Shown: positions 1-64,000 of the stretch, in pieces
How positions within the stretch are numbered: position 1 is the first letter of the stretch
Layout: the number at the start of each line of letters is the position of its first letter
Source: Mesonia oceanica
Lineage (GTDB): Bacteria > Bacteroidota > Bacteroidia > Flavobacteriales > Flavobacteriaceae
Length of the DNA: 64,000 nt
Assembly (NCBI RefSeq): GCF_902499555.1
Contig: NZ_CABVMM010000009.1
Coordinates: 93,178 to 157,177, forward strand
Reading direction: 5' to 3'
The notes under the pieces: model-generated
The model's input: the letters and a program-made list of their open reading frames with translations, nothing else
Database searches by the model: none
Told to the model about the DNA's origin: nothing
Translations under genes and position numbers: made by a program

Positions 1-341
1 TCTTCAATATCTTTAGAAATTCGAAAGGCAATTTCAGCTTCGGCACGAGGTTGAATCCAACGCTTAGCTTCGACTTCTTCTTTGTTTAATATTTCCATGG
101 AATTGGTGAGTACTCCCCAAATAAGGTCATGAACGCCCATTTGTTCCATTTTTGCACGGTTGGTGAAACCAAGTTTGTAACCGGTAACATATTCGCCGCG
201 GTCTAACCTTTTGCCAACACAAAGGTTTTGTATTTCATAAGCAGCATCTAAATCTATTTGGTAAGTGGCTGCTAATTGTGATGTGGGTCTAGCATGCCTT
301 GCGGCCTGATCTAAAATCTCTGCTATCTCCTGATGAGTCAT
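1..341 (-). CDS. Fumarylacetoacetate-hydrolase family / 2-keto-4-pentenoate hydratase-like protein, N-terminal part (5' end inside window, rest off the left edge)
   Basis: Reverse-strand ATG at 341..339; translation MTHQEIAEILDQAARHARPTSQLAATYQIDLDAAYEIQNL... resembles MhpD/HpaH hydratase N-termini; not in ORF track because truncated by window edge. Confidence 0.5.
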   Translation of the reverse strand, partial: MTHQEIAEILDQAARHARPTSQLAATYQIDLDAAYEIQNLCVGKRLDRGEYVTGYKLGFTNRAKMEQMGVHDLIWGVLTNSMEILNKEEVEAKRWIQPRAEAEIAFRISKDIE

Positions 342-370
342 TTTTATTAATTTAGTTTATTTTTAGTAAA

Positions 371-480
371 TCGTCATCCTGAACTTGTTTAATTACGTTG
401 AATCTTTGATTTCAGGATCACATCTTTAAGCTTCATTTATCTATTGATGATGAGATTCTGTGTCAAGCACGGAATGACGG
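371..480. repeat. REP/MITE-like palindromic element (family copy: cgtcatcctgaac...ttcaggatcacatc plus gatgagattctgtgtcaagcacggaatgacg)
   Basis: Inverted repeat with the same core words (CGTCA(T/C)CC..GAAC / GATGAGA..CAAG..GGAATGACG) seen at 6 other loci in this window. Confidence 0.6.
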
Positions 481-525
481 ATATATATTTACTGAATATG
501 ATGTATACTTAATTGATTTTATTTC

Positions 526-1917
526 TTAATAAACAACGGTATCTTCTTGTAAAATATTTTTAGTTTCCTCTTTTACTAAATTAAGCTTTTCTTTTAAACT
601 TAATTGATCGTTTATTTTCTGCTCAGAGAGTAATCGCAACATCGCTTTGTCTTGGGCCCGTCCGCGTTGCATCGCTTCGGCATAACCAATTTGTTCTTGA
701 AACGTTACCAAGCGGTATTTTGAGGCATATTCAGCAGGGAATTCTTGTTCTAAAGCGGTTTCCAGTTTTCTTTTCTGTTGAAAAATAGGAGCAGCTGTGT
801 GTTCTTTCATTTCATAAAAATTATCAATCGCTAAATCGGCAATCGCATCGGTATCTTTTTTACGAATATTTTGATAGGTTTTAAAGGTAGCTTCCCAATC
901 TCCGGTGTGTTTTTCTAAAACTTCATCAAAAACTACTACGTCTTCAAAAGAAGCATTCATTCCCTGACCATAAAATGGTACGATCGCGTGTGCTGCATCG
1001 CCCATTAACAAGCTTTTTCCATGGCTATACCAAGGTGAACATTTTACTGTCCCTAAAGCTCCCGTGGGATTTTTAAAAAATTCTTCCCCTAAATTCGGCA
1101 TGAGTTTTAAGGCATCGGGATAATATTTTTGGAAGTATTCTTCTGCTTTTGCTGCGGAAGTAATATTGTCGAAATTATAATCTCCTTCTGCATACGACAT
1201 AAATAGCGTCACGGTAAAACTTCCATCTAAATTAGGAAGCGCAATAAGCATATTTTCACCTCTTGGCCAAATGTGCAATGCATTTTTATAGAGTTGAAAA
1301 TCACCTTCAGTAGAGGGTTCAATGGTTAATTCTTTGTAACCGTGTTGTAGATAGTCTTGCGAAAAGCTGAATAGGAAACTGTGATCTTCCATCATACTTT
1401 TTCGTAGAGCAGAACCTGCACCATCAGTGCCAAAAATAAGATCGGCTGAAATGGTTTTTTCTTCTCCAGAATGATAATCTCTAAAGCTTGCTTTTGCTTC
1501 TGCCGAATTTACAGCTAAACACTCCTGATTAAACTGAATGGAAACATTTTCCATTTTTTCAGCTTCCTCTAATAAAAGTGCATTGAGATCTGTTCTGGAA
1601 ATGGAATTGATGTATTCGTGTTCTAAACCACTATAGGGGGAAAGAAAGGTATTTTCTTCTTGATCGTGAATCATTCGTCCATTCATTGGGATGCAAATTT
1701 CTAAAGCTTTTTGCTCTAAGCCAACGAGTTTCATGGCTTTTATTCCACGGTTGGAAAATGCCAAATTGATGGATCTTCCTGCTGAGATATCGGTTTTTCT
1801 TAAATCGGGACGTTTTTCAATAAGTTGAACTTGATAGCCGCGTTGCGCCATTCGTAAGGCCAATAAGGAACCGCAAAGTCCGGCACCGATAATAAGGATG
1901 TTTTCTTTCTTTTGCAT
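526..1917 (-). CDS. kmo: Kynurenine 3-monooxygenase (FAD-dependent)
   Basis: 463 aa; N-terminal Rossmann GAGLCGSLLA; motifs RSINLAFSNRG and IPMNGRMIH typical of KMO; adjacent to kynureninase. Confidence 0.8.
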   Translation of the reverse strand: MQKKENILIIGAGLCGSLLALRMAQRGYQVQLIEKRPDLRKTDISAGRSINLAFSNRGIKAMKLVGLEQKALEICIPMNGRMIHDQEENTFLSPYSGLEHEYINSISRTDLNALLLEEAEKMENVSIQFNQECLAVNSAEAKASFRDYHSGEEKTISADLIFGTDGAGSALRKSMMEDHSFLFSFSQDYLQHGYKELTIEPSTEGDFQLYKNALHIWPRGENMLIALPNLDGSFTVTLFMSYAEGDYNFDNITSAAKAEEYFQKYYPDALKLMPNLGEEFFKNPTGALGTVKCSPWYSHGKSLLMGDAAHAIVPFYGQGMNASFEDVVVFDEVLEKHTGDWEATFKTYQNIRKKDTDAIADLAIDNFYEMKEHTAAPIFQQKRKLETALEQEFPAEYASKYRLVTFQEQIGYAEAMQRGRAQDKAMLRLLSEQKINDQLSLKEKLNLVKEETKNILQEDTVVY

Positions 1918-3188
1918 TATAAGAGTGCTTTTAAACGTTCAACCATTTTGTATACATTTTCAAAAGAATTGTAGAGTGGGGCAGGAGCTACGCGAATTAC
2001 ATTCGGTTCACGCCAATCGGCAATTACTCCGGCTGCCATCAATTTATCGAATAAAGCTTTATTGGCATGTTGAACCTTAATGGATAGTTGACAACCTCGT
2101 TCTTCTGGATTTTTTGGAGTGATAATTTCAATTTGATCGCCTTCAATTTCCTCCAGCAAATACTCTAAGTAATTGGTGATTTTTACCGATTTAGCTCTAA
2201 TATTTTCAAATCCGGCTTCATCAAAAATCGCTAAAGAAGCTCTAATAGCTGCTAAGGATAAAATGGGTGGATTGCTTAATTGCCAACCTTCTGCTCCGGG
2301 AATTGGGTCAAATTCGTGACGCATATTAAAACGCGTTTGTTTGTTATGTCCCCACCAACCCGTAAAGCGTTTTAAATCTTTGTTGTTGGCATGGCGTTCG
2401 TGAACAAAGCAACCCCCAACACTTCCAGGGCCGCTGTTTAAATATTTATAGGAACACCAAACGGCGAAATCCGGTCCTGTTTCGTGTAAATTAGGTTGAA
2501 TATTTCCTGCACCGTGTGCTAAATCGAAACCAACTTTGGCTCCGTGACGATGTCCTAATTCGGTGATTTTTTTTAAAGGAAAAGATTGCCCTGTATAATA
2601 GTTGGTAGAGCCAATAAGCAAGAGTGCAATATCATCTCCTTGCTCCTCCATTATATTTTCTAAATCTTCATAACGGCAAAGTTCTTCACCTTCTCTAGGC
2701 TTCCATTCAATTAAAGCATCTTTTGGTTGATGTCCGTGAAATTTCAGTTGAGATTCTACAGCATATTTATCGGATGGGAAAGCATCGCTTTCTATCACAA
2801 TTTTATAGCGTCCTATACTTGGACGATAAAAAGAAACCATCATTAAATGTAAATTGACACTTAAGGTATTCATCATGACAACTTCAGATGGTTTTGCTCC
2901 AACAATTTTTGCCATTTTATCCGTTAAAAATTCGTGGTAAGGCATCCAAGGGTTTTTAGCCTCGGTATGACCTTCAACGCCTAAATTGCTCCAATCTTCC
3001 AATTCTTGTAGAATGTATTCTTGGGTGAGTTTAGGTTGTAATCCTAATGAATTTCCGCAGAGGTAAACTTGTTCTTCCCCGTTTTTATCTTTGGGAATAT
3101 GAAATTGATTTCTAAAGCGTTTTAAAGGGTCTTTTTGGTCTTGCTCTTTCGCAAATTCCAAGGTGTTTTTATGTTGGGTTGTTTGCAT
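1917..3188 (-). CDS. kynU: Kynureninase (PLP-dependent)
   Basis: 423 aa; aminotransferase class V-like, conserved YKYLNSGPGSVGG segment; stop/start overlap with kmo. Confidence 0.8.
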   Translation of the reverse strand: MQTTQHKNTLEFAKEQDQKDPLKRFRNQFHIPKDKNGEEQVYLCGNSLGLQPKLTQEYILQELEDWSNLGVEGHTEAKNPWMPYHEFLTDKMAKIVGAKPSEVVMMNTLSVNLHLMMVSFYRPSIGRYKIVIESDAFPSDKYAVESQLKFHGHQPKDALIEWKPREGEELCRYEDLENIMEEQGDDIALLLIGSTNYYTGQSFPLKKITELGHRHGAKVGFDLAHGAGNIQPNLHETGPDFAVWCSYKYLNSGPGSVGGCFVHERHANNKDLKRFTGWWGHNKQTRFNMRHEFDPIPGAEGWQLSNPPILSLAAIRASLAIFDEAGFENIRAKSVKITNYLEYLLEEIEGDQIEIITPKNPEERGCQLSIKVQHANKALFDKLMAAGVIADWREPNVIRVAPAPLYNSFENVYKMVERLKALL

Positions 3189-3314
3189 TTTTATGTTCTA
3201 AAAAATGAGTTTTCCACAAATTTAGCAATAATTAATGAGTTGCTTTTGATTAATTCAAACGTTTGAATGATTGTTTTGTAGAATTTGAAATAATGAGAAT
3301 TACTTCACAAGTAA

Positions 3315-3989
3315 CTATTCAACTTTAATATTTGTAAAATAGAGTTTAAAATTTCCTTCTTTGTTTTGATGGGAAGTTGCGATTTTAAGTCCTTTAAAGT
3401 CTTGGTAACCTTCCCAAGTAGTTGATAAATTTGGTTCTTGACTACCTGAAGCAATGTAAGACCATTCTCTAATGATAAAATCTTTATCGACATAAATTTT
3501 ATAAGTATCGCCCGGTGTATAACCGTCTTGATGATCGTAGGCAATGGTGATTTCTTTCATTGATTTTTCACTAATAGGTGCTTTTACATTTTCTTCTACA
3601 GAATATTGAAAACCTTTGTCCCAAACCAATTGAAAAGGGAAGAGTAACCAATATTTATCGTTGATAAAACCTTGGTCTGTTTGTTGCTGAATACTGTCCA
3701 TATCTTTACGGAAATATTCAATCGTGTCTTTAGCTGATAGCATTTTGACCTCATTCTTTTGAGGATACCATTGCCAAGATCTCTCGTAGTGGCTCGAATC
3801 ACGATCTACATTAAAAGTGTAATTAAGCTTTTTAATATTTTTCCAATTTTTATAGCCGTGAGCATTAGCAATTTTTTCTAAGATGGAAAGCTCTTTTGCA
3901 GAGGAAGTAGATGTTTTGGTTTTTTCAGAATCGTTTTTACAACCTATCACGCAAGTTGATAGGATGAGAAGAAGAATGAGTTGTTTCAT
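3315..3989 (-). CDS. Hypothetical lipoprotein
   Basis: Lipoprotein signal MKQLILLLILSTCVIGC; 224 aa. Confidence 0.5.
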   Translation of the reverse strand: MKQLILLLILSTCVIGCKNDSEKTKTSTSSAKELSILEKIANAHGYKNWKNIKKLNYTFNVDRDSSHYERSWQWYPQKNEVKMLSAKDTIEYFRKDMDSIQQQTDQGFINDKYWLLFPFQLVWDKGFQYSVEENVKAPISEKSMKEITIAYDHQDGYTPGDTYKIYVDKDFIIREWSYIASGSQEPNLSTTWEGYQDFKGLKIATSHQNKEGNFKLYFTNIKVE

Positions 3990-4020
3990 GTTGGAATGAT
4001 TTATTTATTAAAAATAAAAA

Positions 4021-4045
4021 AACCTCTTGATGATCTCAAGAGGTT
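4021..4045 (-). terminator. Rho-independent terminator hairpin (aacctcttga-tgatc-tcaagaggtt) with A-run on + (T-run on -)
   Basis: Perfect 10-bp stem, flanking aaaaaaa at 4014-4020. Confidence 0.5.
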
Positions 4046-4068
4046 TCTGTTTTATTGTTGATGAAAGA

Positions 4069-4287
4069 TTAATCTACAGCGTCTTTCACATCGTCTGCAG
4101 CATCTTCCATAGAATCACCAACATCATCTGCGGCATCTTCTATTTTGTCTCCAGTACTTTTTTCTTCTCTACAACTTGTAAATGTAGTTGCTAAAGATCC
4201 TACTAAAAATAGGCATAAAAATAATTTTTTCATAATTCTAATTTTAATTGATTCGTTAATTAATTTACGGTCTTCTGCCAGTGGCAA
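4069..4287 (-). CDS. Small secreted/lipo-protein with tandem DAADDV repeats
   Basis: Signal peptide + Cys (LATTFTSC); repeated EDAADDVGD/EDAADDVKD. Confidence 0.4.
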   Translation of the reverse strand: MPLAEDRKLINESIKIRIMKKLFLCLFLVGSLATTFTSCREEKSTGDKIEDAADDVGDSMEDAADDVKDAVD

Positions 4288-4423
4288 GTCTATATAATAT
4301 TCCGATTACGGCTAAGACTAAAAGGATGTGTATTAAACTACCAACAGCTTCGCCAAAACCAAAAAAGCCTATGAGCCATCCTATAAGTAGGATTACTATA
4401 ATAAGCCAAATTAAATCACCCAT
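4265..4423 (-). CDS. Small (52 aa) membrane protein, lmo0937/YqaE-like family candidate (not in ORF track)
   Basis: ATG at 4423..4421, TAA at 4267..4265; MGDLIWLIIVILLIGWLIGFFGFGEAVGSLIHILLVLAVIGILYRLATGRRP, two hydrophobic helices. Confidence 0.4.
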   Translation of the reverse strand: MGDLIWLIIVILLIGWLIGFFGFGEAVGSLIHILLVLAVIGILYRLATGRRP

Positions 4424-4509
4424 GGTTTTTTATTTTTATAGTTAGTCGAAGTAAATGTATATAATAAGATTTTTCGCTTGCGATTGTTTAACTATCAATT
4501 AACTAAGAA

Positions 4510-6045
4510 TTAATACTTATTTGGGTTTTTTAGGATGTCTGCGGCTCGCTCTTTATGTTTTTTTAAGGTTTCAGAATTCATCTTGTTCAAAAGGCTCATC
4601 ATCATATTCATGCGTTGGTTATCTTGAAAATGTTCTCGCTTCTCGTCTAAAAAATTCCAATACAAAGAATTGAAGGGACAAGCGTCTTCTCCTTGCTTTT
4701 TATTGACATTGTAATGACAATCTTTACAGTAATTGCTCATTTTGTTAATGTAACTTCCACTGGAAACATAAGGTTTGGTAGCAACAATTCCTCCATCGGC
4801 AAACTGACTCATTCCACGGGTGTTGGGCATTTCTACCCATTCAATCGCATCTATATAAATACCTAAATACCAAGCGTCAACTTCGTCTGGATGTACTTGT
4901 GCTAATAAAGCAAAATTGCCCGTAATCATTAATCGTTGAATATGATGCGCATAAGCTTCCTCTAAACTTTGTTTGATGGAATGATTAAGGCAATTCATTT
5001 TTGTTTCGGCGTTCCAATAAAAATCGGGGAGTTTGTTTTGATTGTCTAATTTGTTGCTTCTGCGGTAACCGGGCATTTCTTTCCAATAAATACCACGCAT
5101 ATATTCGCGCCAGCCTAAAATTTGCCGAACAAACCCTTCCACTTGAGAAATATCAATATCACTTTTATTTTCATGGTAGGTATCGATCACTTTTTCAATA
5201 ACTTCTTGCGGCGATAGCATTTTAGAATTCATCGCAAAAGAAAGCCGGGAATGAAAAAGGTATAGCTGTTCTGTATGCATGGCGTCTTGATAATCTCCAA
5301 AATGAACTAATAAATTTTCGCAGAAATAGTTCAATACTTTTAAGCAATCGGGGCGAGAAGTTGGCCAGTTAAAGTTTTTCTCCTGGATACTTCCCATGGT
5401 TTTGATTTCCTGCTGTTCAATTTGTTTTACAATGTTAGAAACATCTTTTCTAAAGCCTCTTTCGTGCGGAATTTCAGGTTGACCTTTCCATTTTTTACGG
5501 TTGCTTTTATCGAAATTCCATTGACCGCCTTCCGGATTTTTTTCATTTTGCATGAGAATAGAATGTTTCTTACGCATATCGCGGTAAAAATATTCCATCG
5601 TCATTTCTTTTTTGCCTTTGTAAAATTCAGCTAAATCTGTGCGAGAAGTATAAAAATGTTCGGTGTCGAAAGCTTCAGAATCAATTTCTAGATTCGAGCA
5701 GAAATCTTTGAGTTGTTCATTTAAACGGTACTCATCGGGAAGTTGATATTCAAATTTTTCAATTTCATACTTATCGATAAGCTGCTGGAGGTTTTCAATT
5801 AAATCCTGTTTGTTTTCCTTGGCATCAATTTCATAATAAATTACTTGATGACCTTTGTCTTTTAAATGCTGATAGAAGTTTCGCATAGCAGCGAAAAACG
5901 CGACAACTTTTTGAATATGATGTACGGTATAATCGGTTTCCTGACGCATCTCTGCCATAAAATAGAGCGTGTCTTTGTCTGGTGAAGAAAACCAAGAATG
6001 TTTGTGATGGAGCTGGTCGCCAAGTAGAAATCGAAGTTTTTTCAT
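4510..6045 (-). CDS. Cryptochrome/photolyase family protein, FeS-BCP/(6-4) photolyase-like (C-terminal Cys cluster)
   Basis: 511 aa; photolyase-like architecture with C-terminal Cys cluster CKDCHYNV...CPFNSLYW, characteristic of the [4Fe-4S] bacterial cryptochrome/photolyase clade. Confidence 0.65.
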   Translation of the reverse strand: MKKLRFLLGDQLHHKHSWFSSPDKDTLYFMAEMRQETDYTVHHIQKVVAFFAAMRNFYQHLKDKGHQVIYYEIDAKENKQDLIENLQQLIDKYEIEKFEYQLPDEYRLNEQLKDFCSNLEIDSEAFDTEHFYTSRTDLAEFYKGKKEMTMEYFYRDMRKKHSILMQNEKNPEGGQWNFDKSNRKKWKGQPEIPHERGFRKDVSNIVKQIEQQEIKTMGSIQEKNFNWPTSRPDCLKVLNYFCENLLVHFGDYQDAMHTEQLYLFHSRLSFAMNSKMLSPQEVIEKVIDTYHENKSDIDISQVEGFVRQILGWREYMRGIYWKEMPGYRRSNKLDNQNKLPDFYWNAETKMNCLNHSIKQSLEEAYAHHIQRLMITGNFALLAQVHPDEVDAWYLGIYIDAIEWVEMPNTRGMSQFADGGIVATKPYVSSGSYINKMSNYCKDCHYNVNKKQGEDACPFNSLYWNFLDEKREHFQDNQRMNMMMSLLNKMNSETLKKHKERAADILKNPNKY

Positions 6046-6075
6046 ATTAAATCAAAAAAGGATTGAAGTTGAGTT

Positions 6076-7395
6076 TTAGAACAATTCTTTTTGACCAGAT
6101 AACCAAGTTTGTTGGTATTTCTGATTGGGGTCGTAACGTTTTGCTTGTGATTTTATATTAAACTTCCGATCTCTAGGGTCGTTGCCTACGCCACTATTAT
6201 ACATCCAATTGCCCCAATTGCTGTGCACATCATAATCGATGAGCATACTTTCAAAATAGGCAGCGCCCACTCGCCAATCTTGTTTTAATTCTTTTGCCCA
6301 AAAACTATTTACATTTTGTCGACCACGATTGCTCATAAATCCGGTGGCATCAATTTCCTTCATATTTGCATTCACAAAGGGTTCTTGAGTCTCACCATTT
6401 ACCCATTTTGCAAGCGTTTCTGTATCGTGGTTCCAGTCTAAATTTTTAGTTGAAATTCCGTTAAGCTGAAATAGTTTATTGCCGTGTTTTAAGGAAATGT
6501 ATTTGAAGTAATCCCGCCAAATCAATTCAAAAATGAGCCAATAGGTGCTATCGTTTTTTACAATTTGCTTTTCAAATTTTTTGATTTCCCAATAAATTTT
6601 TCTTGCGGAAATACTTCCATTGGCTAACCAAGCTGAAAGTTTAGAACTGTAATCTGCGCCTAGAAGTCCGTTACGTGTTTCTTTATAATGCTGAAGTTGA
6701 CATGTGTCCCAAAAATAATGCTGTATACGTTTATCGGCTTCATCTTCGCCTCCACGAAAAGGAAATGCAGATCTCGAATCTATTTCAACTTCACTTAACT
6801 CTAAATCTTTTAATGGAGGAACTTGCGTTGTATGTTTTACAAGGTATTCTTCAGGTTGAGGTTGAGGTAAATTAGCCGGGGGTTTTACATTAACGTGGTA
6901 TTCTGTTTTTTTTCTGAATTGGGTGTAAATTTCCGGGATATTTTGAAACGATTCGTAAGGAATATCTTCCGGATGAAATAAAAATTGATCGTAGGTTTCA
7001 ATAAAATCAACTTCGGGAAGATGGTATTTTAGATTTTGCTGAACTTCGGCTTCTTCTTGTGTCCATTCTTTTTGCAGAAAAATTTTTTGAAAATGATATT
7101 TTTCCGCAAGATTTGGAATTATTTTCTCGGGATAATCATTAAAAACCAATAGGCTAATATGGAGTTTTTCTTTTAAATTTTTTTGTAAATTTTGTACACT
7201 TTCCAACAGAAATTTAGCCCTAAATTTTTCAGTTTTTTTAAAACCAAATGTAGTCTCCTCAAAATGCCGAGGATCAAAACAGTAAACTGCTAAAATTGGT
7301 CGGGATTCTTGACATGCCTTTTGAATGGAATAATTATCAAAAACCCGTAAGTCGTTTCTGAACCAGATTACATTGTATGTTTGTTTTTCGCGCAT
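6076..7395 (-). CDS. DASH-type cryptochrome / deoxyribodipyrimidine photolyase
   Basis: 439 aa; N-terminal photolyase alpha/beta domain ([13 protein letters not shown]), FAD-binding C-terminal region with W-rich motifs. Confidence 0.7.
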
Positions 7396-7505
7396 TTTTT
7401 ACTGCAATATTTTACGTGTTCCCAATCCTTTTCCCATTTTTTACGCCACGAAAAGGGTCGTTGACAAACCGGACAAATTTTAGTGGGAAGTTCACTTTTC
7501 TTCAT
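7368..7505 (-). CDS. DUF2256-like small Cys-rich protein (45 aa), not in ORF track
   Basis: ATG 7505..7503, TAA 7370..7368; [45 protein letters not shown] with CxxC...C...C pattern; this family is classically encoded next to cry-DASH genes; overlaps the photolyase start. Confidence 0.55.
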
Positions 7506-8139
7506 CTAAAATAGAATTCACTTCCTTGTTGGGCTTAGCATGATCAAACCGGTCGATGAGGTGTGTTTCTGTATAACCATCTAATCCATTTATGGCTATA
7601 GTTTCTGCTTTTTCAAGGTTAAGCCAGCCATCTTTTTCTTCAATACCGTCTTCAAAAAGTAAATGTTCTATTTCCCCAATAATCATTCGGCATTGGTTTT
7701 CTTTCAAGTAATAATAATTAACCAGCTTGCAACCAATTTTTATTTTTGCCTCTTTTACAAAAGGTGGGTAAAAGCCTTTGTGATATTCTTCGGTTAAATC
7801 AGTTTTATCGAATTCTGAAATCTTTCCATCATATTTAGCTGAAGTATGGTGAGCATCTTTAATAATTCCTTTGTGGATGTGGTTTACTGTAAATTCTCCG
7901 GTAGAAACTAAATTATCATACGTGTTTCTCTCCACAGAAGTGGGGCGTAAAATAAAGCCGAGTAAAGGTGGATTGCTACCTAGGTGAATTACAGAACTAT
8001 AAATAGCGACATTGGTAATTTCATCTTTAGATTTTGTAGCAATTAGGTTGGCAGATTTGTAGCCACTTAAGCTATTTACCAAATTAATTCTAAATTGCTT
8101 TTCCAAGTTTTCAATATCTTCTCTATTGTAATAATTCAT
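7492..8139 (-). CDS. Flavin reductase-like FMN-binding domain protein (tentative)
   Basis: 215 aa; segment [38 protein letters not shown] resembles the flavin reductase-like domain core. Confidence 0.4.
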
Positions 8140-8268
8140 TTGGGGTAAGTTTAAGGCATAGTTTGTTTAATTTTTAATAAATAAGATTAAACAAAAAATA
8201 GTTTTATTCTAAAAAAGCTGTCGATGAAGACAGCTTTATATTTTATGGTATGTTTTTATATATACCCA

Positions 8269-8412
8269 TTACTCTTTATTTTTTTGTTTTCTGATGGTAG
8301 GTTCATCAAAATCTACTTTATTGGTGTTTTTTTTGCGATCACCTATATTTCCTAATGGACTTTCAGTGTCATCATGTTTTCTTTTTCTGCGATTATCTTC
8401 AATATGTCCCAT
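8269..8412 (-). CDS. Small (47 aa) highly basic K/R-rich hypothetical protein with own terminator
   Basis: ATG 8412..8410, TAA 8271..8269; followed (minus strand) by hairpin 8215-8236 aaaaaagctgtc-gatgaa-gacagcttt. Confidence 0.3.
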   Translation of the reverse strand: MGHIEDNRRKRKHDDTESPLGNIGDRKKNTNKVDFDEPTIRKQKNKE

Positions 8413-8662
8413 AATACAATTTTTTATTTTCCTTAAAGGTAGGTATAAATTATAGTTAGGTTTATTAAAAGGATTGTAAAATCTTGTTAAGTGAACTTTA
8501 AAGTTGTTTAAAATTCTTATTCTTTTATAGAATTAATTCAATGTATGCTATCAAGAACATGATAGGAATCTATAATTTTCGGATGAAAGAATACCATTTA
8601 GGCAATCGTATAAATTTTAATAAGAAATTAAACAATCATGAATAAATGCTCTTGATTTTTAT

Positions 8663-10258
8663 TTAATGAGCTGAGGCATGATCTGTTTTATTGCTTCCTT
8701 TTTTAATGAACAATACAAAAGGTACACATACTAGAAATAATATACCTAGATATAAAAATACATCCATATAAGCAATTATCGTGCTTTGTTTCATAATGAT
8801 TCCTTCCATAGTTTGATAGGTTTTATTTAAAGATTCGTTGATACTAAACCCTTTGGAAATAAACATTTGCTGAAAAGCATTAATGCGTTGTTGAACTTGA
8901 AATTTATTAGGATTTATGTTAGGAATTAAATCTATTCGGTTTTGTTGTGTCCAACGCGAAACCATGGTAGTGATAATAGCAATACCAAAGGAACCTCCTA
9001 GTTGTCTCATCATTCCGGTAAAGGCGGCACCTTCTCCAATATTTTTTCCTCTTAATGTAGAGAGTGATAATGTTGTAATAGGAACAAACAATAAACCTAG
9101 CCCAACACCTCTTACTACTAGTGGCCAGAAAAAATGTTCTGAACCGGTATCGGGAGTCATTAATACATACATCCAATAACTGTAAACGAAAAATATAATA
9201 AACCCTCCGGCAGCTAAGTATTTTTGAGAAACTCCACGTTCAAGTAATTTACCTATAATGGGCATCATTAATCCAGTGGTGATAGAACTTGGGATTAACA
9301 ACAATCCGGCATCGGTCGCGGTCCATCCTAAGATGGATTGGGTGTAGATAGGAATAATAAAAGTAGAACCAAAAAGACCGAATCCTAAAATAAAGGTAAG
9401 AATGGTACCAATGCGTAAGTTGCCATCTTTTAAAACCCGTAAATTTACTATGGGGTTCTCATACACGAGTTCACGCCATATAAAAAGAATTAAACCTAAT
9501 ATAGATACTAGAGATAAGCTCACAATCATTGAATCTTCAAACCAATCATCTTGTTGGCCGTGTTCTAACACAAATTGTAAAGAACCAACGAATGAAGCTA
9601 ATAAAATAATACCCCACCAATCTACTTGGTTTACTTTAAGTTTCTCACCATACTTGGGACTTTTTACAAAAAAAATGGTTAAAAAGGTAGCTACGATTCC
9701 AATGGGAATGTTAATGTAAAAAATATAAGGCCAAGAAAAATTATCTACTAAATATCCGCCTAATGGTGGCCCTAAAGTTGGTCCTACAATAACGCCCATT
9801 CCGTAAATGGCTTGAGCCATTCCGCGTTTTTTAATGGGGTAGACTTCAGTAATAATAGTTTGAGCTGTTACTAGCAGGGCTCCACCGCCCATCCCTTGAA
9901 TAAATCTAAAGGTTACCAATTCCCATATATTAGTAGCATTTCCGCATAAAAATGAAGAAACCGTAAAAAGGATAATTGAAGCTGCGAAATAATTTCTGCG
10001 TCCAAACTGTTTAGAGAGCCAGCTTGTCATCGGGATAACAATTACATTGGCAATAGCATAAGCAGTGATTACCCAAGCAACGTCTGTAAGGGTAGCCCCA
10101 AGGCTTCCGCGCATATCATTAAGTGCTACATTGACAATAGTGGTATCAATAATTTCAAGTAGTGCGCAAAGTATGGCAGTAATGGTAATAATTACCCTTC
10201 TAAAGCCATATTCAACTAAGCTATCATCATCTTGTATATTTGCTTGAGCTTGGGCCAT
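8663..10258 (-). CDS. MFS transporter, DHA2 (EmrB/QacA) family, 14-TMS efflux permease
   Basis: 531 aa, multiple hydrophobic segments, DHA2-type motifs; last gene of TetR-TolC-HlyD-MFS operon. Confidence 0.8.
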   Translation of the reverse strand: MAQAQANIQDDDSLVEYGFRRVIITITAILCALLEIIDTTIVNVALNDMRGSLGATLTDVAWVITAYAIANVIVIPMTSWLSKQFGRRNYFAASIILFTVSSFLCGNATNIWELVTFRFIQGMGGGALLVTAQTIITEVYPIKKRGMAQAIYGMGVIVGPTLGPPLGGYLVDNFSWPYIFYINIPIGIVATFLTIFFVKSPKYGEKLKVNQVDWWGIILLASFVGSLQFVLEHGQQDDWFEDSMIVSLSLVSILGLILFIWRELVYENPIVNLRVLKDGNLRIGTILTFILGFGLFGSTFIIPIYTQSILGWTATDAGLLLIPSSITTGLMMPIIGKLLERGVSQKYLAAGGFIIFFVYSYWMYVLMTPDTGSEHFFWPLVVRGVGLGLLFVPITTLSLSTLRGKNIGEGAAFTGMMRQLGGSFGIAIITTMVSRWTQQNRIDLIPNINPNKFQVQQRINAFQQMFISKGFSINESLNKTYQTMEGIIMKQSTIIAYMDVFLYLGILFLVCVPFVLFIKKGSNKTDHASAH

Positions 10259-10261
10259 AAT

Positions 10262-11359
10262 TTATTTTAAATGTACATCAACAAGAACATTCATACCTGA
10301 AAGTAATTTTTGGAGATCTTCTGGATTGTTGTTTTTAGTGAAATTTATTTTTACCGGTATACGTTGTACAGTTTTCACAAAATTGCCGGTCGCATTATCG
10401 GGTGGCAATAATGAAAAGCGGGCACCGGTGGCGGGAGAGAATGCAGAAATTTCCCCTTCAAGCTCCATATCAGGATAAGCATCTACTTCAATGCTAACTT
10501 TTTGTCCTACTTTCATTTTTGTAAGCTGTGTTTCTTTAAAGTTGGCTATTACCCATTTTTTAGTTATGTTAACTAAATAAAATAGCGATTGTCCCGGTTG
10601 AACAAATTGGCCTCTTTCTAGATCTACCTCAGAAAGCTGTCCATCGATTTGTGCAATAACTACGGTATATCCTAAATTTAATTGAGCAGCTTCCAAAACA
10701 GCTTTCGCACTTTCTACATTGGCCTCTGCAACTGAAACTTGTTTTTCGGTAACTTCGGTTTGCGATTGTGCAGCATTTTGCTGACTTGTGGTAGCGTTTT
10801 TTTGTTGCTGGAGAATTTTTAATTCTTCTTCTGCTTCCTTTTTAGTAGCTTCAGCTTGTTCAAATTGTTGAGCGGTGATCGAATGATTTTCATAGAGATT
10901 TTTATAACGTTCAAAATCTTGGGTAGCCCTCCATAATTTAATTTTTGCAGTTTCTATATTTCCCTTGGCAGAACTTACTTCAGCAACAGAGGTTTGTACA
11001 TTTGCACGGGAAGAACCAATACCGGCCTCTGTAACTGCTAATTGACTTTTAGCAGCAGTTAGGCTCGCCTTGGCTTGTTGTAGTTTTACTAAATAGTCGC
11101 GATTATCGATGGTGAAAAGGGTATCCCCTTTTTTAACTTTTTCATTATCGGTTACATATACTTTTTCTATATAGCCGCCTACACGTGGAATAATAGGGCT
11201 CATATTGGTAGCAATCTGAGCATCATCTGTATCTTCATGAGATAAAGAATGAATAAACTTATAGCTACCGTAGGCCAATCCAATTATTACCAATACAGAA
11301 ATTATAACAATAAATTTTTTATTGGTTTTTTTCTTTTGTTCCATTTTATTTGATTCCAT
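10262..11359 (-). CDS. HlyD/EmrA-family membrane fusion (periplasmic adaptor) protein
   Basis: 365 aa; N-terminal TM, long coiled-coil, C-terminal beta-barrel region. Confidence 0.8.
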   Translation of the reverse strand: MESNKMEQKKKTNKKFIVIISVLVIIGLAYGSYKFIHSLSHEDTDDAQIATNMSPIIPRVGGYIEKVYVTDNEKVKKGDTLFTIDNRDYLVKLQQAKASLTAAKSQLAVTEAGIGSSRANVQTSVAEVSSAKGNIETAKIKLWRATQDFERYKNLYENHSITAQQFEQAEATKKEAEEELKILQQQKNATTSQQNAAQSQTEVTEKQVSVAEANVESAKAVLEAAQLNLGYTVVIAQIDGQLSEVDLERGQFVQPGQSLFYLVNITKKWVIANFKETQLTKMKVGQKVSIEVDAYPDMELEGEISAFSPATGARFSLLPPDNATGNFVKTVQRIPVKINFTKNNNPEDLQKLLSGMNVLVDVHLK

Positions 11360-11361
11360 TT

Positions 11362-12681
11362 TTATTTGAACTGGTTTGTTAAAGTACCTTCAGCTTTATA
11401 TAATTGATATTTCATCAAGGTGATATTGGCTTTGGCATAGGCCAAATTAATTTTAGATTGTAATTTTTGTAAATCTGCTTCCAGCAAATCGTTGGTGTCT
11501 ACCAGGCCATTATCATATTTATCTTTTACTATTCGGTAATTTTCAATAGCTTGTTCTTCAGATTCTGCAAATACATCAAGCTTTCTTTGGGCGAGTTCAT
11601 ATTCTTGTCGAGCATTTTCTATTTCAACGTTTATTTGGTCATCTAAGATTTTTAAATTGTATTCTACTTCTTCAGCTTTACTTTTTGCTTTTCTAACTTC
11701 ACTTTTGTTTTTAAAAATATTGGATAGGTCGTAAGATAGTCCCATACCTATATTCATAGCATTGGTAACTGTAATGGCGTTTTTAATATCTGCAGCGATA
11801 TAACCTCCTAAAAGGGAAACCGATGGGTAATAGTTACTTTTAGCTACTTTTATTCCATTTTCAGAAGCTTGTTGACGATAGCGCAAAGCTTCTAGTTCTG
11901 GCCTGGCATCACCATCGTTAATGGCAATTTCTTTTGGGGGTAAACCGAAATTTTCTTGTATTTGAAATTGAGTGTTTCGGGGTTGTTTTAGAAAAATAGC
12001 TAATCTATAGTTTAAGATTTTTACTTGTTTTTGAGCTTCTTCCAAACTCAACCGAACATTAGCTTCTTGAAGTTTTGCCTTTAATAAATCGTTTCTGGCC
12101 AGTAACCCGTTTTCTTCCATTGCCGAAAAATCTTTTACCCGTTGCTGTGAGCTTTTCAGGTTCTCCTTAAAGAGTTCAACAGTTTGTTGTGCTTTATAGA
12201 GGTTAATGTAGTTTTGAATGGTTGTTAGTGCAATTTGCTCTTTGCTTTCTTTCGCATCAAAACTAACAGCCTTAAAATTATTTTCATTGGCTTCAATGGT
12301 ATTTTGAATCTTAAAACCAGAAAAAACGGGAACACTTAAACTGGCTTGTCCTAAAAGAAGTTGGTTGACATTTGGAGAGGCGGTAGCTTGGCCTTCAGCT
12401 GCATCGGGATTTTGATTGGAAAATAATTTTACATCTACATCCGGCTTAAATAAATGTTGATACTGGCCAGAGATACTCAAATCTGGGTATTGAAGGTTTT
12501 TAGTAGATTGAAGTTGATTTTCTGCTGTTCGAACTTTTGTGTCTGCCAGTTTTGCTTCATCACTATTGTTTAATGCTATTTCTACAGCTTTTTCTATGGA
12601 GAGTTTTTGCATTTCCTGTGCTTTAAGTGAACTCCAAGCGGTTACAAGTAGAAAAAGAATTAATAAATATTTAATTCTCAT
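11362..12681 (-). CDS. TolC-family outer membrane efflux protein
   Basis: 439 aa with signal peptide, two-repeat coiled-coil/OMP architecture. Confidence 0.75.
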   Translation of the reverse strand: MRIKYLLILFLLVTAWSSLKAQEMQKLSIEKAVEIALNNSDEAKLADTKVRTAENQLQSTKNLQYPDLSISGQYQHLFKPDVDVKLFSNQNPDAAEGQATASPNVNQLLLGQASLSVPVFSGFKIQNTIEANENNFKAVSFDAKESKEQIALTTIQNYINLYKAQQTVELFKENLKSSQQRVKDFSAMEENGLLARNDLLKAKLQEANVRLSLEEAQKQVKILNYRLAIFLKQPRNTQFQIQENFGLPPKEIAINDGDARPELEALRYRQQASENGIKVAKSNYYPSVSLLGGYIAADIKNAITVTNAMNIGMGLSYDLSNIFKNKSEVRKAKSKAEEVEYNLKILDDQINVEIENARQEYELAQRKLDVFAESEEQAIENYRIVKDKYDNGLVDTNDLLEADLQKLQSKINLAYAKANITLMKYQLYKAEGTLTNQFK

Positions 12682-13312
12682 AGGTTAAAAGGGCTTTAAT
12701 AGTAATTTGTATGTGTTGAGTAAGTTCATTTTTTACAAAATGATCTATAGAAGTATCGGGATCCCAACCGTGAATGATTTTAAAATAGTTGTGATTGTAA
12801 TAAAAGTTAAAATAGGTGCCTAAAATGGTGGAAGAAATAAGCTTAATATTTACATCTTTACTAAAAACACCTACTTTTTGTCCATCATTAATAAAGCTTT
12901 CAATAATTTTATAGGTCTCCTTCTTTCTTATTAAATGATCATTGATAATCGATCTTCTAGTATTGGTGGTGCTTTCAAAATGTAAGATTTTGTATATGCG
13001 ACGGTTTTTGTGTACACGTTCTATCATCACCGCTACCATCTCATCTATTTTTTGTAGATAAGAAATATCTTTTGCCAGTACCTCTTTTAGTTGAGCTTTA
13101 AAACCTTGTGAACGATAATATAAAAGAGATTCTAATAATTTTTCTTTAGAACCAAAGTAATAAGAGATCATCGCAATATTTACTTGCGCTTGTTTTGCAA
13201 TTGTCCTAACAGAAGTGCCATCAAAGCCATGTTCTGAAAAAAGGCGTTCAGTAACCTGTAGAATTTTTAATTGCTTTTCGTTTATTCCCATATGAGATGC
13301 GAAATTAAACAT
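12671..13312 (-). CDS. TetR/AcrR family transcriptional regulator
   Basis: 213 aa; N-terminal HTH LKILQVTERLFSEHGFDGTSVRTIAKQAQVNIAMISYYFGSKEKL; overlaps start of TolC gene by 11 nt. Confidence 0.8.
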   Translation of the reverse strand: MFNFASHMGINEKQLKILQVTERLFSEHGFDGTSVRTIAKQAQVNIAMISYYFGSKEKLLESLLYYRSQGFKAQLKEVLAKDISYLQKIDEMVAVMIERVHKNRRIYKILHFESTTNTRRSIINDHLIRKKETYKIIESFINDGQKVGVFSKDVNIKLISSTILGTYFNFYYNHNYFKIIHGWDPDTSIDHFVKNELTQHIQITIKALLTYEN

Positions 13313-13571
13313 TTGTTTAAATTAAACGTTTGTTTAATTTGTTTTTATTGAATTTTTTTAAATTTCAGTAAAATCCTACCGTAGTAGTTTTGTAGGAATT
13401 GATTTGTCTTTTGCGCAATTAATAGTATAGCTAGACCAACCGTAGATTAATGTATGTGGAACAGCTAGTGAGTTGTATAGGGAAGGAAGTTGAAAATTAA
13501 TTTTTTGGAGAGATTCATGATCCACTACACCTGACTTATTTTTAAGTCATTTTACGTAGTTTTGAGGCTTT

Positions 13572-13925
13572 TTATTTCTTTGTCGAATTTACCCAATTTA
13601 CAGCTTCATGGAGACTGTCAAAATGAAGTATTTTATCTTTAAAGAACATTTTCTCAAACTTGATATTGAACATGGAAGATTTGCTACGGTGAACAATGAG
13701 GTATGAACTTATACGATGCTCAGATTTATAAAATTTAATCCAATCTGCTGGATTTACGAAGTAACTGTTTTTTCTATTGGAAATATAATGAGGTTTCTTG
13801 CCACTACCATAAAAATTGAGGGCTAACTTTATTAATCTATTAGCTTTTTTCCAGTCATAGAAAACACCCTCCTTAATTTCACCAATAATATAATTTTTAT
13901 AAAAATAAAAGCTACCAAAATACAA
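13572..13925 (-). CDS. Hypothetical protein (117 aa)
   Basis: ORF only; aromatic-rich, no recognisable motif. Confidence 0.3.
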   Translation of the reverse strand: MYFGSFYFYKNYIIGEIKEGVFYDWKKANRLIKLALNFYGSGKKPHYISNRKNSYFVNPADWIKFYKSEHRISSYLIVHRSKSSMFNIKFEKMFFKDKILHFDSLHEAVNWVNSTKK

Positions 13926-14105
13926 TTGGTGTTTTTCTAATGCTAGCTTATATATTTCTTGATCTTTGATATTTACATTTTTAACCCATGTAAATTATTG
14001 ATTTTTTTAATAGAAATATAAGTTTTAAGTAAAATTTAATGCTTTCTGGAGGTATAAAAATAAAGCCCTGTCTTTAACAAGGCTTTACTTTTTTGCTGTT
14101 TTGCA

Positions 14106-15938
14106 TTAAATAGAAGAATTAACAAGCCGAACAAATTCTGCCCGATAACCTTCTTTGTCTTTTCCTTTTCCGGCTTCTGCCAATTGAACGATTTTTTCTT
14201 TGGAAATATTCTTAGCGTATTCAGATGCTCTTAAATGCATCCCGAACATCGCAAGTGCCGCACTAAATTTAAAATCTGCTGAAGCTTTTTCAAGTGGAGT
14301 GTTTTCATCTTTCACAACTTTAGTGATGAGTTTACTTTTATCGCCATCTGGTTTTTTGTATCTAAATTTTACCGTTAATAATTCATCAGCATTCCCTTTT
14401 ATTTTTTTATCAGAATACTTTAAATCATCCACATCTTTTAACCATTCACTTTTTACACCAACAGGAATAATTTCATAAAGTGCCGTTACCGTATGGCCGC
14501 TTCCTAATTCACCGGCATCTTTTTTATCATCATTAAAATCTTCTGCGTTAAGTAAGCGATTTTCATAACCAATCAAGCGGTAAGCCTGTACTTTAGCCGG
14601 GTTAAATTCTACCTGAATTTTTACATCTTTAGCAATCGTATATAAAGTGCCGCCAAACTCGGTACCTAGAACGCGTTGGGCTTCTTGCATGGTGTCGATG
14701 TACGCGTGATTTCCATTACCTTTATCAGCTAGCGTTTCCATTTTGGAATCTTGGTAATTTCCGGTACCAAAACCTAAGCAAGTAAGGAAAACGCCACTTT
14801 TTCTTTTTTCAAGAATTAAATCTTCCATGGCTTGATCACTGCTGGCACCAACATTAAAATCGCCATCAGTGGCTAGAATCACTCGGTTATTTCCGTTTTT
14901 AATGAAGTTTTCTTCTGCAATTTTATAAGCCAATTGTATTCCTTGACCGCCCGCCGTTGAACCTCCTGCATTAAGTTTGTCAAGAGCTTCTATGATTTTA
15001 TTTTTATCTGAAGTAGGTTCTAGCGCCAGTCCTGCAGCTCCGGCATAGGTAACGATGCTAATTTTATCTTCGTCACGTAATTGATTGACCAATACTTTGA
15101 AAGCCGATTTTAAAAGCGGAAGTTTGTTAGGAGAATTCATCGAACCGGAAACATCAATTAGAAATACTAAGTTAGATGGAGGAATGTCACCTAATGGAAC
15201 TTCTTTTCCTTGCAAGCCAATCTTTACCAGTTGGGTATCTTTATTCCACGGAGATTTCGCGACTTCGGTGTTAATTGAAAACGGATCTTTACCGGTAGGT
15301 TGCGGATAATCATAATCGAAATAATTAATAAACTCTTCGATTTTCACGGCATCCTTTGGAATTTCTTGTCCGTTGTTAATCATTCTACGCACATTGCTAT
15401 AACTCGCTTTATCCACATCTATCGAAAAGGTAGAAAGCGGTGAAGCATTCACCATTTTAAAGGTGTTTTCTTCAATTTCTTTATAAGATTCTCGGTTTTG
15501 GACTGGTTGCGGATTTGCTGGAATAGTTGAATTAGCTCCACGGAATAATAACTGAGAATTAGAACTGGGCATTGAATTTTCTACTTTTATTCCTTGCGTT
15601 CTACCAGAAAGTATTTTCTTGTCGAAACCAGTAATAACAACTTCATCTAATTGAGATTTATTAACGATTAAAGTAATGTTGATTACCGCTTTGTTTTTAA
15701 TCTTTTTTTCTAATTTTTCAAAACCTATAGCAGTATATACAAGTATATCTCCTTTTTCGGCTTCAATCTCGTAATTTCCGTCAAAATCTGTATAGGTACT
15801 TACCGTTGAGTTTTTTAAATGAACATTTGCACTTGGTATTGGCATACCTTGTTCATCGGTTACTGTTCCAGTAATTTTTTTTGCAAAACAGAGTATTGTA
15901 AAGAAAAATGATAAAGTGAAGAGTAATGCGTTTTTCAT
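14106..15938 (-). CDS. von Willebrand factor A domain protein (YfbK-like) with N-terminal carboxypeptidase-regulatory-like domain
   Basis: 610 aa; signal peptide; MIDAS-type motif LIDVSGSM; N-terminal CarbopepD_reg-like beta domain. Confidence 0.7.
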   Translation of the reverse strand: MKNALLFTLSFFFTILCFAKKITGTVTDEQGMPIPSANVHLKNSTVSTYTDFDGNYEIEAEKGDILVYTAIGFEKLEKKIKNKAVINITLIVNKSQLDEVVITGFDKKILSGRTQGIKVENSMPSSNSQLLFRGANSTIPANPQPVQNRESYKEIEENTFKMVNASPLSTFSIDVDKASYSNVRRMINNGQEIPKDAVKIEEFINYFDYDYPQPTGKDPFSINTEVAKSPWNKDTQLVKIGLQGKEVPLGDIPPSNLVFLIDVSGSMNSPNKLPLLKSAFKVLVNQLRDEDKISIVTYAGAAGLALEPTSDKNKIIEALDKLNAGGSTAGGQGIQLAYKIAEENFIKNGNNRVILATDGDFNVGASSDQAMEDLILEKRKSGVFLTCLGFGTGNYQDSKMETLADKGNGNHAYIDTMQEAQRVLGTEFGGTLYTIAKDVKIQVEFNPAKVQAYRLIGYENRLLNAEDFNDDKKDAGELGSGHTVTALYEIIPVGVKSEWLKDVDDLKYSDKKIKGNADELLTVKFRYKKPDGDKSKLITKVVKDENTPLEKASADFKFSAALAMFGMHLRASEYAKNISKEKIVQLAEAGKGKDKEGYRAEFVRLVNSSI

Positions 15939-16045
15939 AATGATAAGTTTTAAGTTATAAATTCAATAACAAACAACTTGCCAAAAAAAACAATAATTTT
16001 ACGTACTTATTAGATTTACATAAATTTTTTAATCTAAATTCAAAA

Positions 16046-16585
16046 ATGAGTCAGCAATATGTAGCCTTATTACGAGGGATAAATGTAGGTGGAAAGCGAA
16101 AATTAAAAATGGCAGATTTACGTGAATCGGTCTTGAAAATAGGTTTCAAAGAGGTTGCTACTTACATACAAAGCGGAAATTTATTTTTTACTGCGGAAGA
16201 GAAAAATAGTGCGGTTCTTGAAGAGAAACTGGCACAACATTTACTAGAAGAATATAGTTACGAAATTCCGGTAATTGTTAGAACTTCGAAAGAAATTGAA
16301 GCAGCGATCACTCAAAATCCGTTTCCTGATGTAGAAGATTTTAAGCAATTGCATCTAATTTTCTTAAAAGAAAAGCCGGAAGAAGATTTAGTGAAAGACT
16401 TTAAAGAATTAGAATTTGCATCGGAAGAATTTAAAATACAAGGGAAGCATCTTTTTGTAAATTATATCGAGGGTGTTCGTAATTCAAAACTCTCTACCAC
16501 GCTTATCGAAAAAAAACTAAGCACCAAAGCCACCGCTCGAAATTGGAAAACGCTTTTAAAAATTTCTAGTTTATTAAAAGATTGA
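16046..16585 (+). CDS. DUF1697 domain protein
   Basis: 179 aa; N-terminal YVALLRGINVGGKRKL motif characteristic of DUF1697. Confidence 0.65.
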   Translation: MSQQYVALLRGINVGGKRKLKMADLRESVLKIGFKEVATYIQSGNLFFTAEEKNSAVLEEKLAQHLLEEYSYEIPVIVRTSKEIEAAITQNPFPDVEDFKQLHLIFLKEKPEEDLVKDFKELEFASEEFKIQGKHLFVNYIEGVRNSKLSTTLIEKKLSTKATARNWKTLLKISSLLKD

Positions 16586-16612
16586 TTGAATACCCGTAGA
16601 ATCATAATAAGA

Positions 16613-16700
16613 AACCGTTACCCTGAACCTGCCCGTCCGGTAGGCGGGCTTGATTCAGGGTCTCATCCTTACTATTTTTGTTTTTCAATGTAGAATGACG
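16613..16700. repeat. REP/MITE-like palindromic element (ccctgaacctgcccgtccggtaggcgggcttgattcagggtctcatcc ... agaatgacg)
   Basis: Same family as 371-480, 19219-19449, 19797-19955, 21849-21910, 22551-22628, 33185-33286. Confidence 0.6.
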
Positions 16701-16745
16701 AAAACACCCATTATTATAAATCACAGATAATCAAAAAGATTAATT

Positions 16746-17510
16746 TTACATTCTAATCTGCTTGATAAAACCATCAATATGCTGGGTTCCGTTTTCAGTT
16801 AAGTGTTTGATAAATGCTGAACCAATGATCGCTCCTTTGGCAAATTTTGTTGCTTTCTGAAAAGTTTCAGCATTGCTGATTCCAAAACCAACAATTTGTG
16901 GATGTTGAAGTTGCATTTGGTCGATTCTTTCAAAATAAGCTTGTTGTGCTTCACCAAAACTATTTGTACTTCCCGTAATACTTGCTGAACTTACCATATA
17001 GATAAAGCCTTCGGAAACTTGATCAATTTGTTGAATTCGCTCTTCAGTGGTTTGTGGCGTAATTAAAAATATATTTTGTAAACCATATTGCTGAAAAATT
17101 TCTTGATATTCTTCGGTATAAACTTCTAAGGGAAGATCAGGAATGATGAGTCCGTCAATGCCTATTTCCTCACATTTTTGGCAGAACTTCTCAATTCCAT
17201 ATTGAAGCATCGGATTAAAATATCCCATGATAATCAAGGGAATGGAAACCGATTTTCGAATGTCTTTCAATTGCTCAAAAAGTTTTTCGCTAGTCATTCC
17301 ATTTTTTAAAGCTTGGGTAGAACTTGCTTGTATGGTTGGGCCATCGGCAAGCGGATCGCTAAAGGGTAAACCAATTTCTACTACATCTACCCCCGATTTT
17401 TCTAATTGCTCAAGAATGGTTTTGGTATCGTCGATTTGAGGGTAGCCAGCGGTGAAATAGATAGAAAGTAACTTTTTGTTTTCTCGTAATTTATGGGTGA
17501 TGCGATTCAT
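16746..17510 (-). CDS. trpA: Tryptophan synthase alpha chain
   Basis: 254 aa, last gene of trpEGDCFBA cluster; TrpA-like fold motifs. Confidence 0.85.
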   Translation of the reverse strand: MNRITHKLRENKKLLSIYFTAGYPQIDDTKTILEQLEKSGVDVVEIGLPFSDPLADGPTIQASSTQALKNGMTSEKLFEQLKDIRKSVSIPLIIMGYFNPMLQYGIEKFCQKCEEIGIDGLIIPDLPLEVYTEEYQEIFQQYGLQNIFLITPQTTEERIQQIDQVSEGFIYMVSSASITGSTNSFGEAQQAYFERIDQMQLQHPQIVGFGISNAETFQKATKFAKGAIIGSAFIKHLTENGTQHIDGFIKQIRM

Positions 17511-17524
17511 TATTTTTAGTTTTG

Positions 17525-17580
17525 TTTACAGTTTACAGTTTACAGTTTACAGTTTACAGTTTACAGTTTACAGTTTACAG
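17525..17580. repeat. Perfect heptanucleotide microsatellite (TTTACAG)x8 (on minus strand CTGTAAA), flanked by degenerate units tttgttt / tttgtga
   Basis: Direct reading of sequence between trpB stop (17693) and trpA start (17510). Confidence 0.9.
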
Positions 17581-17692
17581 TTTGTGATTTTTTTGCGCTA
17601 GGGATAGTAGCGGCATCCTTTTTTGTTGTACTTCGACAAGCTCATTATGACAACAAAAAAGATATAGCGAATAGCCCGCTCAGGCGCCCAAT

Positions 17693-18880
17693 TTATAAAT
17701 CAAAATAATTTATATAAGTTTCTAGGTCTTTATCACCACGTCCGGATAAGTTAATGACAACTACCTCATCGGGTTGAAATTTTTTCTGTCCTAATGCCGC
17801 TAAAGCGTGAGCACTTTCAATTGCTGGGATAATCCCTTCTAATTTAGTAAGCTCAGCTCCGGCTTGCATGGCTTGATCATCGGTAACCGATAAAAATTCT
17901 GCTCGTTTACTGCTAAATAAATGGGCGTGCATTGGGCCAACACCAGGATAATCCAGTCCCGCAGAAATAGAATAAGGTTCGGTAATCTGACCGTCTTTGC
18001 TTTGCATTAATAGCGTTTTACTTCCGTGGATAATTCCGTTATTCCCTAATTGAGAAGTTGCGGCACTTTCTCCACTGTTAATTCCTTTTCCGGCAGCTTC
18101 TACGGCGATGAGGTTGACCTCTTTTTCATCTAAATAATGATAAAAAGCCCCGGCAGCATTGCTACCACCACCTACACAAGCAATAATGTGATCGGGTTGG
18201 GTTCGATTCTCTTTTTCTTGTAGTTGCAATTTAATTTCTTGTGAAATAATGCTTTGCAAACGTGCCACCATATCCGGATAAGGGTGCGGTCCAACCACCG
18301 AACCAATAATATAATGGGTTTCTTCAGGATGATTAATCCAATCTCGAATCGCGTCGTTGGTAGCATCTTTTAAGGTTTTACTCCCTGAGGTTGATGGGAT
18401 CACTTCTGCGCCTAGCATTTTCATACGAGCTACATTGGGCGCTTGGCGTTTCATATCTATTTCACCCATATACACAAAACACGGCATTCCCATGAGTGCG
18501 CAAACCGTAGCGGTGGCTACTCCGTGTTGTCCGGCCCCAGTTTCAGCAATAATTCTTTTTTTACCTAAGCGTTTAGCTAACAGAATTTGACCAACTGTAT
18601 TGTTCACTTTGTGAGCACCGGTATGGCAAAGGTCTTCGCGTTTTAAATAGATGTTGGTGTTGTATTTTTCACTTAACCGTTTGGCAAAGTAGAGTGGAGT
18701 AGGGCGACCTACATAATCTCGTAACAATTGCTGATATTCTTCTTGAAATGATTGCTCGCTAAGAATAGCTAAGTAGTTTTCTTTTAACTGTGCAATATTT
18801 GGGTAGAGCATTTCAGGAATAAAAGCACCGCCGTATTCACCGTAATAGCCTTGTTCATTTATATGATTTGTTGTACTCAT
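17693..18880 (-). CDS. trpB: Tryptophan synthase beta chain (PLP-dependent)
   Basis: 395 aa; conserved TrpB motifs (HTGAHK, GGGSNA). Confidence 0.9.
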   Translation of the reverse strand: MSTTNHINEQGYYGEYGGAFIPEMLYPNIAQLKENYLAILSEQSFQEEYQQLLRDYVGRPTPLYFAKRLSEKYNTNIYLKREDLCHTGAHKVNNTVGQILLAKRLGKKRIIAETGAGQHGVATATVCALMGMPCFVYMGEIDMKRQAPNVARMKMLGAEVIPSTSGSKTLKDATNDAIRDWINHPEETHYIIGSVVGPHPYPDMVARLQSIISQEIKLQLQEKENRTQPDHIIACVGGGSNAAGAFYHYLDEKEVNLIAVEAAGKGINSGESAATSQLGNNGIIHGSKTLLMQSKDGQITEPYSISAGLDYPGVGPMHAHLFSSKRAEFLSVTDDQAMQAGAELTKLEGIIPAIESAHALAALGQKKFQPDEVVVINLSGRGDKDLETYINYFDL

Positions 18881-19785
18881 AGCAATTGAGTTTTAAAATT
18901 TTTTAAATCGTCTATATTTTTTTTGCCGGGTTGGGTTTCAAACTTACTGTTTACATCTAGGGCATAAAGCGGTAAATTAAATTCTTGAAACGCCTTAATT
19001 TTTTCGACTTCTTCTAAACCAATACCTCCACTTAAGAAAAATGGTTTTTGAAAAGGGTAATTTTTTAAGACTTGCCAATCGAAAGTGAAACCATTTCCTC
19101 CAGGATTTTTTCCTTTGGTGTCAAATAAAAAGTAATCTACCACCGGAAGATATGTTTCCAATTCCTGAAAATTGAATTGATCTTGAATAGAAAATGCTTT
19201 GATGATTTCAATGGAATTTGATTTGGTTTGATGTGATGCTGTCCCTCGACTCCGCTCGGGATAATTTTCAATAAGTTGATTTTGTTTTTTTAGAGCATCA
19301 CCCTGAATATGTTTCAGGGGCTCATTCTTATTCTCATTTTTGATGTGATGCTGAATCGAGTTCAGCATGACGTCGGGAAATTCGTCATCCCGGACCTGCC
19401 CGTCCGGCAGGCGGGCTTGATCCGGGATCTCATCTCGCTTTTTATTACTGAATAAATTTCTTAATTGTTGGCAATACTCCACATTTTCGTTCCCGTGAAG
19501 TTGAATGGCCTGTAAATTGTAATCTTCAACTTTTTGTTGAATAAAACTTGGTTCTGCGTTCACAAAAACACCTGTTTTTTTTATGGATGAATGAATATCA
19601 GGAATATTTTCATTCATAAACCGAGGTGATTTTTCATAGAAAATAAAACCCATATAGTCGGGTTGGAGTTGGGTTAACTCCAAAATATTTTCTTCATATT
19701 TCATTCCGCAGACTTTAAGCCCCAACCTAGCCTTCCCCCAAGGGGAAGGAAATGGAACATTTGTATTTGGCTTATTATTTTTCAT
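18877..19785 (-). CDS. trpF: Phosphoribosylanthranilate isomerase carrying an in-frame ~85-codon insertion derived from REP/MITE elements
   Basis: 302 aa vs ~210 typical; N-half (LKVCGM...IQLHGNE) and C-half (VDYFLFDTKG...GGNGFTFDW...LSGGI) match TrpF; central segment aa ~112-196 is encoded by palindromic repeat copies (19219-19449). Confidence 0.7.
   Translation of the reverse strand: MKNNKPNTNVPFPSPWGKARLGLKVCGMKYEENILELTQLQPDYMGFIFYEKSPRFMNENIPDIHSSIKKTGVFVNAEPSFIQQKVEDYNLQAIQLHGNENVEYCQQLRNLFSNKKRDEIPDQARLPDGQVRDDEFPDVMLNSIQHHIKNENKNEPLKHIQGDALKKQNQLIENYPERSRGTASHQTKSNSIEIIKAFSIQDQFNFQELETYLPVVDYFLFDTKGKNPGGNGFTFDWQVLKNYPFQKPFFLSGGIGLEEVEKIKAFQEFNLPLYALDVNSKFETQPGKKNIDDLKNFKTQLL
19219..19449. 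repeat. Cluster of REP/MITE-like elements lying inside the trpF reading frame
   Basis: Contains tgatgtgatgctgtccctcgactccgctcgg, tgatgtgatgctgaatcgagttcagcatgacg and cgtcatcccggacctgcccgtccggcaggcgggcttgatccgggatctcatc, all matching intergenic copies elsewhere. Confidence 0.65.
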
Positions 19786-19796
19786 ATTTGGTTCTT

Positions 19797-19955
19797 TTCG
19801 TCATCCCAGACCTGCCTGTCCGTCAGGCGAACTTGATCTGGGGTCTCATCTTGATTTGCTCTTTTGATGTGATGCTGTCCCTCGACTCCGCTCGGGGTGA
19901 CTAAGATCTTCAATTAGACGCTTTATCTCGTCTTCCGTATCTGACACGGAATCTC
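19797..19955. repeat. REP/MITE-like elements in trpC-trpF intergenic region (3 units)
   Basis: tcgtcatcccagacctgcctgtccgtcaggcgaacttgatctggggtctcatc; gatgtgatgctgtccctcgactccgctcggggtgac; cgtcttccgtatctgacacggaatctcatc. Confidence 0.65.
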
Positions 19956-19958
19956 ATC

Positions 19959-20753
19959 TTACTTTTTCCGTTCAATTTCTTCAATAAAATTTTTAGCACT
20001 TTCCCCGGGATTTTCAGTTTTCATGAACGTTTCTCCTATCAAAAAACCTCGGTAACCATATTCTCTTAATTCTAAAGTATCGGAAGTAGATTGGAGTCCG
20101 CTTTCAGAAATTTTCACCATTTCTTCAGGAATTAAGGAAGATAGTTGTTTACTGATTTCCGTAGAAACTTCAAATGTTTTTAGGTTCCGGTTGTTTACTC
20201 CAATGAGTTGAACTTGTGCCTGAAGGTTTGCTTGTAATTCTTCTGTGTTGTGAACTTCTAATAAAACTTCCATCCCTAATTCATTAGCGAGTAAAGCGAA
20301 ATTTTTTATTTGTTGCGGACTCAAAATGGCAGCAATTAATAGGATTACATCGGCGCCGTTAGCTTTGGCCTCTAGCATTTGATACTCATCGATGATGAAA
20401 TCTTTTCGCAGCAAAGGGAATTGTACACTCGATCTAGCCAGTTGTAAATCTTCTAAAGAACCTCCGAAAAAACTATTATCGGTTAAAACAGAACTTCCGC
20501 ATGCTCCCGCTTTTTGATAGCTTACAAGCACTTCATTCACATATAAATTTTGATTGATGTTGGGCTTAGAAGGAGATCTTCGTTTGTGCTCTGCTATAAT
20601 TCCGCTTTCACTTTTCTTTAAAGCTTGGCTTAACGAAAAACATGCTCGGTTAAAAAGTGGCGATTGCTCTACATATTTTATGGGAAGCAATTCTTTTTTT
20701 AGCTGAATTTCTGTAAGCTTATGCTTGACGATGGTATCTAAAATAGTAGCCAT
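19959..20753 (-). CDS. trpC: Indole-3-glycerol phosphate synthase
   Basis: 264 aa; IGPS motifs (IAEHKRRSPS, LLIAAIL). Confidence 0.85.
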   Translation of the reverse strand: MATILDTIVKHKLTEIQLKKELLPIKYVEQSPLFNRACFSLSQALKKSESGIIAEHKRRSPSKPNINQNLYVNEVLVSYQKAGACGSSVLTDNSFFGGSLEDLQLARSSVQFPLLRKDFIIDEYQMLEAKANGADVILLIAAILSPQQIKNFALLANELGMEVLLEVHNTEELQANLQAQVQLIGVNNRNLKTFEVSTEISKQLSSLIPEEMVKISESGLQSTSDTLELREYGYRGFLIGETFMKTENPGESAKNFIEEIERKK

Positions 20754-21745
20754 TATGCACTTAATTTTTGGAGTGTTTTTAATTTTTCTAAGGCTTTACC
20801 ACTTTTTAGTGATTCTTCTGCCAAGGCTAAGCCTTCTGAAATACTACAGTTTTTAGCGGTTGAAATGGCTAGGGCAGCATTGGCACAAACCACTTGATGT
20901 TGAGCTTTAGAACCTTGACCGTTTAAAATTTTCTGAAAAATCTTTACCGCTTCAGGAATCGTTTCTCCTCCATAAATTTCTTCGGCTTTAATTTTTTCAG
21001 CTTTAAAATCTTCGGGAGTTAAAACCGTATTTATTTGATTACCTACAATTTTGGTATCTCCGGTGAGGGAAACTTCATCGTAACCATCAAGGGCGTGTAC
21101 AATTTTAAAATTAGTATCGGTATGTTGATAGAGATAACTGTAAATTCTCGCTAATTCCAAACTAAAAACTCCTACTATTTGGTTGGGCGGTTTTGCAGGG
21201 TTTACCATGGGACCTAACATATTGAAGAACGTTTTTACCGCTAAATCTTTTCGTATCGGAGCGACAAACTTCATAGCCGGATGAAAAAGTGGTGCGTGTA
21301 GCACGCATATGCCTGCTTTTTCTAAACAGGTTTCTAAAAACGCCTGATCGTTAGAAAATTTGACTCCAAGATTTTCCAGAACATTACTACTTCCGCTGAC
21401 CGAAGAAACACTGTAATTTCCGTGTTTGGTCACCTTAACTCCAGCTCCGGCAGTGATGAACGATGCTAGGGTAGATATGTTAAACGTGTTTTTGCCATCG
21501 CCGCCCGTTCCACATAAATCGATGGGATGATGATCTGCTAAATTGAGGGGAACCGCAAGTTCTAATAAAGCATCACGAAAACCTGCTAACTCTTCAATGG
21601 TAATGCTACGCATCATATAAACGGTAAGAAAACTAGCAACCTGACTATGATTTGCTTTGCCTTCAGAAATATTGATAAGCGCTTGTTTAGCTTCCGCTTT
21701 GCTTAAAATTTCGTGATGTGTTAATCTGTTGAGTAATTGTTTCAT
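20753..21745 (-). CDS. trpD: Anthranilate phosphoribosyltransferase
   Basis: 330 aa; GTGGDG and KHGN motifs. Confidence 0.85.
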   Translation of the reverse strand: MKQLLNRLTHHEILSKAEAKQALINISEGKANHSQVASFLTVYMMRSITIEELAGFRDALLELAVPLNLADHHPIDLCGTGGDGKNTFNISTLASFITAGAGVKVTKHGNYSVSSVSGSSNVLENLGVKFSNDQAFLETCLEKAGICVLHAPLFHPAMKFVAPIRKDLAVKTFFNMLGPMVNPAKPPNQIVGVFSLELARIYSYLYQHTDTNFKIVHALDGYDEVSLTGDTKIVGNQINTVLTPEDFKAEKIKAEEIYGGETIPEAVKIFQKILNGQGSKAQHQVVCANAALAISTAKNCSISEGLALAEESLKSGKALEKLKTLQKLSA

Positions 21746-21848
21746 TTTTACCTATTTTCCTTCTAAAAAAGAGTTTTAGATGATGAATTTATTTTAAAAG
21801 GACGTTTTTCATTTATTCGATTCCTGTGAATTTTCAATCAGCGTGTTC

Positions 21849-21910
21849 TCATCCTTCTGATGTGACCCTGAATCAAGCCCGCCTGCCGGACGGGCAGGTT
21901 CAGGGTGACG
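21849..21910. repeat. REP/MITE-like element (inverse orientation: gtgaccctgaatcaagcccgcctgccggacgggcaggttcagggtgacg)
   Basis: Reverse complement of the 19385-19440 unit. Confidence 0.6.
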
Positions 21911-21918
21911 ATAGGGAA

Positions 21919-22512
21919 TTAAGCTGAGACCGTTTCTTCATTTTTAACTGGGATTTCTATCCAATTTTTTAAGATTTCTTTTCCTTGTGGCGTGAGTACC
22001 GATTCCGGATGAAATTGGACACCATACACCTGAAAATCTCGGTGACGCAATGACATGATTTGTCCGTTTTCATCATAAGAAGTTGGGATTAATGAGTGGG
22101 GTAAGTCTTGAACTACCCAAGAATGGTAGCGGCCTACTTCTAATTTCTGCGGAAGATTTTTAAAGAGCGTCTCCTCATGGTCAATAATTTGAATTGGGGT
22201 AGCAACTCCATGAAAAACCTGATTTAAATTGTTGAGTTTTCCTCCAAAAACTTCACCTATGGCTTGTTGCCCTAAGCAAACGCCTAAAATACTTTTAGTA
22301 GGCGCATAAGTACTTACAATCTTGTTCAGTAATCCTGCTTCTGAGGGAATGCCAGGTCCCGGGGAAAGTAAGATTCTATCGAAGACTTCAATTTCATCTA
22401 AATCAATTTCGTTATTTCTTCTTACGATGACTTCACAATCGAGATCTTCTAAGTAGTGAACCAAGTTGTATACAAAACTATCGTAATTATCGATGACTAA
22501 TATCTTTTTCAT
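21919..22512 (-). CDS. trpG: Anthranilate synthase component II (glutamine amidotransferase)
   Basis: 197 aa class-I GATase, catalytic GVCLGQQ and HPES motifs. Confidence 0.85.
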   Translation of the reverse strand: MKKILVIDNYDSFVYNLVHYLEDLDCEVIVRRNNEIDLDEIEVFDRILLSPGPGIPSEAGLLNKIVSTYAPTKSILGVCLGQQAIGEVFGGKLNNLNQVFHGVATPIQIIDHEETLFKNLPQKLEVGRYHSWVVQDLPHSLIPTSYDENGQIMSLRHRDFQVYGVQFHPESVLTPQGKEILKNWIEIPVKNEETVSA

Positions 22513-22550
22513 TTTTATGAGATTTCATATTCTAATTAATGAACTCTTTA

Positions 22551-22628
22551 GTCATGCTGATTTTATTTCAGCATCTCATCATCAATTTTACAAGTTGGAT
22601 GAGAACCTGAATCAAGTTCAGGTTGACG
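22551..22628. repeat. REP/MITE-like elements in trpE-trpG intergenic region
   Basis: gtcatgctgattttatttcagcatctcatc and gatgagaacctgaatcaagttcaggttgacg. Confidence 0.6.
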
Positions 22629-22640
22629 CATAGTTTCATT

Positions 22641-24035
22641 TTATAATTCTTTAGCTATTTCAAGGGCTTTGGTAAGTGCTCCTAGTTTATTATAGACTTC
22701 TTGCAATTCGTTTTCAGGTTTAGAGTCGGTTACAATTCCGGCGCCGGCTTGCCAATGAAGTTGATGATCTTTACTTAAAAATGTTCTAATCATTATAGCA
22801 TGGTTAAAGTTTCCTTTAAAATCCATCACTCCTATGGCACCTCCATAAAACGTTCTGTTGACCGTTTCATATTTCTCTATTAACTCTAACGCTTTATATT
22901 TTGGAGCTCCACTTAAAGTTCCTGCAGGAAAGGTGTCTGCCACTAACTGCATGGTGTTGATGTTGTTTTTCTTTTTTCCGGTGACTTTGCTAACCAAGTG
23001 GATCACGTGTGAGAAAAACTGAATTTCACGATAGGTTTCCACGTTTACTTCAGCACAGTTCCTACTTAAATCGTTTCGCGCCAAATCTACGAGCATCACG
23101 TGTTCTGAGTTTTCTTTGGCATCTGAAGCGAGTTGTTTGGCAAGTTCTGCATCCCGTTCATCATTTCCGGAGCGTTTGATGGTGCCGGCAATGGGATGAA
23201 TTTCTGCTATTTCGTTCTCGACAACCAGTTGTGCTTCTGGAGAGCTTCCGAAGATTTTAAAATTTCCGTAGTCAAAATAAAAAAGGTAAGGAGAGGGGTT
23301 TACACTTCGTAAAGCACGATAAACATTAAAATCGTCTCCTTTGAATTTCTGAGTGAAACGCTTCGATAGTACCAGTTGAAAAACGTCACCACGTGCACAA
23401 TGTTGCTTTGCTTTTTCTACGTTTTGTTTGTAAACTTCATCTTCTATATTCGAGATGATTTCTCCGTCGGTTGTAAAATTGAATTGCGCAAAATTCTTGG
23501 TTTGCAGTATAGCTAAAAGTGAATCTAAATTGCTTTCTGAATTGTAGTTGTGCGAAAATAAATAAGCTTCATTGTTAAAATGATTAATGGCAATAATGTT
23601 TTGATACACGGCGTAATAAAAATCTGGTATATCAAGTTTGTCTTCTTTTTCTCGAAGTTCAATACTTTCAAAATATTTTACAGCATCATAACCGGTGTAG
23701 CCAAAAATACCGTTGTGAATGAATTTATAATTGGTTTCTTCGGTTTTAAATTGTTGAGCAAAATTTTCTATTTCTGAAGGAATATGAACTTCTGGGGTGA
23801 TTTTTTTTTCAATTTTTTTTCCGTCAGGGTAACTAACCAAAAGCGTATTGTTTTTAGCTTTTATGGAAGCAATTGGATTGCAACAGATGTACGAAAAGCT
23901 GTTTTTATTGGCGTGATAGTCGCTACTTTCTAATAATAAACTATGCGGAAATTGATCACGTAGTTTAAGGTAAATACTCACCGGTGTGATGGTATCTGCG
24001 ATAATTTTTTTGGATTCGGTTGTAAGGGTGTACAT
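22641..24035 (-). CDS. trpE: Anthranilate synthase component I
   Basis: 464 aa; chorismate-binding domain motifs (LVDLARNDL, GGAIG). Confidence 0.85.
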   Translation of the reverse strand: MYTLTTESKKIIADTITPVSIYLKLRDQFPHSLLLESSDYHANKNSFSYICCNPIASIKAKNNTLLVSYPDGKKIEKKITPEVHIPSEIENFAQQFKTEETNYKFIHNGIFGYTGYDAVKYFESIELREKEDKLDIPDFYYAVYQNIIAINHFNNEAYLFSHNYNSESNLDSLLAILQTKNFAQFNFTTDGEIISNIEDEVYKQNVEKAKQHCARGDVFQLVLSKRFTQKFKGDDFNVYRALRSVNPSPYLFYFDYGNFKIFGSSPEAQLVVENEIAEIHPIAGTIKRSGNDERDAELAKQLASDAKENSEHVMLVDLARNDLSRNCAEVNVETYREIQFFSHVIHLVSKVTGKKKNNINTMQLVADTFPAGTLSGAPKYKALELIEKYETVNRTFYGGAIGVMDFKGNFNHAIMIRTFLSKDHQLHWQAGAGIVTDSKPENELQEVYNKLGALTKALEIAKEL

Positions 24036-24060
24036 GATCTTGTTTTAAAATTCATTCAAT

Positions 24061-24088
24061 AAAAAAAGGCTTGTCGTGATGACAAGCC
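24061..24088 (-). terminator. Attenuator terminator hairpin GGCTTGTC-ATCAC-GACAAGCC followed by T7 on minus strand, 28 nt upstream of trpE ATG
   Basis: Perfect 8-bp GC-containing stem plus U-tract; sits between a WWW leader ORF and trpE. Confidence 0.6.
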
Positions 24089-24124
24089 TTTTTGGATATG
24101 GTAAATATACAAAGCGGTGTTAGC

Positions 24125-24181
24125 TCACGACGTTTTTCGTAAGTTATTCCACCACCAAGTATGTACAGTTAAAATTTTCAT
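24125..24181 (-). CDS. trpL: trp operon leader peptide (18 aa: MKILTVHTWWWNNLRKTS) with three consecutive Trp codons
   Basis: Reverse-strand ATG 24181..24179, TGA 24127..24125; TGG TGG TGG at 24157..24149; followed by terminator hairpin; classic ribosome-mediated attenuation layout. Confidence 0.55.
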   Translation of the reverse strand: MKILTVHTWWWNNLRKTS

Positions 24182-24225
24182 TAGTTCAAAGATAAGTAGG
24201 AAATTGAAATTTCCAAATCTTTTAG

Positions 24226-24801
24226 TTAGAATTTAAGTTTTACGTCTAATTTAAATTCATCATAGATCACTTTGTCACCTAAACCGTCAAAGATACTTCC
24301 TGATCCGTATTTTACATCATATTTCGTTCTGTCTATGGTTAAATCTGCAGTTGCGGTATCTCCATTCATTTCTAAATCAAAAGTTACCGGATTTGTTTTT
24401 CCTTTAATGGTAAGGTCTGCAATTATACCGTAAGCATCTCCTTTTTTAGTAGCGTTTTTAATCACTAATTTAGCGGTTGGATGATTGGCAACTCCAAAAA
24501 AGTCATCAGATTTTAAGTGACCTTCTAATTTTTGTTTTCCTTCCCCTTCCAGGTCAGTAGCAGCGATAGAAGTCATATCTACGATAAACTCACCTCCGGT
24601 AATTTTATCACCATCCATAGTTAAGTAACCTTCTTTGAACATGATTGTTCCTTCGTGAGAACCGGTTAGTTTTTCACCTTCCCATTCAATTTTACTTTCT
24701 TTTGTATTTAAAGTTTTCTTTTTAATAGGATTTGTGGTAAAAGAAATCATTGTGAATACCATGGCTAAAAGCCCAGCAGATTTTAAAATTTTTGTGTTCA
24801 T
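24226..24801 (-). CDS. YceI-family periplasmic polyisoprenoid-binding protein
   Basis: 191 aa with signal peptide; YceI-like beta-barrel segments. Confidence 0.6.
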   Translation of the reverse strand: MNTKILKSAGLLAMVFTMISFTTNPIKKKTLNTKESKIEWEGEKLTGSHEGTIMFKEGYLTMDGDKITGGEFIVDMTSIAATDLEGEGKQKLEGHLKSDDFFGVANHPTAKLVIKNATKKGDAYGIIADLTIKGKTNPVTFDLEMNGDTATADLTIDRTKYDVKYGSGSIFDGLGDKVIYDEFKLDVKLKF

Positions 24802-24827
24802 CTTTTTGATAATTAAAGTGTTTATAG

Positions 24828-25460
24828 TTAAATATTGATAAATAAATCTTCGTTAGATTTTCTAACTTTCTTATAGTTTTGGGTAATATCCTCTTCACTT
24901 CTGTAACCTGCCGTTGCAATTACAGCGGTAGTCAAGCCTTTTTCTTTTAAACCTAGAATTTCATCAAATTCTTCCGCATTAAAGCCTTCCATCGGGCAAG
25001 TATCTATTTTTAATGTGGCAGCAGCATTTAATAAAAAGCCTAAGGCTATATAGGTTTGTTTAGCCGTCCAAACTGCTTGTTGGTCTTTTGGTAAGCTCAT
25101 CGATGCGCCTTTAATCATTTCTGCAAATTGATCTAATTCAGAAAGATCCATCCCTCTAGTTTCAGCCACATTTTTCATGTAATCTTGAATGTATTCTTCT
25201 TTTACTTCTGTATAAGAAGCAAAAACAAATACTTGAGATGCCTCGGTAAGTTGAGGTTGATTAAAGGCTGCTGCTCTTAGTTTTTCCTTTGTCTTTTCAT
25301 CTTCAATTACCAATACTTGGTAAGGTTGAAGTCCATAAGAAGAAGCGCTTAAGCGAACAGCTTCTTTTAGCGCTGAAAGGTCTTCAGCAGAGATTTTTTT
25401 ATTTTCGTCAAAACGTTTGGTGGCGTATCTCCAATTTAAATTTTCTAAGTGTGTTTTCAT
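24828..25460 (-). CDS. NAD(P)H nitroreductase family protein
   Basis: 210 aa; nitroreductase fold motifs (RYATKRF, conserved C-terminal GY). Confidence 0.7.
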   Translation of the reverse strand: MKTHLENLNWRYATKRFDENKKISAEDLSALKEAVRLSASSYGLQPYQVLVIEDEKTKEKLRAAAFNQPQLTEASQVFVFASYTEVKEEYIQDYMKNVAETRGMDLSELDQFAEMIKGASMSLPKDQQAVWTAKQTYIALGFLLNAAATLKIDTCPMEGFNAEEFDEILGLKEKGLTTAVIATAGYRSEEDITQNYKKVRKSNEDLFINI

Positions 25461-25500
25461 GATTGTTGTATGTACAAATGTTTAATTAAATTTTTTTGAG

Positions 25501-26031
25501 TTATGATCTTAATTTTTCAAGTAATCCATTGAGTTGTTCTAATTCTTGTTTGCTCAAGTTTTTAGTAGCTTCTTTTTCCGATTCTTCTACTTTTGGATCT
25601 AATTCTTTTAAAAGATTTAATCCTTCTTGAGTAATTAAAATTTCGACTTTACGTCTGTTTTCTTCACAAATACAGCGGTCTGCCAATTTTTTATCAATAA
25701 GCTTATCTACCAATCGAGTGGTATTACTCATTTTATTTACCATCCTGTCTTGAATAGTGCTAAGGTTAGCAGGTTTATTTCCTTGGCCGCGTAAAATTCT
25801 TAATACATTGAATTGAGGAACAGAAATTCCATAATTTTTAAGTAAGCACATCATTTCATTACTTGCTTGAGCACTAGTTAGCTGCAAGTTGATAAGCACC
25901 TTTTTATGAATAGAGAGCTTCGCTTTTGTTTTTAAAATTTCTTCAACTTTCATTGTATCGACAATATTTGTATGTACAAATGTATGATTGTTTGATGGAT
26001 ATTTTATTAATAGAATGTTAAAATTTAGCAT
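25501..26031 (-). CDS. MarR family transcriptional regulator (likely true start at 25953, MKVEEIL...)
   Basis: wHTH region QFNVLRILRGQGNKPANLSTIQDRM; first 26 aa of the long ORF look non-native. Confidence 0.7.
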   Translation of the reverse strand: MLNFNILLIKYPSNNHTFVHTNIVDTMKVEEILKTKAKLSIHKKVLINLQLTSAQASNEMMCLLKNYGISVPQFNVLRILRGQGNKPANLSTIQDRMVNKMSNTTRLVDKLIDKKLADRCICEENRRKVEILITQEGLNLLKELDPKVEESEKEATKNLSKQELEQLNGLLEKLRS

Positions 26032-26142
26032 ATTTAGGCTCTTCCTGTGGTTGAAGTTTTAGCTTTAGCCAAAAATTGGCATTAAACTATTGTTAATTCA
26101 GATGAGGTGAATAACAAAATATTCTAATTTTATAGGCTATAG

Positions 26143-26667
26143 GTGAATATGAGTATGAAGAAAATTTTTTTATTTTTTATAGGGATTATTTTTTTGGGTT
26201 GTAAAGAGAATAATTCTTCTAAAACCGAAGAAAATTTTCAGGCAAAAGACATCCCTACCTATAATTTTGAAGAGCTCGAAAAACAGCTTCCACAAACAGA
26301 TGATAAGGTTTATGTAGTAAATTTTTGGGCTACTTGGTGTGCTCCTTGTGTAGAAGAGCTGCCATTTTTGACGATGTTGGATGAAAAAGAGAAAGAGGTA
26401 GAGGTGATTTTAGTGAGTTTGGATATGCCTAAGATGAAAGATACTCATTTAAAGCCTTTTGTAGAAAAGAATAAAATTAAATCTAAGGTGATGTTATTGG
26501 ACGATCCCTACAGTAATAAATGGATTCCCAAAATAGATGAGAATTGGGATGGTGCTATTCCCGCCACTTTAATTTATAATTCTAAAAAGAAAAAGTTTTA
26601 CCCCAAAAAATTTGACACTTATCAAGAATTGCTTGACGAAGTTCAAAAATTTGAAAATGTCAATTAA
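26143..26667 (+). CDS. TlpA/ResA-like thiol:disulfide oxidoreductase lipoprotein (thioredoxin fold, WCAPC)
   Basis: 174 aa; lipoprotein signal ...FLGC; active-site motif WATWCAPC. Confidence 0.7.
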   Translation: MNMSMKKIFLFFIGIIFLGCKENNSSKTEENFQAKDIPTYNFEELEKQLPQTDDKVYVVNFWATWCAPCVEELPFLTMLDEKEKEVEVILVSLDMPKMKDTHLKPFVEKNKIKSKVMLLDDPYSNKWIPKIDENWDGAIPATLIYNSKKKKFYPKKFDTYQELLDEVQKFENVN

Positions 26668-26676
26668 AATATAATT

Positions 26677-27315
26677 ATGAGAACTTTTAAAATCTTAACC
26701 GTTTCTGCCGCTATCATTGCTGTTTCTGCTTTTGCTGTAAACAATGTTGTTGATAGTGAAGAATCTTCAAATTCATCTGAAAAAGGTTACCATATAGGAG
26801 ATACCGCTACCGATTTTGAATTAAAAAACATAGACGGAAAGATGGTTTCTTTAGCTGATTTTGAAAAAGCAAAAGGCTTTATCCTCATTTTTACGACAAA
26901 TCATTGTCCGTATGCCAAAGCTTATGAAGATAGGATTGTAGCTTTGGACAAAAAATATAAGCTGAAAGGATATCCTGTGATAGCGATAAATCCTAATGAT
27001 CCTTCTAAAAATGAGCAGGATAGTTTTGAAAATATGCAATTAAGAGCTAAACAAAAAGGTTTTACTTTTCCCTATTTATTAGATGAAGGCCAAAAAATCT
27101 ACCCGGTTTACGGAGCTACTAAAACCCCACACGTTTATATTTTACAGAAAGAAGCAGGAAAAAATATAGTACGGTACATAGGGGCAATTGATGATAATTA
27201 TCAAGATACAGAGGCAGTTAATGAAAAATTTGTAGAAAATGCTATCGATGAATTACTGGCTGGAGAAAAAGTTTCCCTAACAACCACCAAAGCTATTGGT
27301 TGTGGTATTAAATAA
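26677..27315 (+). CDS. Thioredoxin-fold (redoxin/peroxiredoxin-like) protein
   Basis: 212 aa; signal peptide; single Cys motif TTNHCPYAK in thioredoxin-like context. Confidence 0.5.
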   Translation: MRTFKILTVSAAIIAVSAFAVNNVVDSEESSNSSEKGYHIGDTATDFELKNIDGKMVSLADFEKAKGFILIFTTNHCPYAKAYEDRIVALDKKYKLKGYPVIAINPNDPSKNEQDSFENMQLRAKQKGFTFPYLLDEGQKIYPVYGATKTPHVYILQKEAGKNIVRYIGAIDDNYQDTEAVNEKFVENAIDELLAGEKVSLTTTKAIGCGIK

Positions 27316-27347
27316 AGTTTTACTTTTGTTGAAAATATAAATTATCT

Positions 27348-27662
27348 ATGAAAGAATTATCTCAAGAAGATTGGAAAAAACAATATGAAAATGATGAAAA
27401 CTCGTTTTTATTAGATGTTCGTACCGATGAAGAATATGATGAAAAACATATTCCCAATTCAACTCAACTTGATATTTTTCAAGCTCAGAAGTTTATGGAG
27501 GAAGTAAACGAGTTTGATAAATCTAAAAACTACTATGTTTATTGTAGATCGGGTAAAAGAAGTGCGCAAGCATGTCAGATTTTAGATCAAGCCGGTGTAG
27601 CCAATACCTATAACCTTCAAGGCGGTATTATGGAATGGAAAGGAGAGACTAATTCTAATTAA
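27348..27662 (+). CDS. Single-domain rhodanese-like sulfurtransferase
   Basis: 104 aa; active-site loop YCRSGKRS. Confidence 0.75.
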   Translation: MKELSQEDWKKQYENDENSFLLDVRTDEEYDEKHIPNSTQLDIFQAQKFMEEVNEFDKSKNYYVYCRSGKRSAQACQILDQAGVANTYNLQGGIMEWKGETNSN

Positions 27663-27670
27663 TTATTTGT

Positions 27671-28078
27671 TTGTTGAAGAAAAGTATTTTATACCTCAGT
27701 ATTTTAGTGATTTCATTCAATTTTTTCATATCCTGCAAAGAAGGGGTAGCAAAGGAAGAAAACACTATAGAGATGGTTACTTCGGAAGAAATGGAAAAAC
27801 TTTCTAAAATGGATGATGTGGAAGTTCTTGATGTTCGTACTGAAGAAGAGTTTATTACAGAACATATCAAGAATGCCCAGAATATTGTTTACGATGAAAA
27901 TTTCTCCGATAAAATTAAAGGTTTAGACAAAAGCAAGCCTGTCGTCGTATATTGCAAATCGGGAAGGAGAAGTGAAAAAAGTGCTCAACTATTAAAAGAT
28001 TCCGGTTTTGTGAAAGTTTATGATCTCAAGGGCGGCATCACTCAATGGAAATACGACCAAAAAGAAACTGAAAAATAA
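27671..28078 (+). CDS. Rhodanese-like domain protein (secreted/lipo)
   Basis: 135 aa; signal peptide; active-site loop YCKSGRRS. Confidence 0.75.
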   Translation: MLKKSILYLSILVISFNFFISCKEGVAKEENTIEMVTSEEMEKLSKMDDVEVLDVRTEEEFITEHIKNAQNIVYDENFSDKIKGLDKSKPVVVYCKSGRRSEKSAQLLKDSGFVKVYDLKGGITQWKYDQKETEK

Positions 28079-28085
28079 ACTCTAT

Positions 28086-28847
28086 CTAGAGTTTATTTTT
28101 CAGTTTTAAAAATTCCTGTTCCAGAAAATTCAGTTTTTCCTCTACATTTTTTCCTGAATTTTGCTCAGGGATACGTTTAAAAAATACATATCTTACTTTC
28201 CAGAGTTCTTTAATTTCATTCAAATCAAAAGTTAGATCATCCACACTTTTATGATCTGCTCTTAGCGTTAATTTATTCTTCGCAATATAGAGCCTGCGTA
28301 AAATAAGTTCGTCTTTCACAAGCGCTAGTACAATATTCCCGTTGTTTAATTTTTTATAAACACTGCTCGGTACATATTCACCAATCACTACATCTTTCGG
28401 GTAGAGACCTTGGTCGTGGTCGGTCATTTCTAAATTTGAAACCGTATAGGCCCTAAACTTTTTTTCGGTATTTATAGGAAGTTGAAGTGTAGGTAATCCT
28501 GCAATAAATTGATCATCTTCAAATTGAAGTAGGTAATCTTTTGTGTTTTGTTCTGTAATACACGGGATAGAAGCAAAACTCTCCTTCATCCTTTCTTCTA
28601 CTTTTAACGAAAGATCACCTTTAAACTTTAATAGATGATTTACGGTAAGTTCTTTAGTGAGCAAATCATCAATGGTGATGCTAAAATAATTAGCTATTTT
28701 AAGGATCGTTTCAATTTTGGGTTCACTTCTTCCTTCCTCATAAGCTCCTAAAGTTCCACGTTTTAAGTCAAATAAGTCTGCAAAGGCCTGCTGACTCATA
28801 TTTCTTACATTTCTTATTTTTCTAATGTTTTTACCAAAAAGAGACAT
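28086..28847 (-). CDS. XRE-family HTH + S24 (LexA/phage-repressor-like) domain transcriptional repressor
   Basis: 253 aa; N-terminal HTH_XRE (IRKIRNVRNMSQQAFADLF...YEEG), C-terminal S24-like beta domain (AGLP...GEYV...K); divergent from the pspA cluster. Confidence 0.6.
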   Translation of the reverse strand: MSLFGKNIRKIRNVRNMSQQAFADLFDLKRGTLGAYEEGRSEPKIETILKIANYFSITIDDLLTKELTVNHLLKFKGDLSLKVEERMKESFASIPCITEQNTKDYLLQFEDDQFIAGLPTLQLPINTEKKFRAYTVSNLEMTDHDQGLYPKDVVIGEYVPSSVYKKLNNGNIVLALVKDELILRRLYIAKNKLTLRADHKSVDDLTFDLNEIKELWKVRYVFFKRIPEQNSGKNVEEKLNFLEQEFLKLKNKL

Positions 28848-29114
28848 ATTTTGCTAATTATATTTGCAATATTAAATTTTATTTGTATCTTTATCTAAGA
28901 TTATTAGCTAATATACAATTAAATTGCTAATTAAATAGTCTGAATTTAAAATTAGACTAAAATAATTAGCATTAAATGTTAATTAAATTTTAAAAAAACG
29001 AAGCCTTATGTTATCTTTAATTTTAATAACTTATCCCCATTTGTATTGCTTTTTGGAGCAAAGTGGAATGTTATGTGAACTATTACTATAAACCAGCGAA
29101 AAACCAATATTTGA

Positions 29115-29510
29115 ATGAAAGATCATTTTCAAATTACCAAAAACTTTTTATTGGAGCTTAATTTCAATATTACTTATGAGAATCAAAAAGACGAAGTTAT
29201 AGTGGTACAAAAGGAAAACTTCGGCATTAAAAATTTAATTCTAGGAGTTTCACCGCCTATATTAATTATGGAGCAATTCATATTTAATATCAGCAATCAA
29301 TCAGAAAAAGTCTTTAGAAGTCTATTGCAGAAAAATCGGGATATTATTCATGGCGCTTTTGTGTTAGACGAATCTGGAACTCGTGTAATTTTTAGGGATA
29401 CACTCCAAATAGAAAATTTAGACCTTAATGAACTCGAAGGTTCGTTAAACTCATTGAGCTTATTAATGAGTGAATACTCAGACAACATCATAGAATTTTC
29501 AAAATATTAA
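29115..29510 (+). CDS. YbjN-like (T3SS-chaperone-like fold) putative sensory/chaperone protein
   Basis: 131 aa acidic protein, size and composition similar to YbjN family; first gene of cluster with pspA. Confidence 0.35.
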   Translation: MKDHFQITKNFLLELNFNITYENQKDEVIVVQKENFGIKNLILGVSPPILIMEQFIFNISNQSEKVFRSLLQKNRDIIHGAFVLDESGTRVIFRDTLQIENLDLNELEGSLNSLSLLMSEYSDNIIEFSKY

Positions 29511-29521
29511 AAACCATTATT

Positions 29522-30235
29522 ATGAACATATTTAGACGATTATTTAAAATAGGAGAGTCAGAAGCCAATTCTGCTATCGATAAAATGGAAGATCCCATTA
29601 AAATGACAGAACAAGGAATTAGGGATATGAAGCAAGATTTAGAAAAAAGCCTGGAAGCTTTAGCGCAAGTGAAAGCTTTAGCAATTCGTGCTAAAAACGA
29701 ACAGGAAGAACATCAGGATAAAGCTGAAGATTACCACAATAAAGCGATTTTAATTTTGAAAAAAGCTGAAAAAGGACAAATGGAAAAAGAGGAAGCAGAT
29801 CGTTTAGCTAAACAAGCTTTGGTAAAAAAAGAAGAAGCGCAGCAACACGTTAGCCGTTCTAAAGAAGAGGTGAAAAAGTTTAATGAATCGATCGCTCAAT
29901 TAGAAAATAATATTCAAAATATAAAAGCGAATATTAGCAATTGGGAGAACGAACTAAAAACGCTAAAAGCTCGGGTGAAGGTTTCTAATGCTACCAAGAA
30001 TTTGAATAAACAAATGGCAGAGATTGATAGCTCAAGTACCGTTTCTATGCTAGAGCGTATGAAAGAGAAAGTAGCCCAAGAAGAAGCTTTGGCTGAAGCT
30101 TATGGCGATATAGCCAATGCTTCTAAATCTATAGACGAAGAACTTGAAAAAGCCGCAGATACTTCAGAAGCAAAAGCCGATGACGATTTATCTAAACTTA
30201 AAGAACAATTAGGACTTAACAATAAAGACGCATAA
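29522..30235 (+). CDS. pspA: PspA/IM30 (phage shock protein A / Vipp1, ESCRT-III-like) family protein
   Basis: 237 aa all-helical coiled coil; N-terminus MNIFRRLFKIGESEANSAIDKMEDPIKMTEQGIRDMKQDLEK matches PspA/IM30. Confidence 0.8.
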   Translation: MNIFRRLFKIGESEANSAIDKMEDPIKMTEQGIRDMKQDLEKSLEALAQVKALAIRAKNEQEEHQDKAEDYHNKAILILKKAEKGQMEKEEADRLAKQALVKKEEAQQHVSRSKEEVKKFNESIAQLENNIQNIKANISNWENELKTLKARVKVSNATKNLNKQMAEIDSSSTVSMLERMKEKVAQEEALAEAYGDIANASKSIDEELEKAADTSEAKADDDLSKLKEQLGLNNKDA

Positions 30236-30237
30236 CC

Positions 30238-30939
30238 TTGAACGACTTGATCAACATCATATTTTCTGAAGTAAACCTTGTACTTACCTGTTTACTTCTT
30301 TTATTAGTCGTTTATTGGATATTAACGATGGTTAGCGGAATTGACTTTGACCTGGATGTTGATGTGGATATTGATGTAGACGTAGATGCCGATGCCGGGA
30401 TCGAAGGTGGGAATATGGATTTTCAAGACGTCTCGAATGCCGAAGTAGATAAAGATACGGTTGTTGGTAAACGACGTCAGCCCCTAAAATGGTGGCAAGT
30501 ATTTTTAATTTATTTCAATTTCGTAGGCTTGCCCTTTATGTTCACTTTTACCTGTTGGGTTTTTGTCTGGTGGTTTATTACTGTATTTACCACAAGCCTT
30601 ACACATAGTTACGACTCCAGTTTCGGATTTTTAATTATGATTTTAGCCTTTATTCCGGCGCTTATTATTACTAAGGTGATCACGACACCATTCAAGAATT
30701 TTTTCAAAAATCTGAATAAAGATGGAGATAAGGCAGTCGATTATATCGGGAGGCGTGGCGTTATGCTTTCAACAGTTTCCGAAGAAAAAATGGGAAATGC
30801 AGAAGTCGTCATCGATGGTAATTCATACAATATTTACGTGAAGTCGCTAGACGGTTCGACCATAGCTTATCATCAAGAAATTTTAATCATCAATAAGTCG
30901 AAAGACAACAATTATTTTTTAGTACAAATCTATAACTAA
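30238..30939 (+). CDS. NfeD/YqiJ-like inner-membrane protein (partner of flotillin)
   Basis: 233 aa; N-terminal TM, acidic DV-repeat (DLDVDVDIDVDVDADAG), 3 more TMs, C-terminal OB-like soluble region; located immediately upstream of an SPFH/flotillin gene as in E. coli yqiJK. Confidence 0.5.
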   Translation: MNDLINIIFSEVNLVLTCLLLLLVVYWILTMVSGIDFDLDVDVDIDVDVDADAGIEGGNMDFQDVSNAEVDKDTVVGKRRQPLKWWQVFLIYFNFVGLPFMFTFTCWVFVWWFITVFTTSLTHSYDSSFGFLIMILAFIPALIITKVITTPFKNFFKNLNKDGDKAVDYIGRRGVMLSTVSEEKMGNAEVVIDGNSYNIYVKSLDGSTIAYHQEILIINKSKDNNYFLVQIYN

Positions 30940-30955
30940 CTTAACTTAAATTATT

Positions 30956-33046
30956 ATGGGAGATGTTTTACAGTGGATAGCAATACCGCTTATAGGATTG
31001 GTATTTTTAATCGTGATATACTTTGCGATTATTGCAATGTTTTACAAAAAAGTGCATCAAGGCCAAGCACTTATCCGTACCGGTTTTGGAGGTACAAAAG
31101 TAGCTACCGATAAAGGGCTGTATGTCGTGCCGGTATTTCACCGTGTCGAAATTATGGACGTATCGGTAAAGAAAATTCAAATCGAGCGTCAAGCTCATGA
31201 AGGTCTTATTTGTAAAGACAATATGCGTGCCGATATAAAAGTTGCTTTTTTCGTTCGGGTTAATAACGACGTGAGTTACATAAAAAAAGTAGCACAAACT
31301 ATAGGAGTAGCACGAGCTTCTCGTATTGAAACCTTAGAAGATTTATTTGAAGCCAAATTTTCTGAAGCTTTAAAAACCGTGGGTAAAAAGTTCGAATTTA
31401 TTGAGCTTTATGAAGCCCGTAGAGAGTTTAGGGACGAGATTGTAAATATTATCGGTACCGATCTTAACGGTTATACCCTAGAAGATTGTGCGATCGATTT
31501 CTTGGAGCAAACTCCGGTACAACATCTAAAACCGGATAATATTTTAGATGCTGAAGGGATTAAGAAGATCACCGATCTTACGGCTGCTCAAAATATTAAA
31601 GCCAACTTAATTAAGCGTGATGAAGAAAAAACCATCCGTAAACAAGATGTAGAAGCACGTGAAGCCATTCTAGAATTAGATAAGCAATTAGCAGAAAAAG
31701 AAGAATCTCAAAAACGAGAAATCGCTAATATTAAAGCTAGAGAAGGTTCAGAAATTTTAAAGGTTGCTGAAGAAGAGCGCTTAAAGTCTGAAACTGCTCG
31801 TATTGCTACTGAAGAAAAAGTGAAGGTTGCCGAAGAGAATATGAACCGTCAAATTATTGTAGCTGAAAAGAATAAACTACGTACCGAGGCTGTGGAAACA
31901 GAACGAGTAGAAAAAGATCGTTTGTTGGAAGCTACAGAGAGAGAGCGCGTAGTCACTTTAGCTCAAATAGAAAAAGAAAAAGTAGTTGAAGTAGAGAAGA
32001 AAAACATACAAGATGTGATTAGAGATCGTGTCATGTTAGAAAAAGGAGTGGTAGAAGAGCAAGAAAATATGAAAGATATTGAAGCCTTTAAAACTGCCGA
32101 CCGTGAGAAGAAAGTAAAAGTAACCAATGCGGAAGCAAACGCTCAAGAAGAATTAATTAAAACCATTAAAGCTGCAGAAGCTCAAAAAGAAGCTGCCAAA
32201 CAGAAAGCAGAAGAAATTAATATAGAAGCGATGGCTCGTAAAGAAGCGAGTGAAAAAGAAGCCGAAGCTAGAAAGACATTAGCAGAAGCTCAAGCTAAAG
32301 AAGAAGCCATTATTGGTATGTCTGAAGCACAAGTAATGCATGCGAAAGCAGATGCTAACGAGCGTCAAGGTATTGTAGATGCTTCCATTATCGAGAAAAA
32401 AGCGAAAGCAGAAGCTGCAGGGATTGAAGCCAAGGCAGAAGCTTCTCGAAAAGAAGGTAAAGCAGAAGCAGAAGTGATTAAAGAGAAAGCCCTTGCCGAT
32501 GCTGCCGGAATTGAAGAAAAAGCTGCGGCCATGAAGAAGTTGGATGGTGTTGGTAAAGACCACGAAGAGTTTAAACTTCGTTTAGATAAAGAATTACAAA
32601 TTGATTTGGCACATATCAATATCCAAAAAGATATTGCCGATGCACAAGCGCAAGTTCTAGGTGATGCTTTAAAACAAGCGAAGATTGATATTGTTGGAGG
32701 TGAAACTATGTTCTTCGATAATATTGTATCGCAAATTAGTCGCGGTAAAGGTATCGACAGGTTAGTTCAAAACAGTGAGAATATTCAGCAAGTGAAAGAT
32801 TCTATTTTGGGGAGCGATGATATTCAAGGAAATCTATTAGAACGCGTTCGAGAATTTGCTGCTAAATATGGTATTTCTACCGAAGATCTCAAAAACTTAA
32901 CGATCGCCAATCTATTAATCGATTTAAAAAGCAAAACCAATAGTGATAAAGAACATACGATGTTTAGTAACCTATTGAACCTGGCTAAAGGTTTAGGATT
33001 GTCAGACAAGACCATTGGTGCCGTAGGAAGAGAGCGTTTAAGCTAA
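30956..33046 (+). CDS. Flotillin-family SPFH/band-7 protein (YqiK-like) with long E/A/K-rich coiled-coil tail
   Basis: 696 aa; N-terminal TM, SPFH domain, ~350 aa of EAKA-type heptads. Confidence 0.8.
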   Translation: MGDVLQWIAIPLIGLVFLIVIYFAIIAMFYKKVHQGQALIRTGFGGTKVATDKGLYVVPVFHRVEIMDVSVKKIQIERQAHEGLICKDNMRADIKVAFFVRVNNDVSYIKKVAQTIGVARASRIETLEDLFEAKFSEALKTVGKKFEFIELYEARREFRDEIVNIIGTDLNGYTLEDCAIDFLEQTPVQHLKPDNILDAEGIKKITDLTAAQNIKANLIKRDEEKTIRKQDVEAREAILELDKQLAEKEESQKREIANIKAREGSEILKVAEEERLKSETARIATEEKVKVAEENMNRQIIVAEKNKLRTEAVETERVEKDRLLEATERERVVTLAQIEKEKVVEVEKKNIQDVIRDRVMLEKGVVEEQENMKDIEAFKTADREKKVKVTNAEANAQEELIKTIKAAEAQKEAAKQKAEEINIEAMARKEASEKEAEARKTLAEAQAKEEAIIGMSEAQVMHAKADANERQGIVDASIIEKKAKAEAAGIEAKAEASRKEGKAEAEVIKEKALADAAGIEEKAAAMKKLDGVGKDHEEFKLRLDKELQIDLAHINIQKDIADAQAQVLGDALKQAKIDIVGGETMFFDNIVSQISRGKGIDRLVQNSENIQQVKDSILGSDDIQGNLLERVREFAAKYGISTEDLKNLTIANLLIDLKSKTNSDKEHTMFSNLLNLAKGLGLSDKTIGAVGRERLS

Positions 33047-33055
33047 ACTATTATT

Positions 33056-33086
33056 AACCTACAAGGTTTTACAAACCTTGTAGGTT
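33056..33086 (+). terminator. Perfect 14-bp palindrome AACCTACAAGGTTT-tac-AAACCTTGTAGGTT after flotillin gene
   Basis: Direct reading; shares CCTACAAGG core with hairpin at 38306-38347. Confidence 0.45.
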
Positions 33087-33184
33087 TGATCATAGATTTA
33101 GGATTGTCATCTGCTGTCAGTTTGAGACTTTCAGCGAAGCTCAATACAGGCTTAGTCAAGAACTATATAGCACCTAAAATTGAG

Positions 33185-33286
33185 CGTTACCCTGAACTTG
33201 TTTTAGGGGCTCATTCAGATGATTTCAAAATGAAGATGTGATGCTGAGTCAAGCTTGCCTGCCGGGTGGTCAGGCTCAGCATGACG
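33185..33286. repeat. REP/MITE-like elements (cgttaccctgaacttgttttaggggctcattcagatgatttc; gatgtgatgctgagtcaagcttgcctgccgggtggtcaggctcagcatgacg)
   Basis: Same word family as the trp-operon repeats. Confidence 0.6.
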
Positions 33287-33358
33287 TTAATTTTAACCAC
33301 AATCATTTCTTTTTAAAATTCAAAAAGAATTAATTAACCGCTTGTTCAAAAATTACTT

Positions 33359-36300
33359 ATGCAAGAAGAACAACAAGAACAAAACAATCAGACCTTAGAT
33401 GGTGGTACCTATGAGATTATAAAGAGCCGATTGCAAAAGCAGAAGCAAGAGCTTCAGCAGCGTTTGCAACAACTTAACGAAAGCAGAAAAGAAGTTTTCG
33501 GTTCTTTAGAAACCAAACTCATTGCCAATAATCGCATCAATACCGAGAATAATTGTATTGCTAGAGATATTGTTTCTATCGATAAGCTTTGCATCTTTGG
33601 ATACAATGTTCATTTTGGTTTACGTACCGAAATTACGCTAGATGATGTATTTAGTATTTACGAATATAAAGATCAGCAGTTTGAACCGGTTTCTTTAGCG
33701 CTTATTGAAGATAGTACTTTTCAGACCGATTTTACCAACCTTTACAAATATTACAGAAATACCATTTTTTCCAAGTTTGCCATCATCGGTAATTACTTAC
33801 ATATGGTTTTTCAGCTGAGTGATAGCGTCACCGATATAAAAACCTTCAAGTGGTTGATCAATGATGGCAAGCTAAGCTATATTGACAATCGAAGTGAACA
33901 CGAATATAAATTTCCGCAGCAGCACGAGTTCAATTGGCAACAAGCCGGAAGAGATGAACAGCGTCACGGGGAACATTCACATATTTCTATTTTAGATAAG
34001 GTTTTTGTAGAAACTATTGGTGGCGATCTCACGATAAAAATTGAAGACAACACTCACGATGGGAAAGGGATCTATAACGAACCGGTTGAATACCAAGATC
34101 AAACCTTGGATGACGGTCAGTTTAGATTTGCCAATTTAGGAAACCTCATTGTGTTAGAGATTAAACCTTTTCAGGAAGAGGCACGTTATTTTGTTTACAA
34201 CCATAAACTACAAGAGGTTCAAAAAATAGATAGCATAAAAGATGCTGCAGTGTTGCTACCCGATGAACAAGGCATCATTTTTCCGAATGGTTACTATTTG
34301 CAAACTGGGGAATATCAAATTTTTGATAGTGATACCCGCAATTTAAAATTTCAAAAGAGAATTGCTTCACCTAACGGGGAAGATTACCTTTTTGTGTTTT
34401 ACGCGCAAGATCGCGGGATGTATGTGTTAATGTCTTACAACGTGATTGAGCAAACGGTACAAACGCCAATTATTTGTAATGGTTATACCGTTCAGCCCAA
34501 TGGTGAGTTATGCTATTTTAAAGGTGAAGAGGAGCAAACCAAACACCATATGGTACAAATTTGGCAAACCCCATTTTTAAAAGGAGATATCATGCCTTCG
34601 CAACATCAAGATACGATGTTGTATAAGATAGGGAATAAGGATATTGTTCGCGCGATGGCAGAGGCCCAAGAGCTCATTAATTTATTAAGCAAAGAAGATA
34701 ATTATAGCGGACTTTATGATGATGTAGCCAAACTTTCTAAAGATATTTTAGATACTTATTATTGGCTGTCTGAAGAAGAAACCCAGCAGTTGAACCTTCC
34801 GTTATCAGAAATTAATAAAGCAGCCAATGCTGCTATTGATGAGTTTGAAAAAGTAGTTCAGCTTAAGCGGAATGCCAAGCAAGAAACAGAGAAATTTACC
34901 AAGAAAGCAGAAGAGGTTTTTTCAAAAGTAAAAAGCACTTCCTTTAAATCGATTGAAGATTTTGTAAAGCTTTTAAACCAAATGCGAACCTTACGTGGGG
35001 AAGCGATTGGTCTATATGAAATCAGGTATGTTGATGAAACCCTGATCAAATCGATAGAAGAAGAAATTGCTGAATTTACCGAAAAGATTTCTCAACGATG
35101 CGTTCAGTTTTTGTTAGATGAAAAAGCTTTGGCTCCGTATCATGAGAAGGTCGAAGAAAAAAAGATAGCGCTCGATAAAATTGAAAAAGTTATCGAAGCG
35201 AAAAATCTGGAAGAAGAAGTCAACCAAATTGCACAAGACTTAGAAATGCTTATCGAGATTGTTTCGAATCTTGATATTGAAGATACTTCGCACTCTACCA
35301 AGATCATCGATAATATTTCGTTGATTTTCGCTACGCTGAATCAATTAAAAGCGGCGATTAAAAATAAGCGGAAAAGTCTAGGGAGCAAAGAAGCTAAAGC
35401 CGATTTTGCAGCCCAATTAAAATTGATTGATCAGAGCATTATCAATTATTTGGATATTGCTGACACGACCGAGAAAACCGAAGATTTTCAAACTAAAATT
35501 TCAATTCAGTTAGAAGAGTTAGAAGGAAAGTTTGCCGATTTTGAAGAGTTTATCAGCCAAATCATTGAAAAGCGGGAGGAAGTTTACAATGCCTTTGAAG
35601 CGCGGAAAAATGCTATTACCGAAAAGCGAAACAAGCGAAGCTTAGCTTTAGAAAATGCCGCCGATCGCATTCTAAAAGGTGTGGATAAGCGTGCGTTAAA
35701 TTTAGGTTCTGCTACCGAGATCAATGGGTATTTTGCTTCCGATCTAATGGTGAATAAACTTCGGGATATTATTCAGCAATTAAAAGATTTGGACAATTCC
35801 GGGCGAGCAGAAGAGCTAGAAACCAAGCTAAAAGTCGCTCGGGAAGATGCCTTACGTAAGCTAAAAGATAAGCTAGAATTATACGAAGATGGCGATAACG
35901 TCATCAAGTTTGGGAAGCACAAATTTGGCGTGAATAAGCAAACGCTTGATTTAACAATTGTTTATCGTAATCATCAACTTCAATACCATTTAACGGGAAC
36001 CGATTTTTATGAAGAAGTGACCAATCCCATCTTATTAAATTCAAGAAGCCTTTGGGATCAAGAATATATTTCTGAAAATGAACAGGTGTATCGAAGTGCC
36101 TATTTGGCTTATAAATTATTCAGCAGTCTTCCTTTTTCAAAGCTAGCAAATGCCAATTCAGAAGAACTATTAAAAACTGTTCAAGAAGAAAGTAGTAGCA
36201 ATTATGCCGAAGGTTATGTAAAAGGAGTTCACGACAGAGATGCGGCTGATATTTTAGAAGTCTTGGTACGTAAACATCAAGAACTGGGTTTACTTCGCTA

Positions 36301-38227
36301 TTCGCCTAAAACCAGGGCTAAAGCTCAGTTTTTTTGGCATAGTTTACCAGAAGAACTTCAACAGAAATTTAATGAAGTTTTAAAATCTTCCGGAGAAGTT
36401 TTGAGCTTTTTTCCTGATACGAAAGAATACGATTTTTTAATTCAGCAATTAGAAAGTGCTATTTTTCAAGTGGCAGAAAACTCGGTCTTACTTTCTACGT
36501 CAAATAGCAAAGCGATGGCCAATTACTTGTTTGAAGAATTGCAGGGCGACGATCAGTTTCAAATAAGTGGAGATGCTTTGAAGATCAAAGAAGGTTTCTT
36601 GAAGACGCTTCAGGAAAAGCAAGCCGATTTAAAATTTAAGAACAGCTATGAAAAATTAGACGAGCTTGAAGCTAAAATTCAGCTAATTCGGCAATGGGTA
36701 AATTCTTTCCTAAGAACATCTTCTGCTAATTATGAGGAAGTCTATGTAGATGAGGTAGTGGCTATCATCTTGTTTAGCGATGATTCTGTTGAGAAAGTTA
36801 AGCATATTTCGGCAAGGGAAACCATTCAAGATTTAAAAGGCGATCACCCGACTTTAAAAGAAGGGGAGTTTCAATTTAACTATCATGAGTTTATTGCTGC
36901 TTTAGCCGCATATAATGAAGAAATTGTACCGGCTTACCAAGCGTTTAAAAAAGCAAAACAAGAAGTTACTGAAAGTTTAAAAGAAGATTTAAAACTGGAA
37001 GAATTGAAACCAAGGGTGTTGACTTCTTTTGTGAGAAACAAGCTCATCAACGAAGTGTATTTACCGCTTTTTGGAGATAATTTATCGAAGCAGTTAGGAA
37101 CTGTGGGCGATTACAAACGCACCGACAGAATGGGAATGTTGCTGCTCATTTCGCCACCGGGTTACGGAAAAACCACTCTAATGGAATATATTGCCAATCG
37201 GTTAGGATTGGTATTTATGAAAATCAATGGTCCTGCGATAGGACACGAAGTCACTTCGGTAGATCCGGCGGCAGCCAACAACTCGGCAGCGCGAGAAGAA
37301 CTAAAGCGACTGAATTTGGCTTTTGAAATGGGCAATAATGTCATGTTGTACTTAGATGATATTCAGCATTGCCATCCTGAATTTTTACAGAAATTTATTT
37401 CGCTCTCTGATGGAACCCGAAAAATAGAAGGGGTTTATAAAGAGAAATCAAAAACCTACGATTTACGCGGAAAGAAGTTTTGTGTGATTATGGCAGGAAA
37501 CCCATATACCGAAAGTGGAGAAAAGTTTAGGATTCCCGATATGTTGGCCAACCGAGCCGATATTTACAACTTAGGAGATATTATTGGTGATACCGCACAT
37601 TTATTCAAATTAAGTTTAATCGAAAATGCACTCACCTCTAACCCGACTTTACAGCAATTAAGCAGTAAACATTTTGATGATATTTATCGACTGATTGATC
37701 GTGTGGAAAATCAAAATCCTGAAATTCAGCTGGAAGGTAATCATACGCCACAAGAAGTGCAGGACTATGTTTCGGTTTTAGAGAAAGTAATTACGATTAG
37801 AGATACTGTGTTGAGGGTGAACGAAACCTACATCAAATCGGCTGCGATGGAAGATGAATATAGAACAGAACCGGCATTTAAATTACAAGGTTCTTATCGT
37901 GATATGAATAAACTGATCGGTAAAGTCGTGCCGATTATGAATAAAGAAGAACTTGCTACTTTATTACTGTCTCATTATGAAAGTGAATCGCAAACGCTCA
38001 CCACTTCTGCAGAAGCGAATTTATTAAAGTTTAAAGAGCTTCAACAAAATTTGACTGCCCAAGAAAATGAACGTTGGAATGTGATTAAAGAAACCTTTCT
38101 GAAAAACAATAAACTGAAAGGCTTAGGCAATAAAAATGAAATGGCTCAGGTATTGAACCAAATGGTGGCCTTCACAGATAATCTAGAAGGCATTAAACGA
38201 GTTTTGGAGCAAGGTTTTATGAAATAG
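33359..38227 (+). CDS. Giant (1622 aa) multidomain protein with C-terminal AAA+ ATPase domain of the MoxR/dynein-like (AAA_5) type; function unknown
   Basis: Walker A LLISPPGYGKTTLMEYIA (~aa 1265), Walker B VMLYLDDIQH, sensor-1 CVIMAGNP; Q/E-rich N-terminal coiled coil, beta-rich region aa ~60-420, long central helical/coiled-coil region. Confidence 0.7.
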   Translation: MQEEQQEQNNQTLDGGTYEIIKSRLQKQKQELQQRLQQLNESRKEVFGSLETKLIANNRINTENNCIARDIVSIDKLCIFGYNVHFGLRTEITLDDVFSIYEYKDQQFEPVSLALIEDSTFQTDFTNLYKYYRNTIFSKFAIIGNYLHMVFQLSDSVTDIKTFKWLINDGKLSYIDNRSEHEYKFPQQHEFNWQQAGRDEQRHGEHSHISILDKVFVETIGGDLTIKIEDNTHDGKGIYNEPVEYQDQTLDDGQFRFANLGNLIVLEIKPFQEEARYFVYNHKLQEVQKIDSIKDAAVLLPDEQGIIFPNGYYLQTGEYQIFDSDTRNLKFQKRIASPNGEDYLFVFYAQDRGMYVLMSYNVIEQTVQTPIICNGYTVQPNGELCYFKGEEEQTKHHMVQIWQTPFLKGDIMPSQHQDTMLYKIGNKDIVRAMAEAQELINLLSKEDNYSGLYDDVAKLSKDILDTYYWLSEEETQQLNLPLSEINKAANAAIDEFEKVVQLKRNAKQETEKFTKKAEEVFSKVKSTSFKSIEDFVKLLNQMRTLRGEAIGLYEIRYVDETLIKSIEEEIAEFTEKISQRCVQFLLDEKALAPYHEKVEEKKIALDKIEKVIEAKNLEEEVNQIAQDLEMLIEIVSNLDIEDTSHSTKIIDNISLIFATLNQLKAAIKNKRKSLGSKEAKADFAAQLKLIDQSIINYLDIADTTEKTEDFQTKISIQLEELEGKFADFEEFISQIIEKREEVYNAFEARKNAITEKRNKRSLALENAADRILKGVDKRALNLGSATEINGYFASDLMVNKLRDIIQQLKDLDNSGRAEELETKLKVAREDALRKLKDKLELYEDGDNVIKFGKHKFGVNKQTLDLTIVYRNHQLQYHLTGTDFYEEVTNPILLNSRSLWDQEYISENEQVYRSAYLAYKLFSSLPFSKLANANSEELLKTVQEESSSNYAEGYVKGVHDRDAADILEVLVRKHQELGLLRYSPKTRAKAQFFWHSLPEELQQKFNEVLKSSGEVLSFFPDTKEYDFLIQQLESAIFQVAENSVLLSTSNSKAMANYLFEELQGDDQFQISGDALKIKEGFLKTLQEKQADLKFKNSYEKLDELEAKIQLIRQWVNSFLRTSSANYEEVYVDEVVAIILFSDDSVEKVKHISARETIQDLKGDHPTLKEGEFQFNYHEFIAALAAYNEEIVPAYQAFKKAKQEVTESLKEDLKLEELKPRVLTSFVRNKLINEVYLPLFGDNLSKQLGTVGDYKRTDRMGMLLLISPPGYGKTTLMEYIANRLGLVFMKINGPAIGHEVTSVDPAAANNSAAREELKRLNLAFEMGNNVMLYLDDIQHCHPEFLQKFISLSDGTRKIEGVYKEKSKTYDLRGKKFCVIMAGNPYTESGEKFRIPDMLANRADIYNLGDIIGDTAHLFKLSLIENALTSNPTLQQLSSKHFDDIYRLIDRVENQNPEIQLEGNHTPQEVQDYVSVLEKVITIRDTVLRVNETYIKSAAMEDEYRTEPAFKLQGSYRDMNKLIGKVVPIMNKEELATLLLSHYESESQTLTTSAEANLLKFKELQQNLTAQENERWNVIKETFLKNNKLKGLGNKNEMAQVLNQMVAFTDNLEGIKRVLEQGFMK

Positions 38228-38305
38228 TTCGCTTATAAATAAACCAGAATTGAATAGAGAAATAGCTCAAATCCTGAATGGAAATTTGGTATGAGCTTTA
38301 CTGTT

Positions 38306-38347
38306 AAAAACCTACAAGGTCTTTTTTGTTTGACTTTGTAGGTTTTT
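38306..38347 (+). terminator. Rho-independent terminator (aaaaacctacaa...ttgtaggttttt + T-run) after the 1622-aa gene
   Basis: 12-bp stem, followed by ttttttt. Confidence 0.5.
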
Positions 38348-38743
38348 TTTATCCTATGACTATAAAAGCTTTTATTAAAGTTTAACGTTGAATGAAATTA
38401 GGGGATAAAATTTCCGGGGAAATTCAATAATTAGTCTAAAGTACCTAGAAAACTTTTGTATGAAATACAGTTTACTATTTCTATGATCGGTATTTTATCT
38501 TTAAAAACTAATGAATATCCAAGGTAGTTGTAGGTAAATAAGAATTTTATTTTCAATAAAAAAATATTAAAAAATCATTAAATTTATGTTTTCTTTACAT
38601 TATCTTTATTTTAAGGTGCATGATATAAGATTATTAAATTTTAACCTATGGATATTGTGATTAACGTAATAATGATATTAGGAGGTATTTCCTTTTTAGG
38701 GATTGTCTTGGATGAATTAATGAAGACTTTATAGGTCTTAACA

Positions 38744-38971
38744 TCAATCTTCCCAACCACAAAGGCTTCTTTTTAGTTTTTTAGCGTCTTCTAAGCTTAT
38801 CTTTTTAATACACGCTTTACAGGCATTTAGCCCTCTGCAATCATTTGTATAATGGTATTTCTTAGCGGTTTGACTATCGCAGATAAATACCGATTTTTCT
38901 GAACTTACCAGCGCTAAGTTGATACTGGAAAATGTAATGAAAACAATAAAAAAGAGTAGTTTCTGTTTCAT
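38744..38971 (-). CDS. Small secreted Cys-rich protein (75 aa, 6 Cys)
   Basis: Signal peptide MKQKLLFFIVFITFSSINLALVSS; CDSQ...CRGLNACKAC...C pattern. Confidence 0.4.
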   Translation of the reverse strand: MKQKLLFFIVFITFSSINLALVSSEKSVFICDSQTAKKYHYTNDCRGLNACKACIKKISLEDAKKLKRSLCGWED

Positions 38972-39254
38972 AATAATTGGTTGTAATAATAAGATTCTAT
39001 TAAAAAATTGAGTTTGTGATTTATAAAATCAGCGCTCAACTAATTTACAAAATATACTATAACTTAAACCGTTGCCTATTAAAAAATAAAATTCATCATC
39101 ATTTTCAAGGTATTTCTGGAACAAACGCTAGGGTAAAAGATTTTCGCAATTCTATAGTTGCCTATAAAATTATTGGTATTACAGGGCATCGAAATAGTAA
39201 GAGCTTTAAATATATTATCAAGTAAATTTTTTGGCTACAATTAGTACAGTAAAT

Positions 39255-39372
39255 AGAACTTTTAGAAAATATAATTATATGTAAACACATATAATATTTA
39301 GTTTTGTATTTTAATTATATGGAATCACATATAATTTTGTATATTTAACTGTATTTATACGTTAAAACATAT
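39255..39372 (+). promoter_or_regulatory. Three palindromic operator-like repeats TATATGT-N4/5-ACATATA(AT) upstream of hipB-like gene
   Basis: atatgtaaacacatataat; ttatatggaatcacatataa; aaaacatataATG (overlapping start codon). Confidence 0.5.
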
Positions 39373-39373
39373 A

Positions 39374-39595
39374 ATGGAATCATTAGCATCATTTGTAAAA
39401 GCACGAAGAAAAGAAGTAAACTTAACCCAAGAAGAGTTTGCAAATCGAGCAGGGGTAGCATTAACCGTTATCCGTAAGATAGAACAAAACCAAACAAATT
39501 TGAACCTGGATAAAGTAAATCAGGTGTTAAAAATGTTTGGTCATCAACTAGTACCGGTTAGTTTAAAAGATATAGAAGTTAATGAGGCAAGCTAA
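39374..39595 (+). CDS. hipB: HipB-like XRE-family HTH protein (73 aa)
   Basis: HTH_XRE motif LTQEEFANRAGVALTVIRKIEQNQTNLNLDKVNQVLKMFG; first gene of 3-gene operon with 14-nt overlap to next ORF. Confidence 0.65.
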   Translation: MESLASFVKARRKEVNLTQEEFANRAGVALTVIRKIEQNQTNLNLDKVNQVLKMFGHQLVPVSLKDIEVNEAS

Positions 39596-39914
39596 GATTT
39601 TTTACGATACTGCTTATTGTGGTAAACTAACAGAGACCAATGATGGAGAGTTCGTATTTAAATATGATGAAAATTACGTGCGTGACTATCCCAATCAATT
39701 TATCACTTTTACCATGCCTGTTCGTAAAAAAGAATATAAAGAAAAACGCCTGTTTGCCTTTTTTGAAGGTTTAATTCCTGAAGGTTGGCTATTGGATATT
39801 GCTTCCAAAAATTGGAAAGTTAATAGAAACGACCGAATGGGATTATTGTTGACTTGTTGTAAAGACTGTATAGGAGCAGTAAGTGTTCACCCCATAGCAA
39901 CTGATGATGAGTAA
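39582..39914 (+). CDS. hipS: HipS-like protein = stand-alone HipA N-terminal (couple_hipA) domain (110 aa), putative antitoxin
   Basis: FFEGLIPEGWLLDIASKNWKVNRNDRMGLLLTCCKDCIGAVSVHP matches HipA N-domain consensus (LLPEG...GxDCxGA). Confidence 0.65.
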   Translation: MRQAKIFYDTAYCGKLTETNDGEFVFKYDENYVRDYPNQFITFTMPVRKKEYKEKRLFAFFEGLIPEGWLLDIASKNWKVNRNDRMGLLLTCCKDCIGAVSVHPIATDDE

Positions 39915-40848
39915 GTGTTTATACTGTTATAAAGAGGTTTCGGGAGAAAGTGACTTTCATCAAGCTTGTAGTTTAAGGTTTTTTGGAACAAAAACTCCTC
40001 CTAAAATTGCTCATTCTATTCAAGAAATGAAGGAATTAGCTAAACAGGTTGTAGAACGTAGCATAGCTGTTCCTGGGGTGCAACCAAAAATATCGATGTC
40101 TATATTTGATAATAATAGCGATCAGAGGCTTACCGTGGTAGGGGCATTAGGAGGAAATTATATTTTTAAACCACCTTCAGAACATTTTCCTGAAATGCCT
40201 GCCAATGAACATGTCACGATGAAAATGGCTGAATTATTTAATATTTCCGTTGTCCCACATTCATTGATCAGGCTTTCTTCCGGTGAATTATCTTATATCA
40301 CCAAACGAATAGATCGTAAAGAAGATGGAAGTAAAATTCATATGATCGATATGTTTCAGGTCGTAGAAGCATTTGATAAATACCGAGGATCGATGGAACG
40401 TATAGGGAAGGCGGTTCTTGAATATGCAGAAAATACGCTATTAGATATTTTGCGTCTTTTTGAATTAACTGTTTTTAGTTATCTAACGGGAAATAACGAT
40501 ATGCACTTAAAAAACTTCTCCCTAATAAAAGCAGATTATGGATGGACGCTTTCTCCAGCTTATGATCTGCTAAATATTTCTATTGTAAATCCGGACGATC
40601 AGGAAGAACTGGCTTTAACACTTGCCGGGAAAAAGAAAAAAATAACTAGAAAATTATTAGTCGATTTTGGTCTTGGTTTAGAATTAACCCCAAAACAAAT
40701 AAACGGGGTTTTTAAAAGATTTCAAAAGTCTAAAAATAAAGCTATTGACTTAATTCATAATTCGTTTTTAAGTGAAGAAATGCAGAAGTCTTATATAAAA
40801 TTATTAGAAAATAGGTATGAAATTCTCTTGAAAGAAAATGAGTTGTAA
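39904..40848 (+). CDS. hipT: HipT-like Ser/Thr kinase = HipA C-terminal catalytic domain (314 aa), putative toxin
   Basis: VPGVQPKISMSI (HipA 'GaQpKfsl' motif), catalytic loop GNNDMHLKNFSL, SPAYDLLN motif; N-terminal CxxC...H..C extension. Confidence 0.7.
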   Translation: MMSKCLYCYKEVSGESDFHQACSLRFFGTKTPPKIAHSIQEMKELAKQVVERSIAVPGVQPKISMSIFDNNSDQRLTVVGALGGNYIFKPPSEHFPEMPANEHVTMKMAELFNISVVPHSLIRLSSGELSYITKRIDRKEDGSKIHMIDMFQVVEAFDKYRGSMERIGKAVLEYAENTLLDILRLFELTVFSYLTGNNDMHLKNFSLIKADYGWTLSPAYDLLNISIVNPDDQEELALTLAGKKKKITRKLLVDFGLGLELTPKQINGVFKRFQKSKNKAIDLIHNSFLSEEMQKSYIKLLENRYEILLKENEL

Positions 40849-40974
40849 ATCAAAATAATTTATGTTGAATAGTTCGGAGAAATTCTAGTAAGCAAATTTT
40901 ATATTGTATACGGAAGTTTTAACTAATATTTTATAGAATCTAAAGATTCTTTTTTTTGATTCTTAACGAGATGA

Positions 40975-41000
40975 AACAGGTAAGTAATCTACCTGTTTCT
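40975..41000 (+). terminator. Terminator hairpin AAACAGGTA-agtaatc-TACCTGTTT + T-rich tail after hipT
   Basis: Perfect 9-bp stem directly read; separates hipBST from the CRISPR array. Confidence 0.5.
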
Positions 41001-41038
41001 TGTTTATTGTGTTAAATGTTAGGGTAATATATCTTTAA

Positions 41039-41866
41039 GTTGTGAATACCTTTCCAACTAAAGGCTGTTACAACGGTTGCAAAACCATTGAAAAGGAGTT
41101 GCCTGTTGTGAATACCTTTCCAACTAAAGGCTGTTACAACATGGTAGGGAAACATAACAAAGACGAAAGTGTTGTGAATACCTTTCCAACTAAAGGCTGT
41201 TACAACATTCAATCAAACAATTGTATTATAAAATTAGTTGTGAATACCTTTCCAACTAAAGGCTGTTACAACCAACAATGTATGGGCGATGAATGCCGCC
41301 TTGTTGTGAATACCTTTCCAACTAAAGGCTGTTACAACCAGATCGCTAGACAAAAGATTAAAAGACGGGTTGTGAATACCTTTCCAACTAAAGGCTGTTA
41401 CAACATGGCGTTCAAGACAATTGGAGACAAATAGGTTGTGAATACCTTTCAAACTAAAGGCTGTTACAACTTGCGGGATATGGTTATGATGAGATCGCTC
41501 GTTGTGAATACCTTTCAAACTAAAGGCTGTTACAACATTACCAGATGTTTTAACCCCTGTTACTATGTTGTGAATACCTTTCCAACTAAAGGCTGTTACA
41601 ACTTGTGACGATTGTATAACAAAAGAATTCTAGTTGTGAATACCTTTCCAACTAAAGGCTGTTACAACCAATACACTCCTCACAAGGCTTTTCGGTATGT
41701 TGTGAATACCTTTCCAACTAAAGGCTGTTACAACAAAAAATTTGGTATCCCTATTGAATACGATGTTGTGAATACCTTTCCAACTAAAGGCTGTTACAAC
41801 CATCGATCTTTCTTCACAAACAAGCGACTTGTTGTGAATACCTTTCCAACTAAAGGCTGTTACAAC
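41039..41866 (-). CRISPR. Type VI-B CRISPR array: 13 repeats x 36 nt (GTTGTGAATACCTTTCCAACTAAAGGCTGTTACAAC on +; transcribed form likely GTTGTAACAGCCTTTAGTTGGAAAGGTATTCACAAC), 12 spacers x 30 nt
   Basis: Repeats at 41039,41105,41171,41237,41303,41369,41435,41501,41567,41633,41699,41765,41831 (each +35); repeats 7 and 8 carry the same C->A change (TTTCAAACT); 36/30 nt geometry is diagnostic of Cas13b arrays; minus-strand orientation inferred from similarity of the reverse-complement to the published B. zoohelcum DR. Confidence 0.95.
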
Positions 41867-41961
41867 CTATTTTATATAAGGTATTGTTAATTAATGTGTT
41901 TATTGAAAAACCTTCAGATAAAATGATGTCAAAGAGCTTTACAAAGCTAAAATCATAATGC

Positions 41962-44900
41962 TTATTTAAATTCTAGTATGGTTTGATTTGTATATTCTAG
42001 GAATAATTCATTAAAATTAATAGACACTGCATTAGGCACATTTTTATAAATTTCATCGTAATAAATTTTTCTTGGTAATTGATTATGTGAAAACTTATTA
42101 CGTATCATTACTAATAAAAAAGCTTTTTCCATAATTTTTGATTGTTTTTTCAACTCATCTATAGGAGTAGTATCAAAATCTTTTTTGGAAATTAGCCATT
42201 TTGCGTCTTCTTCAGAAACTAATTCTAAGCTTTTAAGGAATGTGGTCAAATATTTATTAAAATTAGGATGTTCATTAGTATCAATTAATGTGGGTAATTT
42301 CTTGATCATATATTTTTCAAATTCCTGAATACTTTTTAGTAAATAATCTCTTCGTATTACCTCATAAGAATTTGCTTTTAGTTCTAAAACTTCTTCTAAC
42401 TCTGTTTTATTCCAAATCTTCTGAGGTTTATATTCAAAAAGGGTTTGTACTTTTTGACTAGCAATAAATTTTTTGAATTTTCCAAGTTCTTTTAGTTTAA
42501 CTTGGGGTTCGTAGATATTTTTACTGCAATAAGGTACCGTTAATGTCCATGCAGAAGTAGATTTAATGATGTTTGCTGAATTATCACCAGTAGTTTTATG
42601 GCTTTGGATTAAGGCAGCCTCGATTTCTGCTTTACGTTCTGTTTGTGTTTTATAAATATCACTGAGATTTAAATCTAAATGTTCAGCATCCTCAGGTAGG
42701 TATAATTCATTAAAAATAATACTGGCCATTTTAGCTAGTAATACATCTTGTTGTTTTACTTTGTTGATTTTAGATCCTTGAACTCTAATAAATCGCTTTT
42801 CTGTTTTTTCCTGTTCACCTGATAAATAAGCCGATTTATAATCTCGATCCCAACTATAGAATTTTTGATAATCAGTATGTTGGTTCCAGGCAACATACCA
42901 GTCGGCAAAACATTCCGGATTTTCCTGTATACTTTTACCTTTGATATAAGTAGGTTTGTGATCAAAAACACCTTTTGGAAACTGCATGGGCTTAACCAAT
43001 AGTTTTTCTACCTGTTCTTCTATAGTATCAATAACATACAGTCGCTTATGAAATAAATTCCATAGATGTTGTTGTTTTATGAATTTATCTAAAATCTTTT
43101 TGTTTGATCTAATTCCATTCAACTGATCTTTGAATCTTTGGAAGGTTTCTTTTCTGTTGTTTAAATAAGAGGTATAGAATGAAATAAAATCTCGCTTATC
43201 AAATGATCTTCTAATCCCATTGTTCCATAGATAAGCTTCGTTCTTAAAATCCCAAACCTCTTCGAGCAAGCTTAAGGGCTCTTTAGGTTGAATATCATAG
43301 AAAGCCAAAGATTTTTGCAATTGGCTATGATGCTGTCCTCGCCAATTTTGCCTACTTCCTTTTGGCATAAAACGCTTTAAATCATTAGCTAGCCAGGTAA
43401 CTTGTAGCCCTATTTCTTTATTGGTAAAAACATATTTTCGCTTTTGTTTGGGATCGTTTCGTTCTTTAATATGTAGAGCTATGGTTTGTAGTTTGTCATT
43501 GGTAACCGCTATTTCTTTTTCTATTGCGAGTTGAAGTTTGTCCAGATTTACTTCCTTTTTTTGTTTAGCTTTTAGAAGGTTTTTGGTAATCTGTCCTTTA
43601 GAAATATCGTCACCAGCTTTATAGTTGGTCAGTACATTATAGCGTTCTGCAATCTTTTGAGCTATTATTATTTCAATTTCTTCTGGAGTCTTTTTAGTTA
43701 AAACTAGGTGTAATAACGCAGGTAACTCATTTAAAGACAGCATTGCAACTGGAGCCAGTTTTTCAGGTTTACCCAAATCCTGTAAAATAGCATCCGGTTT
43801 TATTTTATTATCGGTTCTAACTTTATATTCTTCTGGATGATCCGATTTGTAACTAGAGTTTCGTTTTTTTAAACGACCTGCCACAATTTTCACCTCTTTA
43901 GGAAAAAAGTGTTCATTTAAATTGAGATGAATAGGAATGTTGTTTCCTACGAAATTGTAAGATGGATTAGGATATAGTTGTAGTCCTATGCTTTGGTGAT
44001 TTTCTTTTTCTTCAAAATATTTTTGTTTTAATTGAGCAGCCTCGCTAAGTTTTGCGAATGCTTTAATTTTTTCTTTTACGATTCTCTCAGTTACATATTT
44101 TGTGCCTTCAATAGGCTTTTCCCTTTTATCGTGTACATAATTTCCTAAATGAAGTTGAAACCGTAGGGTTGGAAAATCTACAAATTCATCTAAAAATCGT
44201 AATGCAAAATATGCGAATTTATTTTCATAGCGCTTACGGATTACAGGATGAATAACGGTGGCTTTATCTAAACTTTCTGAATTTTCTTCTTTAAGATATT
44301 CATTCATATCTTCTAGAAATTCATTCTTTAATTCTTCAGGAAGTACCTGGTAAAGCTCATCTGGGACTTTGCTTAATTCATCTACAATTTGCGCAAGTAG
44401 TGTGTCTTTTGTGAACGTAGTCGTAAATCTGTTTTTTAAACCTTTAAAACCTAAATAGCCAAACACCCAGTGGGTAGCCATATATTTTAAGCTATTATTT
44501 TTCTTATTTATAGGATTTTCTGGGTTAACAATCAGTTTTGCTTTAAAACCTTTTACCCGGCTTCTTAGATCTTCACTTTGCTTTTTGGTAAGGAAAAGTC
44601 CAAGAAGAAAAATAATCCCACTTTCAGATATGGTTACACCATTTTCAGTATCGATATCTTCAGTAGGGACAGCACTATAATATTTGCTTATAGTGTTTTC
44701 TTTAGGAAGAAGATGGGAAAAACTGTCATTCAAAATAGCGTTGGTGATAGCCTCTTTATCATTTAAATTAACTTTTTTTCCTTCTCTTTTTAACTTTTTA
44801 AGGTCTTCTAATTTTAATTTTTCTAATTGTGCTAATTCTTCAATCAACCCTTTTTTTAGCAATTGTTTGGAAGCATCAGTTTTCATTCGATGTTTTTTAA

Positions 44901-45366
44901 CATCATTAGCTACTGCTAAAAAAAGATCGTCTAATAATTTATAAGTTTCAGGAAATACAGGGATAGGTTTGTGGAAATGATGCGTGTAGAAATTACGATA
45001 ATCTCTGATTAAATTTTTGAGTACCTTGAGAGAATTCTTAAAGTAATTTCTTTGTTCAGAAATTAATTGGTTTTTAGGTACATTTTCGAACCTTTTATGG
45101 GATGTAGGTAAGTATAAATATCGAATAACAGGTAAATTTTTTTGTAGAAATTCGACACCTAATTGATATTCTGCTATAGCCTTGTCTTGAGTGAAAAAAT
45201 CTAATATACAAGACTTTGGTTTCATCCCAAACTTTTCTTTAAAAGCCTTGGAAAGATCGTTAATGTTATTTTGAGCTAAGTTAAAATATCCTCCAAAATA
45301 ATGTTTATCTTCTATACTGGCATAATTATACTCTAAGCGTTTTGCTAAATAATCGGTTTCATTCAT
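41962..45366 (-). CDS. cas13b: Cas13b (C2c6) RNA-guided RNase, type VI-B effector, 1134 aa
   Basis: HEPN1 RNFYTH at aa 124-129 (nt 44997..44980) and HEPN2 RNKFSH at aa 1089-1094 (nt 42102..42085); long stretches near-identical to B. zoohelcum Cas13b (e.g. HPVIRKRYENKFAYFALRFLDEFVDFPTLRFQLHLGNYVHD; GIIFLLGLFLTKKQ); adjacent 36/30 array. Confidence 0.95.
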   Translation of the reverse strand: MNETDYLAKRLEYNYASIEDKHYFGGYFNLAQNNINDLSKAFKEKFGMKPKSCILDFFTQDKAIAEYQLGVEFLQKNLPVIRYLYLPTSHKRFENVPKNQLISEQRNYFKNSLKVLKNLIRDYRNFYTHHFHKPIPVFPETYKLLDDLFLAVANDVKKHRMKTDASKQLLKKGLIEELAQLEKLKLEDLKKLKREGKKVNLNDKEAITNAILNDSFSHLLPKENTISKYYSAVPTEDIDTENGVTISESGIIFLLGLFLTKKQSEDLRSRVKGFKAKLIVNPENPINKKNNSLKYMATHWVFGYLGFKGLKNRFTTTFTKDTLLAQIVDELSKVPDELYQVLPEELKNEFLEDMNEYLKEENSESLDKATVIHPVIRKRYENKFAYFALRFLDEFVDFPTLRFQLHLGNYVHDKREKPIEGTKYVTERIVKEKIKAFAKLSEAAQLKQKYFEEKENHQSIGLQLYPNPSYNFVGNNIPIHLNLNEHFFPKEVKIVAGRLKKRNSSYKSDHPEEYKVRTDNKIKPDAILQDLGKPEKLAPVAMLSLNELPALLHLVLTKKTPEEIEIIIAQKIAERYNVLTNYKAGDDISKGQITKNLLKAKQKKEVNLDKLQLAIEKEIAVTNDKLQTIALHIKERNDPKQKRKYVFTNKEIGLQVTWLANDLKRFMPKGSRQNWRGQHHSQLQKSLAFYDIQPKEPLSLLEEVWDFKNEAYLWNNGIRRSFDKRDFISFYTSYLNNRKETFQRFKDQLNGIRSNKKILDKFIKQQHLWNLFHKRLYVIDTIEEQVEKLLVKPMQFPKGVFDHKPTYIKGKSIQENPECFADWYVAWNQHTDYQKFYSWDRDYKSAYLSGEQEKTEKRFIRVQGSKINKVKQQDVLLAKMASIIFNELYLPEDAEHLDLNLSDIYKTQTERKAEIEAALIQSHKTTGDNSANIIKSTSAWTLTVPYCSKNIYEPQVKLKELGKFKKFIASQKVQTLFEYKPQKIWNKTELEEVLELKANSYEVIRRDYLLKSIQEFEKYMIKKLPTLIDTNEHPNFNKYLTTFLKSLELVSEEDAKWLISKKDFDTTPIDELKKQSKIMEKAFLLVMIRNKFSHNQLPRKIYYDEIYKNVPNAVSINFNELFLEYTNQTILEFK

Positions 45367-45837
45367 GCTATTTTAAAAAAAAATGAAAAGGTAAGATACA
45401 CAATAGATGTTTTTAGTTCAATTAATTTTAATCAGAAAATTAAAGAATTTATTTTTTATTTTAATCTTGACCTTATATGATTCAATTTATCATCCTGATT
45501 GTTATAGCTCAATAATTTATTATTCCCTTTAGTGTAAATTTCTATTGATGTCTGAACCTTTTTTTCTGACACCTTGGTTGTCTATAAATGAAATTCCTCA
45601 ACCAATTTTAGTTTGAATTTTATTCTTTTTAAGGTTAAAAACTAAATCATCAATAGAGTCAGAAATGTCTATAGCTTTGTAAATTTCTTCTTTCATATTG
45701 ATGCTTCGATAGGCTTTAGAAATAAATGCCTTTTGTGCTTTCAAGCTTTCTTTTTACTTCTCGTAGATTATATTTTTTCTCAATAAGACCTAAAAATACA
45801 TACTGTCAATTCAAGTGTTTGTCACCTATAAAAAATA

Positions 45838-45865
45838 AACCCCGTAAACACAGGGCTTACGGGGT
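45838..45865 (-). terminator. Terminator hairpin (ccccgtaa..ttacgggg) + T-run downstream of tmRNA on minus strand
   Basis: ccccgtaaacacagggcttacgggg with ttttttat following on minus strand. Confidence 0.6.
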
Positions 45866-45881
45866 TGTAGAGTGGAGTCGG

Positions 45882-46268
45882 GGAGATTCGAACTCCCGTC
45901 CAAACAAGCAATTCAATAGCTTTCTACACGCTTATTTTTCACTTCAATTTTCGAGAAAGATCTGGCAGAAAACCTCCCAATCTTTCCTTAACCTTTAAGA
46001 TTTCAATAGCCCTTAAAGGTATCGAGCTACCTAGATTTACTTTATCGGTGCCTCTAGTTGGAACGCCATAAATCAAGGCTTTCCAGAGACATCTTAGCCC
46101 TATGCCTTGCATAGGTTAAGGTAATCTTACTTTAGTTCAGATTACGCAGCTAAGGCGTAATTATTTTCGCCGTTTAAAAAAGTTTGAAATATGAGATTTA
46201 CGAGCTGTATCCCAGCGCTCGACGTGCTTACTACTCAATTAGACTCGCTGTCAAAACCAGTCGACCCC
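45882..46268 (-). ncRNA. ssrA: tmRNA (SsrA), tag peptide (G)ENNYALAA
   Basis: 5' GGGGTCGACTGGTTTTGACAG...; internal ORF GGC GAA AAT AAT TAC GCC TTA GCT GCG TAA (46172..46143) = GENNYALAA*; 3' end GGACGGGAGTTCGAATCTCCCCGACTCCAC matches canonical tmRNA T-arm/acceptor. Confidence 0.9.
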
Positions 46269-46561
46269 AGTTGGTATCCTTATTTAATAGCAAAATTTAC
46301 GTCTTTTGGGCGTTCCGCTTGCCTTTTCCGGCAATTGGCGGGCTATCCACTAGATCTTTTTATTTGTTCATTTCGAGCGAAGTCGACAAACAAAATAAAA
46401 AAGATAAATTTATCCTGAGCATAGCCGAAGGGCTGTTATCCCTAACGCAAAAATAATATGTAAAAGAACGATTAACTTTTAAAGTAAGGCTGGCAAAGAT
46501 ACAATAAAATCATATATTTACCCAACAACAATTAAATTGCAAAGCCTGTGCCAAGCTAACC

Positions 46562-47800
46562 TTGTCAGGCTTACTTCAATATAAATTAAAATTTATGAAA
46601 ATAGGAATTATTAGAGAGCGAAAAACACCACCCGATAGAAGAGTTGTTTTTTCACCTGATAAACTTAAAGAACTTCAAGAAAAATTTCCACAGACCCAAT
46701 TAAAAGTAGAAAGTTCATCTATTCGGGTTTTCCCGGATGCTGCTTATCAAGAACACCAGATAGAAGTGGCAGAAGACTTATCTGATTGCGATGTGCTTTT
46801 AGGCGTTAAAGAAGTTCCTATAGAAGCCTTAATTCCCAATAAAAAATATTTTTTCTTTTCACATACCATCAAAAAGCAGCCTTACAATCGGGATTTATTA
46901 CAAGCTATTTTAGAAAAGAACATAGAACTTTACGATCACGAAACCATTACCGATCATAAAGGAAACCGTCTCATTGGTTTTGGTCGTTATGCCGGAATTG
47001 TAGGAGCTTACAATGGTTTTCGTGCTTTTGGAATTCGGGAAAATGCTTTTCAGCTTGAAAAAGTAGAAAACCTCTCAGATTATAAAGCTGTACAACAAGA
47101 ACTAAAGAAGGTACAACTTCCCAACTTAAAAATTCTACTTACCGGAGGAGGGAAAGTGGCTAATGGCGCTCGGGAAATTCTCGAACACCTTCATTTAAAA
47201 GAAGTCAATGTTCAAGATTATTTGGTGAATGATTTTGAAGAGCCGGTGTTCTGCCAAATCGACGTGATGGATTACAATAAACGAAAAGATGGCAAAAACT
47301 TAGACCGCTACGATTTTTATAACAACCCCGATGAATACGAATCAGATTTTATGCGTTTTGCGAAAGTGAGTGATGTATTTATCGCCGGGCATTTTTATGG
47401 CGATGGAGCTCCGTTTTTGTTTAGCCGGGAAGATGCCAAACACCCTGATTTTAAAATTAAGTTGGTCGCCGATGTAAGTTGCGATATTGATGGTCCGGTG
47501 GCGAGTACATTAAGACCTTCTACGATTGCCGATCCGTTTTATGGTTACCATCCTGAGACAGAAAAAGAAGTCGAGTTTAACCATCCCGAAGCGATTACGG
47601 TCATGGCAGTCGATAATTTACCTTGCGAATTACCCAAAGATGCAAGTGAAGGTTTTGGAGAAATGTTTTTAGAAAATGTGATTCCTGCCTTTTTTAATGA
47701 AGACATAGATGGAATTTTAGAACGTGCCCAGATGACTTTTCAAGGAAAGTTAACGCCACGTTTCGCTTATTTACAAGATTTTGTAGACGGTAAAGAATAA
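46562..47800 (+). CDS. AlaDH/PNT-family NAD-dependent dehydrogenase (saccharopine dehydrogenase-like); probable true start 46595
   Basis: 412 aa; MKIGIIRERK... N-terminal AlaDh_PNT_N-like pattern and central Rossmann GGGKVANGA. Confidence 0.5.
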   Translation: MSGLLQYKLKFMKIGIIRERKTPPDRRVVFSPDKLKELQEKFPQTQLKVESSSIRVFPDAAYQEHQIEVAEDLSDCDVLLGVKEVPIEALIPNKKYFFFSHTIKKQPYNRDLLQAILEKNIELYDHETITDHKGNRLIGFGRYAGIVGAYNGFRAFGIRENAFQLEKVENLSDYKAVQQELKKVQLPNLKILLTGGGKVANGAREILEHLHLKEVNVQDYLVNDFEEPVFCQIDVMDYNKRKDGKNLDRYDFYNNPDEYESDFMRFAKVSDVFIAGHFYGDGAPFLFSREDAKHPDFKIKLVADVSCDIDGPVASTLRPSTIADPFYGYHPETEKEVEFNHPEAITVMAVDNLPCELPKDASEGFGEMFLENVIPAFFNEDIDGILERAQMTFQGKLTPRFAYLQDFVDGKE

Positions 47801-47817
47801 TAAAAACGAATAATCAC

Positions 47818-48657
47818 ATGAAAAAACAGGTATTAATAATAGTAGTTTTGCTTGTAATTTTGCCCTTAAGTCTTTCAGCGCAGGAAGAATTTACGGCAAT
47901 GACGTATAACATTAAATATGCTAATGAAAATGATGGAGAAAACAGTTGGTCGAAGCGTAAAGACTTTTTTGCCAATCAACTCAAATTTTACCATCCACAG
48001 ATTTTTGGAGTTCAGGAGGCGTTAAAATCACAAATAGACTTTATCGAAGAGATTTTGCCCAATTATGAACACGTAGGTGTAGGCAGGGAAGGAGGAGATC
48101 AAGGAGAGTTTAGTGCGATTTTTTATGATTCGACTAAATTTAAAGTCTTAGAAAGCAATACGTTTTGGCTTTCAGAAACTCCTAATGAAATCTCCAAAGG
48201 ATGGGATGCGAGTTTAAATAGAATTTGTACGTATGTGTTAGTGAAAGACAAAGAAAGCGGAGATAAATTTTATTTCTTCAATACCCATTTTGATCATCAA
48301 GGAGATGAAGCTCGAAAAAACAGTGCTCGATTAATCATTCAAAAAATAAAAGAAATAAATGCTAAACATTATCCCATACTGTTAACAGGTGATTTTAATC
48401 TAGAACCGGACACGGAAGCCATTCAATATATTAAATCTTATTTGGATGATTCTAAAGATGCTTCCGCAGAAATAAAACTAGGACCATCGGGAACATTTAA
48501 CGGGTACGATTTTTCAAGACCCGTTACCCGTAGGATTGATTATGTATTTCATTCCAAGGATGTTAAAATTAAAACCTATGCAGTTTTAAGCGATAACGAA
48601 GAAGGTAGGTATGCTTCCGACCATCTACCTGTTTTTGTTAAATTTATATTAAATTAA
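47818..48657 (+). CDS. Endonuclease/exonuclease/phosphatase (EEP) family protein, secreted
   Basis: 279 aa; signal peptide; EEP motifs (MTYNIKY, NTHFDH, SDHLPV). Confidence 0.7.
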   Translation: MKKQVLIIVVLLVILPLSLSAQEEFTAMTYNIKYANENDGENSWSKRKDFFANQLKFYHPQIFGVQEALKSQIDFIEEILPNYEHVGVGREGGDQGEFSAIFYDSTKFKVLESNTFWLSETPNEISKGWDASLNRICTYVLVKDKESGDKFYFFNTHFDHQGDEARKNSARLIIQKIKEINAKHYPILLTGDFNLEPDTEAIQYIKSYLDDSKDASAEIKLGPSGTFNGYDFSRPVTRRIDYVFHSKDVKIKTYAVLSDNEEGRYASDHLPVFVKFILN

Positions 48658-48721
48658 AATTATTTAATTAGCAATTAAAGTGTTAAGTTTGTTTTAATCG
48701 AAATTACTTAACACTTTTTTA

Positions 48722-49822
48722 ATGCGAATAAATTATTATTTTTTAGTTTTATCTGCTATTTTCTTAATCTCATGTAGCGATGACGAAGGCTACTCTGAAA
48801 TTAGCGATGAATATCCTCCGGGGGAAACCCCTAAAGAAGAAATGGTAAGCTTCGATTTAGAAGCTGTTCCCTATTCAAAATTATCCGATTATAATTTTTA
48901 TGATGGAGAGTTGAAAGCTATGGAACCGGTAAGCACTGTCTTACCGTACGAATTGATAACTCCACTTTTTACAGATTACGCTAAGAAAAAGCGATTTATA
49001 TGGATGCCGGCCACAGAAAAAGCTTTGTTTGTAGCCGATAAAGAGATTTTTAACTTTCCTAACAGTACAGTTTTAATAAAAAATTTTTATTACGAGAAGG
49101 TCCTGCCCGAAAATGAACAAAAAATTATAGAAACCCGTTTACTATTTAAAAGAAACGGAAATTGGGAATTTGCCGATTATGTTTGGAATGATGAACAAAC
49201 AGAAGCTTATCTCGATTTAGAAGGGAGTTACGTTGCGTTAGAATGGGAAGAGAACGGGGAGATAAAAAGTACAGATTATCGAATTCCTTCAGAAAATGAA
49301 TGCGTAACCTGTCATAAAACAAATGAGATGCCAATCCCCATAGGGCCAAAACCTCAAAACCTAAATAGACTCTACAATTATACAGATGGAGAACAGCATC
49401 AGCTTCAAAAATGGGTAGACAAAGGTTTTTTAGAGAGTTTTCCTAAAGAAATTGTAACTGTAAAAGATTGGACAGACGAATCTCAACCTTTAGAACAACG
49501 GGTAAGGTCTTATTTTGATATTAATTGTGCCCACTGTCATTCTGAAAATGCCCATTGCTCCTATAGATCATTACGATTAGCTTATTCAGAATCTGAAAGC
49601 TTAGAACATATGGGAGTTTGTATAGAACCTGAAGAATATATAGCTCCTGGTTTGCTTTATATAATTATGGGAAATAACAAAGAGCGGTCTAATATGTATT
49701 ACCGTTTAAATAGCGAAGATGAAGCTTCAAGAATGCCTTTGTTGGGCAGAACAATTGTACATCGAGAGTATGTTGAATTGCTTGAAGAGTGGATTAATTC
49801 TTTAGAAAATAATTGCCAATAA
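48722..49822 (+). CDS. Lipoprotein with two CxxCH haem-c binding motifs (putative dihaem c-type cytochrome)
   Basis: 366 aa; lipobox LISCSD; CVTCH (~aa 195) and CAHCH (~aa 270). Confidence 0.5.
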   Translation: MRINYYFLVLSAIFLISCSDDEGYSEISDEYPPGETPKEEMVSFDLEAVPYSKLSDYNFYDGELKAMEPVSTVLPYELITPLFTDYAKKKRFIWMPATEKALFVADKEIFNFPNSTVLIKNFYYEKVLPENEQKIIETRLLFKRNGNWEFADYVWNDEQTEAYLDLEGSYVALEWEENGEIKSTDYRIPSENECVTCHKTNEMPIPIGPKPQNLNRLYNYTDGEQHQLQKWVDKGFLESFPKEIVTVKDWTDESQPLEQRVRSYFDINCAHCHSENAHCSYRSLRLAYSESESLEHMGVCIEPEEYIAPGLLYIIMGNNKERSNMYYRLNSEDEASRMPLLGRTIVHREYVELLEEWINSLENNCQ

Positions 49823-49838
49823 CCTTAAACTTAAACCA

Positions 49839-51839
49839 ATGAAAAAAATTACTTTTTTTACCTTATGTATCGCAAGTATAAGCTTGTGTATGGCTCAAGA
49901 TCTTTGTGAAGAAGCTCTAGGAGTTGATTTTGGAACCTATTCGGTAGGTGGGATCGATGGAGAACCCGCACCAGAAAACTGTATTAACCTTTTTAATAAT
50001 GGAGAAGCGGGCGAATGGTACAAATTTGTACCCCAACAAGATTATTACCTTGAAATTAGTACAGATTTAGCAGTGAATACGGGGAAAGATACACGTTTTC
50101 ATGTGTATGTAGGAAACTGTGATGACTTGACTTGCTTAGGGGGGGATGAAGATTCCGGTAACAATCTTTTATCTAAATTCCATTTTAATGCTACTCAAGG
50201 AACCACTTATTTTATAGTGTTTGATAACAAATGGTCCAGTGAAGGTTTTGATTTCGAAATTTCTGAATATGTAGCACCTGAAACTTTAATAGCTTTTGAA
50301 GCTTCCGTTATCAATCCAATGCCTCCTGGAAATACCTTAGGAGCAGTAGATATGACAGGAGATTTTTTAGATGACATTGTTTCTATAGCCGCAGATAATG
50401 TAAATATTCTAGAACAAACCACTCCTGGTACTTTTAATGAAATTAATATACCCACCTCTAATGCACCATTTATTCCTTCTTGGAGTTTTGCGGTAGCCGA
50501 CTTTGATAGAAATGGTTTTAATGATTTGTTGTATGGGGGGGGGGCTGGAGTAACTTTTATGAAAGCTTCTAGTGATGGAACAAGTTTTACAGAAATTAGC
50601 GATGATCAATTTGTGTTTTCACAACGTTCAAATTTTGTAGATATTAATAAAGATGGACATTTAGATGCATTTGTTTGTCACGATTGGGAACCCAATGTGT
50701 ATTATTTAAATGATGGTTTTGGTAATTTAGTTTTTAATCAAGGCGGTTTAGGAGATTCAGAACAAGGAGGTAATTATGGGTCTATCTGGGTAGATTATGA
50801 TAATGATGGCGATTTAGATTTATTTATAGCAAAATGTAGAGGTGGTAATACTGAAATTAAAATAAACCAAATGCATAGAAATAATGGGGACGGTACCTTT
50901 TCTGAAGTAGCGGAAGAAATTGGATTGGCAGACCCTATTCAAACTTGGTCTTCTGCTTGGGCAGATTTTGATAACAATGGTTTTATGGATGTTTTTGTAG
51001 GAGCAAGTTCGTTTGAGGATGGAAGTCATAAGCTCATGTATAATAACGGTGATGGCACATTTACCGATTTTACTACAGGAACAGGCATAGAAAATATGAT
51101 GTCTATGGGAACAGAAAATGTAGCCTATGATTTTAATAATGATGGCTATGTGGATATTTATGGAATCGGAGGGAGAATCTTGATTAATAATGGTGATATG
51201 ACTTTCACTGACGCACAAATCGATATCCCTAATGGACCTGTGGGCGATTTTAATAACGATGGATTTTTAGATATTATCGATTACGATAAAATTCAATACA
51301 ACCAACCCAACGGAAACAACTGGCTAAAAGTAGCACTTGTCGGTACAGAAAGTAATATCAATGGAATTGGAGCGAGAATTGAAGTGATCAGTGCGCTGGG
51401 TAAACAAATTAGAGATGTGAAAGCCGGTATTGGTTTTAGATATATGAATAGTTTAAATACCCATTTTGGTATAGGAGAAGATACAGAAATTTCCAAAGTC
51501 ATTGTGAAATGGCCTTCAGGAATTGTTGATGAAATAAGTAACCCAGATTTTAATAAAACCCTTGTGGTAGAGGAAGGATCTTTCCTTTCTGTAAATAAAA
51601 CGGCATACAAAAACTTGAGTTTATATCCTAACCCTGCCACAGAGGTGATACATATCAATTCGGCTTTTAATATTGAAGGTGAGAAATACGAAGTATTCTC
51701 TATTACAGGACAAAGACAGATCTCAGGAACCATTCAACAAGCTAGTTCTATTCAAATAGATCGATTAAGTTCAGGTATTTATTTTTTAAAAGTTTATGCA
51801 AATGGAAAAGTATTTCAGCGGAAATTTATAAAAGAATAA
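49839..51839 (+). CDS. FG-GAP/ASPIC-UnbV (CRTAC1-like) beta-propeller protein with T9SS C-terminal sorting domain
   Basis: 666 aa; signal peptide; repeated FDxNxDGxxD motifs (FDRNGFNDLL, DYDNDGDLDLF, DFDNNGFMDVF, DFNNDGYVDIY); UnbV_ASPIC-like KVIVKWPSG; C-terminal LSLYPNPATEVIHI...SGIYFLKV. Confidence 0.7.
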   Translation: MKKITFFTLCIASISLCMAQDLCEEALGVDFGTYSVGGIDGEPAPENCINLFNNGEAGEWYKFVPQQDYYLEISTDLAVNTGKDTRFHVYVGNCDDLTCLGGDEDSGNNLLSKFHFNATQGTTYFIVFDNKWSSEGFDFEISEYVAPETLIAFEASVINPMPPGNTLGAVDMTGDFLDDIVSIAADNVNILEQTTPGTFNEINIPTSNAPFIPSWSFAVADFDRNGFNDLLYGGGAGVTFMKASSDGTSFTEISDDQFVFSQRSNFVDINKDGHLDAFVCHDWEPNVYYLNDGFGNLVFNQGGLGDSEQGGNYGSIWVDYDNDGDLDLFIAKCRGGNTEIKINQMHRNNGDGTFSEVAEEIGLADPIQTWSSAWADFDNNGFMDVFVGASSFEDGSHKLMYNNGDGTFTDFTTGTGIENMMSMGTENVAYDFNNDGYVDIYGIGGRILINNGDMTFTDAQIDIPNGPVGDFNNDGFLDIIDYDKIQYNQPNGNNWLKVALVGTESNINGIGARIEVISALGKQIRDVKAGIGFRYMNSLNTHFGIGEDTEISKVIVKWPSGIVDEISNPDFNKTLVVEEGSFLSVNKTAYKNLSLYPNPATEVIHINSAFNIEGEKYEVFSITGQRQISGTIQQASSIQIDRLSSGIYFLKVYANGKVFQRKFIKE

Positions 51840-51844
51840 CAAAC

Positions 51845-51875
51845 AAAAAAGCAGGCTGAAGAGCCTGCTTTTTTG
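51845..51875. terminator. Bidirectional terminator aaaaaaGCAGGCTgaagAGCCTGCtttttt between convergent genes
   Basis: Direct reading. Confidence 0.6.
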
Positions 51876-51878
51876 TTT

Positions 51879-53228
51879 TTAAGAAGCTGAACTCCAATCT
51901 ATTTTTCGGGAAGCAAACATGATGATTGCTAGAATCATAAATAACCCAATACTTCCTATTAATAAAGCATAATTTTCAAGTTGAATAATAACGTAAATAA
52001 AACTGTACACTCCTGCCAAAGAGAAACTAATGAGTAACGGGAATTTGATATTTTTAAAAATGAACCGGGAGTAAATCCCTATTAACACCAAGACCGAACT
52101 ACCGGCGATGAGATAAGCTTTAAAATAGGTAGCATGTTCAGAAATGGAAATGAGTAAACTGTAAAACATCACTAAGGCCAAACCAATCATTAAATATTGA
52201 AATGGATGGATGTAAATTTTGCTCACTAATTGAATCAAGAAGAAAACAATTAACGTTAAGCTAATCACCATAAAACCATATTTGGCAGTACGTTCATTTT
52301 TCTGATAATCATCAACAGGAATAATTAAATTGGTGCCGAAAGCAAATTGCGTGAGGTCGGGTAAATTTCCTTTAAACGATTGCTCAAATTGCCGGTTAAT
52401 TTGTAAGATTTTCCATTCTGCTTTAAATCCATTTTCGGTGATTTCGCGGGAACCATCTTCCGGTAAAAAGTTACCATCAAAACTAGGTGAAGCCCAATTG
52501 GAAATCATTTTCGCTTCTGTAGTTTTTCCTATCGGGATAAATTTTAATCGTTCACTTCCATTGATATCAATGTTTAGTTGAAAAGGAATCTTTTCATCTT
52601 TCACCTCTGCGAATTTAGAAATCGCTTCCGATTGTAAGGTCTTTAAGTTCTCTTGATTGTAAATAGGCATTAATGGAGAAGAAAGCGAAGCTAATTGTAT
52701 TTCTAACTGATTTTTAATTCCTTTTAGATTCGAAGTTTTAACCAATATACTGGCTTTTTCCCATAGCACATTTTCTGTAGGAATTTCAAATTCTTCCGTA
52801 GAAATTTTAGGGAAAAATCCTTTTAAATTTATTTGAGAATGATAAACAACCGACTTGTAAATACTACGTTCCAAAGGTTTGGTTTTTACATTAGCATCGA
52901 TAATTAATTCGTCCGGGAAGTAGTACAAATAGGAGAGGTGTTCTTCTTTTTTGGTGAGCATTTCTTCCCGTTTTTTATCGTATTCTTTTATTTCTGTATA
53001 ATAATGATAGGGGATTTTTAAAATAGGACCGGAGAGCAAAACTTCGTTTCCCCATTTTTGGTTGATCTCTGAAATCACTTGCGATTGCCGATTGGAGCGT
53101 TCATAAATAATATTTTTAACAAAACTAAGCGGTATGAGCAAGGCTAAGGCTAAAATACCTACAATGAGCATTTTGGCGGTGATGGAGTTTCTTAACCAAT
53201 TTCCAAATTTTCCTTTTTGATTTTCCAT
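51879..53228 (-). CDS. creD: Cell envelope integrity inner-membrane protein CreD
   Basis: 449 aa; N-terminal TM + LLIPLSFVKNIIYERSNRQ segment resembling E. coli CreD; C-terminal multi-TM block. Confidence 0.6.
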   Translation of the reverse strand: MENQKGKFGNWLRNSITAKMLIVGILALALLIPLSFVKNIIYERSNRQSQVISEINQKWGNEVLLSGPILKIPYHYYTEIKEYDKKREEMLTKKEEHLSYLYYFPDELIIDANVKTKPLERSIYKSVVYHSQINLKGFFPKISTEEFEIPTENVLWEKASILVKTSNLKGIKNQLEIQLASLSSPLMPIYNQENLKTLQSEAISKFAEVKDEKIPFQLNIDINGSERLKFIPIGKTTEAKMISNWASPSFDGNFLPEDGSREITENGFKAEWKILQINRQFEQSFKGNLPDLTQFAFGTNLIIPVDDYQKNERTAKYGFMVISLTLIVFFLIQLVSKIYIHPFQYLMIGLALVMFYSLLISISEHATYFKAYLIAGSSVLVLIGIYSRFIFKNIKFPLLISFSLAGVYSFIYVIIQLENYALLIGSIGLFMILAIIMFASRKIDWSSAS

Positions 53229-53734
53229 AATGATTGATTTATATTAATGTTGAATTGAAGCTGATTTGTAATAGTGGCTTTGCTAAAAACCATCGATTGA
53301 AATACTTTATAATCAAGGTGTAAAACCTGTTCATAATCAAAATGATGAAAAGGATGAGCCTGTTTCCCGATTTGATAAGATTGTAGATAGAATGAAATAT
53401 ATTCCGGCAAAATGAGTGTCCCCAACAAAATTGCTCCGTACATATACGGACTTTTTTTACCATTGCCCATGCACAAGTATTGCAGACCAATTTCTTCTTC
53501 TACGCGAGTTCCATAATTAGTGAGTGTATGGTAAGCGTCGTGACGCTCAACTTTTGGAATGAGCTGAAAATTGTTCTTCTGTAAGAATTCACCTAAATGA
53601 AAGCCAAAAGTTTCTGTAGGAAATTGTAGTAGATCTTCTGTAGTGACTTCCCAAGGAATATGGTTCTTTTTGAAAAATTTAGTGTAAAGGCTTTTGGAAA
53701 TTTCAAATAGAAAGACGACAAGTTTTTTTCGCAT
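53192..53734 (-). CDS. Coq4-like protein (HDxxH-x11-E motif)
   Basis: 180 aa; HDAYHTLTNYGTRVEEE matches the Coq4 zinc-ligand motif. Confidence 0.45.
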   Translation of the reverse strand: MRKKLVVFLFEISKSLYTKFFKKNHIPWEVTTEDLLQFPTETFGFHLGEFLQKNNFQLIPKVERHDAYHTLTNYGTRVEEEIGLQYLCMGNGKKSPYMYGAILLGTLILPEYISFYLQSYQIGKQAHPFHHFDYEQVLHLDYKVFQSMVFSKATITNQLQFNININQSLWKIKKENLEIG

Positions 53735-53788
53735 AATGATTAATTTTAAAGTACTTTGAATCGCAAAGTTTATAGGTAAAAAAATAGA

Positions 53789-54556
53789 TTAGTTAGGTTG
53801 ACGGTCTAAGGCTTTGATTTCGGATTTATAGGCATTGGGTAAAATAAGTGCTTTAAGAAAAACATCGGCTTTTACCAATTGACTTAATTTATAAATGGGG
53901 ATAATTGGTTTTAGTAATGAATGCTTTCTGAAATTCAACAGCTTTTTGATAGGGGGCGGAGCCATTAAGGTTTGTGCTTCCAATACCAATTGATAGCGGA
54001 AATAACCTAAGTGCTTTTTATACTGAAGGAATAAATCTTGCGTATATTTACTGTAGGCAAAATTTTCTTGAAGTTGAAGTTTTCGCTGTTCTTCCCAATC
54101 ACCAAAACTATTTGGTAATTCGGGAATTTGCATTAATTTTCCTACACGATTGAAAACTTCAAAGGCTTCATTTTTTTCTTTAGAAGTTAGTTTTCGTTCT
54201 AAACTTTCGTAAGCACGAATCGAATAATCAATCAACATAAATAATACATCGCGATAGGCCCAATCGGGAATATTAAAACCGCGTTTTTCTTCAACTTTTG
54301 TGTGAATATAATTCATCTGCTGGATGGCTTGGATAGCTGCTTCCTCTTCAGCAAACACAATTAGCTTGGCATAATTCACAGTAGAAAATAACCTACCTAG
54401 AGGATCTGCCGGCAATTTCCCGGTAAAGTACAACCAATCTACTGCTTTATTTAAGGCAAATTCAGCAGCCGCTCCGGCAAAAATAAACATCACCGTATCT
54501 GCTTTTCCCCAAATTTGCCGTACGATAGAATTTTTTTGGACGAAGTATGTTTTCAT
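53789..54556 (-). CDS. DUF2236 (MpaB-like oxygenase) domain protein
   Basis: 255 aa; general resemblance to ER-bound oxygenase/rubber oxygenase-like bacterial DUF2236. Confidence 0.4.
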   Translation of the reverse strand: MKTYFVQKNSIVRQIWGKADTVMFIFAGAAAEFALNKAVDWLYFTGKLPADPLGRLFSTVNYAKLIVFAEEEAAIQAIQQMNYIHTKVEEKRGFNIPDWAYRDVLFMLIDYSIRAYESLERKLTSKEKNEAFEVFNRVGKLMQIPELPNSFGDWEEQRKLQLQENFAYSKYTQDLFLQYKKHLGYFRYQLVLEAQTLMAPPPIKKLLNFRKHSLLKPIIPIYKLSQLVKADVFLKALILPNAYKSEIKALDRQPN

Positions 54557-54614
54557 AGTAAGTAATTTTTATTTCACTTTGAAATTCAAAGTAGATATGT
54601 AAAAAAATATAGAT

Positions 54615-54914
54615 TTACTTCATTTGCTTTTTAATGATCTTTTCTAAAGCTTCAATATGTTTTTTAAACTCTGCTCTTCCCAATTTAGTAGCAATGTATT
54701 GCGTATTGGGTTTACGATCGATAAACGATTTTTCTACGATAATATATTCGGCTTTTTCTAATGCTTTTATGTGACTGGCAAGATTACCATCGGTTACTTC
54801 AAGCAATTCTTTTAACCGTTTAAAATTCACTTTTTCATTCACCATCAAAATCGACATAATTCCCAAACGAATTCGGTGATCAAAAAGTTTATTAATGTTG
54901 TCTATAATACTCAA
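54615..54914 (-). CDS. Winged-helix transcriptional regulator (99 aa)
   Basis: wHTH pattern LKELLEVTDGNLASHIKALEKAEYI. Confidence 0.5.
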   Translation of the reverse strand: MSIIDNINKLFDHRIRLGIMSILMVNEKVNFKRLKELLEVTDGNLASHIKALEKAEYIIVEKSFIDRKPNTQYIATKLGRAEFKKHIEALEKIIKKQMK

Positions 54915-54915
54915 G

Positions 54916-55521
54916 TTACTGTCTTTTTTCTTCTCTTAACATTAAGGCCCCGTAAACGATGTGAAGCACGCCAAAACCTAAAGCCCAAAAATATAAACCA
55001 AAACCCGGAAGTGCAGCACAAATGAGCCCTAAAATTAGTTCAGCGCAACCTAAATATTTTACATTGCCAATGGTGAATTTGGAAGCATTTATTAAAGCCA
55101 GTCCATAAAAAATAAGCATTAGTGACGCTCCCATACCATAGTGTTGTTGGTATGCCTGAATTAAAATATAAATTCCGCCAGCGACCAATGGAATTAGAAA
55201 ATTGACTAATAATCGTTGGGTGGTCGCATCCCAAATTTTTTCTCCGTTGCTTTTGGCCTTTTTTATCGTTAGGATAATGGCTGTTACGATACTCAAAGTC
55301 GCAATGAGTACCAGGTCTAAAATGATATATTCAAGTTTTAGAGTACTTTTAGATGAATAGTCAAACTGTTTCGGAAGAAAATAGATGTAAGCGATGGCCG
55401 CTCCTATAAGGGCATAACACCCGGCTAAAATTCCTGAAAGACCACTTAATGAGATAAACCTTGAGGATTTATTCATTAAGTCTTTAATTTCTGAAATGTC
55501 TTTAAAATAATCTTTTTGCAT
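54916..55521 (-). CDS. Hypothetical integral membrane protein (201 aa, ~5 TMS)
   Basis: Hydrophobic segments only. Confidence 0.4.
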   Translation of the reverse strand: MQKDYFKDISEIKDLMNKSSRFISLSGLSGILAGCYALIGAAIAYIYFLPKQFDYSSKSTLKLEYIILDLVLIATLSIVTAIILTIKKAKSNGEKIWDATTQRLLVNFLIPLVAGGIYILIQAYQQHYGMGASLMLIFYGLALINASKFTIGNVKYLGCAELILGLICAALPGFGLYFWALGFGVLHIVYGALMLREEKRQ

Positions 55522-55586
55522 ATTTAAAGTACTTTGAAAAACAAAGTAAAATTAAAAAATTGATTTATGCAAATGAAAAATAAAAA

Positions 55587-55612
55587 AAGCCTCTCCAAAT
55601 TAGAGAGGCTTA
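55587..55612 (-). terminator. Terminator hairpin GCCTCTC-caaatta-GAGAGGC with flanking A/T runs
   Basis: Direct reading, downstream of mscS-family gene. Confidence 0.5.
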
Positions 55613-55618
55613 AAAGAT

Positions 55619-57406
55619 TTATAATTTACTGCTTGACCCCTCGGGCGGGTAGTCTATTTTATTTTTGAGATTATCAATTTGTTCTTCTGTAAAACGGGGG
55701 AGAGGCATTTCTTTTTTGACTCTCCATTGTTCTACTGTTTCGTCTGTACTTTTAGAATTTTCTTTATCTAAACCATCGTCTTTTGCAAAATAGAGAGTTT
55801 GTGAAGGGAAAGCAAATCCGGTTCCGCTTTGCTTCACTACTTCCATAATTCGAAGCATAATATCCTCTCGAATCTCTAAAAATTCATTGTTATTATCAGC
55901 AACGATATAAGCGAAAATTTCAATATCCAACGAATGCGCTCCAAAATTCACAAAGCGAACTCTTGAAGGTTCTTCGTATACTTTAGGGTGAGAATAGAGT
56001 ATTTTACGAAACTCAGCTAATAAATACCGAATTTGATCTGGGGAAGACTCGTACCTGAAATTAAGGGTTGATATCATTCTAAACTTATCTCTAAATGCAA
56101 AATTTTCAATCGTTTCTGAAGAAAATAAACCGTTAGGAATAGTAACCAAAGTTCGGTCTAGGGTTCTAATATTGGTAGAGCGAATTCCAATTTTTTCGAT
56201 AGTTCCTGTAATTTGCCCTACACGGCAAAAATCACCCACTCGAATAGGACGATCGGCAATAAGAGTTACACTTCCTACAAAGTTTTCAACTGTTTTTTGA
56301 GCTCCTAGCGCCAAAGCAATACCGCCTATTCCTAAAGCAGCAAGACCGGTGGTGATATCGATTCCAAAGGTGCTTAAAATCGCAATTATACCAAAGATCA
56401 CTAAAGCTATTTTTGCTGCTCTTTCTAAAAATAAGATCACTGATAATCCTGATGGGTTACTCCTTAATTCCATTTGTTTTTTAGAAAAATCGCCGATATA
56501 ATCAATAAGGCGCCATAGTAAAATTAAAATAGCTGTAATGCCAATAATTAATGTAATCGTACTAAAATATTGGCGTAAAATGATGGAAAGGCCTGCTCTT
56601 TGACTAAATTCAATAAAAAGAAATACAGAAAAGTAAAGTTTTGCCGGTAATCTGAGGGCATCAATAATTCCAGAAATAGGTTCTTGACGAGATTTTTTCC
56701 AAAATAGCCTTAATAATTGTACAAGTAAAAAGATAATGATGTGCGTAATTACAAAACTTAAAGCAAATATTAATACCGCTATGATCCACTGTGCAGCAGG
56801 GACACCAGCCCATAAATAATGGTTTAATTTTGGCGGAATTATATAATCTATCCAAGCATCATATTCTAAACTTACTTCTTGTATAGCATCGAGGGTAGCC
56901 TCTGAAAATAACCAAATCAACTCTTCATTTTCAGTTTTTTCCCTATTAAGCAATACATCTATCGCCTTTTCATCGGTATTGATCATCCCAACTTTTTCAA
57001 AATTTTGAGCAAGGTTGTCATCGAGTTTCCCTTCGGGTTGATTACTAATGCTTGAATAAGGGAAGATTGTTCCTTTCTTATCAAATAAATGTTTTAAGAC
57101 AAGAACAATGTTTTCTCTTTCTTCTGCTTCATCGATGTCTGATGGATAATGAAGGTAATGAGACGCTTTCTGATAGTTTTTAGCAGCAATGGATTCAATA
57201 AACCCTCTAACACTTCCTCTTGGTGTATTTCTTCCCCAAGGATCGTTTAATACAGGTTCATCAATAGTTTCTTTTGAATTGCTTTTGTTTAATAAAGGAA
57301 TTTGACCAAAAGTTGCTGAATTAAAAAATAAAACAAAAACAAACAATAGTTTGACTTGAAAAATAGGATTGATTTTCATTTCAAATAAATTTGTAAATAG
57401 ATACAT
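55619..57406 (-). CDS. Mechanosensitive ion channel, MscS family (large, with periplasmic N-terminal domain)
   Basis: 595 aa; signal peptide; MscS core VTLIADRPIRVGDFCRVGQITGTIEKIGIRSTNIRTLD. Confidence 0.8.
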   Translation of the reverse strand: MYLFTNLFEMKINPIFQVKLLFVFVLFFNSATFGQIPLLNKSNSKETIDEPVLNDPWGRNTPRGSVRGFIESIAAKNYQKASHYLHYPSDIDEAEERENIVLVLKHLFDKKGTIFPYSSISNQPEGKLDDNLAQNFEKVGMINTDEKAIDVLLNREKTENEELIWLFSEATLDAIQEVSLEYDAWIDYIIPPKLNHYLWAGVPAAQWIIAVLIFALSFVITHIIIFLLVQLLRLFWKKSRQEPISGIIDALRLPAKLYFSVFLFIEFSQRAGLSIILRQYFSTITLIIGITAILILLWRLIDYIGDFSKKQMELRSNPSGLSVILFLERAAKIALVIFGIIAILSTFGIDITTGLAALGIGGIALALGAQKTVENFVGSVTLIADRPIRVGDFCRVGQITGTIEKIGIRSTNIRTLDRTLVTIPNGLFSSETIENFAFRDKFRMISTLNFRYESSPDQIRYLLAEFRKILYSHPKVYEEPSRVRFVNFGAHSLDIEIFAYIVADNNNEFLEIREDIMLRIMEVVKQSGTGFAFPSQTLYFAKDDGLDKENSKSTDETVEQWRVKKEMPLPRFTEEQIDNLKNKIDYPPEGSSSKL

Positions 57407-57428
57407 TAAATAATTAGGTTACTAAAAT

Positions 57429-57458
57429 AACAAAAGCCTTCAATGGAAGGCTTTTGTT
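57429..57458 (-). terminator. Terminator hairpin aacaaaagccttc-caat-ggaaggcttttgtt
   Basis: Direct reading between usp and mscS genes. Confidence 0.5.
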
Positions 57459-57485
57459 ATATAAAAAGATGGACGTAAAAAGTAT

Positions 57486-58343
57486 TTATTTAACTATCAA
57501 TAAGGGGCTTTTTAAACTCTCATTGAATAACTCTTCGGTTAAACTTCCTATAAGAAGCGAAGAGATATTATTTCCGCCTTTGTCTGAAAGTACCACTAAA
57601 TCTGGATGACGTTTTTCAATTTCAAATAAAAATCTTTCACTTACACTTTTATCTTTAGCATAAATCATTTCATTTTTATCTGGGGTGTTGATTAAAAATT
57701 TCTTGAAAAACTTTGATGATTTTTGCTGTAAGTGCTTTTCTATTTTCCCTACAGCATCATCTTTTGGAACATAGGGCGAAAACTGAATGGGCACGTGATA
57801 AATGTGAAGTGAGTTTAATTGAAATTTAATTTTGTTTCTAATGGGCTCTATAAATTGGAATGACTTTTTTGAGGGCCCTGAAAAATCGGTTCCTATCCAT
57901 ACTTCATCTAGTTTTATACTTGCTGTTTGAGGAACAGTAATTATATGGGATTTAAGAAGTCGCAACAACTTTCCTGTAAGCACACCAGTACCTGCTTTGG
58001 GTTCTTTGTTTCCAACAATGGTAAGGTTAATCCTATATTTGTTAGCTACATAATCGATAAGGGATTCTGTATTGGAATCTTCAGAAATGAGCACTTCCCA
58101 ATTCACTTTTGCCGTAAATCTTTGTTCTATTTTTTCATTGAGTTCATCACCTATAAGTTGATCTAAATTAATTTTGTTGAGTTCTTCTTCAAAAAGTTCA
58201 GAAATCTCATATTTTTTGATGTTATGAACAAAATAAACATTTTCAGCTTCTAATTTTTCAGCAAGAAAAGAGCTATATTCAATAAGGTGATTATCTATTG
58301 AAGAGAGGTCTAAGGCGACTAAAATATTTTTTACAGTTTCCAT
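57486..58343 (-). CDS. Universal stress protein (tandem UspA domains)
   Basis: 285 aa; NILVALDLS N-terminal Usp pattern, second Usp-like half. Confidence 0.55.
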   Translation of the reverse strand: METVKNILVALDLSSIDNHLIEYSSFLAEKLEAENVYFVHNIKKYEISELFEEELNKINLDQLIGDELNEKIEQRFTAKVNWEVLISEDSNTESLIDYVANKYRINLTIVGNKEPKAGTGVLTGKLLRLLKSHIITVPQTASIKLDEVWIGTDFSGPSKKSFQFIEPIRNKIKFQLNSLHIYHVPIQFSPYVPKDDAVGKIEKHLQQKSSKFFKKFLINTPDKNEMIYAKDKSVSERFLFEIEKRHPDLVVLSDKGGNNISSLLIGSLTEELFNESLKSPLLIVK

Positions 58344-58345
58344 TA

Positions 58346-59959
58346 TTATTGGTCTTTTTTATTTCTTCGTTCTACAATTTCTTTAACGACTTCTTCATAG
58401 TCGTCCATTTGTTTTTCAGATTTTTTCTTTTCCAGTTTTTGCAGGTCTTCCTTCAAGCCCTTGTAGAGTGAATAGCACATAATGAGCAAGATGACGGCAA
58501 AGGGAAGTCCTGTAACAATGGTGGCGGTTTGCAAAGCTTCTAAACCACCCCCAATTAAAAGAACAGCGGCTACGGAACCTTCGGTGACAGCCCAGAAAAT
58601 ACGCTGTCCTACCGGAGCGTCAATTTTTCCTCCAGAAGTTAAACTATCAACCACTAAGGAACCGGAATCTGATGAGGTAATAAAGAACCCGGCGATAAGA
58701 ATCACGGCTACTACATTAATGACCATCGCAAATGGATAATCTTGAAAAAACACGAATAGAGCCGTAGAAATATTGTCTTCAACTGCTGTAACAATAGTGC
58801 TATCGCCACTTAATGCTTGCTGAATAGAAACACTACCAAAAGCCGACATCCAGAAAAAGGTTACTAGGGAAGGAACTAATAAAACGCCTAAAATAAACTC
58901 CCGAATGGTTCGCCCTTTAGAAATTCTAGCGATAAACATTCCTACAAATGGAGACCAACCAATCCACCAGCCCCAATAGAATACGGTCCAATCGTTTTGC
59001 CAGGATTTTCCACTATAGGTTTCGCTCCAAGTAGAAATTTTTAAGAAATTAAATAAATAACTTCCGGTGTTTTCTACAAACGAACGGAAAATAAATAGGG
59101 TAGGGCCTAAAATTAATGCCAGTAATAATAACACTACGGCTACCCGCATATTCCATTCACTTAAAAATTTGACACCTTTATCAACTCCTAATACTACCGA
59201 AGTTGTCGCTATTAAAGTAATCCCTGCGATTAATAGCACTTGGGTAAGAATACCATCAGGAAGCCCGAAAACATGATTAAGTCCGCTGGCAATTTGTTGC
59301 ACCCCAAACCCTAAAGAAGTAGCTAAGCCAAAAAGCGTTGCGAGCACGGCAAAAATATCGATGGCATCTCCAATTCTACCGTGAATTTTGTCACCCAAAA
59401 ATGGATAAAAAATAGACCTAATGGTAAGCGGTAATCCTCTAGAATATGTAAAATAAGAAAGCGCTAATCCTACTAGCGCATAAACGGCCCAAGCGTGGAA
59501 ACCCCAATGCAAAAAAGTGAAATTCATCGCTTCTTGAGCGGCAGCAATTGTATTCGGTTCAGCGGTTGCCGGTTTAATCAGGTGTTTTATGGGTTCGGCA
59601 ACGCTAAAAAAGAGTAGTCCAATTCCCATTCCGGCACTAAAGAGCATAGCAAACCAAGACATGGTTTTAAATTCTGGTTTGGCTTTTTGGCCACCAATCC
59701 TCAGCTTTCCATATTTTCCTGCAGCGAGGTAAACTAAGAATACCAAGAATAAATTAATGCATAATATGAAGAACCAGTCAGCATTTTCAGCTACTGCATG
59801 TTGGATATTCTTAAATGCTTTTTCTGCTTGCTTTTCAAAAATTAAAGTGAGTGTAATACTTATAATGATGAAAATGGAAGAAGTGAAAAAAACAGGACCA
59901 TTGACGTCCAGTCCAAAAATTGATTTTTTTTCGTCGCTTCGAGTAACTTTTTTAGCCAT
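58346..59959 (-). CDS. BCCT-family (betaine/carnitine/choline) transporter
   Basis: 537 aa, 12 TMS, BCCT signature region WTVFYWGWWIGWSPFVGMFIARIS. Confidence 0.8.
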   Translation of the reverse strand: MAKKVTRSDEKKSIFGLDVNGPVFFTSSIFIIISITLTLIFEKQAEKAFKNIQHAVAENADWFFILCINLFLVFLVYLAAGKYGKLRIGGQKAKPEFKTMSWFAMLFSAGMGIGLLFFSVAEPIKHLIKPATAEPNTIAAAQEAMNFTFLHWGFHAWAVYALVGLALSYFTYSRGLPLTIRSIFYPFLGDKIHGRIGDAIDIFAVLATLFGLATSLGFGVQQIASGLNHVFGLPDGILTQVLLIAGITLIATTSVVLGVDKGVKFLSEWNMRVAVVLLLLALILGPTLFIFRSFVENTGSYLFNFLKISTWSETYSGKSWQNDWTVFYWGWWIGWSPFVGMFIARISKGRTIREFILGVLLVPSLVTFFWMSAFGSVSIQQALSGDSTIVTAVEDNISTALFVFFQDYPFAMVINVVAVILIAGFFITSSDSGSLVVDSLTSGGKIDAPVGQRIFWAVTEGSVAAVLLIGGGLEALQTATIVTGLPFAVILLIMCYSLYKGLKEDLQKLEKKKSEKQMDDYEEVVKEIVERRNKKDQ

Positions 59960-59973
59960 AAATTATTTTTTGA

Positions 59974-61125
59974 TTAAAAGTAGTATCCAATATTAATGTT
60001 AAACCGTGCTTCCCAATTTGCATCGGGATTTCCGGTTGAAAAATCGTCTTCAAAGTTTCCGCCCAACCAAGAATGATTATATCCTGCGGCATAGTCAATA
60101 TAGGTATAAACTTGTCCTGCGGTAAGGAGTAAACCGGTTACATTCATAAAAGAATCGGTGAATTCTTTTTCCTTTTTCTGCATATAACCGAAATCATTAT
60201 AAACTTCGATTTCTGAAACTGGTCCCCATGCTACGGAAATTTTTTTAGAAAGCCCAATCGTATACATATTAAAATCGGCTGCAATTTCATAAGGAGCTCC
60301 ATAAGCGCCCATTTTTATAATTTTATTAGATTGTCCTTCTTTATTTTCGGGAGAATGGGAAACAGTGATTATTTCGGTTTTAAGATTCCATTTGTTCCAA
60401 TTCAATTCATAATGGAGAGCCAGTGCATAATGGTTTCCATTTTTATTAGTGTCGATATTATAGAGACTTCCATATTGTCCTGAAAATCCTATTCGATGTT
60501 GAATGCTATCGCCTAGTTTACGAACAATTTTAGCATTAAACTGATTGGTTTCTTTGTTTCTTCCCACTACATCATAAGAATACCTGCTGGAATTGTTCTC
60601 GGTATCTCCGCCAAAATTCAATTCTTCAGCATTTTTTAAGAAAGCAAAAGCATATTCCCATTTTTCATCTTCATGAAGGTACTTGAACCCCATATCATGA
60701 TCGTCCTCTAAACCAACATAATAGGTGATGTTGAAAAACCAATTGTGGGAATTATATTGTTTAATACCAAAGGGAACGTAAACCAATCCTACATGAAATT
60801 GGTTTTTCTCGTTGAACTTGTAACCAATCCAGCCTTGTTTAAGAAAACCACCTCCAAAAGCTTCAGAATATAATCGATATTCAGCGTTAAGGAAAATACC
60901 TTTGTAGGAAGCTTTGGCATTAATACGAAACATATCATAACCAAATTCACCGCCTTTTGTTTTTTGTTCTTCTTTCCAGGAAGAATAAATATAGTTGAAG
61001 CGTAAAGCTCCGCCTAGGTCAAGCTCTGGCTTTTCTTTTTGTTCTTTTTCTTGGCCAAAACATAAAAAGGGTAATATTAAAAAAATAGACAGCTTTACGA
61101 AATACGAAAGTTTTAGAATCTTCAA
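59974..61125 (-). CDS. Outer-membrane beta-barrel (porin-like) protein
   Basis: 383 aa; signal peptide; alternating beta pattern; C-terminal ...NIGYYF. Confidence 0.45.
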   Translation of the reverse strand: MKILKLSYFVKLSIFLILPFLCFGQEKEQKEKPELDLGGALRFNYIYSSWKEEQKTKGGEFGYDMFRINAKASYKGIFLNAEYRLYSEAFGGGFLKQGWIGYKFNEKNQFHVGLVYVPFGIKQYNSHNWFFNITYYVGLEDDHDMGFKYLHEDEKWEYAFAFLKNAEELNFGGDTENNSSRYSYDVVGRNKETNQFNAKIVRKLGDSIQHRIGFSGQYGSLYNIDTNKNGNHYALALHYELNWNKWNLKTEIITVSHSPENKEGQSNKIIKMGAYGAPYEIAADFNMYTIGLSKKISVAWGPVSEIEVYNDFGYMQKKEKEFTDSFMNVTGLLLTAGQVYTYIDYAAGYNHSWLGGNFEDDFSTGNPDANWEARFNINIGYYF

Positions 61126-61210
61126 TACACTTAATTTTGAGATTGGTAATTCGGGAAATTAAGACGAAAATTCTAGAACTTCTTCAGAAAAGCTGAATAT
61201 TAATAATATT

Positions 61211-62029
61211 TTAAAACTTATTGATGGTTTGTCTGATTTGAACCAGATTTGATAATAGTTGTTCTAGGTATTGAAGATCGAGCATATTGGCACCATCACT
61301 TTTTGCATTCGCAGGATCAAAATGCGTTTCTATAAAAAGTCCGTCCACATGGTTAACCACTCCGGCCCGGGCGATTGTTTCAATCATATCTGGTCTTCCG
61401 CCGGTCACACCACTACTTTGGTTAGGTTGCTGAAGGGAATGCGTCACGTCTAAAACGGTAGGGGCAAATTTACGCATGGTTGGGATTCCACGGAAATCAA
61501 CAATTAAATCCTGATAGCCAAACATTGTTCCGCGATCAGTTACCATTACTTGCTCATTATTACAATCACTTACTTTAGTAACGGCATGTTGCATACTTTC
61601 CGGACTCATAAACTGTCCTTTCTTTAGGTTGACGACTTTTCCGGTTTCTGCTGCAGCAACGACCAAATCGGTTTGACGTACGAGAAATGCCGGAATTTGA
61701 AGAACATCTACATATTCAGCAGCTTTTTGAGCATCGGTAATTTCGTGAATATCGGTAACGGTAGGAACATTAAAAGTCTCTGAAACTTTACGAAGAATTT
61801 TTAAAGCTTTTTCATCACCAATTCCGGTGAAGCTGTCAATTCTACTTCGGTTAGCTTTTTTGAAACTTCCTTTAAATACATAAGGGATGCCTAATTTATC
61901 GGTAATATGAACTACTTTTTCTGCAATACGTAAAGCCATTTCTTCGCCTTCAATTGCGCAAGGACCAGCTAATAAGAAAAAGTTGTCTTTATCGGTATGT
62001 TTTATATTTGGAATGTTCTCTAATTTCAT
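61211..62029 (-). CDS. kdsA: 3-deoxy-8-phosphooctulonate (KDO8P) synthase
   Basis: 272 aa; LLAGPCAIE and KGSFKKANRS motifs of KdsA. Confidence 0.85.
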   Translation of the reverse strand: MKLENIPNIKHTDKDNFFLLAGPCAIEGEEMALRIAEKVVHITDKLGIPYVFKGSFKKANRSRIDSFTGIGDEKALKILRKVSETFNVPTVTDIHEITDAQKAAEYVDVLQIPAFLVRQTDLVVAAAETGKVVNLKKGQFMSPESMQHAVTKVSDCNNEQVMVTDRGTMFGYQDLIVDFRGIPTMRKFAPTVLDVTHSLQQPNQSSGVTGGRPDMIETIARAGVVNHVDGLFIETHFDPANAKSDGANMLDLQYLEQLLSNLVQIRQTINKF

Positions 62030-62256
62030 TATCTGAATTTTAATGCAAAGGTAAATAATTATTCAGTAGTTAAAGTTTAAATTCAGAGGTATTGAATCCG
62101 GTTTAATACTACTATTGTAAAAGATCGATTTGCTTCAAAGTTAAGACTTTGCGACTCTAATTTCAACATTCTATTAAATAGCTGTATAATTTTACGTTTA
62201 TTGCTTTATTTCCAGAAAATTAAGTTTACATTTGCAGCCTTTTAAAAGAGGCTTTT

Positions 62257-64000
62257 ATGACAGCAATTAGAAATATTGCAATTATTGCACACGTTGACCA
62301 CGGTAAAACTACTTTGGTTGATAAAATTATGTATCACTGTAGTCTTTTTCGTGAAAATGAAAATACAGGTGATCTTATCTTAGATAACAACGATTTAGAA
62401 AGAGAACGTGGGATTACCATTACCTCTAAAAACGTTTCAGTTACTTATAAAGATACCAAAATTAATATTATAGATACCCCTGGTCACGCCGATTTTGGTG
62501 GTGAAGTTGAGCGTGTCTTGAATATGGCAGATGGCGTACTTTTGTTGGTAGATGCTTTTGAAGGACCAATGCCACAAACACGTTTTGTACTTCAAAAAGC
62601 AATTGACCTTGGTTTGAAACCTTGTGTGGTTGTGAATAAGGTAGATAAAGAAAACTGTACCCCAGACGAAGTACACGAAAAAGTGTTCGATTTGATGTTT
62701 GAATTGGGTGCAGAAGAGTGGCAATTAGATTTTCCTACCGTTTATGGTTCTGCTAAGAATAACTGGATGAGCGATGACTGGAAAAAGGAAACCGATAATA
62801 TTGAACCTTTATTAGATATGGTTATGGAACATATTCCTGGACCAAAAGTAGATAAAGAAGGAACGCCACAAATGTTGATTACTTCGTTAGATTTCTCTTC
62901 TTTTACCGGAAGAATTGCGATTGGACGTTTACAACGTGGTGTTTTAAAAGAAGGAATGCAGGTTTCTTTAGTGAAGCGTGATGGAAGCATTAAAAAAGCT
63001 AAAATAAAAGAACTACATACGTTTGAAGGTTTAGGCCGTAGAAAAATAGAAGAAGTAGTAGCGGGAGATATTTGTGCTGTAGTTGGTTTGGAAGGTTTTG
63101 ATATTGGTGATACCATTGCTGATCTTGAAAATCCTGAAGGCTTAAAAACCATCGCTATTGATGAGCCAACAATGAGTATGTTGTTTACCATTAACGATTC
63201 TCCTTTCTTCGGAAAAGATGGAAAGTTTGTGACTTCTAGACACATTAAGGATCGTTTAATGAAAGAGTTGGAGAAAAACTTAGCTCTTCGTGTACAAGAA
63301 ACCGATAGTGCCGATAAGTTTATGGTGTATGGTCGTGGAGTTCTGCATTTATCAGTTCTTATTGAAACCATGCGTCGTGAAGGCTATGAGTTACAAATTG
63401 GTCAGCCACAAGTTATCATCAAAGAAATTGATGGTGTGAAATGTGAACCGGTAGAAGAGTTAACTATTGATTTACCGGAATCTGTTTCTGGAAAAGCGGT
63501 AGAGTTTGTAACCCTTCGTAAAGGTGAGATGTTAAGTATGGAAGCTAAAGGTGACCGTATGGTTTGTGAATTTATGATTCCATCTCGTGGTATCATTGGT
63601 TTACGTAACCAATTGTTAACCGCAACTGCTGGTGAAGCGATTATGGCGCACCGTTTTAAAGAATATCAGCCGTTAAAAGGAGGTATTCCGGAGCGTTTGA
63701 ATGGTTCATTGGTTTCTATGGAAAAAGGAACAGCTATTCCTTATTCTATCGATAAACTTCAGGATAGAGGTCGTTTCTTTGTAGATCCGGGAGAAGATAT
63801 TTATGAAGGTCAGGTAATTGGAGAAAATTCACGTCAAGATGATATGACTGTAAATATCACCAAAACCAAAAAACTTTCGAATGTACGTTCTTCAGGAGCC
63901 GATGAAAAAGCGAAAATCGTTCCTGCGATTAAGTTTAGCTTGGAAGAAGCTTTAGAATATATTCAGAAGGATGAATATGTTGAGGTGACCCCCAACCACT
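62257..64000 (+). CDS. typA: Translational GTPase TypA/BipA (3' end beyond window)
   Basis: ATG at 62257; [23 protein letters not shown]...[14 protein letters not shown]...NKVDK; open to window end; antisense ORFs in track are artefacts. Confidence 0.9.

What the first reader, a model, noticed from the sequence alone, without database searches (positions are those of the whole stretch)
19198..19452. In-frame insertion of palindromic REP/MITE-like repeats inside trpF (about 85 extra codons without a stop)
The TrpF ORF is 302 aa. Residues ~1-111 and ~197-302 align with the N- and C-halves of phosphoribosylanthranilate isomerase. The middle is encoded by three copies of the same palindromic repeat words that occur in the intergenic regions of this operon (tgatgtgatgctg..., cgtcatcccggacctgcccgtccggcaggcgggcttgatccgggatctcatc). 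Yet about 255 nt of repeat DNA is read through without a stop or frameshift. In-frame palindromic-element insertions inside essential genes are best known from Rickettsia (RPEs). Seeing the same phenomenon in a Flavobacteriia biosynthetic gene is unusual, and it raises the question of whether TrpF remains active with an extra ~85-aa surface loop.
Basis: seen in the sequence. Interest (0 to 1): 0.7.

Follow-up and report, generated by a model that had tools for sequence, protein, structure and literature searches.

The report
Hairpin repeats translated inside trpF
A tryptophan-synthesis gene (trpF) of a marine Mesonia bacterium carries four copies of a small selfish hairpin repeat that are read through as a 77-residue floppy loop; this is a clear new example, in a new bacterial group, of something already known from Rickettsia and other bacteria.

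Summary
trpF (18877-19785, minus strand, 302 aa) has a 231-nt, 77-codon insert (about 19216-19446). The insert consists of four hairpin repeat units plus linkers. One unit carries a nested 21-nt hairpin in its loop.

The units fit the published "CGTC-tagged REP" super-family (Di Nocera et al. 2013), which includes Rickettsia RPE-4 and RPE-6 and was reported in Gramella forsetii. Their consensus is CGTC-A[TC]NNNG[AG]A-CTTGA-T[CT]CNNN[AG]T-C[TA]CATC.

The same 302-aa protein is annotated in Mesonia oceanica and was seen on 80 contigs, so it is not an assembly artefact. The insert lies in the alpha4-beta5 loop, at the junction of the two half-barrels on the non-catalytic face, and is predicted to be disordered. 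The catalytic Cys and Asp are kept, and the barrel-coding flanks have dN/dS of 0.05-0.24, so the enzyme is probably active.

Strains 97-98% identical across the operon carry different inserts (266 and 238 aa), and M. aestuariivivens has none. A more distant species has the same four-unit layout at 90% identity.

The same hairpin also lies in frame in LeuRS, MurB, PriA, a FolC-like ligase and other genes on metagenomic contigs. This is a new member of a known kind and of moderate interest.

The parts
18877..19785 (-). trpF ORF (302 aa as annotated). The true start may be the TTG at 19725.
   Evidence: The protein is 100% identical to P0121, annotated as Mesonia oceanica PRAI.
19216..19446 (-). 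In-frame insert of 231 nt, residues 114-190. It lies between helix alpha4 (residues 102-119) and strand beta5 (193-200).
19383..19434 (+). REP unit A: CGTC ATCCCGGA [loop] TCCGGGAT CTCATC. It is read in reverse as DEIPDQ..VRDD.
   Evidence: (DNA fold -15.1 kcal/mol, z -2.8).
19396..19416 (+). Nested 21-nt hairpin CTGCCCGTCCGGCAGGCGGGC in the loop of unit A (the ARLPDGQ stretch). It is absent from the orthologous unit in strain R32.
19341..19374 (-). REP unit D: CGTC ATGCTGAA CTCGA TTCAGCAT CACATC, read as DVMLNSIQHHI.
   Evidence: z -4.6; 0 mismatches.
19296..19326 (+). REP unit C: CATC ACCCTGAA TATGT TTCAGGGG CTCATT, read in reverse as EPLKHIQGDA. With D it forms a tail-to-tail dimer.
   Evidence: D16; z -4.0.
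19227..19262 (-). REP unit B: a GAGCGGAGTCGA-core hairpin plus the 3' half of a D-type unit. It is read as PERSRGTASHQTK. The hairpin is weak in this copy.
   Evidence: (D12, 100% identical to 19863-19896).
19263..19295 (.). AT-rich linker inside the insert (LKKQNQLIENY). It is shared only with strain R32.
19799..19850 (+). Intergenic REP A' in the trpC-trpF spacer, with an inner hairpin. It is the closest copy of unit A.
19863..19902 (-). Intergenic REP B' in the trpC-trpF spacer. It is the closest copy of unit B.
19929..19958 (+). Intergenic REP F (CGTC TTCCGT ATCTGAC ACGGAA TCTCATC), which abuts the trpC stop codon.
21860..21912 (-). REP with inner hairpin in the trpG-trpD spacer.
22551..22627 (.). 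Tail-to-tail REP dimer in the trpE-trpG spacer.
16614..16666 (+). REP with inner hairpin downstream of trpA.
33182..33285 (.). Two intergenic REPs outside the operon: a C-like unit and a long-loop unit.
373..478 (.). Two intergenic REPs near the start of the window.
19708..19710 (-). Codon for Cys26, equivalent to the catalytic Cys7 of T. maritima TrpF.
19120..19122 (-). Codon for Asp222, equivalent to the catalytic Asp126 of T. maritima TrpF.
24081..24201 (-). Bacteroid-trp leader RNA upstream of trpE. It shows that the operon is a regulated trp operon.

Best explanation
trpF of this Mesonia oceanica-type genome has acquired a cluster of four CGTC-tagged REP hairpin units, plus linkers and one nested 21-nt hairpin. 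The cluster sits in the DNA that encodes the alpha4-beta5 loop.

Shown:
- The units belong to a dispersed, mostly intergenic hairpin family whose stems covary.
- Each unit lies in an orientation and frame that has no stop codon. For canonical short units, 3 or 4 of the 6 orientation/frame combinations are stop-free.
- The insert length is a multiple of three.
- The barrel-coding flanks are under strong purifying selection, and the catalytic residues are intact.
- The insert is polymorphic among near-identical strains.

Inferred:
- The mRNA is translated straight through. This gives an active PRAI with a hydrophilic, disordered 77-residue loop (GRAVY -1.55) at the junction of the two half-barrels, on the face opposite the active site. 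A long linker is expected to be tolerated there.
- The insert is a by-product of REP proliferation filtered by selection. It is not an adaptation.
- How the units arrive is unknown. No transposase has been linked to CGTC REPs. The closest copies of units A and B lie 416 and 636 nt away in the trpC-trpF spacer. This suggests local copying, or recombination and gene conversion between REP clusters, followed by exchange of the insert-bearing segment between lineages.
For: - Repeat identity and hairpins.
- Stem covariation in 27 distinct units: 95% of cells paired, and 0 of 500 shuffles reached the observed score.
- Match to the published CGTC REP definition, and the same encoded peptides as in published tables: WTPDQVRGD and RHSELVSGS there, against EIPDQVRDD and RHAELVSAS here.
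- Position of the insert. Barrel pLDDT is above 90 and the insert is below 50. Foldseek gives target-normalised TM-scores of 0.78-0.86 to TrpF structures.
- dN/dS of the flanks is 0.05-0.24.
- Cys26 and Asp222 are conserved across 63 homologues: Asp222 is invariant and Cys26 is present in at least 90%.
- The 302-aa form was seen on 80 contigs, including an isolate genome.
- An empty site exists in M. aestuariivivens, and relatives carry different mosaics.
- Strains 97-98% identical across the operon have 238-aa and 266-aa alleles.
- Open and closed frames of the units.
- No terminator-like site on the sense strand inside the insert.
- The same hairpin is in frame in LeuRS (twice), MurB, PriA, a FolC-like ligase, 3-hydroxyacyl-CoA dehydrogenase, a sugar dehydratase and an Eco57I-type methylase.
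Against: - There is no direct evidence that the long protein is made or is active.
- Whether the genome has a second trpF could not be checked.
- The insert is much better conserved between the window and strain R32 (dS 0.064) than the synonymous sites of the flanks (dS about 1). This is not what a decaying neutral passenger would show. It needs recombination, gene conversion or DNA-level constraint to explain it.
- Unit B folds poorly in this copy.
- The mobility mechanism is entirely inferred.
Confidence: 0.85

Rival explanations
1. The insert is retained because it has a function. It could be an RNA structure inside the polycistronic trp mRNA that affects processing, stability or ribosome pausing between trpC/F and trpB/A. 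Or it could be a surface loop with a role of its own.
For: - The insert is more conserved than synonymous sites between two species.
- As RNA the region folds much better than shuffled versions (z -4.6).
- REPs sit at nearly every gene junction of this operon.
- Different Mesonia lineages all keep some REP DNA at this site.
Against: - M. aestuariivivens has no insert.
- Near-identical strains carry quite different inserts.
- dN/dS in the insert is about 1.3, so there is no protein-level constraint.
- The loop is predicted to be disordered.
- The same hairpins occur in unrelated genes.
- High conservation of REP cores is a general property of REP families.
Confidence: 0.1
2. The cluster arose by local copying rather than by transposition of single units. 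The mechanism would be template switching or ectopic gene conversion from the REP cluster in the adjacent trpC-trpF spacer. The cluster then moved between lineages by homologous recombination. This rival concerns only the step of origin.
For: - The closest copies of units A and B are 416 and 636 nt away in the spacer. B is identical over 34 of 34 nt.
- The tail-to-tail linker is shared between the intragenic and spacer clusters in several genomes.
- The phylogeny of the insert disagrees with that of the flanks, and there is a divergence step at the insert: the N flank is 92% identical and the C flank 99%.
- No transposase is known for CGTC REPs.
Against: - Units C and D have no close copy in the spacer. 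The closest copy of C is 14 kb away.
- The nested 21-nt hairpin sits in loops of REPs with at least six different stems, which looks like targeted insertion.
- The family is dispersed over many unrelated loci and contigs.
Confidence: 0.35
3. The gene is a pseudogene or an assembly or sequencing artefact, and the cell gets PRAI activity from elsewhere.
For: No supporting result was found. This reading stays open only because expression was not tested and the rest of the genome was not available.
Against: - The identical protein occurs on 80 contigs from independent assemblies and in an isolate genome.
- Flank dN/dS is 0.05-0.24.
- The catalytic residues and phosphate-binding motifs are intact.
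- The trpF and trpB ORFs overlap at 18877-18880, which suggests translational coupling.
- The operon is otherwise complete and has a trp leader.
Confidence: 0.03
4. The extra segment is an ancestral linker or domain of flavobacterial TrpF and is unrelated to the intergenic repeats.
For: Many Flavobacteriaceae TrpF proteins have 15-45 extra residues at this loop.
Against: - The segment is made of recognisable REP units that have identical copies in intergenic DNA.
- Its content differs between close relatives, and the site is empty in M. aestuariivivens.
- Extra segments in other genera also contain REP-type peptides, for example HAELVSAS in Aestuariibaculum.
Confidence: 0.02

Closest known systems
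CGTC-tagged REPs (families CGTC-1 and CGTC-2; Di Nocera, De Gregorio and Rocco 2013, PMC3733652)
   Same: - An unpaired CGTC tag, an 8-bp stem that starts with AT, a 5-nt loop and a short tail.
- Mostly intergenic, lying between co-directional genes, and often in dimers.
- Some copies lie inside ORFs and encode peptides such as WTPDQVRGD and RHSELVSGS, which match EIPDQVRDD and RHAELVSAS here.
- The family was reported in Bacteroidetes (Gramella forsetii).
- No associated transposase is known.
   Different: - The published table of intragenic elements, as far as the text held here shows, has no Bacteroidetes entry.
- The tail here is CTCATC or CACATC rather than the published CCA consensus.
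- Tail-to-tail dimers are common here, whereas head-to-head dimers predominate in the paper.
- A nested 21-nt hairpin in the loop is not mentioned in the parts of that paper read here.
Rickettsia palindromic elements (RPEs) inserted in frame in protein genes (Ogata et al. 2000 and later work, as summarised in PMC3733652 and PMC10969869)
   Same: - Palindromic repeats are translated as extra surface segments of otherwise functional housekeeping proteins.
- RPE-4 and RPE-6 are classed as CGTC-4 and CGTC-1.
- Clusters encoding 43-82 residues are reported for R. conorii.
   Different: - The classic RPE-1 type is about 100-150 bp and is specific to Rickettsia, an obligate intracellular bacterium with a decaying genome. 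The host here is a free-living marine flavobacterium.
- The units here are about 31 nt.
- The insert varies between closely related strains and is well conserved at the DNA level.
REPINs and GTAG REPs mobilised by RAYT transposases
   Same: Short hairpins with an unpaired tetranucleotide tag. They occur as dimers and are dispersed in intergenic DNA.
   Different: The tag is CGTC, not GTAG. No RAYT gene flanked by these units was seen, and the whole genome was not available to check.
Fragmentation, permutation and half-barrel experiments on (beta-alpha)8 barrels such as PRAI and HisF (cited from memory: Kirschner, Sterner and Hocker laboratories)
   Same: The natural insert sits at the alpha4-beta5 junction between the two four-unit halves. 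This is on the non-catalytic face, where engineered cuts and linkers are tolerated.
   Different: Those are laboratory constructs. Here the linker is 77 residues of repeat-encoded sequence that arose in nature.

Membership tests
CGTC-tagged REP super-family | Unpaired CGTC (or TGTC/CCTC) tetranucleotide at one end of the hairpin | tested here: met
   A, D, A' and F have CGTC. C has CATC in the window and CGTC in its R32 orthologue.
CGTC-tagged REP super-family | Stem of 8-9 bp whose first two pairs are A-T/T-A | tested here: met
   ATGCTGAA/TTCAGCAT and ATCCCGGA/TCCGGGAT are 8-bp stems. C starts with AC. Covariation was tested.
CGTC-tagged REP super-family | Loop of 4-5 nt | tested here: met
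   The loops are CTTGA, CTCGA and TATGT. Five window units have the loop enlarged by a nested 21-nt hairpin.
CGTC-tagged REP super-family | Short unpaired tail (published consensus CCA) | tested here: inconclusive
   A conserved tail is present, but it reads CTCATC or CACATC.
CGTC-tagged REP super-family | Many dispersed copies, mainly intergenic | tested here: met
   There are about 16 units in the 64-kb window, and 12 of them are intergenic.
Rickettsia palindromic elements (RPE-1 type) | Element of about 100-150 bp belonging to the Rickettsia sequence families | tested here: not met
   The units are about 31 nt, or 52 nt with the inner hairpin, and the host is Mesonia.
Rickettsia palindromic elements (RPE-1 type) | In-frame insertion in an ORF that stays intact | tested here: met
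MITE | Terminal inverted repeats of 15-30 bp with target-site duplication; 70-300 bp in length | tested here: not met
   The units are single short hairpins. No TIR-bounded element and no duplication were seen at the insert borders.
REPIN/RAYT system | GTAG tag and a RAYT gene flanked by the repeats | tested here: not met
   The tag is CGTC. The presence of a RAYT gene could not be tested without the whole genome.
Phosphoribosylanthranilate isomerase (TrpF, PF00697) | PRAI profile match and a (beta-alpha)8 fold | tested here: met
   Pfam E-value 9e-33. The AlphaFold barrel has pLDDT above 90. Foldseek matches TrpF structures with target-normalised TM-scores of 0.78-0.86.
Phosphoribosylanthranilate isomerase (TrpF, PF00697) | Catalytic Cys (Tm Cys7) and Asp (Tm Asp126) | tested here: met
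   Cys26 and Asp222 align to them. Among 63 homologues Asp222 is invariant and Cys26 is present in at least 90%.
Phosphoribosylanthranilate isomerase (TrpF, PF00697) | Enzyme activity of the long form | not testable with these tools
   This needs complementation or an enzyme assay.

The most novel reading that the evidence does not exclude
CGTC REPs are currently active in the Mesonia oceanica population and more widely in low-GC Bacteroidota-like genomes. Under this reading, three things would hold:
- They routinely add residues to housekeeping proteins at permissive loops.
- A 21-nt hairpin acts as a second-order element that inserts specifically into the C^TTGA loop of the REP hairpin, a parasite of a parasite.
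- Multi-unit clusters such as the one in trpF are exchanged between species as cassettes, which would explain why the insert is far younger than its host gene.

The trpF locus has at least three alleles at about 98% nucleotide identity across the operon, and trpF has a selectable phenotype. It would therefore be a natural system for finding the unknown mobility mechanism of CGTC REPs.
Probability: 0.35. Interest if true: 0.65.

Novelty: new member of a known kind. Interest (0 to 1): 0.45.

Why it matters
In-frame REP and RPE insertions are one of the few known ways in which selfish DNA directly lengthens bacterial proteins. They have been studied mainly in Rickettsia.

This locus shows the same process in a free-living marine flavobacterium. 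It has an unusually large cluster of four units (77 residues). Empty, short and long alleles occur among close relatives. The host gene is under clear purifying selection, and the insertion point is structurally informative because it is the half-barrel junction of a TIM barrel.

The locus also points to two open problems. First, it is not known how CGTC REPs move, since no transposase has been linked to them. Second, it is not clear why their intragenic copies stay nearly identical across species while the host gene's synonymous sites are close to saturation.

For genome annotation, the results explain the odd extra segments and N-terminal extensions seen in many Bacteroidota proteins, with peptides such as DEILNQVQxD, RHxELDSxSH and VMLNLIQHLI.

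Tried and rejected
- Searching the 78-aa insert peptide in the 5.8-billion-protein word index found nothing, because no candidate shared three words with it. phmmer against 1.84 billion representatives gave no hit at E <= 0.001. Short biased peptides cannot be traced this way. The DNA pattern scan did the job instead.
- megablast of the locus against plasmids found no match.
- The REP pattern had no match in 2.9 million viral contigs, so there is no sign that phages carry it.
- The genome-contig scan did not return the window's own genome. The best hit was strain R32 at 78%. The organism was instead identified through the protein cluster, as Mesonia oceanica.
- My first loose hairpin scan was no better than Markov controls (33 hits against a mean of 23). 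Only the version that also required the tag and tail was informative.
- Literature searches for REP-derived peptide strings and for Mesonia repeats found nothing relevant.
- MITE and RAYT/REPIN membership were considered and rejected. There are no TIRs or target-site duplications, and the tag is wrong.
- The idea that the units are stop-free in all frames was rejected. Only 3 or 4 of the 6 frames are open, and only the used frame of the whole insert is open.
Full report
**Observation**

The window carries a complete trp operon on the minus strand. The gene order is trpE, trpG, trpD, trpC, trpF, trpB, trpA, spanning 24035 down to 16746. A Bacteroid-trp leader RNA lies upstream at 24081-24201.

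The trpF ORF (18877-19785) is 302 aa. Pfam PRAI matches it in two separate stretches. T. maritima TrpF aligns to residues 23-109 and 192-297.

Compared with the 207-aa TrpF of Mesonia aestuariivivens, the extra segment is residues about 114-190. That is window 19216-19446, or 231 nt.

The sense frame of the insert has no stop codon. The other five frames have 3-8 stops each. The insert is 45% GC, in a gene that is 33% GC elsewhere.

**Anatomy of the insert**

The insert is a mosaic of four hairpin units plus AT-rich linkers. On the plus strand they run in this order:
- **B** (19227-19262, tag on the minus strand).
- **A 33-nt AT-rich linker** (19263-19295).
- **C** (19296-19326, tag on the plus strand).
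- **D** (19341-19374, tag on the minus strand).
- **A** (19383-19434, tag on the plus strand).

C and D form a tail-to-tail pair. D and A form a head-to-head pair.

Units A, C and D fold as DNA hairpins much better than shuffled sequence, with z-scores of -2.8 to -4.6. Unit B is degenerate in this copy.

Unit A carries a 21-nt inner hairpin (19396-19416) in its loop. The orthologous unit in strain R32 lacks exactly these 21 nt.

The same inner hairpin sits at the same loop position (C^TTGA) in REPs with at least six different outer stems, in the window and in other loci.

The closest copies of units A and B lie only 416 and 636 nt away, in the trpC-trpF spacer. B is identical there over 34 of 34 nt. 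The tail-to-tail linker is also shared between the intragenic and spacer clusters.

**What the repeats are**

All units fit one scheme: CGTC, A[TC]NNNG[AG]A, CTTGA, T[CT]CNNN[AG]T, C[TA]CATC. This pattern is expected 0.03 times by chance in the window. It occurs 4 times with at most 2 mismatches.

The scheme matches the published definition of CGTC-tagged REPs. That definition is an unpaired CGTC tag, an 8-9 bp stem beginning with AT, a 4-5 nt loop and a short tail (Di Nocera et al. 2013, PMC3733652).

According to that paper:
- The super-family is found in five phyla, including Bacteroidetes (Gramella forsetii).
- R. conorii RPE-4 and RPE-6 belong to it.
- REP clusters encoding 43-82 residues occur inside ORFs of Thauera and R. 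conorii.
- No dedicated transposase is known.

Its supplementary table lists intragenic peptides such as WTPDQVRGD (CGTC-1) and RHSELVSGS (CGTC-2). These are the same reading modes as EIPDQVRDD and RHAELVSAS seen here. In the supplementary text held here, G. forsetii occurs only in the file that lists the genomes and not in the table of intragenic elements.

I took 27 distinct 31-nt units from a metagenome scan in which the three central stem positions were left free. In these, 95% of cells form standard pairs, and 5 of the 8 pairs change on both sides. None of 500 shuffles reached the observed covariation score.

**Comparative picture**

The 302-aa protein is identical to the NCBI entry "phosphoribosylanthranilate isomerase [Mesonia]" / Mesonia oceanica. 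It was seen on 80 contigs. This rules out an assembly artefact.

Relatives carry different mosaics at the same loop:

| Relative | Length or state | Content of the loop |
|---|---|---|
| Strain R32 | Same layout as the window | A-D-C-B, without the inner hairpin |
| M. mobilis | Insert present | A, plus a D-type hairpin interrupted by B (nested) |
| M. phycicola | Insert present | E + A + D, where E is a B-like hairpin in the other orientation, read as RPFDSAQGE |
| Metagenomic allele P0002 | 266 aa | A different mosaic, starting with an E unit |
| Metagenomic allele P0003 | 238 aa | A single E unit |
| Metagenomic allele P0004 | 281 aa | A different mosaic |
| M. aestuariivivens | 207 aa | Empty site |

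The contigs that encode the 238-aa and 266-aa alleles are 97-98% identical to the window across the operon. The alignment breaks exactly at the insert. The insert is therefore polymorphic within a group of strains that are 97-98% identical across the operon.

R32 is only 82-85% identical to the window in the flanks, yet it shares the four-unit layout at 90% identity.

Some other genera also have REP-type peptides in this loop, for example HAELVSAS in Aestuariibaculum. The loop is thus a recurrent hot spot.

**Consequences for the protein**

The insert lies between helix alpha4 (residues 102-119) and strand beta5 (193-200) of the AlphaFold model. The barrel is confident (pLDDT above 90). Residues about 120-190 have pLDDT below 50. 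The model matches solved TrpF structures with target-normalised TM-scores of 0.78-0.86.

From established knowledge of TIM barrels, alpha-beta loops lie on the face opposite the active site. The alpha4-beta5 junction separates the two half-barrels.

Cys26 and Asp222 align with the catalytic Cys7 and Asp126 of the T. maritima enzyme. Across 63 homologues Asp222 is invariant and Cys26 is present in at least 90%.

The barrel-coding flanks have dN/dS of 0.05-0.24. This holds between two lineages that both carry the insert, where it is 0.065-0.083.

The insert peptide is strongly hydrophilic, with GRAVY -1.55 against -0.40 for the core. No terminator-like site lies on the sense strand within the insert.

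I therefore infer that the long protein is made and is active. This was not tested.

**An unexplained point**

Between the window and R32, synonymous divergence is 0.95-1.27 in the flanks but only 0.064 in the 53 alignable insert codons. dN/dS in the insert is about 1.3.

The REP cores D and B have no differences in 68 nt. By my count from the alignment, the linkers differ by about 16%.

Together with the different inserts in near-identical strains, this means that the insert and its host gene have different histories. The possible causes are cassette exchange by recombination, gene conversion from other REP copies, or constraint at the DNA level. I cannot separate these with the data at hand.

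**Generality**

Their GC content ranges from 28% to 67%.

About one hit in ten lies deep inside a long ORF. Pfam confirmed real host genes with domains on both sides of the unit:
- Leucyl-tRNA synthetase, twice. The two have different units at the same site.
- A FolC-like Mur ligase.
- An Eco57I-type methyltransferase.
- 3-hydroxyacyl-CoA dehydrogenase.
- A dTDP-glucose dehydratase-type enzyme.
- MurB.
- PriA.

The taxonomic origin of these contigs was not determined.

All of these cases use one of the three reading modes that are stop-free in every canonical unit tested. Some stems, such as ATCCCGGA, have a fourth open frame.

The pattern has no match in 2.9 million viral contigs.

**Mechanism and rivals**

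The best-supported account is that REP proliferation delivers units everywhere. Selection then removes every insertion in an essential gene except those that are in frame, free of stops, hydrophilic and placed in a permissive loop. Existing REPs attract or seed further units, through nesting, dimers and local copying. The result is a growing and variable cluster.

The way the units arrive is unknown. It could be transposition in trans or local template switching and gene conversion. I give local copying plus recombination about 0.35 for this locus.

An adaptive role for the loop or for the RNA structure is possible but weakly supported (0.1). The pseudogene or artefact reading and the ancestral-domain reading are effectively excluded.

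**Novelty**

The kind is known: in-frame REP and RPE insertions in ORFs, and CGTC REPs in Flavobacteriaceae. The following were not found in the literature I could search:
- The host group for the intragenic form.
- A four-unit, 77-residue cluster with a nested hairpin.
- Variation of the insert between near-identical strains.
- Placement at the half-barrel junction of a TIM barrel.
- The mismatch between the age of the insert and that of the gene.

I rate it a new member of a known kind, with moderate interest.

Noticed in passing
window 17524-17593 and 17590-17685: A (GTTTACA)n heptamer tandem of about 9 copies lies in the trpB-trpA spacer. Directly after it is a Flavo-1 RNA motif hit (RF01705, 59.7 bits against a gathering score of 42). 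The hit is on the plus strand, antisense to the trp operon. The alignments to the near-identical contigs L026 and L024 leave this spacer uncovered (window 17517-17693).
   Followed up: partly
window 19731-19749: The hairpin CCTTCCCCCAAGGGGAAGG lies inside the annotated N-terminal extension of trpF (PFPSPWGKA). TrpF of other genera has similar extensions (SPLGK, SPSGRAGVG). The real start may be the TTG at 19725, which would make this another repeat or hairpin in the 5' region rather than coding sequence.
   Followed up: partly
window 16614-22627: About 11 of the roughly 16 REP units in the 64-kb window lie within the trp operon, at nearly every gene junction as well as inside trpF. The reason for this concentration is unknown.
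   Followed up: partly
window 19396-19416, 16629-16649, 19812-19832, 21877-21897, about 33250-33272; also L032, L078, L115: A 21-nt hairpin (CTGCCCGTCCGGCAGGCGGGC) is always nested at the same position in the loop of CGTC REPs that have different outer stems. It may be a second-order mobile hairpin.
   Followed up: partly
L113 740-4048 (metagenomic LeuRS): This leucyl-tRNA synthetase has a DUF559 endonuclease-like domain inserted at residues 321-424, in addition to a REP-derived insert. L039 LeuRS has different REP units at the same REP site.
   Followed up: no
window 41038-41868: There are twelve tandem copies of a 66-nt unit, 74-84% identical to the reference copy. They presumably encode a repeat-domain protein.
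   Followed up: no
window 45870-46268: A tmRNA gene lies on the minus strand (135 bits).
   Followed up: no
L001 4819-4894, L002 4744-4818, L003 1489-1563: In R32 and M. mobilis a head-to-head REP dimer separates trpF from trpB. In the window the two ORFs overlap by 4 nt. So the REP content of the operon junctions also differs between species.
   Followed up: no

Follow-up and report, generated by a model that had tools for sequence, protein, structure and literature searches.

A predicted ribosome-mediated tryptophan attenuator of the RF01692 family upstream of the trp operon of Mesonia oceanica

The window analysed here is a 64,000-nt stretch of the Mesonia oceanica genome in which seven open-reading frames, running from 24035 to 16746 on the minus strand, were identified with Pfam as trpE, trpG, trpD, trpC, trpF, trpB, and trpA. 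Co-directional YceI-like, nitroreductase, and MarR genes lie upstream of the operon. The features of the leader region that precedes trpE are listed below in the direction of the minus strand, with window coordinates and the basis of each assignment.

24214 to 24217, minus strand: candidate −33 box, TTTG, 19 nt upstream of the −7 box
24187 to 24194, minus strand: candidate sigma-A −7 box, TATCTTTG, an exact match to the consensus TAnnTTTG
24182, minus strand: predicted start of transcription, an A that precedes the leader AUG by 1 nt, placed from the position of the −7 box
24125 to 24181, minus strand: leader peptide ORF, 18 codons plus TGA, MKILTVHTWWWNNLRKTS, from the sequence and homologous ORFs near trpE
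24107 to 24162, minus strand: hairpin P1 of the Rfam structure, enclosing the hairpin of segment 1 with segment 2, from the minimum free energy (MFE) and centroid folds and the RF01692 structured alignment
24149 to 24157, minus strand: three consecutive Trp codons (codons 9–11), the putative sensing site, from the sequence and alignment A1
24137 to 24143, minus strand: segment 1, CUUACGA (codons 13–15), in a 7-bp inner hairpin of the MFE fold
24120 to 24131, minus strand: segment 2, GUCGUGA plus GCUAA, predicted 5′ strand of the antiterminator, which includes the leader stop, from conservation and spacing
24073 to 24079, minus strand: segment 3, UCACGAC, the last 4 loop nucleotides and the first 3 nt of the terminator 3′ arm, from conservation and masked folds
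24061 to 24093, minus strand: intrinsic terminator, A5-GGCUUGUC-AUCAC-GACAAGCC-U7, from the sequence, the fold, and the 68-leader alignment
16746 to 24035, minus strand: the regulated operon trpE-G-D-C-F-B-A, from Pfam matches to Chorismate_bind/Anth_synt_I_N, GATase, Glycos_transf_3, IGPS, PRAI, PALP, and Trp_syntA

The leader ORF reads directly from the minus strand as 18 codons from the ATG at 24181 to the TGA at 24127–24125, without a Shine-Dalgarno sequence. This reading, together with the conservation of the ORF in relatives, confirms the initial annotation, made from the sequence, of a short minus-strand ORF of 18 aa with three TGG codons in tandem that ends at 24125. The WWW run occupies codons 9–11, and the Trp codons form the 5′ arm of a hairpin both in the MFE fold and in the Rfam consensus structure. 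The nucleotide run itself, TGGTGGTGG at 24157–24149, occurs only once in the 64-kb window, where 0.13 occurrences are expected by chance, and at least one copy arose in 13 of 100 shuffles of the window.

Downstream of the ORF on the same strand lies the terminator, with the 5′ arm GGCTTGTC at 24088–24081, the loop ATCAC at 24080–24076, the 3′ arm GACAAGCC at 24075–24068, and a run of seven T residues at 24067–24061. The five A residues at 24093–24089 extend the stem from 8 to 13 bp, and the window holds no second copy of the hairpin, against an expectation of 0. It had been annotated as a perfect hairpin with an ATCAC loop and T7 at 24061–24088, in agreement with both the direct reading and its conservation in 68 of 68 aligned leaders. 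The distance to trpE needs correction from the 28 nt originally given, as the end of the T-run and the trpE ATG at 24035 are 25 nt apart. An intrinsic terminator is therefore present between the leader ORF and the first structural gene, which is the arrangement that a mechanism-based definition of attenuation calls for. For the 161-nt leader region, the predicted folding energy is −43.6 kcal/mol (z = −5.5; none of 200 shuffles did as well), and the structure consists of a large hairpin containing the Trp codons and, after it, the 13-bp terminator. A generic terminator scan did not list the trp leader hairpin, we think because the T-run needed by the scan is consumed by the A5/T5 extension; this is a limit of the scan and not counter-evidence.

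Relatives of this locus were collected by a TrpE search with one genome per species, giving 80 Flavobacteriaceae trpE loci at 69–92% identity; the closest TrpE relatives all belong to this family, the best being that of Salegentibacter sp. R32 at 92%. A leader ORF with WWW, or rarely WW, is present at most 360 nt from trpE in about 69 of the 80 loci, spread over many genera, and an alignment was made with MAFFT of 68 distinct leaders in which this terminator is present as well (alignment A1). Two of the three TGG triplets are invariant in this alignment and the third is nearly so. The first Trp codon follows the ATG by 8 codons in about 64 of 66 leaders despite differing N-terminal sequences, and the run-up spans 7–11 codons in divergent Rfam seed members, whose sequences were read by eye. 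Nine loci showed no leader in the 360-nt scan, and eight of these nine have a match to RF01692, seven of them 430–550 nt upstream of trpE.

Several of the relatives, among them Salegentibacter and Flagellimonas species, carry a gene for a 98-aa GIY-YIG nuclease (PF01541, E = 1.2e-17) between the attenuator and trpE (locus L048, positions 1142–1438, and likewise loci L043, L047, L058, L063, L021, and L037), and the attenuator is thereby displaced to 430–550 nt upstream.

Alignment A1 shows hardly any variation in the terminator sequence, GGCTTGTC-(n)TCAC-GACA(A/G)GCC, with 98.3% of cells paired over the 68 leaders and one compensatory change from G-C to A-U. In more distant members the hairpin is retained but its stem sequence differs, as in GGCUUACUGG/CCGGUAAGCC and GGUCUGC/GCAGACC. 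The hexamer UCGUGA at the end of the leader ORF was found in 67 of 68 leaders and its complement UCACGA in all 68, whatever the reading frame: UCGUGA is kept as Ser plus stop, as in-frame Phe-Val-Asn (TTC GTG AAC), or downstream of the stop. Retention irrespective of frame indicates that selection acts on the RNA and not on the peptide.

As a separate observation, alignment columns 96–124 (window 24093–24061) are near-identical in stem and loop across many Flavobacteriaceae genera, and the neighbouring spacer varies freely.

The Sinorhizobium leader peptide peTrpL reportedly has a function of its own. A comparable role for the conserved peptide tail NLRxTS was considered and set aside, because the frame-shifted variants retain the nucleotides but not the amino acids.

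The region from 24201 to 24081 matches the Rfam family RF01692, "Bacteroid-trp", over model positions 1–131 of 131 with 81.2 bits against a gathering threshold of 49 (E = 3.9e-10 in the 2.5-kb search and 9.9e-09 when the whole window was searched). Besides a score above threshold, the locus has a position upstream of trpE in a member of the Bacteroidetes and at least two UGG codons in a short ORF within a hairpin. This motif was described by Weinberg et al. in 2010 upstream of trpB and trpE in Bacteroidetes as containing two or more UGG codons, in the words "presumably a peptide leader" and "a loosely conserved hairpin", and the passages that treat it carry no consensus diagram (PMC2864571). 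The published family and the present locus have in common the position upstream of trpE, the tandem UGG codons inside a hairpin, and the conserved 3′ end AAAAAGGCUUGUC, and nothing essential differs. The antiterminator, spacing rules, and promoter position, which do not figure in the passages describing the motif in PMC2864571, are in silico additions of the present analysis.

Guérin et al. (2021) mapped the element, with transcriptome support, upstream of the operon trpE-pabA-trpDCFBA in Flavobacterium psychrophilum, described condition-specific read-through with maximal expression in minimal medium, and concluded that leader-peptide attenuation is probable (PMC9723704); PMC6414381 also mentions the trp leader element. 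The F. psychrophilum copy has the same layout as the one described here, with MNTFLNNTWWWNNLRQTS as its leader (PMC9723704). Attenuators proposed in the same paper for hisG, pheA, and ilvE of that species share the phylum and the proposed mechanism but concern other amino acids and operons, and the evidence for them is of the same kind, namely a short ORF rich in the cognate codons, a structured 5′ region, and conditional read-through. The layout had been annotated as read directly from a Flavobacteriia genome, a reading that is not new in view of the family published in 2010 (PMC2864571) and the F. psychrophilum mapping (PMC9723704). A literature search for trp attenuation in Bacteroidetes or Flavobacterium found no mechanistic experiment on this phylum, so that the accompanying remark, which assigns nearly all experimental work on attenuation to Proteobacteria, is broadly correct; actinobacterial attenuation experiments do exist, as cited in PMC4833913. 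The Trp-sensing leader-peptide attenuator of M. oceanica is an ordinary, well-built example of the catalogued Bacteroidetes family RF01692, and its kind is already known, since it is catalogued under that entry and has been seen in a flavobacterial transcriptome.

At the centre of the regulatory model is a pairing between GUCGUGA (24131–24125), which holds the leader stop codon, and its exact complement UCACGAC (24079–24073), segment 3, which supplies the 3′ strand of the antiterminator core. In hairpin P1, the 5′ arm at 24162–24150, including the Trp codons, pairs with the 3′ arm at 24119–24107, and segment 1 pairs with UCGUGAG (24130–24124) of segment 2, a fold in which segment 1 would act as an anti-antiterminator. 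Six of the seven core antiterminator pairs can form in 67–68 of the 68 leaders and never vary, and the seventh (G:C) can form in 31 of 68; as both strands are invariant in Flavobacteriaceae, the pairing is there consistent with the data, not proven by covariation. RNAalifold on the MAFFT alignment recovered the terminator alone. The pairing of segment 1 with segment 2 came to 65.5% on that alignment, an underestimate that is not informative because the P1 3′ arm and the spacer vary too much in length to align.

RNA folding for mutually exclusive helices, which the initial annotation had proposed as a check, was carried out on the leaders. In the full leader at equilibrium, the 13-bp terminator was always kept, even with a stalled ribosome masked, and the attenuation model therefore depends on co-transcriptional kinetics. 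Because attenuation is decided while the RNA emerges, transcripts cut just after UCACGAC were folded with a ribosome masked at the last Trp codon and a footprint assumed to reach 13 nt beyond the A-site codon. These masked folds contained the full 6-bp core in the MFE structure of 66 of the 68 leaders and five of the six pairs in the other two. When the same transcripts were left unmasked, the antiterminator core was absent from 60 of 68 and segment 2 was paired upstream in 59 of 68. For the window sequence, the MFE structure of the intermediate with a ribosome on the Trp codons combined GUCGUGA:UCACGAC with pairing of ACACC to the terminator 5′ arm at −14.4 to −15.6 kcal/mol, and the fold of 24136–24071 reached −15.6 kcal/mol (z = −3.7, 0 of 200 shuffles as good). 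The antiterminator and the complete terminator stem are about equally stable, with a mean difference of +1.2 kcal/mol, which fits a kinetic switch. The folding check thus yielded the antiterminator in masked co-transcriptional intermediates, and the terminator in the full leader at equilibrium. The leader is thus predicted in silico to have a terminator-excluding antiterminator that is available only upon ribosome stalling at the regulatory codons.

Covariation of the two strands was found among the divergent Rfam seed members. In seven of eight, the terminator loop and the adjoining 2–3 nt of the 3′ arm are paired to a segment 20–24 nt past the last Trp codon, with partner sequences such as GGAAGU:AUUUCC, CUGUGAA:UUCACAG, GUCGAU:AUCGAC, GCCGUAA:UAACGGC, and UCGUGAA:UUCACGG. 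The cognate pairs average −9.1 kcal/mol in a 7 × 7 duplex-energy matrix, compared to −4.3 kcal/mol for non-cognate pairs, and the observed mean was attained by 5 of 20,000 random reassignments of partners, as often as expected from the true assignment alone (1 in 5040); this sample comprises seven lineages only, of which ABCM01000008 is weak at −2.0 kcal/mol. The pairing between the segment at the leader stop and TCACGAC in the terminator loop and 3′ stem, which had been put forward from the window sequence, is thus upheld by invariance, by the ribosome-masked folds, and by the covariation of divergent members. The antiterminator is also predicted without a ribosome in five of the eight divergent members, which suggests that the anti-antiterminator step may not be general.

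Spacing around the core is nearly fixed as well. Segment 2 starts 21–22 nt after the last Trp codon in 64 of the 68 leaders (21 nt in the window), and the stop codon lies −7 to +8 nt from the first base of UCGUGA in 69 of 69. With the stop at this position, a ribosome there would occlude the antiterminator strand, judging from the size of its footprint.

The likely promoter places the start of transcription beside the leader AUG. The TATCTTTG box ends 5 nt before the leader ATG, and a −7 box precedes the leader ORF in 66 of 69 related loci, with none found in the other three; most of the related loci also have TTTG or TTG at the −33 place, in line with the −33 consensus quoted in PMC7366714. 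In F. psychrophilum the −7 box occupies −12 to −5 (PMC9723704), and the start is therefore predicted at 24182, with a 5′ UTR of 1 nt. By the same rule, the predicted 5′ UTR is 0–1 nt in 43 of 69 loci and 4–15 nt in the others, except for one anomalous prediction and the three loci without a box. In F. psychrophilum about 5.5% of mRNAs are leaderless, and a mapped start for the trp leader of that species was not found in the supplement text of the same paper (PMC9723704). From the −7 box 5 nt before the ATG, the M. oceanica leader transcript is predicted to be almost leaderless.

Only tentatively, and with some doubt, do we suggest that the leader peptide in this clade may be translated from a leaderless or 1-nt-leader transcript, as the position of the −7 box and the fixed 8-codon run-up would allow. 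In such a scheme, loading of the ribosome at the 5′ end would replace a Shine-Dalgarno sequence, and perhaps pause-release, in coupling ribosome to polymerase, the terminator loop would be where the antiterminator nucleates, and the near-invariant terminator could mark recognition by a factor.

The spacer that separates the −33 box from the −7 box contains an inverted repeat, GGAAATTTCAATTTCC, at 24199–24214, and many relatives have an AAAAWTTYC-like motif in common in their promoter spacers. These could be a site of promoter-level control or could reflect the usual composition of promoters.

Given this layout, the leader region is very probably a ribosome-mediated transcription attenuator that sets expression of the trp operon by the supply of charged tRNA-Trp. 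Transcription would probably start at or 1 nt before the leader AUG, and a ribosome following the polymerase closely would translate the 18 codons of the leader. With plentiful Trp, this ribosome would reach the UGA within segment 2 and, since the stop codon lies inside or near this segment, would cover it on terminating; GGCUUGUC-AUCAC-GACAAGCC followed by U7 would then form and transcription would end 25 nt before trpE. Without translation, the Trp codons would pair with 24119–24107 in P1, segment 1 would hold segment 2, and the terminator would form. When Trp is scarce, the ribosome would stall on codons 9–11, its footprint would open P1 and cover segment 1, and segment 2, 21 nt past the last Trp codon, would stay exposed. 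Exposed segment 2 and the bases that follow it could pair, before the remaining 3′ arm emerges, with the terminator loop, the three bases that open the 3′ arm, and a portion of the 5′ arm; this pairing would block the terminator and let the polymerase read into trpE.

The closest alternative keeps the Trp attenuator and changes its working part, so that the antiterminator would consist only of the classical pairing between the P1 3′ arm (ACACC...) and the terminator 5′ arm, with GUCGUGA:UCACGAC incidental or used otherwise. The predicted intermediate does also pair ACACC with GG/UGU of the 5′ arm, the extension of pairing from the bases after segment 2 into the 5′ arm is formed in 71% of cells compared to 21–55% in shifted controls, and the core pairing is without covariation inside Flavobacteriaceae. 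The 5′-arm pairing alone is, however, short and irregular, UCGUGA and the loop UCAC are invariant, which a plain loop would not require, and the loop and the stop-codon segment covary in divergent members; we consider this version unlikely. It is also quite improbable that a trans-acting factor, either an RNA-binding protein or a small RNA, reads the near-invariant GGCUUGUC-nUCAC-GACAAGCC instead of or besides the ribosome. Ordinary terminators usually drift more than this stem, which is near-identical, with one compensatory change, across genera whose TrpE is only about 70% identical. Much of this invariance is nevertheless explained by overlapping pairing duties, as the 5′ arm, the loop, and the 3′ arm each have two partners and one of these, segment 2, is also coding, so that a factor is not needed; the outer GGC/GCC pairs are perhaps not accounted for in this way. 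Distant members, moreover, retain the hairpin with other stem sequences, Rfam searches at the locus gave no known RNA family other than RF01692, and we know of no candidate factor for the trp leader hairpin.

A perfect 8+8 palindrome of strongly conserved sequence near the start of trpE might be expected of a DNA operator for a dimeric repressor rather than of an RNA hairpin. This reading is very improbable, given that the repeat is flanked by an A-run and a T-run as in intrinsic terminators and lies downstream of the promoter and the leader ORF, and that distant members keep the pairing and not the sequence, a signature of RNA structure that makes an operator unlikely. That a chance short ORF merely precedes an ordinary terminator without regulatory role is scarcely conceivable: the ORF is tiny and lacks a Shine-Dalgarno sequence, and shuffled windows can produce its TGGTGGTGG run, but in about 69 of 80 loci across many genera the ORF, Trp run, spacings, and terminator are found again upstream of trpE, and this recurrence excludes chance; the locus also exceeds the RF01692 threshold.

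Among other known mechanisms, no T-box match was found in Rfam searches of the 2.5 kb or of the whole window, and by eye the leader contains one GAG and no UAG among TRAP-type triplets. The Yanofsky model of E. coli trpL (RF00513), with its pairings of segments 1:2, 2:3, and 3:4, shares with the present attenuator the tandem-Trp leader ORF, a hairpin that involves the Trp codons, an antiterminator and a terminator that exclude each other, and a stop codon so located that the antiterminator is blocked by a ribosome terminating there. The locus differs in having three Trp codons compared to two in E. coli, in a predicted antiterminator that covers the terminator loop and the first 2–3 nt of the 3′ arm and not the 5′ arm alone, and in lacking a Shine-Dalgarno sequence on a transcript predicted to be nearly leaderless. 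Neither RF00513 (Trp_leader) nor any other trpL-type family was among the 14 matches listed at E ≤ 10 for 23000–25500 on both strands, and the element is for this reason analogous to E. coli trpL and not detectably homologous. The initial description as a textbook trpL-type layout can be kept in that all proposed elements are present and conserved and the locus matches RF01692, but it does not extend to homology with the E. coli element.

What this adds to RF01692 is, in silico only, a concrete pairing and spacing model for segments 1, 2, and 3 and a predicted start beside the AUG. A textbook regulatory logic is thereby predicted to operate in a phylum without Shine-Dalgarno sequences and with an unusual sigma factor, a result of limited importance, and the element could be used as a ready-made reporter for transcription-translation coupling in Bacteroidetes.

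Several further elements were seen in and around the operon. A tmRNA gene (RF00023, 135.4 bits) lies at 45870–46268 on the minus strand. The gap between trpB and trpA (17511–17692) contains a perfect 7-nt tandem repeat, GTTTACA in 8.6 copies at 17524–17583, and just after it, at 17590–17685 on the plus strand and thus antisense to the trp operon, a Flavo-1 RNA motif (RF01705, 59.7 bits). A GC-rich palindromic repeat with the core CCTGCCCGTCCGGCAGGCGGGC occurs at 19227–19441, 19797–19896, 21859–21911, 22551–22616, and 16628–16649 and fills unusually long intergenic gaps of the trp genes (128–182 nt). One copy of this repeat lies within the 302-aa trpF ORF, where about 100 additional residues divide the Pfam PRAI match into two parts; this therefore looks like an in-frame insertion of the repeat element into the trpF coding sequence.

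Follow-up and report, generated by a model that had tools for sequence, protein, structure and literature searches.

Positions 28086-38227 of a 64-kb window of Mesonia oceanica DNA (the window being the whole stretch that was analysed) hold a genuine membrane-stress cluster of six genes from a marine flavobacterium, and the cluster is conserved widely. The core of this cluster is a triad, which runs from a YqiJ/NfeD-like gene to a gene for a flotillin-like SPFH protein and then to a gene for a giant ATPase. In many Bacteroidota, including M. oceanica, a CesT-like/PspA pair and a divergent HTH regulator are joined to the front of the triad, and the link of the giant ATPase to flotillin is far tighter than its link to PspA. 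The operon is already known as a computational prediction from comparative genomics (2020/2024). The present analysis contributes counts of linkage, evidence that the regulator has lost its S24 catalytic residues, a prediction that the AAA+ domain is not of the Vps4 type, a candidate operator, and a DUF2170-PspA variant joined to the triad.

All six open reading frames were verified within this region, and together with Pfam matches this confirmed the positions and named domains given for the genes in a preliminary description of the same DNA. The features are listed below.

28086-28847, minus strand: divergent regulator, 253 aa; XRE-type HTH; C-terminal domain S24-like but degenerate; short coiled coil at the C-terminus
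28848-29114: divergent control region, 267 bp, AT-rich (about 27-30% GC)
28852-28860 (plus), 28925-28933 (plus) and 28963-28971 (minus): candidate operator TGCTAATTA, in the divergent spacer
29115-29510, plus strand: CesT/Tir-like small chaperone-fold protein, 131 aa (PF22550 CesT_Tir_1, 1.2e-55, full length)
29522-30235, plus strand: PspA/IM30 (bacterial ESCRT-III superfamily), 237 aa (PF04012 PspA_IM30, 3.3e-44)
30238-30939, plus strand: YqiJ/YuaF-type (NfeD2-like) membrane protein, 233 aa, TTG start, assigned from family profile and homologue matches
30956-33046, plus strand: flotillin-like SPFH protein, 696 aa (Band_7/SPFH, 1.3e-13)
33047-33358: spacer, 312 bp, with a hairpin at about 33056-33087 and a REP-like repeat at 33182-33216
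33359-38227, plus strand: giant protein, 1622 aa (DUF3686, 1.4e-183; DUF7902; AAA domain)
33449-34762, plus strand: beta-propeller (DUF3686) of the giant protein, preceded by an N-terminal helix, from propeller fold matches
35123-35377, plus strand: DUF7902, part of the spectrin-like helical rods of the giant protein, from helical-rod fold matches
about 37112-37570, plus strand: C-terminal AAA+ module of the giant protein with a helical lid, from AAA+ fold matches
38306-38350, plus strand: intrinsic terminator closing the cluster, a 16-bp hairpin followed by U8 (-21 kcal/mol, z = -6.7)

Gene neighbourhoods were examined at 160 related loci, with 65 loci in the genome set and, in the metagenome set, 57 for flotillin and YqiJ and 45 for PspA and the regulator. 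A flotillin gene lay directly upstream of the giant gene and on the same strand at 117 of the 122 informative loci (63/65 in genomes, 54/57 in metagenomes), and an adjacent flotillin gene was missing at five. YqiJ was present upstream at 114/122 (61/65 and 53/57, respectively). The linkage of flotillin to the giant gene spans at least five phyla (Bacteroidota, Planctomycetota, Verrucomicrobiota, Desulfobacterota and Clostridia), and the gene order is repeated in dozens of genera, far beyond chance. The neighbourhood comparison had been proposed earlier as a check; orthologues of the giant gene do keep flotillin and YqiJ upstream across phyla, which upholds the original view of a conserved functional cluster that includes the giant ATPase. 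Triad giant proteins are roughly 1600-1900 aa long, and the family comprises about 1,400 clusters at 50% identity in several phyla. Genes flanking the cluster in the window, including defence-type neighbours, were not found beside it at the other loci compared, indicating that the cluster moves as a unit.

The association with PspA was much looser. Counted as presence within the upstream flank of the giant gene at 110 informative loci, the CesT-like/PspA pair accompanied the triad at 41 (31/65 genome and 10/45 metagenome loci). The triad stood without a nearby pspA at the remaining 69 (about 63%), and no Planctomycetota, Verrucomicrobiota, Desulfobacterota or Clostridia locus of the genome set had one. 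Of the linkage first proposed between the giant ATPase and PspA/flotillin, the flotillin part, with YqiJ, therefore stood, while PspA proved to belong to an optional but recurrent add-on to the triad. Within this add-on the two genes are closely associated: cesT precedes pspA with an 11-nt gap in the window, and lay directly upstream of pspA in all 30 Bacteroidota genome loci. The PspA_IM30 match covers 218 of 220 profile positions, indicating a full-length helical-hairpin architecture, and residues 1-230 of PspA align to residues 1-217 of solved PspA/Vipp1 structures (6zvr, 8qbw; 2e-17). The CesT-like protein is likely to be the partner of PspA; its match to YbjN fell below threshold (19.5 bits vs 22). 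This partner is of the CesT_Tir_1 family in Bacteroidota and of the DUF2170 (YjfI-type) family in nine high-GC metagenome loci.

The 233-aa membrane protein consists of a TM helix, an acidic D-rich loop, more TM helices and a C-terminal beta domain, and its TTG start is supported by alignment. A Pfam search with the protein itself gave no direct match. YqiJ_N was matched by 6 of 16 homologues (best 9.6e-7), and the best PDB match of the family profile was the NfeD domain of B. subtilis YuaF (2k14, E=0.045). The flotillin-like protein (696 aa, against 650-730 aa in most related loci) has an N-terminal TM helix (hydrophobic at about residues 6-30), a Band_7 domain (residues 32-230), a long Glu/Ala-rich coiled coil and a C-terminal region. 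Pfam Flot (PF15975) was undetected in this protein and in 11 homologues, where Glu/Ala low-complexity repeats may mask it, and the family profile found only a weak match in the PDB, to the QmcA coiled coil (3.6e-4). The name 'flotillin' therefore rests on the architecture and the operon partner, which is of the YqiJ/YuaF (NfeD2) type that marks SPFH2 proteins (PMC2636767). As a rule, an SPFH protein is encoded in one operon with an NfeD partner (PMC2636767), and, according to a citation in PMC13086221, FloA-NfeD is an ATP-independent stabiliser of unfolded proteins.

The regulator was almost confined to the Bacteroidota version of the cluster, two other loci having a weaker match. In the genome set it occurred at 30 of the 65 loci, all of them from Bacteroidota and always alongside cesT and pspA; among the metagenome loci it was matched in 3/45, with cesT in only two of those. 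It fuses an S24-like beta-barrel C-terminal domain to an N-terminal DNA-binding domain, as LexA does, and matches HTH_3 (2.9e-12) and, just above the cut-off, Peptidase_S24 (2.7e-5; 24.3 bits vs 23.3). Alignment with LexA, lambda cI and UmuD placed Glu and Arg at the positions of LexA S119 and K156. Among 31 regulator homologues, the Ser119 position held Glu in 18 and Ser in one, and the Lys156 position held Arg in 20, Gly in seven and Lys in none. No Ala-Gly (or Cys-Gly) linker cleavage site was conserved in this alignment, where the columns are variable and the linker is uncertainly aligned. Loss of the Ser-Lys dyad makes self-cleavage unlikely as judged from the sequence, and speaks against the autocleavable LexA-type repressor initially suggested.

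The control region between the regulator and cesT agreed in position, length and AT-richness with what had been described earlier. Three of the five exact copies of TGCTAATTA in the 64-kb window fall within one 120-bp stretch of this spacer, inverted motif pairs were recorded there, and the related motif TTAGCAA was found in 20 of 31 divergent spacers (the window and 30 related loci). The regulator probably binds the repeated TGCTAATTA sites.

Walker A, the sensor-1 Asn and the Arg finger are invariant in the alignment of giant ATPases, so the enzyme is plausibly active. Walker B carries an invariant Asp-Asp and not Asp-Glu, and hydrolysis may thus be slow or regulatory. Neither a protease domain nor a TM segment was found in the giant protein. 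In a model of the AAA+ domain of medium confidence (pLDDT 74, below 50 in the P-loop region), a beta-hairpin lies between Walker B and the sensor-1 strand (model residues 216-229). In published AAA+ classifications, the classical AAA clade, to which Vps4 belongs, lacks such a pre-sensor-1 hairpin. A structure search gave RuvB, NorQ (MoxR family), ClpB-NBD2 and Lon as the nearest folds and ranked Vps4 21st; every match was weak, with a TM of no more than 0.27 on the query. The model thus indicates that the AAA+ domain is not Vps4-like.

We infer that the cluster encodes a chromosomal membrane-maintenance module of the cytoplasmic face, which is driven by ATP, partners flotillin/NfeD assemblies and can be linked to PspA, and give this reading about an even chance of being correct. 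The SPFH protein and its NfeD partner would form a membrane-attached cage or microdomain, like solved SPFH complexes, on which the giant protein would dock through its propeller and rod region. The AAA+ ring would then spend ATP to remodel or disassemble the flotillin assembly or to load clients into it, in parallel with the SPFH cage and AAA+ machine of HflK/C with FtsH, here lacking the protease domain. The CesT-like protein would bind PspA, which may be recruited to the same sites and seal or reshape damaged membrane; this step is modelled on recruitment of PspA in B. subtilis by the SPFH protein YdjI, which is needed to localise PspA (PMC8581546). In the regulator, the inactive S24-like domain would serve to sense a ligand or partner protein, in place of RecA-stimulated self-cleavage.

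More tentatively, and with a fair amount of doubt, the giant protein could be a dedicated ATP-driven remodeller of flotillin/NfeD cages, coupled to PspA in some lineages as one inducible repair machine, with the dead-S24 regulator sensing a protein or lipid signal and not DNA damage. If this were true, flotillin-type SPFH assemblies would have in the giant protein their first specific partner that consumes energy. Against a reading centred on flotillin, PspA pairs were joined to the triad in two clades, so PspA could itself be a direct substrate of the giant ATPase.

Coupling of an SPFH membrane scaffold to a hexameric AAA+ ATPase is seen in HflK/C-FtsH and in prohibitin with the m-AAA protease. 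The present cluster resembles HflK/C-FtsH in this coupling, here seen as near-obligate gene adjacency. Unlike FtsH, the giant protein is cytoplasmic, carries a propeller and rods and has no protease domain or TM segment, and its AAA+ fold is predicted to lie closer to RuvB, MoxR and ClpB-NBD2 than to the classical clade, to which FtsH belongs. HflK/C are periplasmic, whereas the flotillin-like SPFH partner here has its coiled coil in the cytoplasm. The pspA-ydjGHI operon of B. subtilis also links PspA to an SPFH protein, as shown experimentally there (PMC8581546), but lacks an AAA+ ATPase, an NfeD/YqiJ partner and a CesT-like protein, and YdjI is a short, non-flotillin SPFH protein. E. coli yqiJK and B. 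subtilis yuaFG/floT (PMC2636767) share the two-gene core, in which the gene for an NfeD2-type membrane protein ending in a beta domain precedes that for a flotillin-like SPFH2 protein. Neither operon has the giant ATPase, PspA or the regulator, and their SPFH protein is shorter than the one described here.

The closest competitor, which we consider unlikely, holds that the giant AAA+ protein is a functional counterpart of Vps4 that remodels or disassembles PspA polymers, with flotillin and YqiJ serving only as a membrane platform. PspA here is a genuine ESCRT-III-superfamily member with an AAA+ gene nearby, as in ESCRT-III/Vps4 (CdvB/CdvC), so that ATP-dependent remodelling is a reasonable analogy. 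CesT-like/PspA pairs were joined to the triad in two clades with a different CesT-like family in each, arguing for a real functional tie of PspA to the triad, and the same hypothesis was raised by Ravi et al. (PMC11237479). However, the triad occurs without a nearby pspA in the upstream flank at most of the informative loci (69/110), the giant protein being linked mainly to flotillin. It is four times larger than Vps4, is of another predicted AAA+ subtype by its pre-sensor-1 hairpin, and in the fold search was matched better by RuvB, NorQ and ClpB than by Vps4. No Pfam match to MIT (at E up to 0.01) or another known ESCRT-III-binding domain was found in it. The hairpin, the missing MIT domain and the rank of Vps4 also weaken the Vps4-like remodeller analogy of the preliminary description.

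A role in anti-phage or abortive-infection envelope defence under a phage-type repressor appears very improbable. The regulator HTH does resemble phage and control-protein HTHs (RstR, 6.5e-14; PADLOC HTH models), and a HipBA toxin-antitoxin pair and a Cas13b CRISPR locus follow the cluster in the window. These defence-type neighbours, however, are not conserved beside it elsewhere, and the regulator lacks the self-cleavage residues of inducible phage repressors. The five structural proteins gave no PADLOC 2.0 match except coiled-coil/P-loop noise at 1e-3 or weaker, and the 69-72% identity of the giant protein across many Flavobacteriaceae genera and Echinicola is a vertical, core-like conservation pattern. 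The anti-phage module envisaged earlier thus finds no defence match beyond the regulator HTH. Least credible of all is a role for the giant protein as a 'DNA repair ATPase', the name NCBI gives to its homologues and close to the Pfam title of DUF3686 ('ATPase involved in DNA repair'), with membrane neighbours that are incidental or reflect SOS-type control: the RuvB-like matches, obtained near the P-loop and by the fold search, are weak and limited to generic AAA+ elements, no nuclease, helicase or DNA-binding domain was detected, the neighbours are almost always membrane proteins, the regulator's catalytic residues are not LexA-like, and the literature searched contained neither a mention nor an experimental study of the family, and hence no experimental basis for the name.

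To our knowledge, the function of bacterial flotillins is still debated, and we know of no energy source for PspA members outside the classical Psp system. With the giant ATPase almost always placed right after the flotillin/NfeD pair, the cluster offers a genetically tractable handle on both questions. The corrections made here on partner, regulator and AAA+ type change which experiments make sense: the partner that stays constant is flotillin and not PspA, which makes flotillin the protein with which to begin binding tests, and the regulator is not SOS-like, which makes DNA damage a poor inducer to try.

The combination of genes, at first thought unrecognised, had been laid out by Ravi et al. 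(mSystems 2024; preprint 2020; PMC11237479) in Dokdonia, another member of the Flavobacteriaceae. Their Dokdonia donghaensis DSW-1 operon (ANH61663.1) matches this cluster gene for gene, all six in identical order and orientation, with the divergent regulator labelled 'cHTH+Protease', and comes from the same bacterial family. Each element of that operon class is found here: CesT/Tir-PspA, YqiJ/YuaF followed by TM, band-7 and coiled coil, and beta-propeller/coiled-coil/AAA+. The giant proteins of M. oceanica and of other Dokdonia strains share 72% identity. The architecture is no different, and the description there is computational only; it had already proposed ESCRT-like, ATP-dependent membrane remodelling with the ESCRT/Vps4 analogy, and noted a shorter YqiJ-flotillin-AAA+ version as more widespread (PMC11237479). 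Given this prior prediction, the operon is of value as an experimental target and not as a discovery.

The spacer in front of the giant gene is 312 bp in the window, and the flotillin-to-giant gap elsewhere has a median of 90-123 nt. The hairpin in this 312-bp spacer is strong (-21.8 kcal/mol, z = -7.5) and has no U tract. With this hairpin and the REP-like repeat between the two genes, their co-transcription is uncertain in the window. The repeat shows 86% identity to positions 19293-19327, which lie among palindromic repeats at 16.6-21.9 kb.

All six ORFs of the preliminary description were recovered in the places it assigned them, as a divergent regulator and five plus-strand genes.

28086-28847, minus strand: divergent regulator, 253 aa, XRE-type HTH (HTH_3, 2.9e-12) joined to a C-terminal domain with weak resemblance to S24 peptidases (24.3 bits, cut-off 23.3)
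28848-29114: divergent spacer, 267 bp, ~27-30% GC
first plus-strand gene: CesT/Tir-like protein (PF22550, 1.2e-55)
second plus-strand gene: PspA (PF04012, 3.3e-44)
third plus-strand gene: 233-aa membrane protein, YqiJ/YuaF (NfeD2-like) via homologues
fourth plus-strand gene: SPFH/Band_7 protein, 696 aa, starting with a TM helix at the N terminus and containing a long coiled coil rich in Glu/Ala
fifth plus-strand gene, 33359-38227: giant protein, 1622 aa, 312 bp past the SPFH gene, with DUF3686 (1.4e-183) and DUF7902, and a single AAA domain at the C terminus

The YbjN match of the first plus-strand gene, described earlier as YbjN-like, was sub-threshold. Solved structures of PspA/Vipp1 matched PspA along its entire length (2e-17). 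The 233-aa protein gave no direct Pfam match, even at E=10. However, Pfam YqiJ_N was matched by 6 of its 16 clear homologues (best 9.6e-7), and a profile of the family found the soluble domain of B. subtilis YuaF as its top match in the PDB (2k14, E=0.045), and the protein is therefore assigned, by transitive evidence, to the YqiJ/YuaF (NfeD2-like) family. The family alignment had the layout expected of such proteins, in which a TM helix and an acidic loop precede more TM helices and a beta domain at the C terminus; the alignment also backed the TTG start. For the SPFH protein, phmmer returned no match in the PDB, the family profile matched QmcA alone and weakly, and Pfam Flot was absent from all 12 family members tested. 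We therefore gave up calling it a flotillin by sequence, and use 'flotillin-like' as a label.

We searched for relatives of the giant protein with residues 1-1200 as the query, counting clusters at 50% identity. This gave 1396 clusters at E <=1e-3 and 425 at E <=1e-30, with the architecture of ~1600-1900 aa maintained down to 27% identity; the nearest named relative, at 83% identity, is from Mesonia phycicola, which places the window in a marine Flavobacteriaceae. Gene neighbourhoods were compared in a genome set (80 loci from species-representative genomes, with a giant protein at least 44% identical to that of the window) and a metagenome set (80 loci, seeded with the most distant giant subfamily). 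ORFs of both sets were scored with profiles made from the window proteins, and genes upstream of the giant gene were counted in loci with sufficient upstream DNA.

Genes found upstream of the giant gene in the two locus sets
Flotillin-like gene, same strand, directly upstream: genome set 63/65, metagenome set 54/57
YqiJ-like gene: genome set 61/65, metagenome set 53/57
PspA: genome set 31/65, metagenome set 10/45
CesT-like gene (PF22550 type): genome set 30/65, metagenome set 2/45
HTH-S24-like regulator: genome set 30/65, metagenome set 3/45

These counts show that the conserved core is a triad of the YqiJ-like, flotillin-like and giant genes, that the CesT-like/PspA pair is an optional yet recurrent addition, and that the regulator is confined almost wholly to the Bacteroidota version. 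Thus, of the linkage proposed in the preliminary description, the part concerning flotillin stood, but PspA was found at far fewer loci. The genome set, judged by record title, covers Bacteroidota, Planctomycetota, Verrucomicrobiota, Desulfobacterota and Clostridia. Regulator, cesT and pspA occurred jointly and in unchanged order at 30 genome-set loci, all of them Bacteroidota (Flavobacteriia, Sphingobacteriia, Cytophagia and Bacteroidia), and one more locus carried PspA without cesT and the regulator. Nine high-GC metagenome loci (L088, L093, L101, L105, L106, L110, L112, L119 and L154) carried DUF2170 (3.5e-49) and then PspA (4.1e-55) upstream of the triad, and the divergent regulator was absent from all nine. 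DUF2170 (YjfI family) was placed in the CesT/Tir superfamily by Ravi et al. (PMC11237479), and at these loci the five-gene operon takes a second form, with another CesT/Tir-like family and no regulator. The genes flanking the cluster in the window (thioredoxin-like and rhodanese genes upstream, HipBA and Cas13b downstream) were not conserved beside it at the other loci, where we found four isolated matches.

The combination had been thought unnamed, but such operons were published as a computational prediction by Ravi et al. (mSystems 2024; bioRxiv 2020; PMC11237479), who found abbreviated operons without PspA to be commoner and already proposed ATP-dependent, ESCRT-like membrane remodelling. 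Their supplementary table includes an operon from Dokdonia donghaensis DSW-1 (ANH61663.1) with a gene order identical to that of the window, including a divergent 'cHTH+Protease' gene. The cluster is therefore not a new finding, and is known as a prediction without experimental work. Our analysis of the giant protein agrees with the published domain description; a literature search for DUF3686, PF12458 or DUF7902 found no paper on its Pfam families.

Motif conservation was analyzed in 23 giant-family sequences that share 32-48% identity with the window protein. Invariant throughout were the Walker A motif SPPGYGKTT, a Walker B of unusual form (DDIQH), the Asn of sensor 1 within AGNPYTESG and the Arg within PDMLANRAD, consistent with an ATPase that is active, though atypical. 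Residues 1140-1622 were modelled with AlphaFold (pLDDT 74), and the model placed a beta-hairpin between the Walker B and sensor-1 strands. According to published AAA+ classifications, proteins with a hairpin ahead of sensor 1 fall outside the classical clade, to which Vps4 and FtsH belong. A Foldseek comparison of this C-terminal model with the PDB, with low scores throughout, ranked RuvB, NorQ (MoxR family), ClpB-NBD2/Skd3 and Lon above Vps4 (rank 21), and a domain search found no MIT domain in the giant protein. A solved homologue was also sought, and the PDB matches, to p97/VAT-type chains, were limited to the Walker A segment.

SPFH cages are known to cooperate with AAA+ machines, HflK/C-FtsH being one example. 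The cages that SPFH proteins build are attached to the membrane, and an NfeD partner is usually encoded next to the SPFH gene (PMC2636767), structures of flotillin and of QmcA-YbbJ have been described, and PspA of B. subtilis is recruited by an SPFH protein (PMC8581546). As the adjacency of the genes is near-obligate, we consider it most likely, at about even odds, that the giant protein docks on the flotillin/YqiJ assembly. Docking would occur through its propeller and rods, and ATP would be spent on remodelling the assembly or processing its clients; PspA and its CesT-like partner, where present, would act as a coupled membrane-sealing arm. The Vps4-like role proposed in the preliminary description, with PspA as the direct substrate of the giant protein, is possible but less likely; the PspA pair occurs with the triad in two clades. 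The observation of the cluster was confirmed, and its interpretation supported in part. A defence system is unlikely, as PADLOC returned no match for the five structural proteins, and so is a DNA-repair ATPase, since we found no support for the database label 'DNA repair ATPase'. The cluster is well suited as an experimental target for work on bacterial flotillin function.

The regulator had been taken for a LexA-like repressor inducible by damage or phage through autocleavage. An alignment was made of the window protein, 30 homologues and the references LexA, lambda cI and UmuD; all three references aligned properly, with Ser and Lys at the two catalytic positions. Across the 31 regulators, the position of LexA Ser119 held Glu in 18 and Ser in 1, while that of Lys156 held Arg in 20, Gly in 7 and Lys in none; in the window protein these sites read VSNLEM and LILRRLY. 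No conserved Ala-Gly cleavage site was seen in the alignment. Autocleavage is thus unsupported, and the domain is taken to be a degenerate S24-like module, which most likely serves dimerisation or sensing.

The 9-mer TGCTAATTA occurs as three exact copies in the divergent spacer, all within 120 bp, and five times in the entire 64-kb window, and its core TTAGCAA was present in 20 of the 31 equivalent spacers examined, suggesting a candidate operator. We rejected TTGCTAA as a word over-represented across the window (13 found vs 20 expected); what stands out is solely how the exact 9-mer clusters locally. Within the candidate operator region, 51 nt (28915-28965) are 76% complementary to 48633-48683, an AT-rich spacer between unrelated Exo_endo_phos and cytochrome c-like genes that holds one additional exact TGCTAATTA. 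This likeness is probably AT-rich chance, but the second spacer could be a further binding site for the regulator.

A highly stable hairpin (-21.8 kcal/mol, z = -7.5) lies after the flotillin-like gene (33056-33087) and has no U tract, and one after the giant gene (38309-38347) is followed by U8. The two share the stem AACCTACAAGG..., and may represent a module, terminator or attenuator, that recurs in the genome. The spacer between these genes also holds a repeat (33182-33216) 86% identical to a copy at 19293-19327, in a palindromic-repeat-rich region. Among relatives this spacer ranges from overlapping ORFs to >2 kb, with a median of 90-123 nt, and co-transcription of the giant gene with the upstream genes is possible in the window. 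A scan for sigma-70 promoters and terminators, with a consensus unsuited to Bacteroidota, gave counts indistinguishable from those of shuffled sequence.

Other loci in the window were as follows.

16616-16667, 19293-19434, 19799-19896, 21859-21911 and 33182-33216: intergenic GC-rich palindromic REP-like repeats
25501-28078: MarR-family regulator (minus strand), two thioredoxin/AhpC-TSA-like proteins and two single-domain rhodaneses
39374-40848, plus strand: HipBA-type toxin-antitoxin module with split HipA, in overlapping ORFs
41039-41866: type VI-B CRISPR array, 12.5 copies of the 36-nt repeat GTTGTGAATACCTTTCCAACTAAAGGCTGTTACAAC with 30-nt spacers
41962-45366, minus strand: Cas13b, 1134-aa ORF (NCBIfam VI_Cas13b, 860 bits, cut-off 150)

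The array and the Cas13b ORF, for which a Pfam search gave no match, form a type VI-B CRISPR-Cas13b locus. The HipBA module lies between the cluster terminator and the array, and comprises a 73-aa antitoxin with HTH_3, a 110-aa protein with the Couple_hipA N-terminal domain and a 314-aa protein with the HipA_C kinase domain. The genes at 25501-28078, upstream of the cluster, together resemble a small gene group for thiol or sulfur redox chemistry. The REP-like families are ~35-52 nt long and 75-94% identical, and the 7-mer GTTTACA forms a short tandem array of ~9 copies at 17524-17593.

Follow-up and report, generated by a model that had tools for sequence, protein, structure and literature searches.

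The locus raises the question of what a 1622-residue protein with a AAA+ module does in Mesonia oceanica. In the 64-kb stretch of DNA analysed here (the window), the open reading frame is present as claimed, both in the list of reading frames and on translation, and it could be given a family:

33359..38227, forward strand: gene of a DUF3686-family AAA+ ATPase, 1622 aa (reading-frame list and translation, Pfam)

The protein is predicted to be soluble and cytoplasmic, as a hydrophobic-segment scan of its 1622 residues found no transmembrane segment. Pfam PF12458 (DUF3686) matched aa 31-468 with an E-value of 1.4e-183 (611 bits versus a gathering cut-off of 25), the profile being covered end to end (1-448), and PF25472 (DUF7902) matched aa 589-673 with an E-value of 1.5e-27 (96 bits versus a cut-off of 26). 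Together with a single C-terminal AAA module (Pfam AAA/AAA_5, aa 1261-1385) and a flotillin/YqiJ-like gene context, these matches give the full set of features that define membership of the DUF3686 family. More than 4400 homologues were found, thousands of them full-length and spread over at least eight phyla. In a representative library the family forms about 425 clusters at 50% identity, with representatives of 1550-1930 aa and five longer members that share the architecture. The window protein shares 72% identity with Dokdonia orthologues and 83% with its counterpart in Mesonia phycicola. An NCBIfam model for the family was not found and the NCBIfam MoxR model did not match either, while a PHROGs search returned only P-loop noise.

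A profile match to a known characterised family would have refuted the original prediction, and this is half the case. The same operon has been described computationally from the Dokdonia donghaensis genome by Ravi et al. (mSystems 2024, PMC11237479), including the beta-propeller/coiled-coil/AAA+ architecture of the Dokdonia protein. Because a Pfam family exists and the operon is published, the ATPase family and its operon are already known yet uncharacterised; our literature searches on DUF3686/PF12458, on flotillin with MoxR, and on YqiK/YqiJ with AAA+ found no experimental work. The computational study by Ravi et al. was the one relevant paper, and a preprint on a flotillin-associated rhodopsin had no bearing on the family. 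The usual name of the family, "DNA repair ATPase" (NCBI, UniRef and the Pfam description), is given without evidence. It favours a reading in which the protein acts on DNA and is induced in an SOS-like response, and we return to this reading as the relevant evidence appears.

The AlphaFold (AF2) models, one of them covering aa 1-1200, have pLDDT values of 89 and 86. From the N-terminus onwards they show a helix, then a beta-propeller, a stretch of long helices (about 420 residues), a middle domain of mixed beta and helical structure, and the AAA+ module:

33407..33499, forward strand: N-terminal Q/E/K-rich helix, aa 17-47 (AF2 model of aa 1-1200)
33515..34567, forward strand: beta-propeller, aa 53-403, the core of DUF3686 (AF2, Foldseek, Pfam)
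34616..35881, forward strand: stalk or bundle of long helices, aa 420-841 (AF2 helices of 20-58 residues, pLDDT about 75-90)
35123-35377, forward strand: DUF7902, aa 589-673, inside the stalk (Pfam, E 1.5e-27)
35900..36880, forward strand: middle module, aa 848-1174 (AF2, pLDDT about 85-95)
37040..37573, forward strand: AAA+ alpha/beta core, aa ~1228-1405 (motifs, AF2)
37574..38224, forward strand: helical lid and C-terminal helical extension, aa 1406-1622 (AF2 helices)

Of the Q/E-rich coiled coil proposed for aa 1-50, the helix was recovered (aa 17-47, behind disordered residues 1-15 with pLDDT below 50) and the coiled coil was not; AF2 models one helix. The proposed beta-rich region of about 350 residues is real and corresponds to the propeller, with about 27 strands in the AF2 model. 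The PDB matches of the N-terminal model in Foldseek are likewise propellers, namely Elp1, Vps11, Vps18, CyRPA, prolyl oligopeptidase and YncE; alignments to coat, intraflagellar-transport and dynein chains had very low TM-scores and were dismissed as not meaningful. The following 700 residues, which had been described as helical or coiled-coil, do contain helices at aa 420-841 and 912-1140, together with a small beta unit at aa 848-886 and beta strands at aa 1146-1174. These two beta elements flank the helical domain of aa 912-1140 to make up the middle module, for which neither Pfam nor PDB sequence searches gave a match.

AlphaFold models the P-loop region as a AAA+ alpha/beta core, and the Walker A, Walker B and sensor-1 motifs lie at the positions that had been predicted for them:

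37151-37177, forward strand: Walker A SPPGYGKTT (GYGKTT, aa 1268-1273)
37340-37369, forward strand: Walker B VMLYLDDIQH, aa 1328-1337
aa 1355-1368, forward strand: pre-sensor-1 beta-hairpin of the AAA+ core
37481-37504, forward strand: sensor 1 CVIMAGNP, aa 1375-1382
37532-37561, forward strand: IPDMLANRAD with the candidate arginine finger R1398, after sensor 1
37883-37903, forward strand: LQGSYRD motif with the candidate sensor-2 arginine R1514 (conservation in 72 representatives)

We examined the conservation of these motifs in 72 full-length family representatives, which are only 25-45% identical to aa 1-1200 of the query. SPPGYGKTT is kept in 68 of the 72, and DDIQH, MAGNPY, PDMLANRAD and LQGSYR(N/D)M are near-invariant, a level of conservation far above chance. 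The nucleotide-binding and hydrolysis motifs and the candidate trans-acting arginine are all conserved. Walker B reads hhhhDD throughout the family, as opposed to the canonical hhhhDE of MoxR proteins.

By sequence, the assignment to a AAA clade is ambiguous, because the Pfam AAA and AAA_5 models score almost equally (31.8 and 30.1 bits) and PDB searches with the single protein or a family profile returned only P-loop matches to VCP, Rix7 and RuvB. AAA_5 aligned from Walker A to sensor 1. In a structure search with the AAA+ model, MoxR proteins rank first, CbbQ and NorQ being the closest, and the predicted fold, nearest to MoxR structures, includes the pre-sensor-1 beta-hairpin. The model superposes on CbbQ over 236 residues at 3.5 Å and suggests a lid placement like that of CbbQ. 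At aa ~1291-1308 the AF2 model has a conserved loop (GHxVTSxDP), and beta2 and alpha2 are not joined by a hairpin. Neither the ATPase, nor the eight neighbouring ORFs scanned, nor the annotated loci of other phyla gave a vWA domain, consistent with the earlier remark that the protein is far larger than MoxR chaperones and has no vWA partner gene. The combination of an MIT domain with a classical-clade AAA module, which marks Vps4-type proteins, is absent from the ATPase. A PspF-like enhancer-binding reading was dropped, since Pfam found one AAA module and no sigma-54 interaction domain.

The original prediction had placed the module in the MoxR/midasin/dynein clade. The MoxR-like fold is supported, by the structure search and the AAA_5 alignment; a dynein-like build, taken to mean a concatenated series of AAA modules, is not, because there is a single one. 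A dynein-like mechanochemical motor or a cytoskeletal element is scarcely credible for a protein whose 1622 aa contain a single Walker A and a single AAA match, where dynein and midasin have six AAA modules. Its N-terminal 1200 residues fold in the AF2 model as a propeller and helical domains, no track-binding domain was identified, and the dynein matches to this model have TM-scores of 0.11 or less, weaker than the MoxR matches. The similarity to RuvB, which would favour action on DNA, extends over only about 45 residues at the P-loop; the NCBIfam RuvB models score 20-22 bits versus cut-offs of 282-299, and the PDB profile matches lie within this stretch too. MoxR proteins top the structure search, and Pfam found no DNA-binding, nuclease or helicase domain in the ATPase.

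The ATPase gene is the last in a conserved cluster of five, preceded by:

29115..29510, forward strand: CesT/Tir-like chaperone-fold protein (Pfam PF22550, CesT_Tir_1, E 1e-55)
29522..30235, forward strand: PspA/IM30, bacterial ESCRT-III-like (Pfam PspA_IM30, E 3e-44)
30238..30939, forward strand: YqiJ/YuaF-like (NfeD-type) protein with three transmembrane segments (three hydrophobic segments)
30956..33046, forward strand: flotillin, 696 aa, with an N-terminal transmembrane segment, Band_7/SPFH domain and long coiled coil (Pfam Band_7)

The flotillin (one transmembrane segment) and the YqiJ-like protein (three) are membrane proteins, whereas the ATPase has no such segment. The YqiJ-like product is named YqiJ-YuaF by Ravi et al. 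(PMC11237479), and its Hymenobacter orthologue is annotated as DUF1449. Among 65 informative loci, a flotillin gene lies directly upstream of the ATPase gene on the same strand in 62, so that the flotillin link hinted at earlier is real at the gene level; the remaining three have the ATPase and no flotillin nearby. The YqiJ-like gene is near the ATPase gene in 57 of the 65 loci, PspA in 42 and the CesT-like gene in 37. The flotillin-ATPase pair is present in Pseudomonadota, Actinomycetota and Deinococcota, and its arrangement is repeated in Pseudomonas, Streptomyces, Hymenobacter, Deinococcus and Vibrio; in Bacteroidota, the CesT-like and PspA genes join the flotillin, YqiJ-like and ATPase genes. 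Most Flavobacteriaceae genera keep the same gene order, with identities of 69-93% for most. This linkage to membrane-protein genes, and not to repair genes, argues against DNA repair, and we found no literature pairing "DNA repair ATPase" with flotillin or PspA.

The surroundings also bear on whether the protein is the ATPase of an anti-phage or abortive-infection system in which flotillin and PspA protect or permeabilise the membrane. Large multidomain ATPases are frequent in defence systems, some homologues are carried on large plasmids, and one stand-alone homologue has a TIR-domain gene nearby. Downstream of the ATPase, the window contains a HipBA-type toxin module and a Cas13b CRISPR locus, and PspA owes its name to its response to phage secretin stress. 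However, PADLOC-DB 2.0 gave the ATPase only a 16.5-bit P-loop match to mad8 and its operon partners nothing beyond the generic noise of HTH and coiled-coil models. Viral contigs yielded no relatives, and a Pfam scan of the cluster found no effector domain (nuclease, NADase or pore former). The cluster order is conserved across Flavobacteriaceae genera and phyla, which looks more like a housekeeping stress module passed on vertically than like a defence island of patchy distribution. We therefore consider a defence role improbable.

Upstream, the cluster is flanked by a divergent regulator gene, present in 39 of the 65 loci, with putative operators in between:

28086..28847, reverse strand: HTH_3 and S24-like (LexA-like) regulator, 253 aa (Pfam HTH_3, Peptidase_S24), divergent
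28895-28907 and 28957-28969, no strand assigned: two exact CTAA-N5-TTAG palindromes, putative operators, in the divergent promoter region

The CTAA-N5-TTAG motif has been defined experimentally for Bacteroidetes LexA-like repressors (PMC8565304). It occurs at only three sites in the 64-kb window, all at the regulator/operon locus, and its enrichment in the corresponding intergenic stretches of 38 loci is about 50-fold. Judged from these sequence data, the divergent LexA-like protein probably acts on these putative operators as the repressor of the cluster in Bacteroidota. Both a regulator of the LexA-like HTH-S24 class and a promoter with the Bacteroidetes LexA motif would fit induction in an SOS-like response. 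In an alignment with E. coli LexA, however, neither the Ala-Gly site nor the Ser-Lys dyad required for RecA-stimulated cleavage is conserved in the regulator, whose catalytic dyad is degenerate, and a true SOS link was downgraded for this reason. Taken with the domain, structure and linkage results above, action on DNA in an SOS-like response is very improbable, and the "DNA repair" label of the family is probably misleading.

A sigma-70 promoter scan was set aside as uninformative for a Bacteroidota genome, and Rfam gave no match over 28.8-39.6 kb. One hairpin follows the flotillin gene and another the ATPase gene:

33056..33086, forward strand: perfect 14-bp hairpin just past the flotillin stop, without a U-tract (-21.8 kcal/mol, z -7.5)
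38306..38355, forward strand: intrinsic terminator after the ATPase gene, with an 8-U run (-20.6 kcal/mol, z -6.7)

The hairpin arms of the terminator, ACCTACAAGG, are the same as those of the first hairpin, which may act as a partial terminator or stabilise the transcript. Because of this strong hairpin and the 312-nt spacer between the two genes, co-transcription of flotillin and ATPase is not certain.

Our preferred reading, in which we place about even confidence, is that the ATPase supplies the ATP-driven part of a conserved membrane-stress module built on flotillin (SPFH) and PspA. Remodelling of flotillin/PspA scaffolds is favoured because the ATPase gene almost always follows the flotillin gene, and Ravi et al. 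(PMC11237479), in an independent comparative genomic study, proposed a membrane-dynamics role for the same operon. The ATPase would form a hexameric ring, as do other AAA+ proteins of the clade, with six propeller-tipped arms in place of the separate vWA adaptor of MoxR proteins. These arms, whose propeller-plus-helical layout is reminiscent of eukaryotic coat and tether proteins, would dock on the membrane-attached flotillin assembly or on PspA/ESCRT-III-like polymers, and ATP hydrolysis would build, take apart or reshape the scaffolds while the envelope is under stress or the membrane is being repaired. As working analogies we take the LdcI cage with its RavA legs, ESCRT-III with Vps4, and HflK/C cages with FtsH inside. 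As Walker B is D-D in the whole family, the ATPase might act as a slow switch and not as a processive motor. Its substrate may be flotillin, PspA or a client protein.

The last of these would be the substrate if the protein helped a specific membrane client to mature, in the manner of MoxR chaperones, for example through cofactor insertion or complex assembly, with flotillin as no more than a raft-like platform. CbbQ and NorQ, the nearest in structure, serve in cofactor or enzyme maturation, and it is common for SPFH proteins to act as scaffolds of other machines, as HflK/C does for FtsH. Ravi et al. (PMC11237479) suggested a chaperone-like part in the assembly of complexes linked to the membrane. 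We regard this role as unlikely: no client gene is conserved in the 65 loci beyond flotillin, YqiJ, PspA and CesT, the gene surroundings outside this core differ between phyla, and a vWA/MIDAS adaptor is absent from the protein and the operon genes scanned.

The scaffold-remodelling reading can be carried further, although only tentatively, to an undescribed type of bacterial membrane-remodelling machine, controlled in Bacteroidota by a LexA-derived repressor, in which the arms of a MoxR-type hexamer grip flotillin domes or PspA/ESCRT-III polymers and ATP is used to build or strip these assemblies during membrane repair. If so, the machine would do in prokaryotes what Vps4-ESCRT-III does elsewhere, or the ATPase would "uncoat" flotillin, and the repressor, having lost self-cleavage, would respond to a signal other than RecA filaments. 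Both flotillins and PspA organise membranes and are conserved, and to our knowledge most bacterial PspA/flotillin systems have no known ATPase. With members in at least eight phyla and a tight tie to flotillin genes, the DUF3686 family is an obvious candidate for the missing motor. The window adds no new type of system and provides a compact, clean Flavobacteriaceae example with five genes, a repressor and putative operators. Family members also occur in the genus Flavobacterium (loci L021 and L022), in which some species are genetically tractable, so the function is testable.

Among known systems, the Dokdonia donghaensis operon (PMC11237479), from the same family Flavobacteriaceae, is identical in domain order, gene order and the divergent HTH-plus-protease regulator; nothing is materially different, and the window ATPase is an orthologue. 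That study does not assign the AAA+ clade or report the operator motif and the degenerate S24 dyad. With the MoxR proteins CbbQ, NorQ and RavA, the ATPase has in common the pre-sensor-1 beta-hairpin, an "NP..G...(I/L)P.....R" pattern after sensor 1 and a "GS.R" sensor-2-like motif. RavA docks on a large oligomeric partner through the beta-rich domain at the end of its helical legs, and the proposed arms of the ATPase similarly have a helical part and a beta-rich domain. In contrast to MoxR proteins, the ATPase is about five times larger, carries its AAA+ module at the C-terminus, has no vWA/MIDAS partner gene and has D-D instead of D-E in Walker B; the helix-2 beta-hairpin insert is not clear in the model, and sequence profiles fail to separate the protein from classical AAA or RuvB.

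HflK/C-FtsH and the prohibitin-m-AAA protease likewise couple an SPFH membrane scaffold, genetically and in function, to a AAA+ machine, and such SPFH/AAA+ pairs likewise have an NfeD/YqiJ-type partner gene beside the SPFH gene. The ATPase differs from these machines in having neither a transmembrane segment nor a protease domain and in its AAA+ clade, and the SPFH protein of the window is a flotillin with a long coiled coil. As in Vps4/CdvC-ESCRT-III, a AAA+ protein is encoded with a member of the ESCRT-III superfamily, here PspA (42 of the 65 loci), and by this analogy a polymer-remodelling role like that of Vps4/CdvC on ESCRT-III is plausible.

The ATPase gene (33359-38227, +) is open throughout and encodes 1622 residues, as judged from the ORF list and the translation. 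The original prediction had read a MoxR/dynein-like AAA+ module from three motifs in this protein, each of which was located in the translation where it had been placed:

aa 1268-1273, GYGKTT
aa 1328-1337, VMLYLDDIQH
aa 1375-1382, CVIMAGNP

When the protein was aligned with 71 full-length representatives of its family (n = 72; 25-45% identity to the query over aa 1-1200), the best-conserved stretch was aa 1220-1420. SPPGYGKTT is present in 68/72 sequences, and DDIQH, MAGNPY, (I/V)PDML(A/S)NRAD and LQGSYR(N/D)M are invariant or near-invariant. The conservation of these motifs across 72 diverse members indicates that the gene and its ATPase site are real and under selection. The nucleotide site is intact, with R1398 as candidate arginine finger and R1514 as candidate sensor-2 arginine. 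Walker B is D-D in the entire family, which is compatible with a slow, switch-like ATPase cycle.

Pfam DUF3686, described as 'ATPase involved in DNA repair', covers aa 31-468 (E 1.4e-183) and DUF7902 covers aa 589-673 (E 1.5e-27), while aa 1261-1385 gave weak and near-equal matches to AAA (31.8 bits) and AAA_5 (30.1 bits). Searches of NCBIfam, PHROGs and PADLOC returned P-loop-level noise and nothing more. A word-index search found >4400 homologues, the majority named 'DNA repair ATPase'; among those with a species name, the Mesonia phycicola protein ranks first (83% identity), ahead of homologues in most Flavobacteriaceae genera (~70%). Exhaustive phmmer against 1.84 billion cluster representatives yielded 425 clusters at E<=1e-30, in which full-length members are mostly 1550-1930 aa and the longer ones carry the same three Pfam domains and no additional ones. 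Full-length plasmid homologues at 35-49% identity were detected by tblastn in Hymenobacter, Proteus, Pseudomonas (pQBR103), Streptomyces, Nonomuraea, Deinococcus, Vibrio, Photobacterium and Halomonas, and the identical protein was found in Tara Oceans marine metagenomes and MAG assembly GCA_002696985.1.

The architecture of the ATPase is modular. A family alignment of 50 sequences was the input for two AlphaFold2 models, each a confident prediction. That of aa 1-1200 (pLDDT 86) comprises:

aa 1-15, disordered tip
aa 17-47, single helix
aa 53-403, ~27 strands
aa 420-841, series of very long helices
aa 848-886, small beta unit
aa 912-1140, helical domain
aa 1146-1174, few strands

Foldseek against the PDB matched the beta region to the beta-propellers of Elp1, Vps11, Vps18, CyRPA, prolyl oligopeptidase and YncE (E 6e-6 to ~2.6e-3). 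Alignments of this model to large intraflagellar-transport, nucleoporin and dynein chains were disregarded, with TM-scores <=0.13.

The model of aa 1168-1622 (pLDDT 89.3) predicts an AAA+ fold for the P-loop region, with a five-strand core followed by an all-helical lid and tail, and a beta-hairpin (aa 1355-1368) directly precedes the sensor-1 strand. Comparison with known structures scored ~12.5 for ClpA/ClpB, 11.4 for RuvBL and 10.3-10.8 for Vps4. Foldseek E-values did not discriminate among MCM, Rix7, CbbQ, RuvB and NorQ (all ~1e-6), but the highest target-normalised TM-scores were those of NorQ (0.44-0.58) and CbbQ (0.49). The post-sensor-1 segment NPYTESGExF(R/K)IPDMLANRAD and the lid GSYR also resemble MoxR/AAA_5 patterns. 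The structural comparisons therefore support the proposed clade, with the caveats that the sequence profiles are ambiguous, that there is one AAA module, that Walker B is D-D and that the helix-2 insert position is occupied in the model by a conserved loop, not a hairpin. On the modelled structure, the module is a true AAA+ of the MoxR/AAA_5 type. The dynein-like motor reading fails because the AAA module is single. The proposed absence of a vWA partner was borne out, as no vWA domain was found in the ATPase or the scanned neighbour genes.

The ATPase closes a same-strand gene cluster adjoined by a divergent regulator:

28086-28847, -, HTH_3 + S24-like regulator, divergent
29115-29510, +, CesT_Tir_1 protein
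29522-30235, +, PspA/IM30
30238-30939, +, YqiJ-like 3-TM protein, no Pfam match
30956-33046, +, flotillin, 696 aa, one N-terminal TM and a Band_7 domain
33359-38227, +, ATPase, final gene, no hydrophobic segment

We located these neighbours by tblastn in 80 homologous ATPase loci (L numbers), taken from one-genome-per-species contigs of Bacteroidota, Planctomycetota, Verrucomicrobiota, Desulfobacterota, Kiritimatiellota and Hydrogenedentes. Linkage to flotillin is close: among the 65 loci with sufficient upstream DNA, flotillin lies immediately 5' of the ATPase on the same strand in 62, while the YqiJ-like gene is present in 57/65, PspA in 42/65, the divergent regulator in 39/65 and the CesT-like gene in 37/65. 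The other three (L044, L051 and L068) have the ATPase alone, with no flotillin; L044 (Desulfococcaceae; 6416-11944, 13655-15424) encodes a TIR-domain protein (TIR_2, E 6e-24) ~1.7 kb 3' of the ATPase on the same strand. In L004, L005, L009, L012, L023, L025, L043 and L071, 0.8-1.7 kb separates the tblastn match of flotillin from that of the ATPase (window, 312 nt), and an extra gene or inserted element may be present there. The pair also occurs in annotated records of Pseudomonas pQBR103, Streptomyces, Hymenobacter, Deinococcus and Vibrio.

Exactly this operon was described by Ravi, Anantharaman, Aravind, Gennaro and colleagues (mSystems 2024; PMC11237479), who also reported widespread shortened flotillin-YqiJ(-AAA+) operons and, in a supplementary table, the same gene order in Dokdonia donghaensis, including a divergent 'cHTH+Protease'. 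On the P. fluorescens megaplasmid pQBR103 (L001, 84.4-97.6 kb), the pair is joined to a YjfI-PspA-polyamine cluster (glutathionylspermidine synthase, DUF350, DUF1190, DUF2491, and a rhomboid protease), an arrangement that connects two PspA operon classes of Ravi et al. Literature searches found no experimental paper on the ATPase family. The ATPase thus belongs to a family that is known and named but uncharacterised. What stands of the original interpretation is an AAA+ of MoxR/AAA_5 structural type lacking vWA; what it had missed is that the family is catalogued and the operon already published.

The divergent intergenic region (28848-29114, 267 bp) contains two exact CTAA-N5-TTAG palindromes (28895-28907 and 28957-28969), and a third lies just within the regulator gene (28681-28693); no others occur in the 64-kb window. 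Experiments have established this sequence as the operator of one group of non-canonical LexA proteins in Bacteroidetes (PMC8565304). Across 38 related Bacteroidota loci, its density is 2.7 per kb in the equivalent intergenic regions versus 0.055 per kb elsewhere (~50-fold), with at least one site in 20/38. We aligned the regulators of the window and of related loci within L004-L079 with E. coli LexA, using the conserved Val and Met as anchor points. No Ala-Gly cleavage site is present in these operon-linked proteins; at the position of the nucleophile Ser most have Glu or Ala, and nearly all of the aligned ones have Arg in place of Lys156. Having lost both cleavage site and Ser-Lys dyad, they probably act as LexA-derived repressors that do not self-cleave and are devoted to the PspA-flotillin-ATPase operon. 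This degeneracy of the regulator, the membrane gene context and the lack of any DNA-related domain in the ATPase contradict a role in DNA repair, which could be argued from the family name, from similarity to RuvB over 45 residues at the P-loop and from the LexA-like regulator next door; we found no support for the label itself.

The ATPase gene is flanked by two hairpins with the same ACCTACAAGG arms, a sequence absent elsewhere in the 64 kb:

33056-33086, perfect 14-bp hairpin after the flotillin stop codon, -21.8 kcal/mol, no U-tract
38306-38355, hairpin followed by eight U residues, canonical terminator of the ATPase gene

Read-through past the first may be attenuated, so that flotillin transcript would exceed ATPase transcript; another option is a separate promoter for the ATPase gene inside the 312-nt spacer. 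The two hairpins either set transcript abundance differently along the operon or are copies of one small repeat element.

Two further loci lie 3' of the ATPase, a HipBA-like toxin-antitoxin module (39376-40848, +), in which HipA is split over two genes, and a type VI-B RNA-targeting CRISPR locus ~3 kb away:

preceding the HipA parts, small HTH gene, 73 aa, HTH_3/HTH_19 in identical contigs
39582-39914, +, Couple_hipA protein, 110 aa, first part of HipA
39904-40848, +, HipA_C kinase, 314 aa, second part of HipA
41962-45366, -, Cas13b, 1134 aa (NCBIfam VI_Cas13b, E 2e-258)

The CRISPR array adjoins the Cas13b gene, its repeats being visible as repeated 'VVNTFPTKGCYN' peptides in spurious ORFs (41042-41890). 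That the ATPase belongs to a defence system is suggested by these HipA and Cas13b loci and by its plasmid copies; against this, PADLOC gave no match, viral contigs held no relative, the cluster has no effector domain and its gene order is kept across whole families.

We give about an even chance to a joint model in which the ATPase would assemble into a hexameric ring whose propeller-tipped arms, as built-in adaptors substituting for the vWA partner of MoxR proteins, would dock on flotillin assemblies, PspA polymers or both; these scaffolds would then be remodelled by ATP turnover during envelope stress. Flotillin is more likely the direct partner, because its linkage (62/65) exceeds that of PspA (42/65). 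Alternatively, the ATPase could be a MoxR-like maturation chaperone that serves a specific client on a platform of flotillin, a plausible but less likely reading. For the ATP-driven component that is missing from bacterial flotillin/PspA systems, this family is a strong candidate, with the window locus as a compact test case. For the scaffold-remodelling ring, precedents by analogy would be RavA-LdcI, in which a MoxR ring has legs on a large cage, HflK/C-FtsH, in which an SPFH cage is combined with an AAA+ machine, and Vps4-ESCRT-III.
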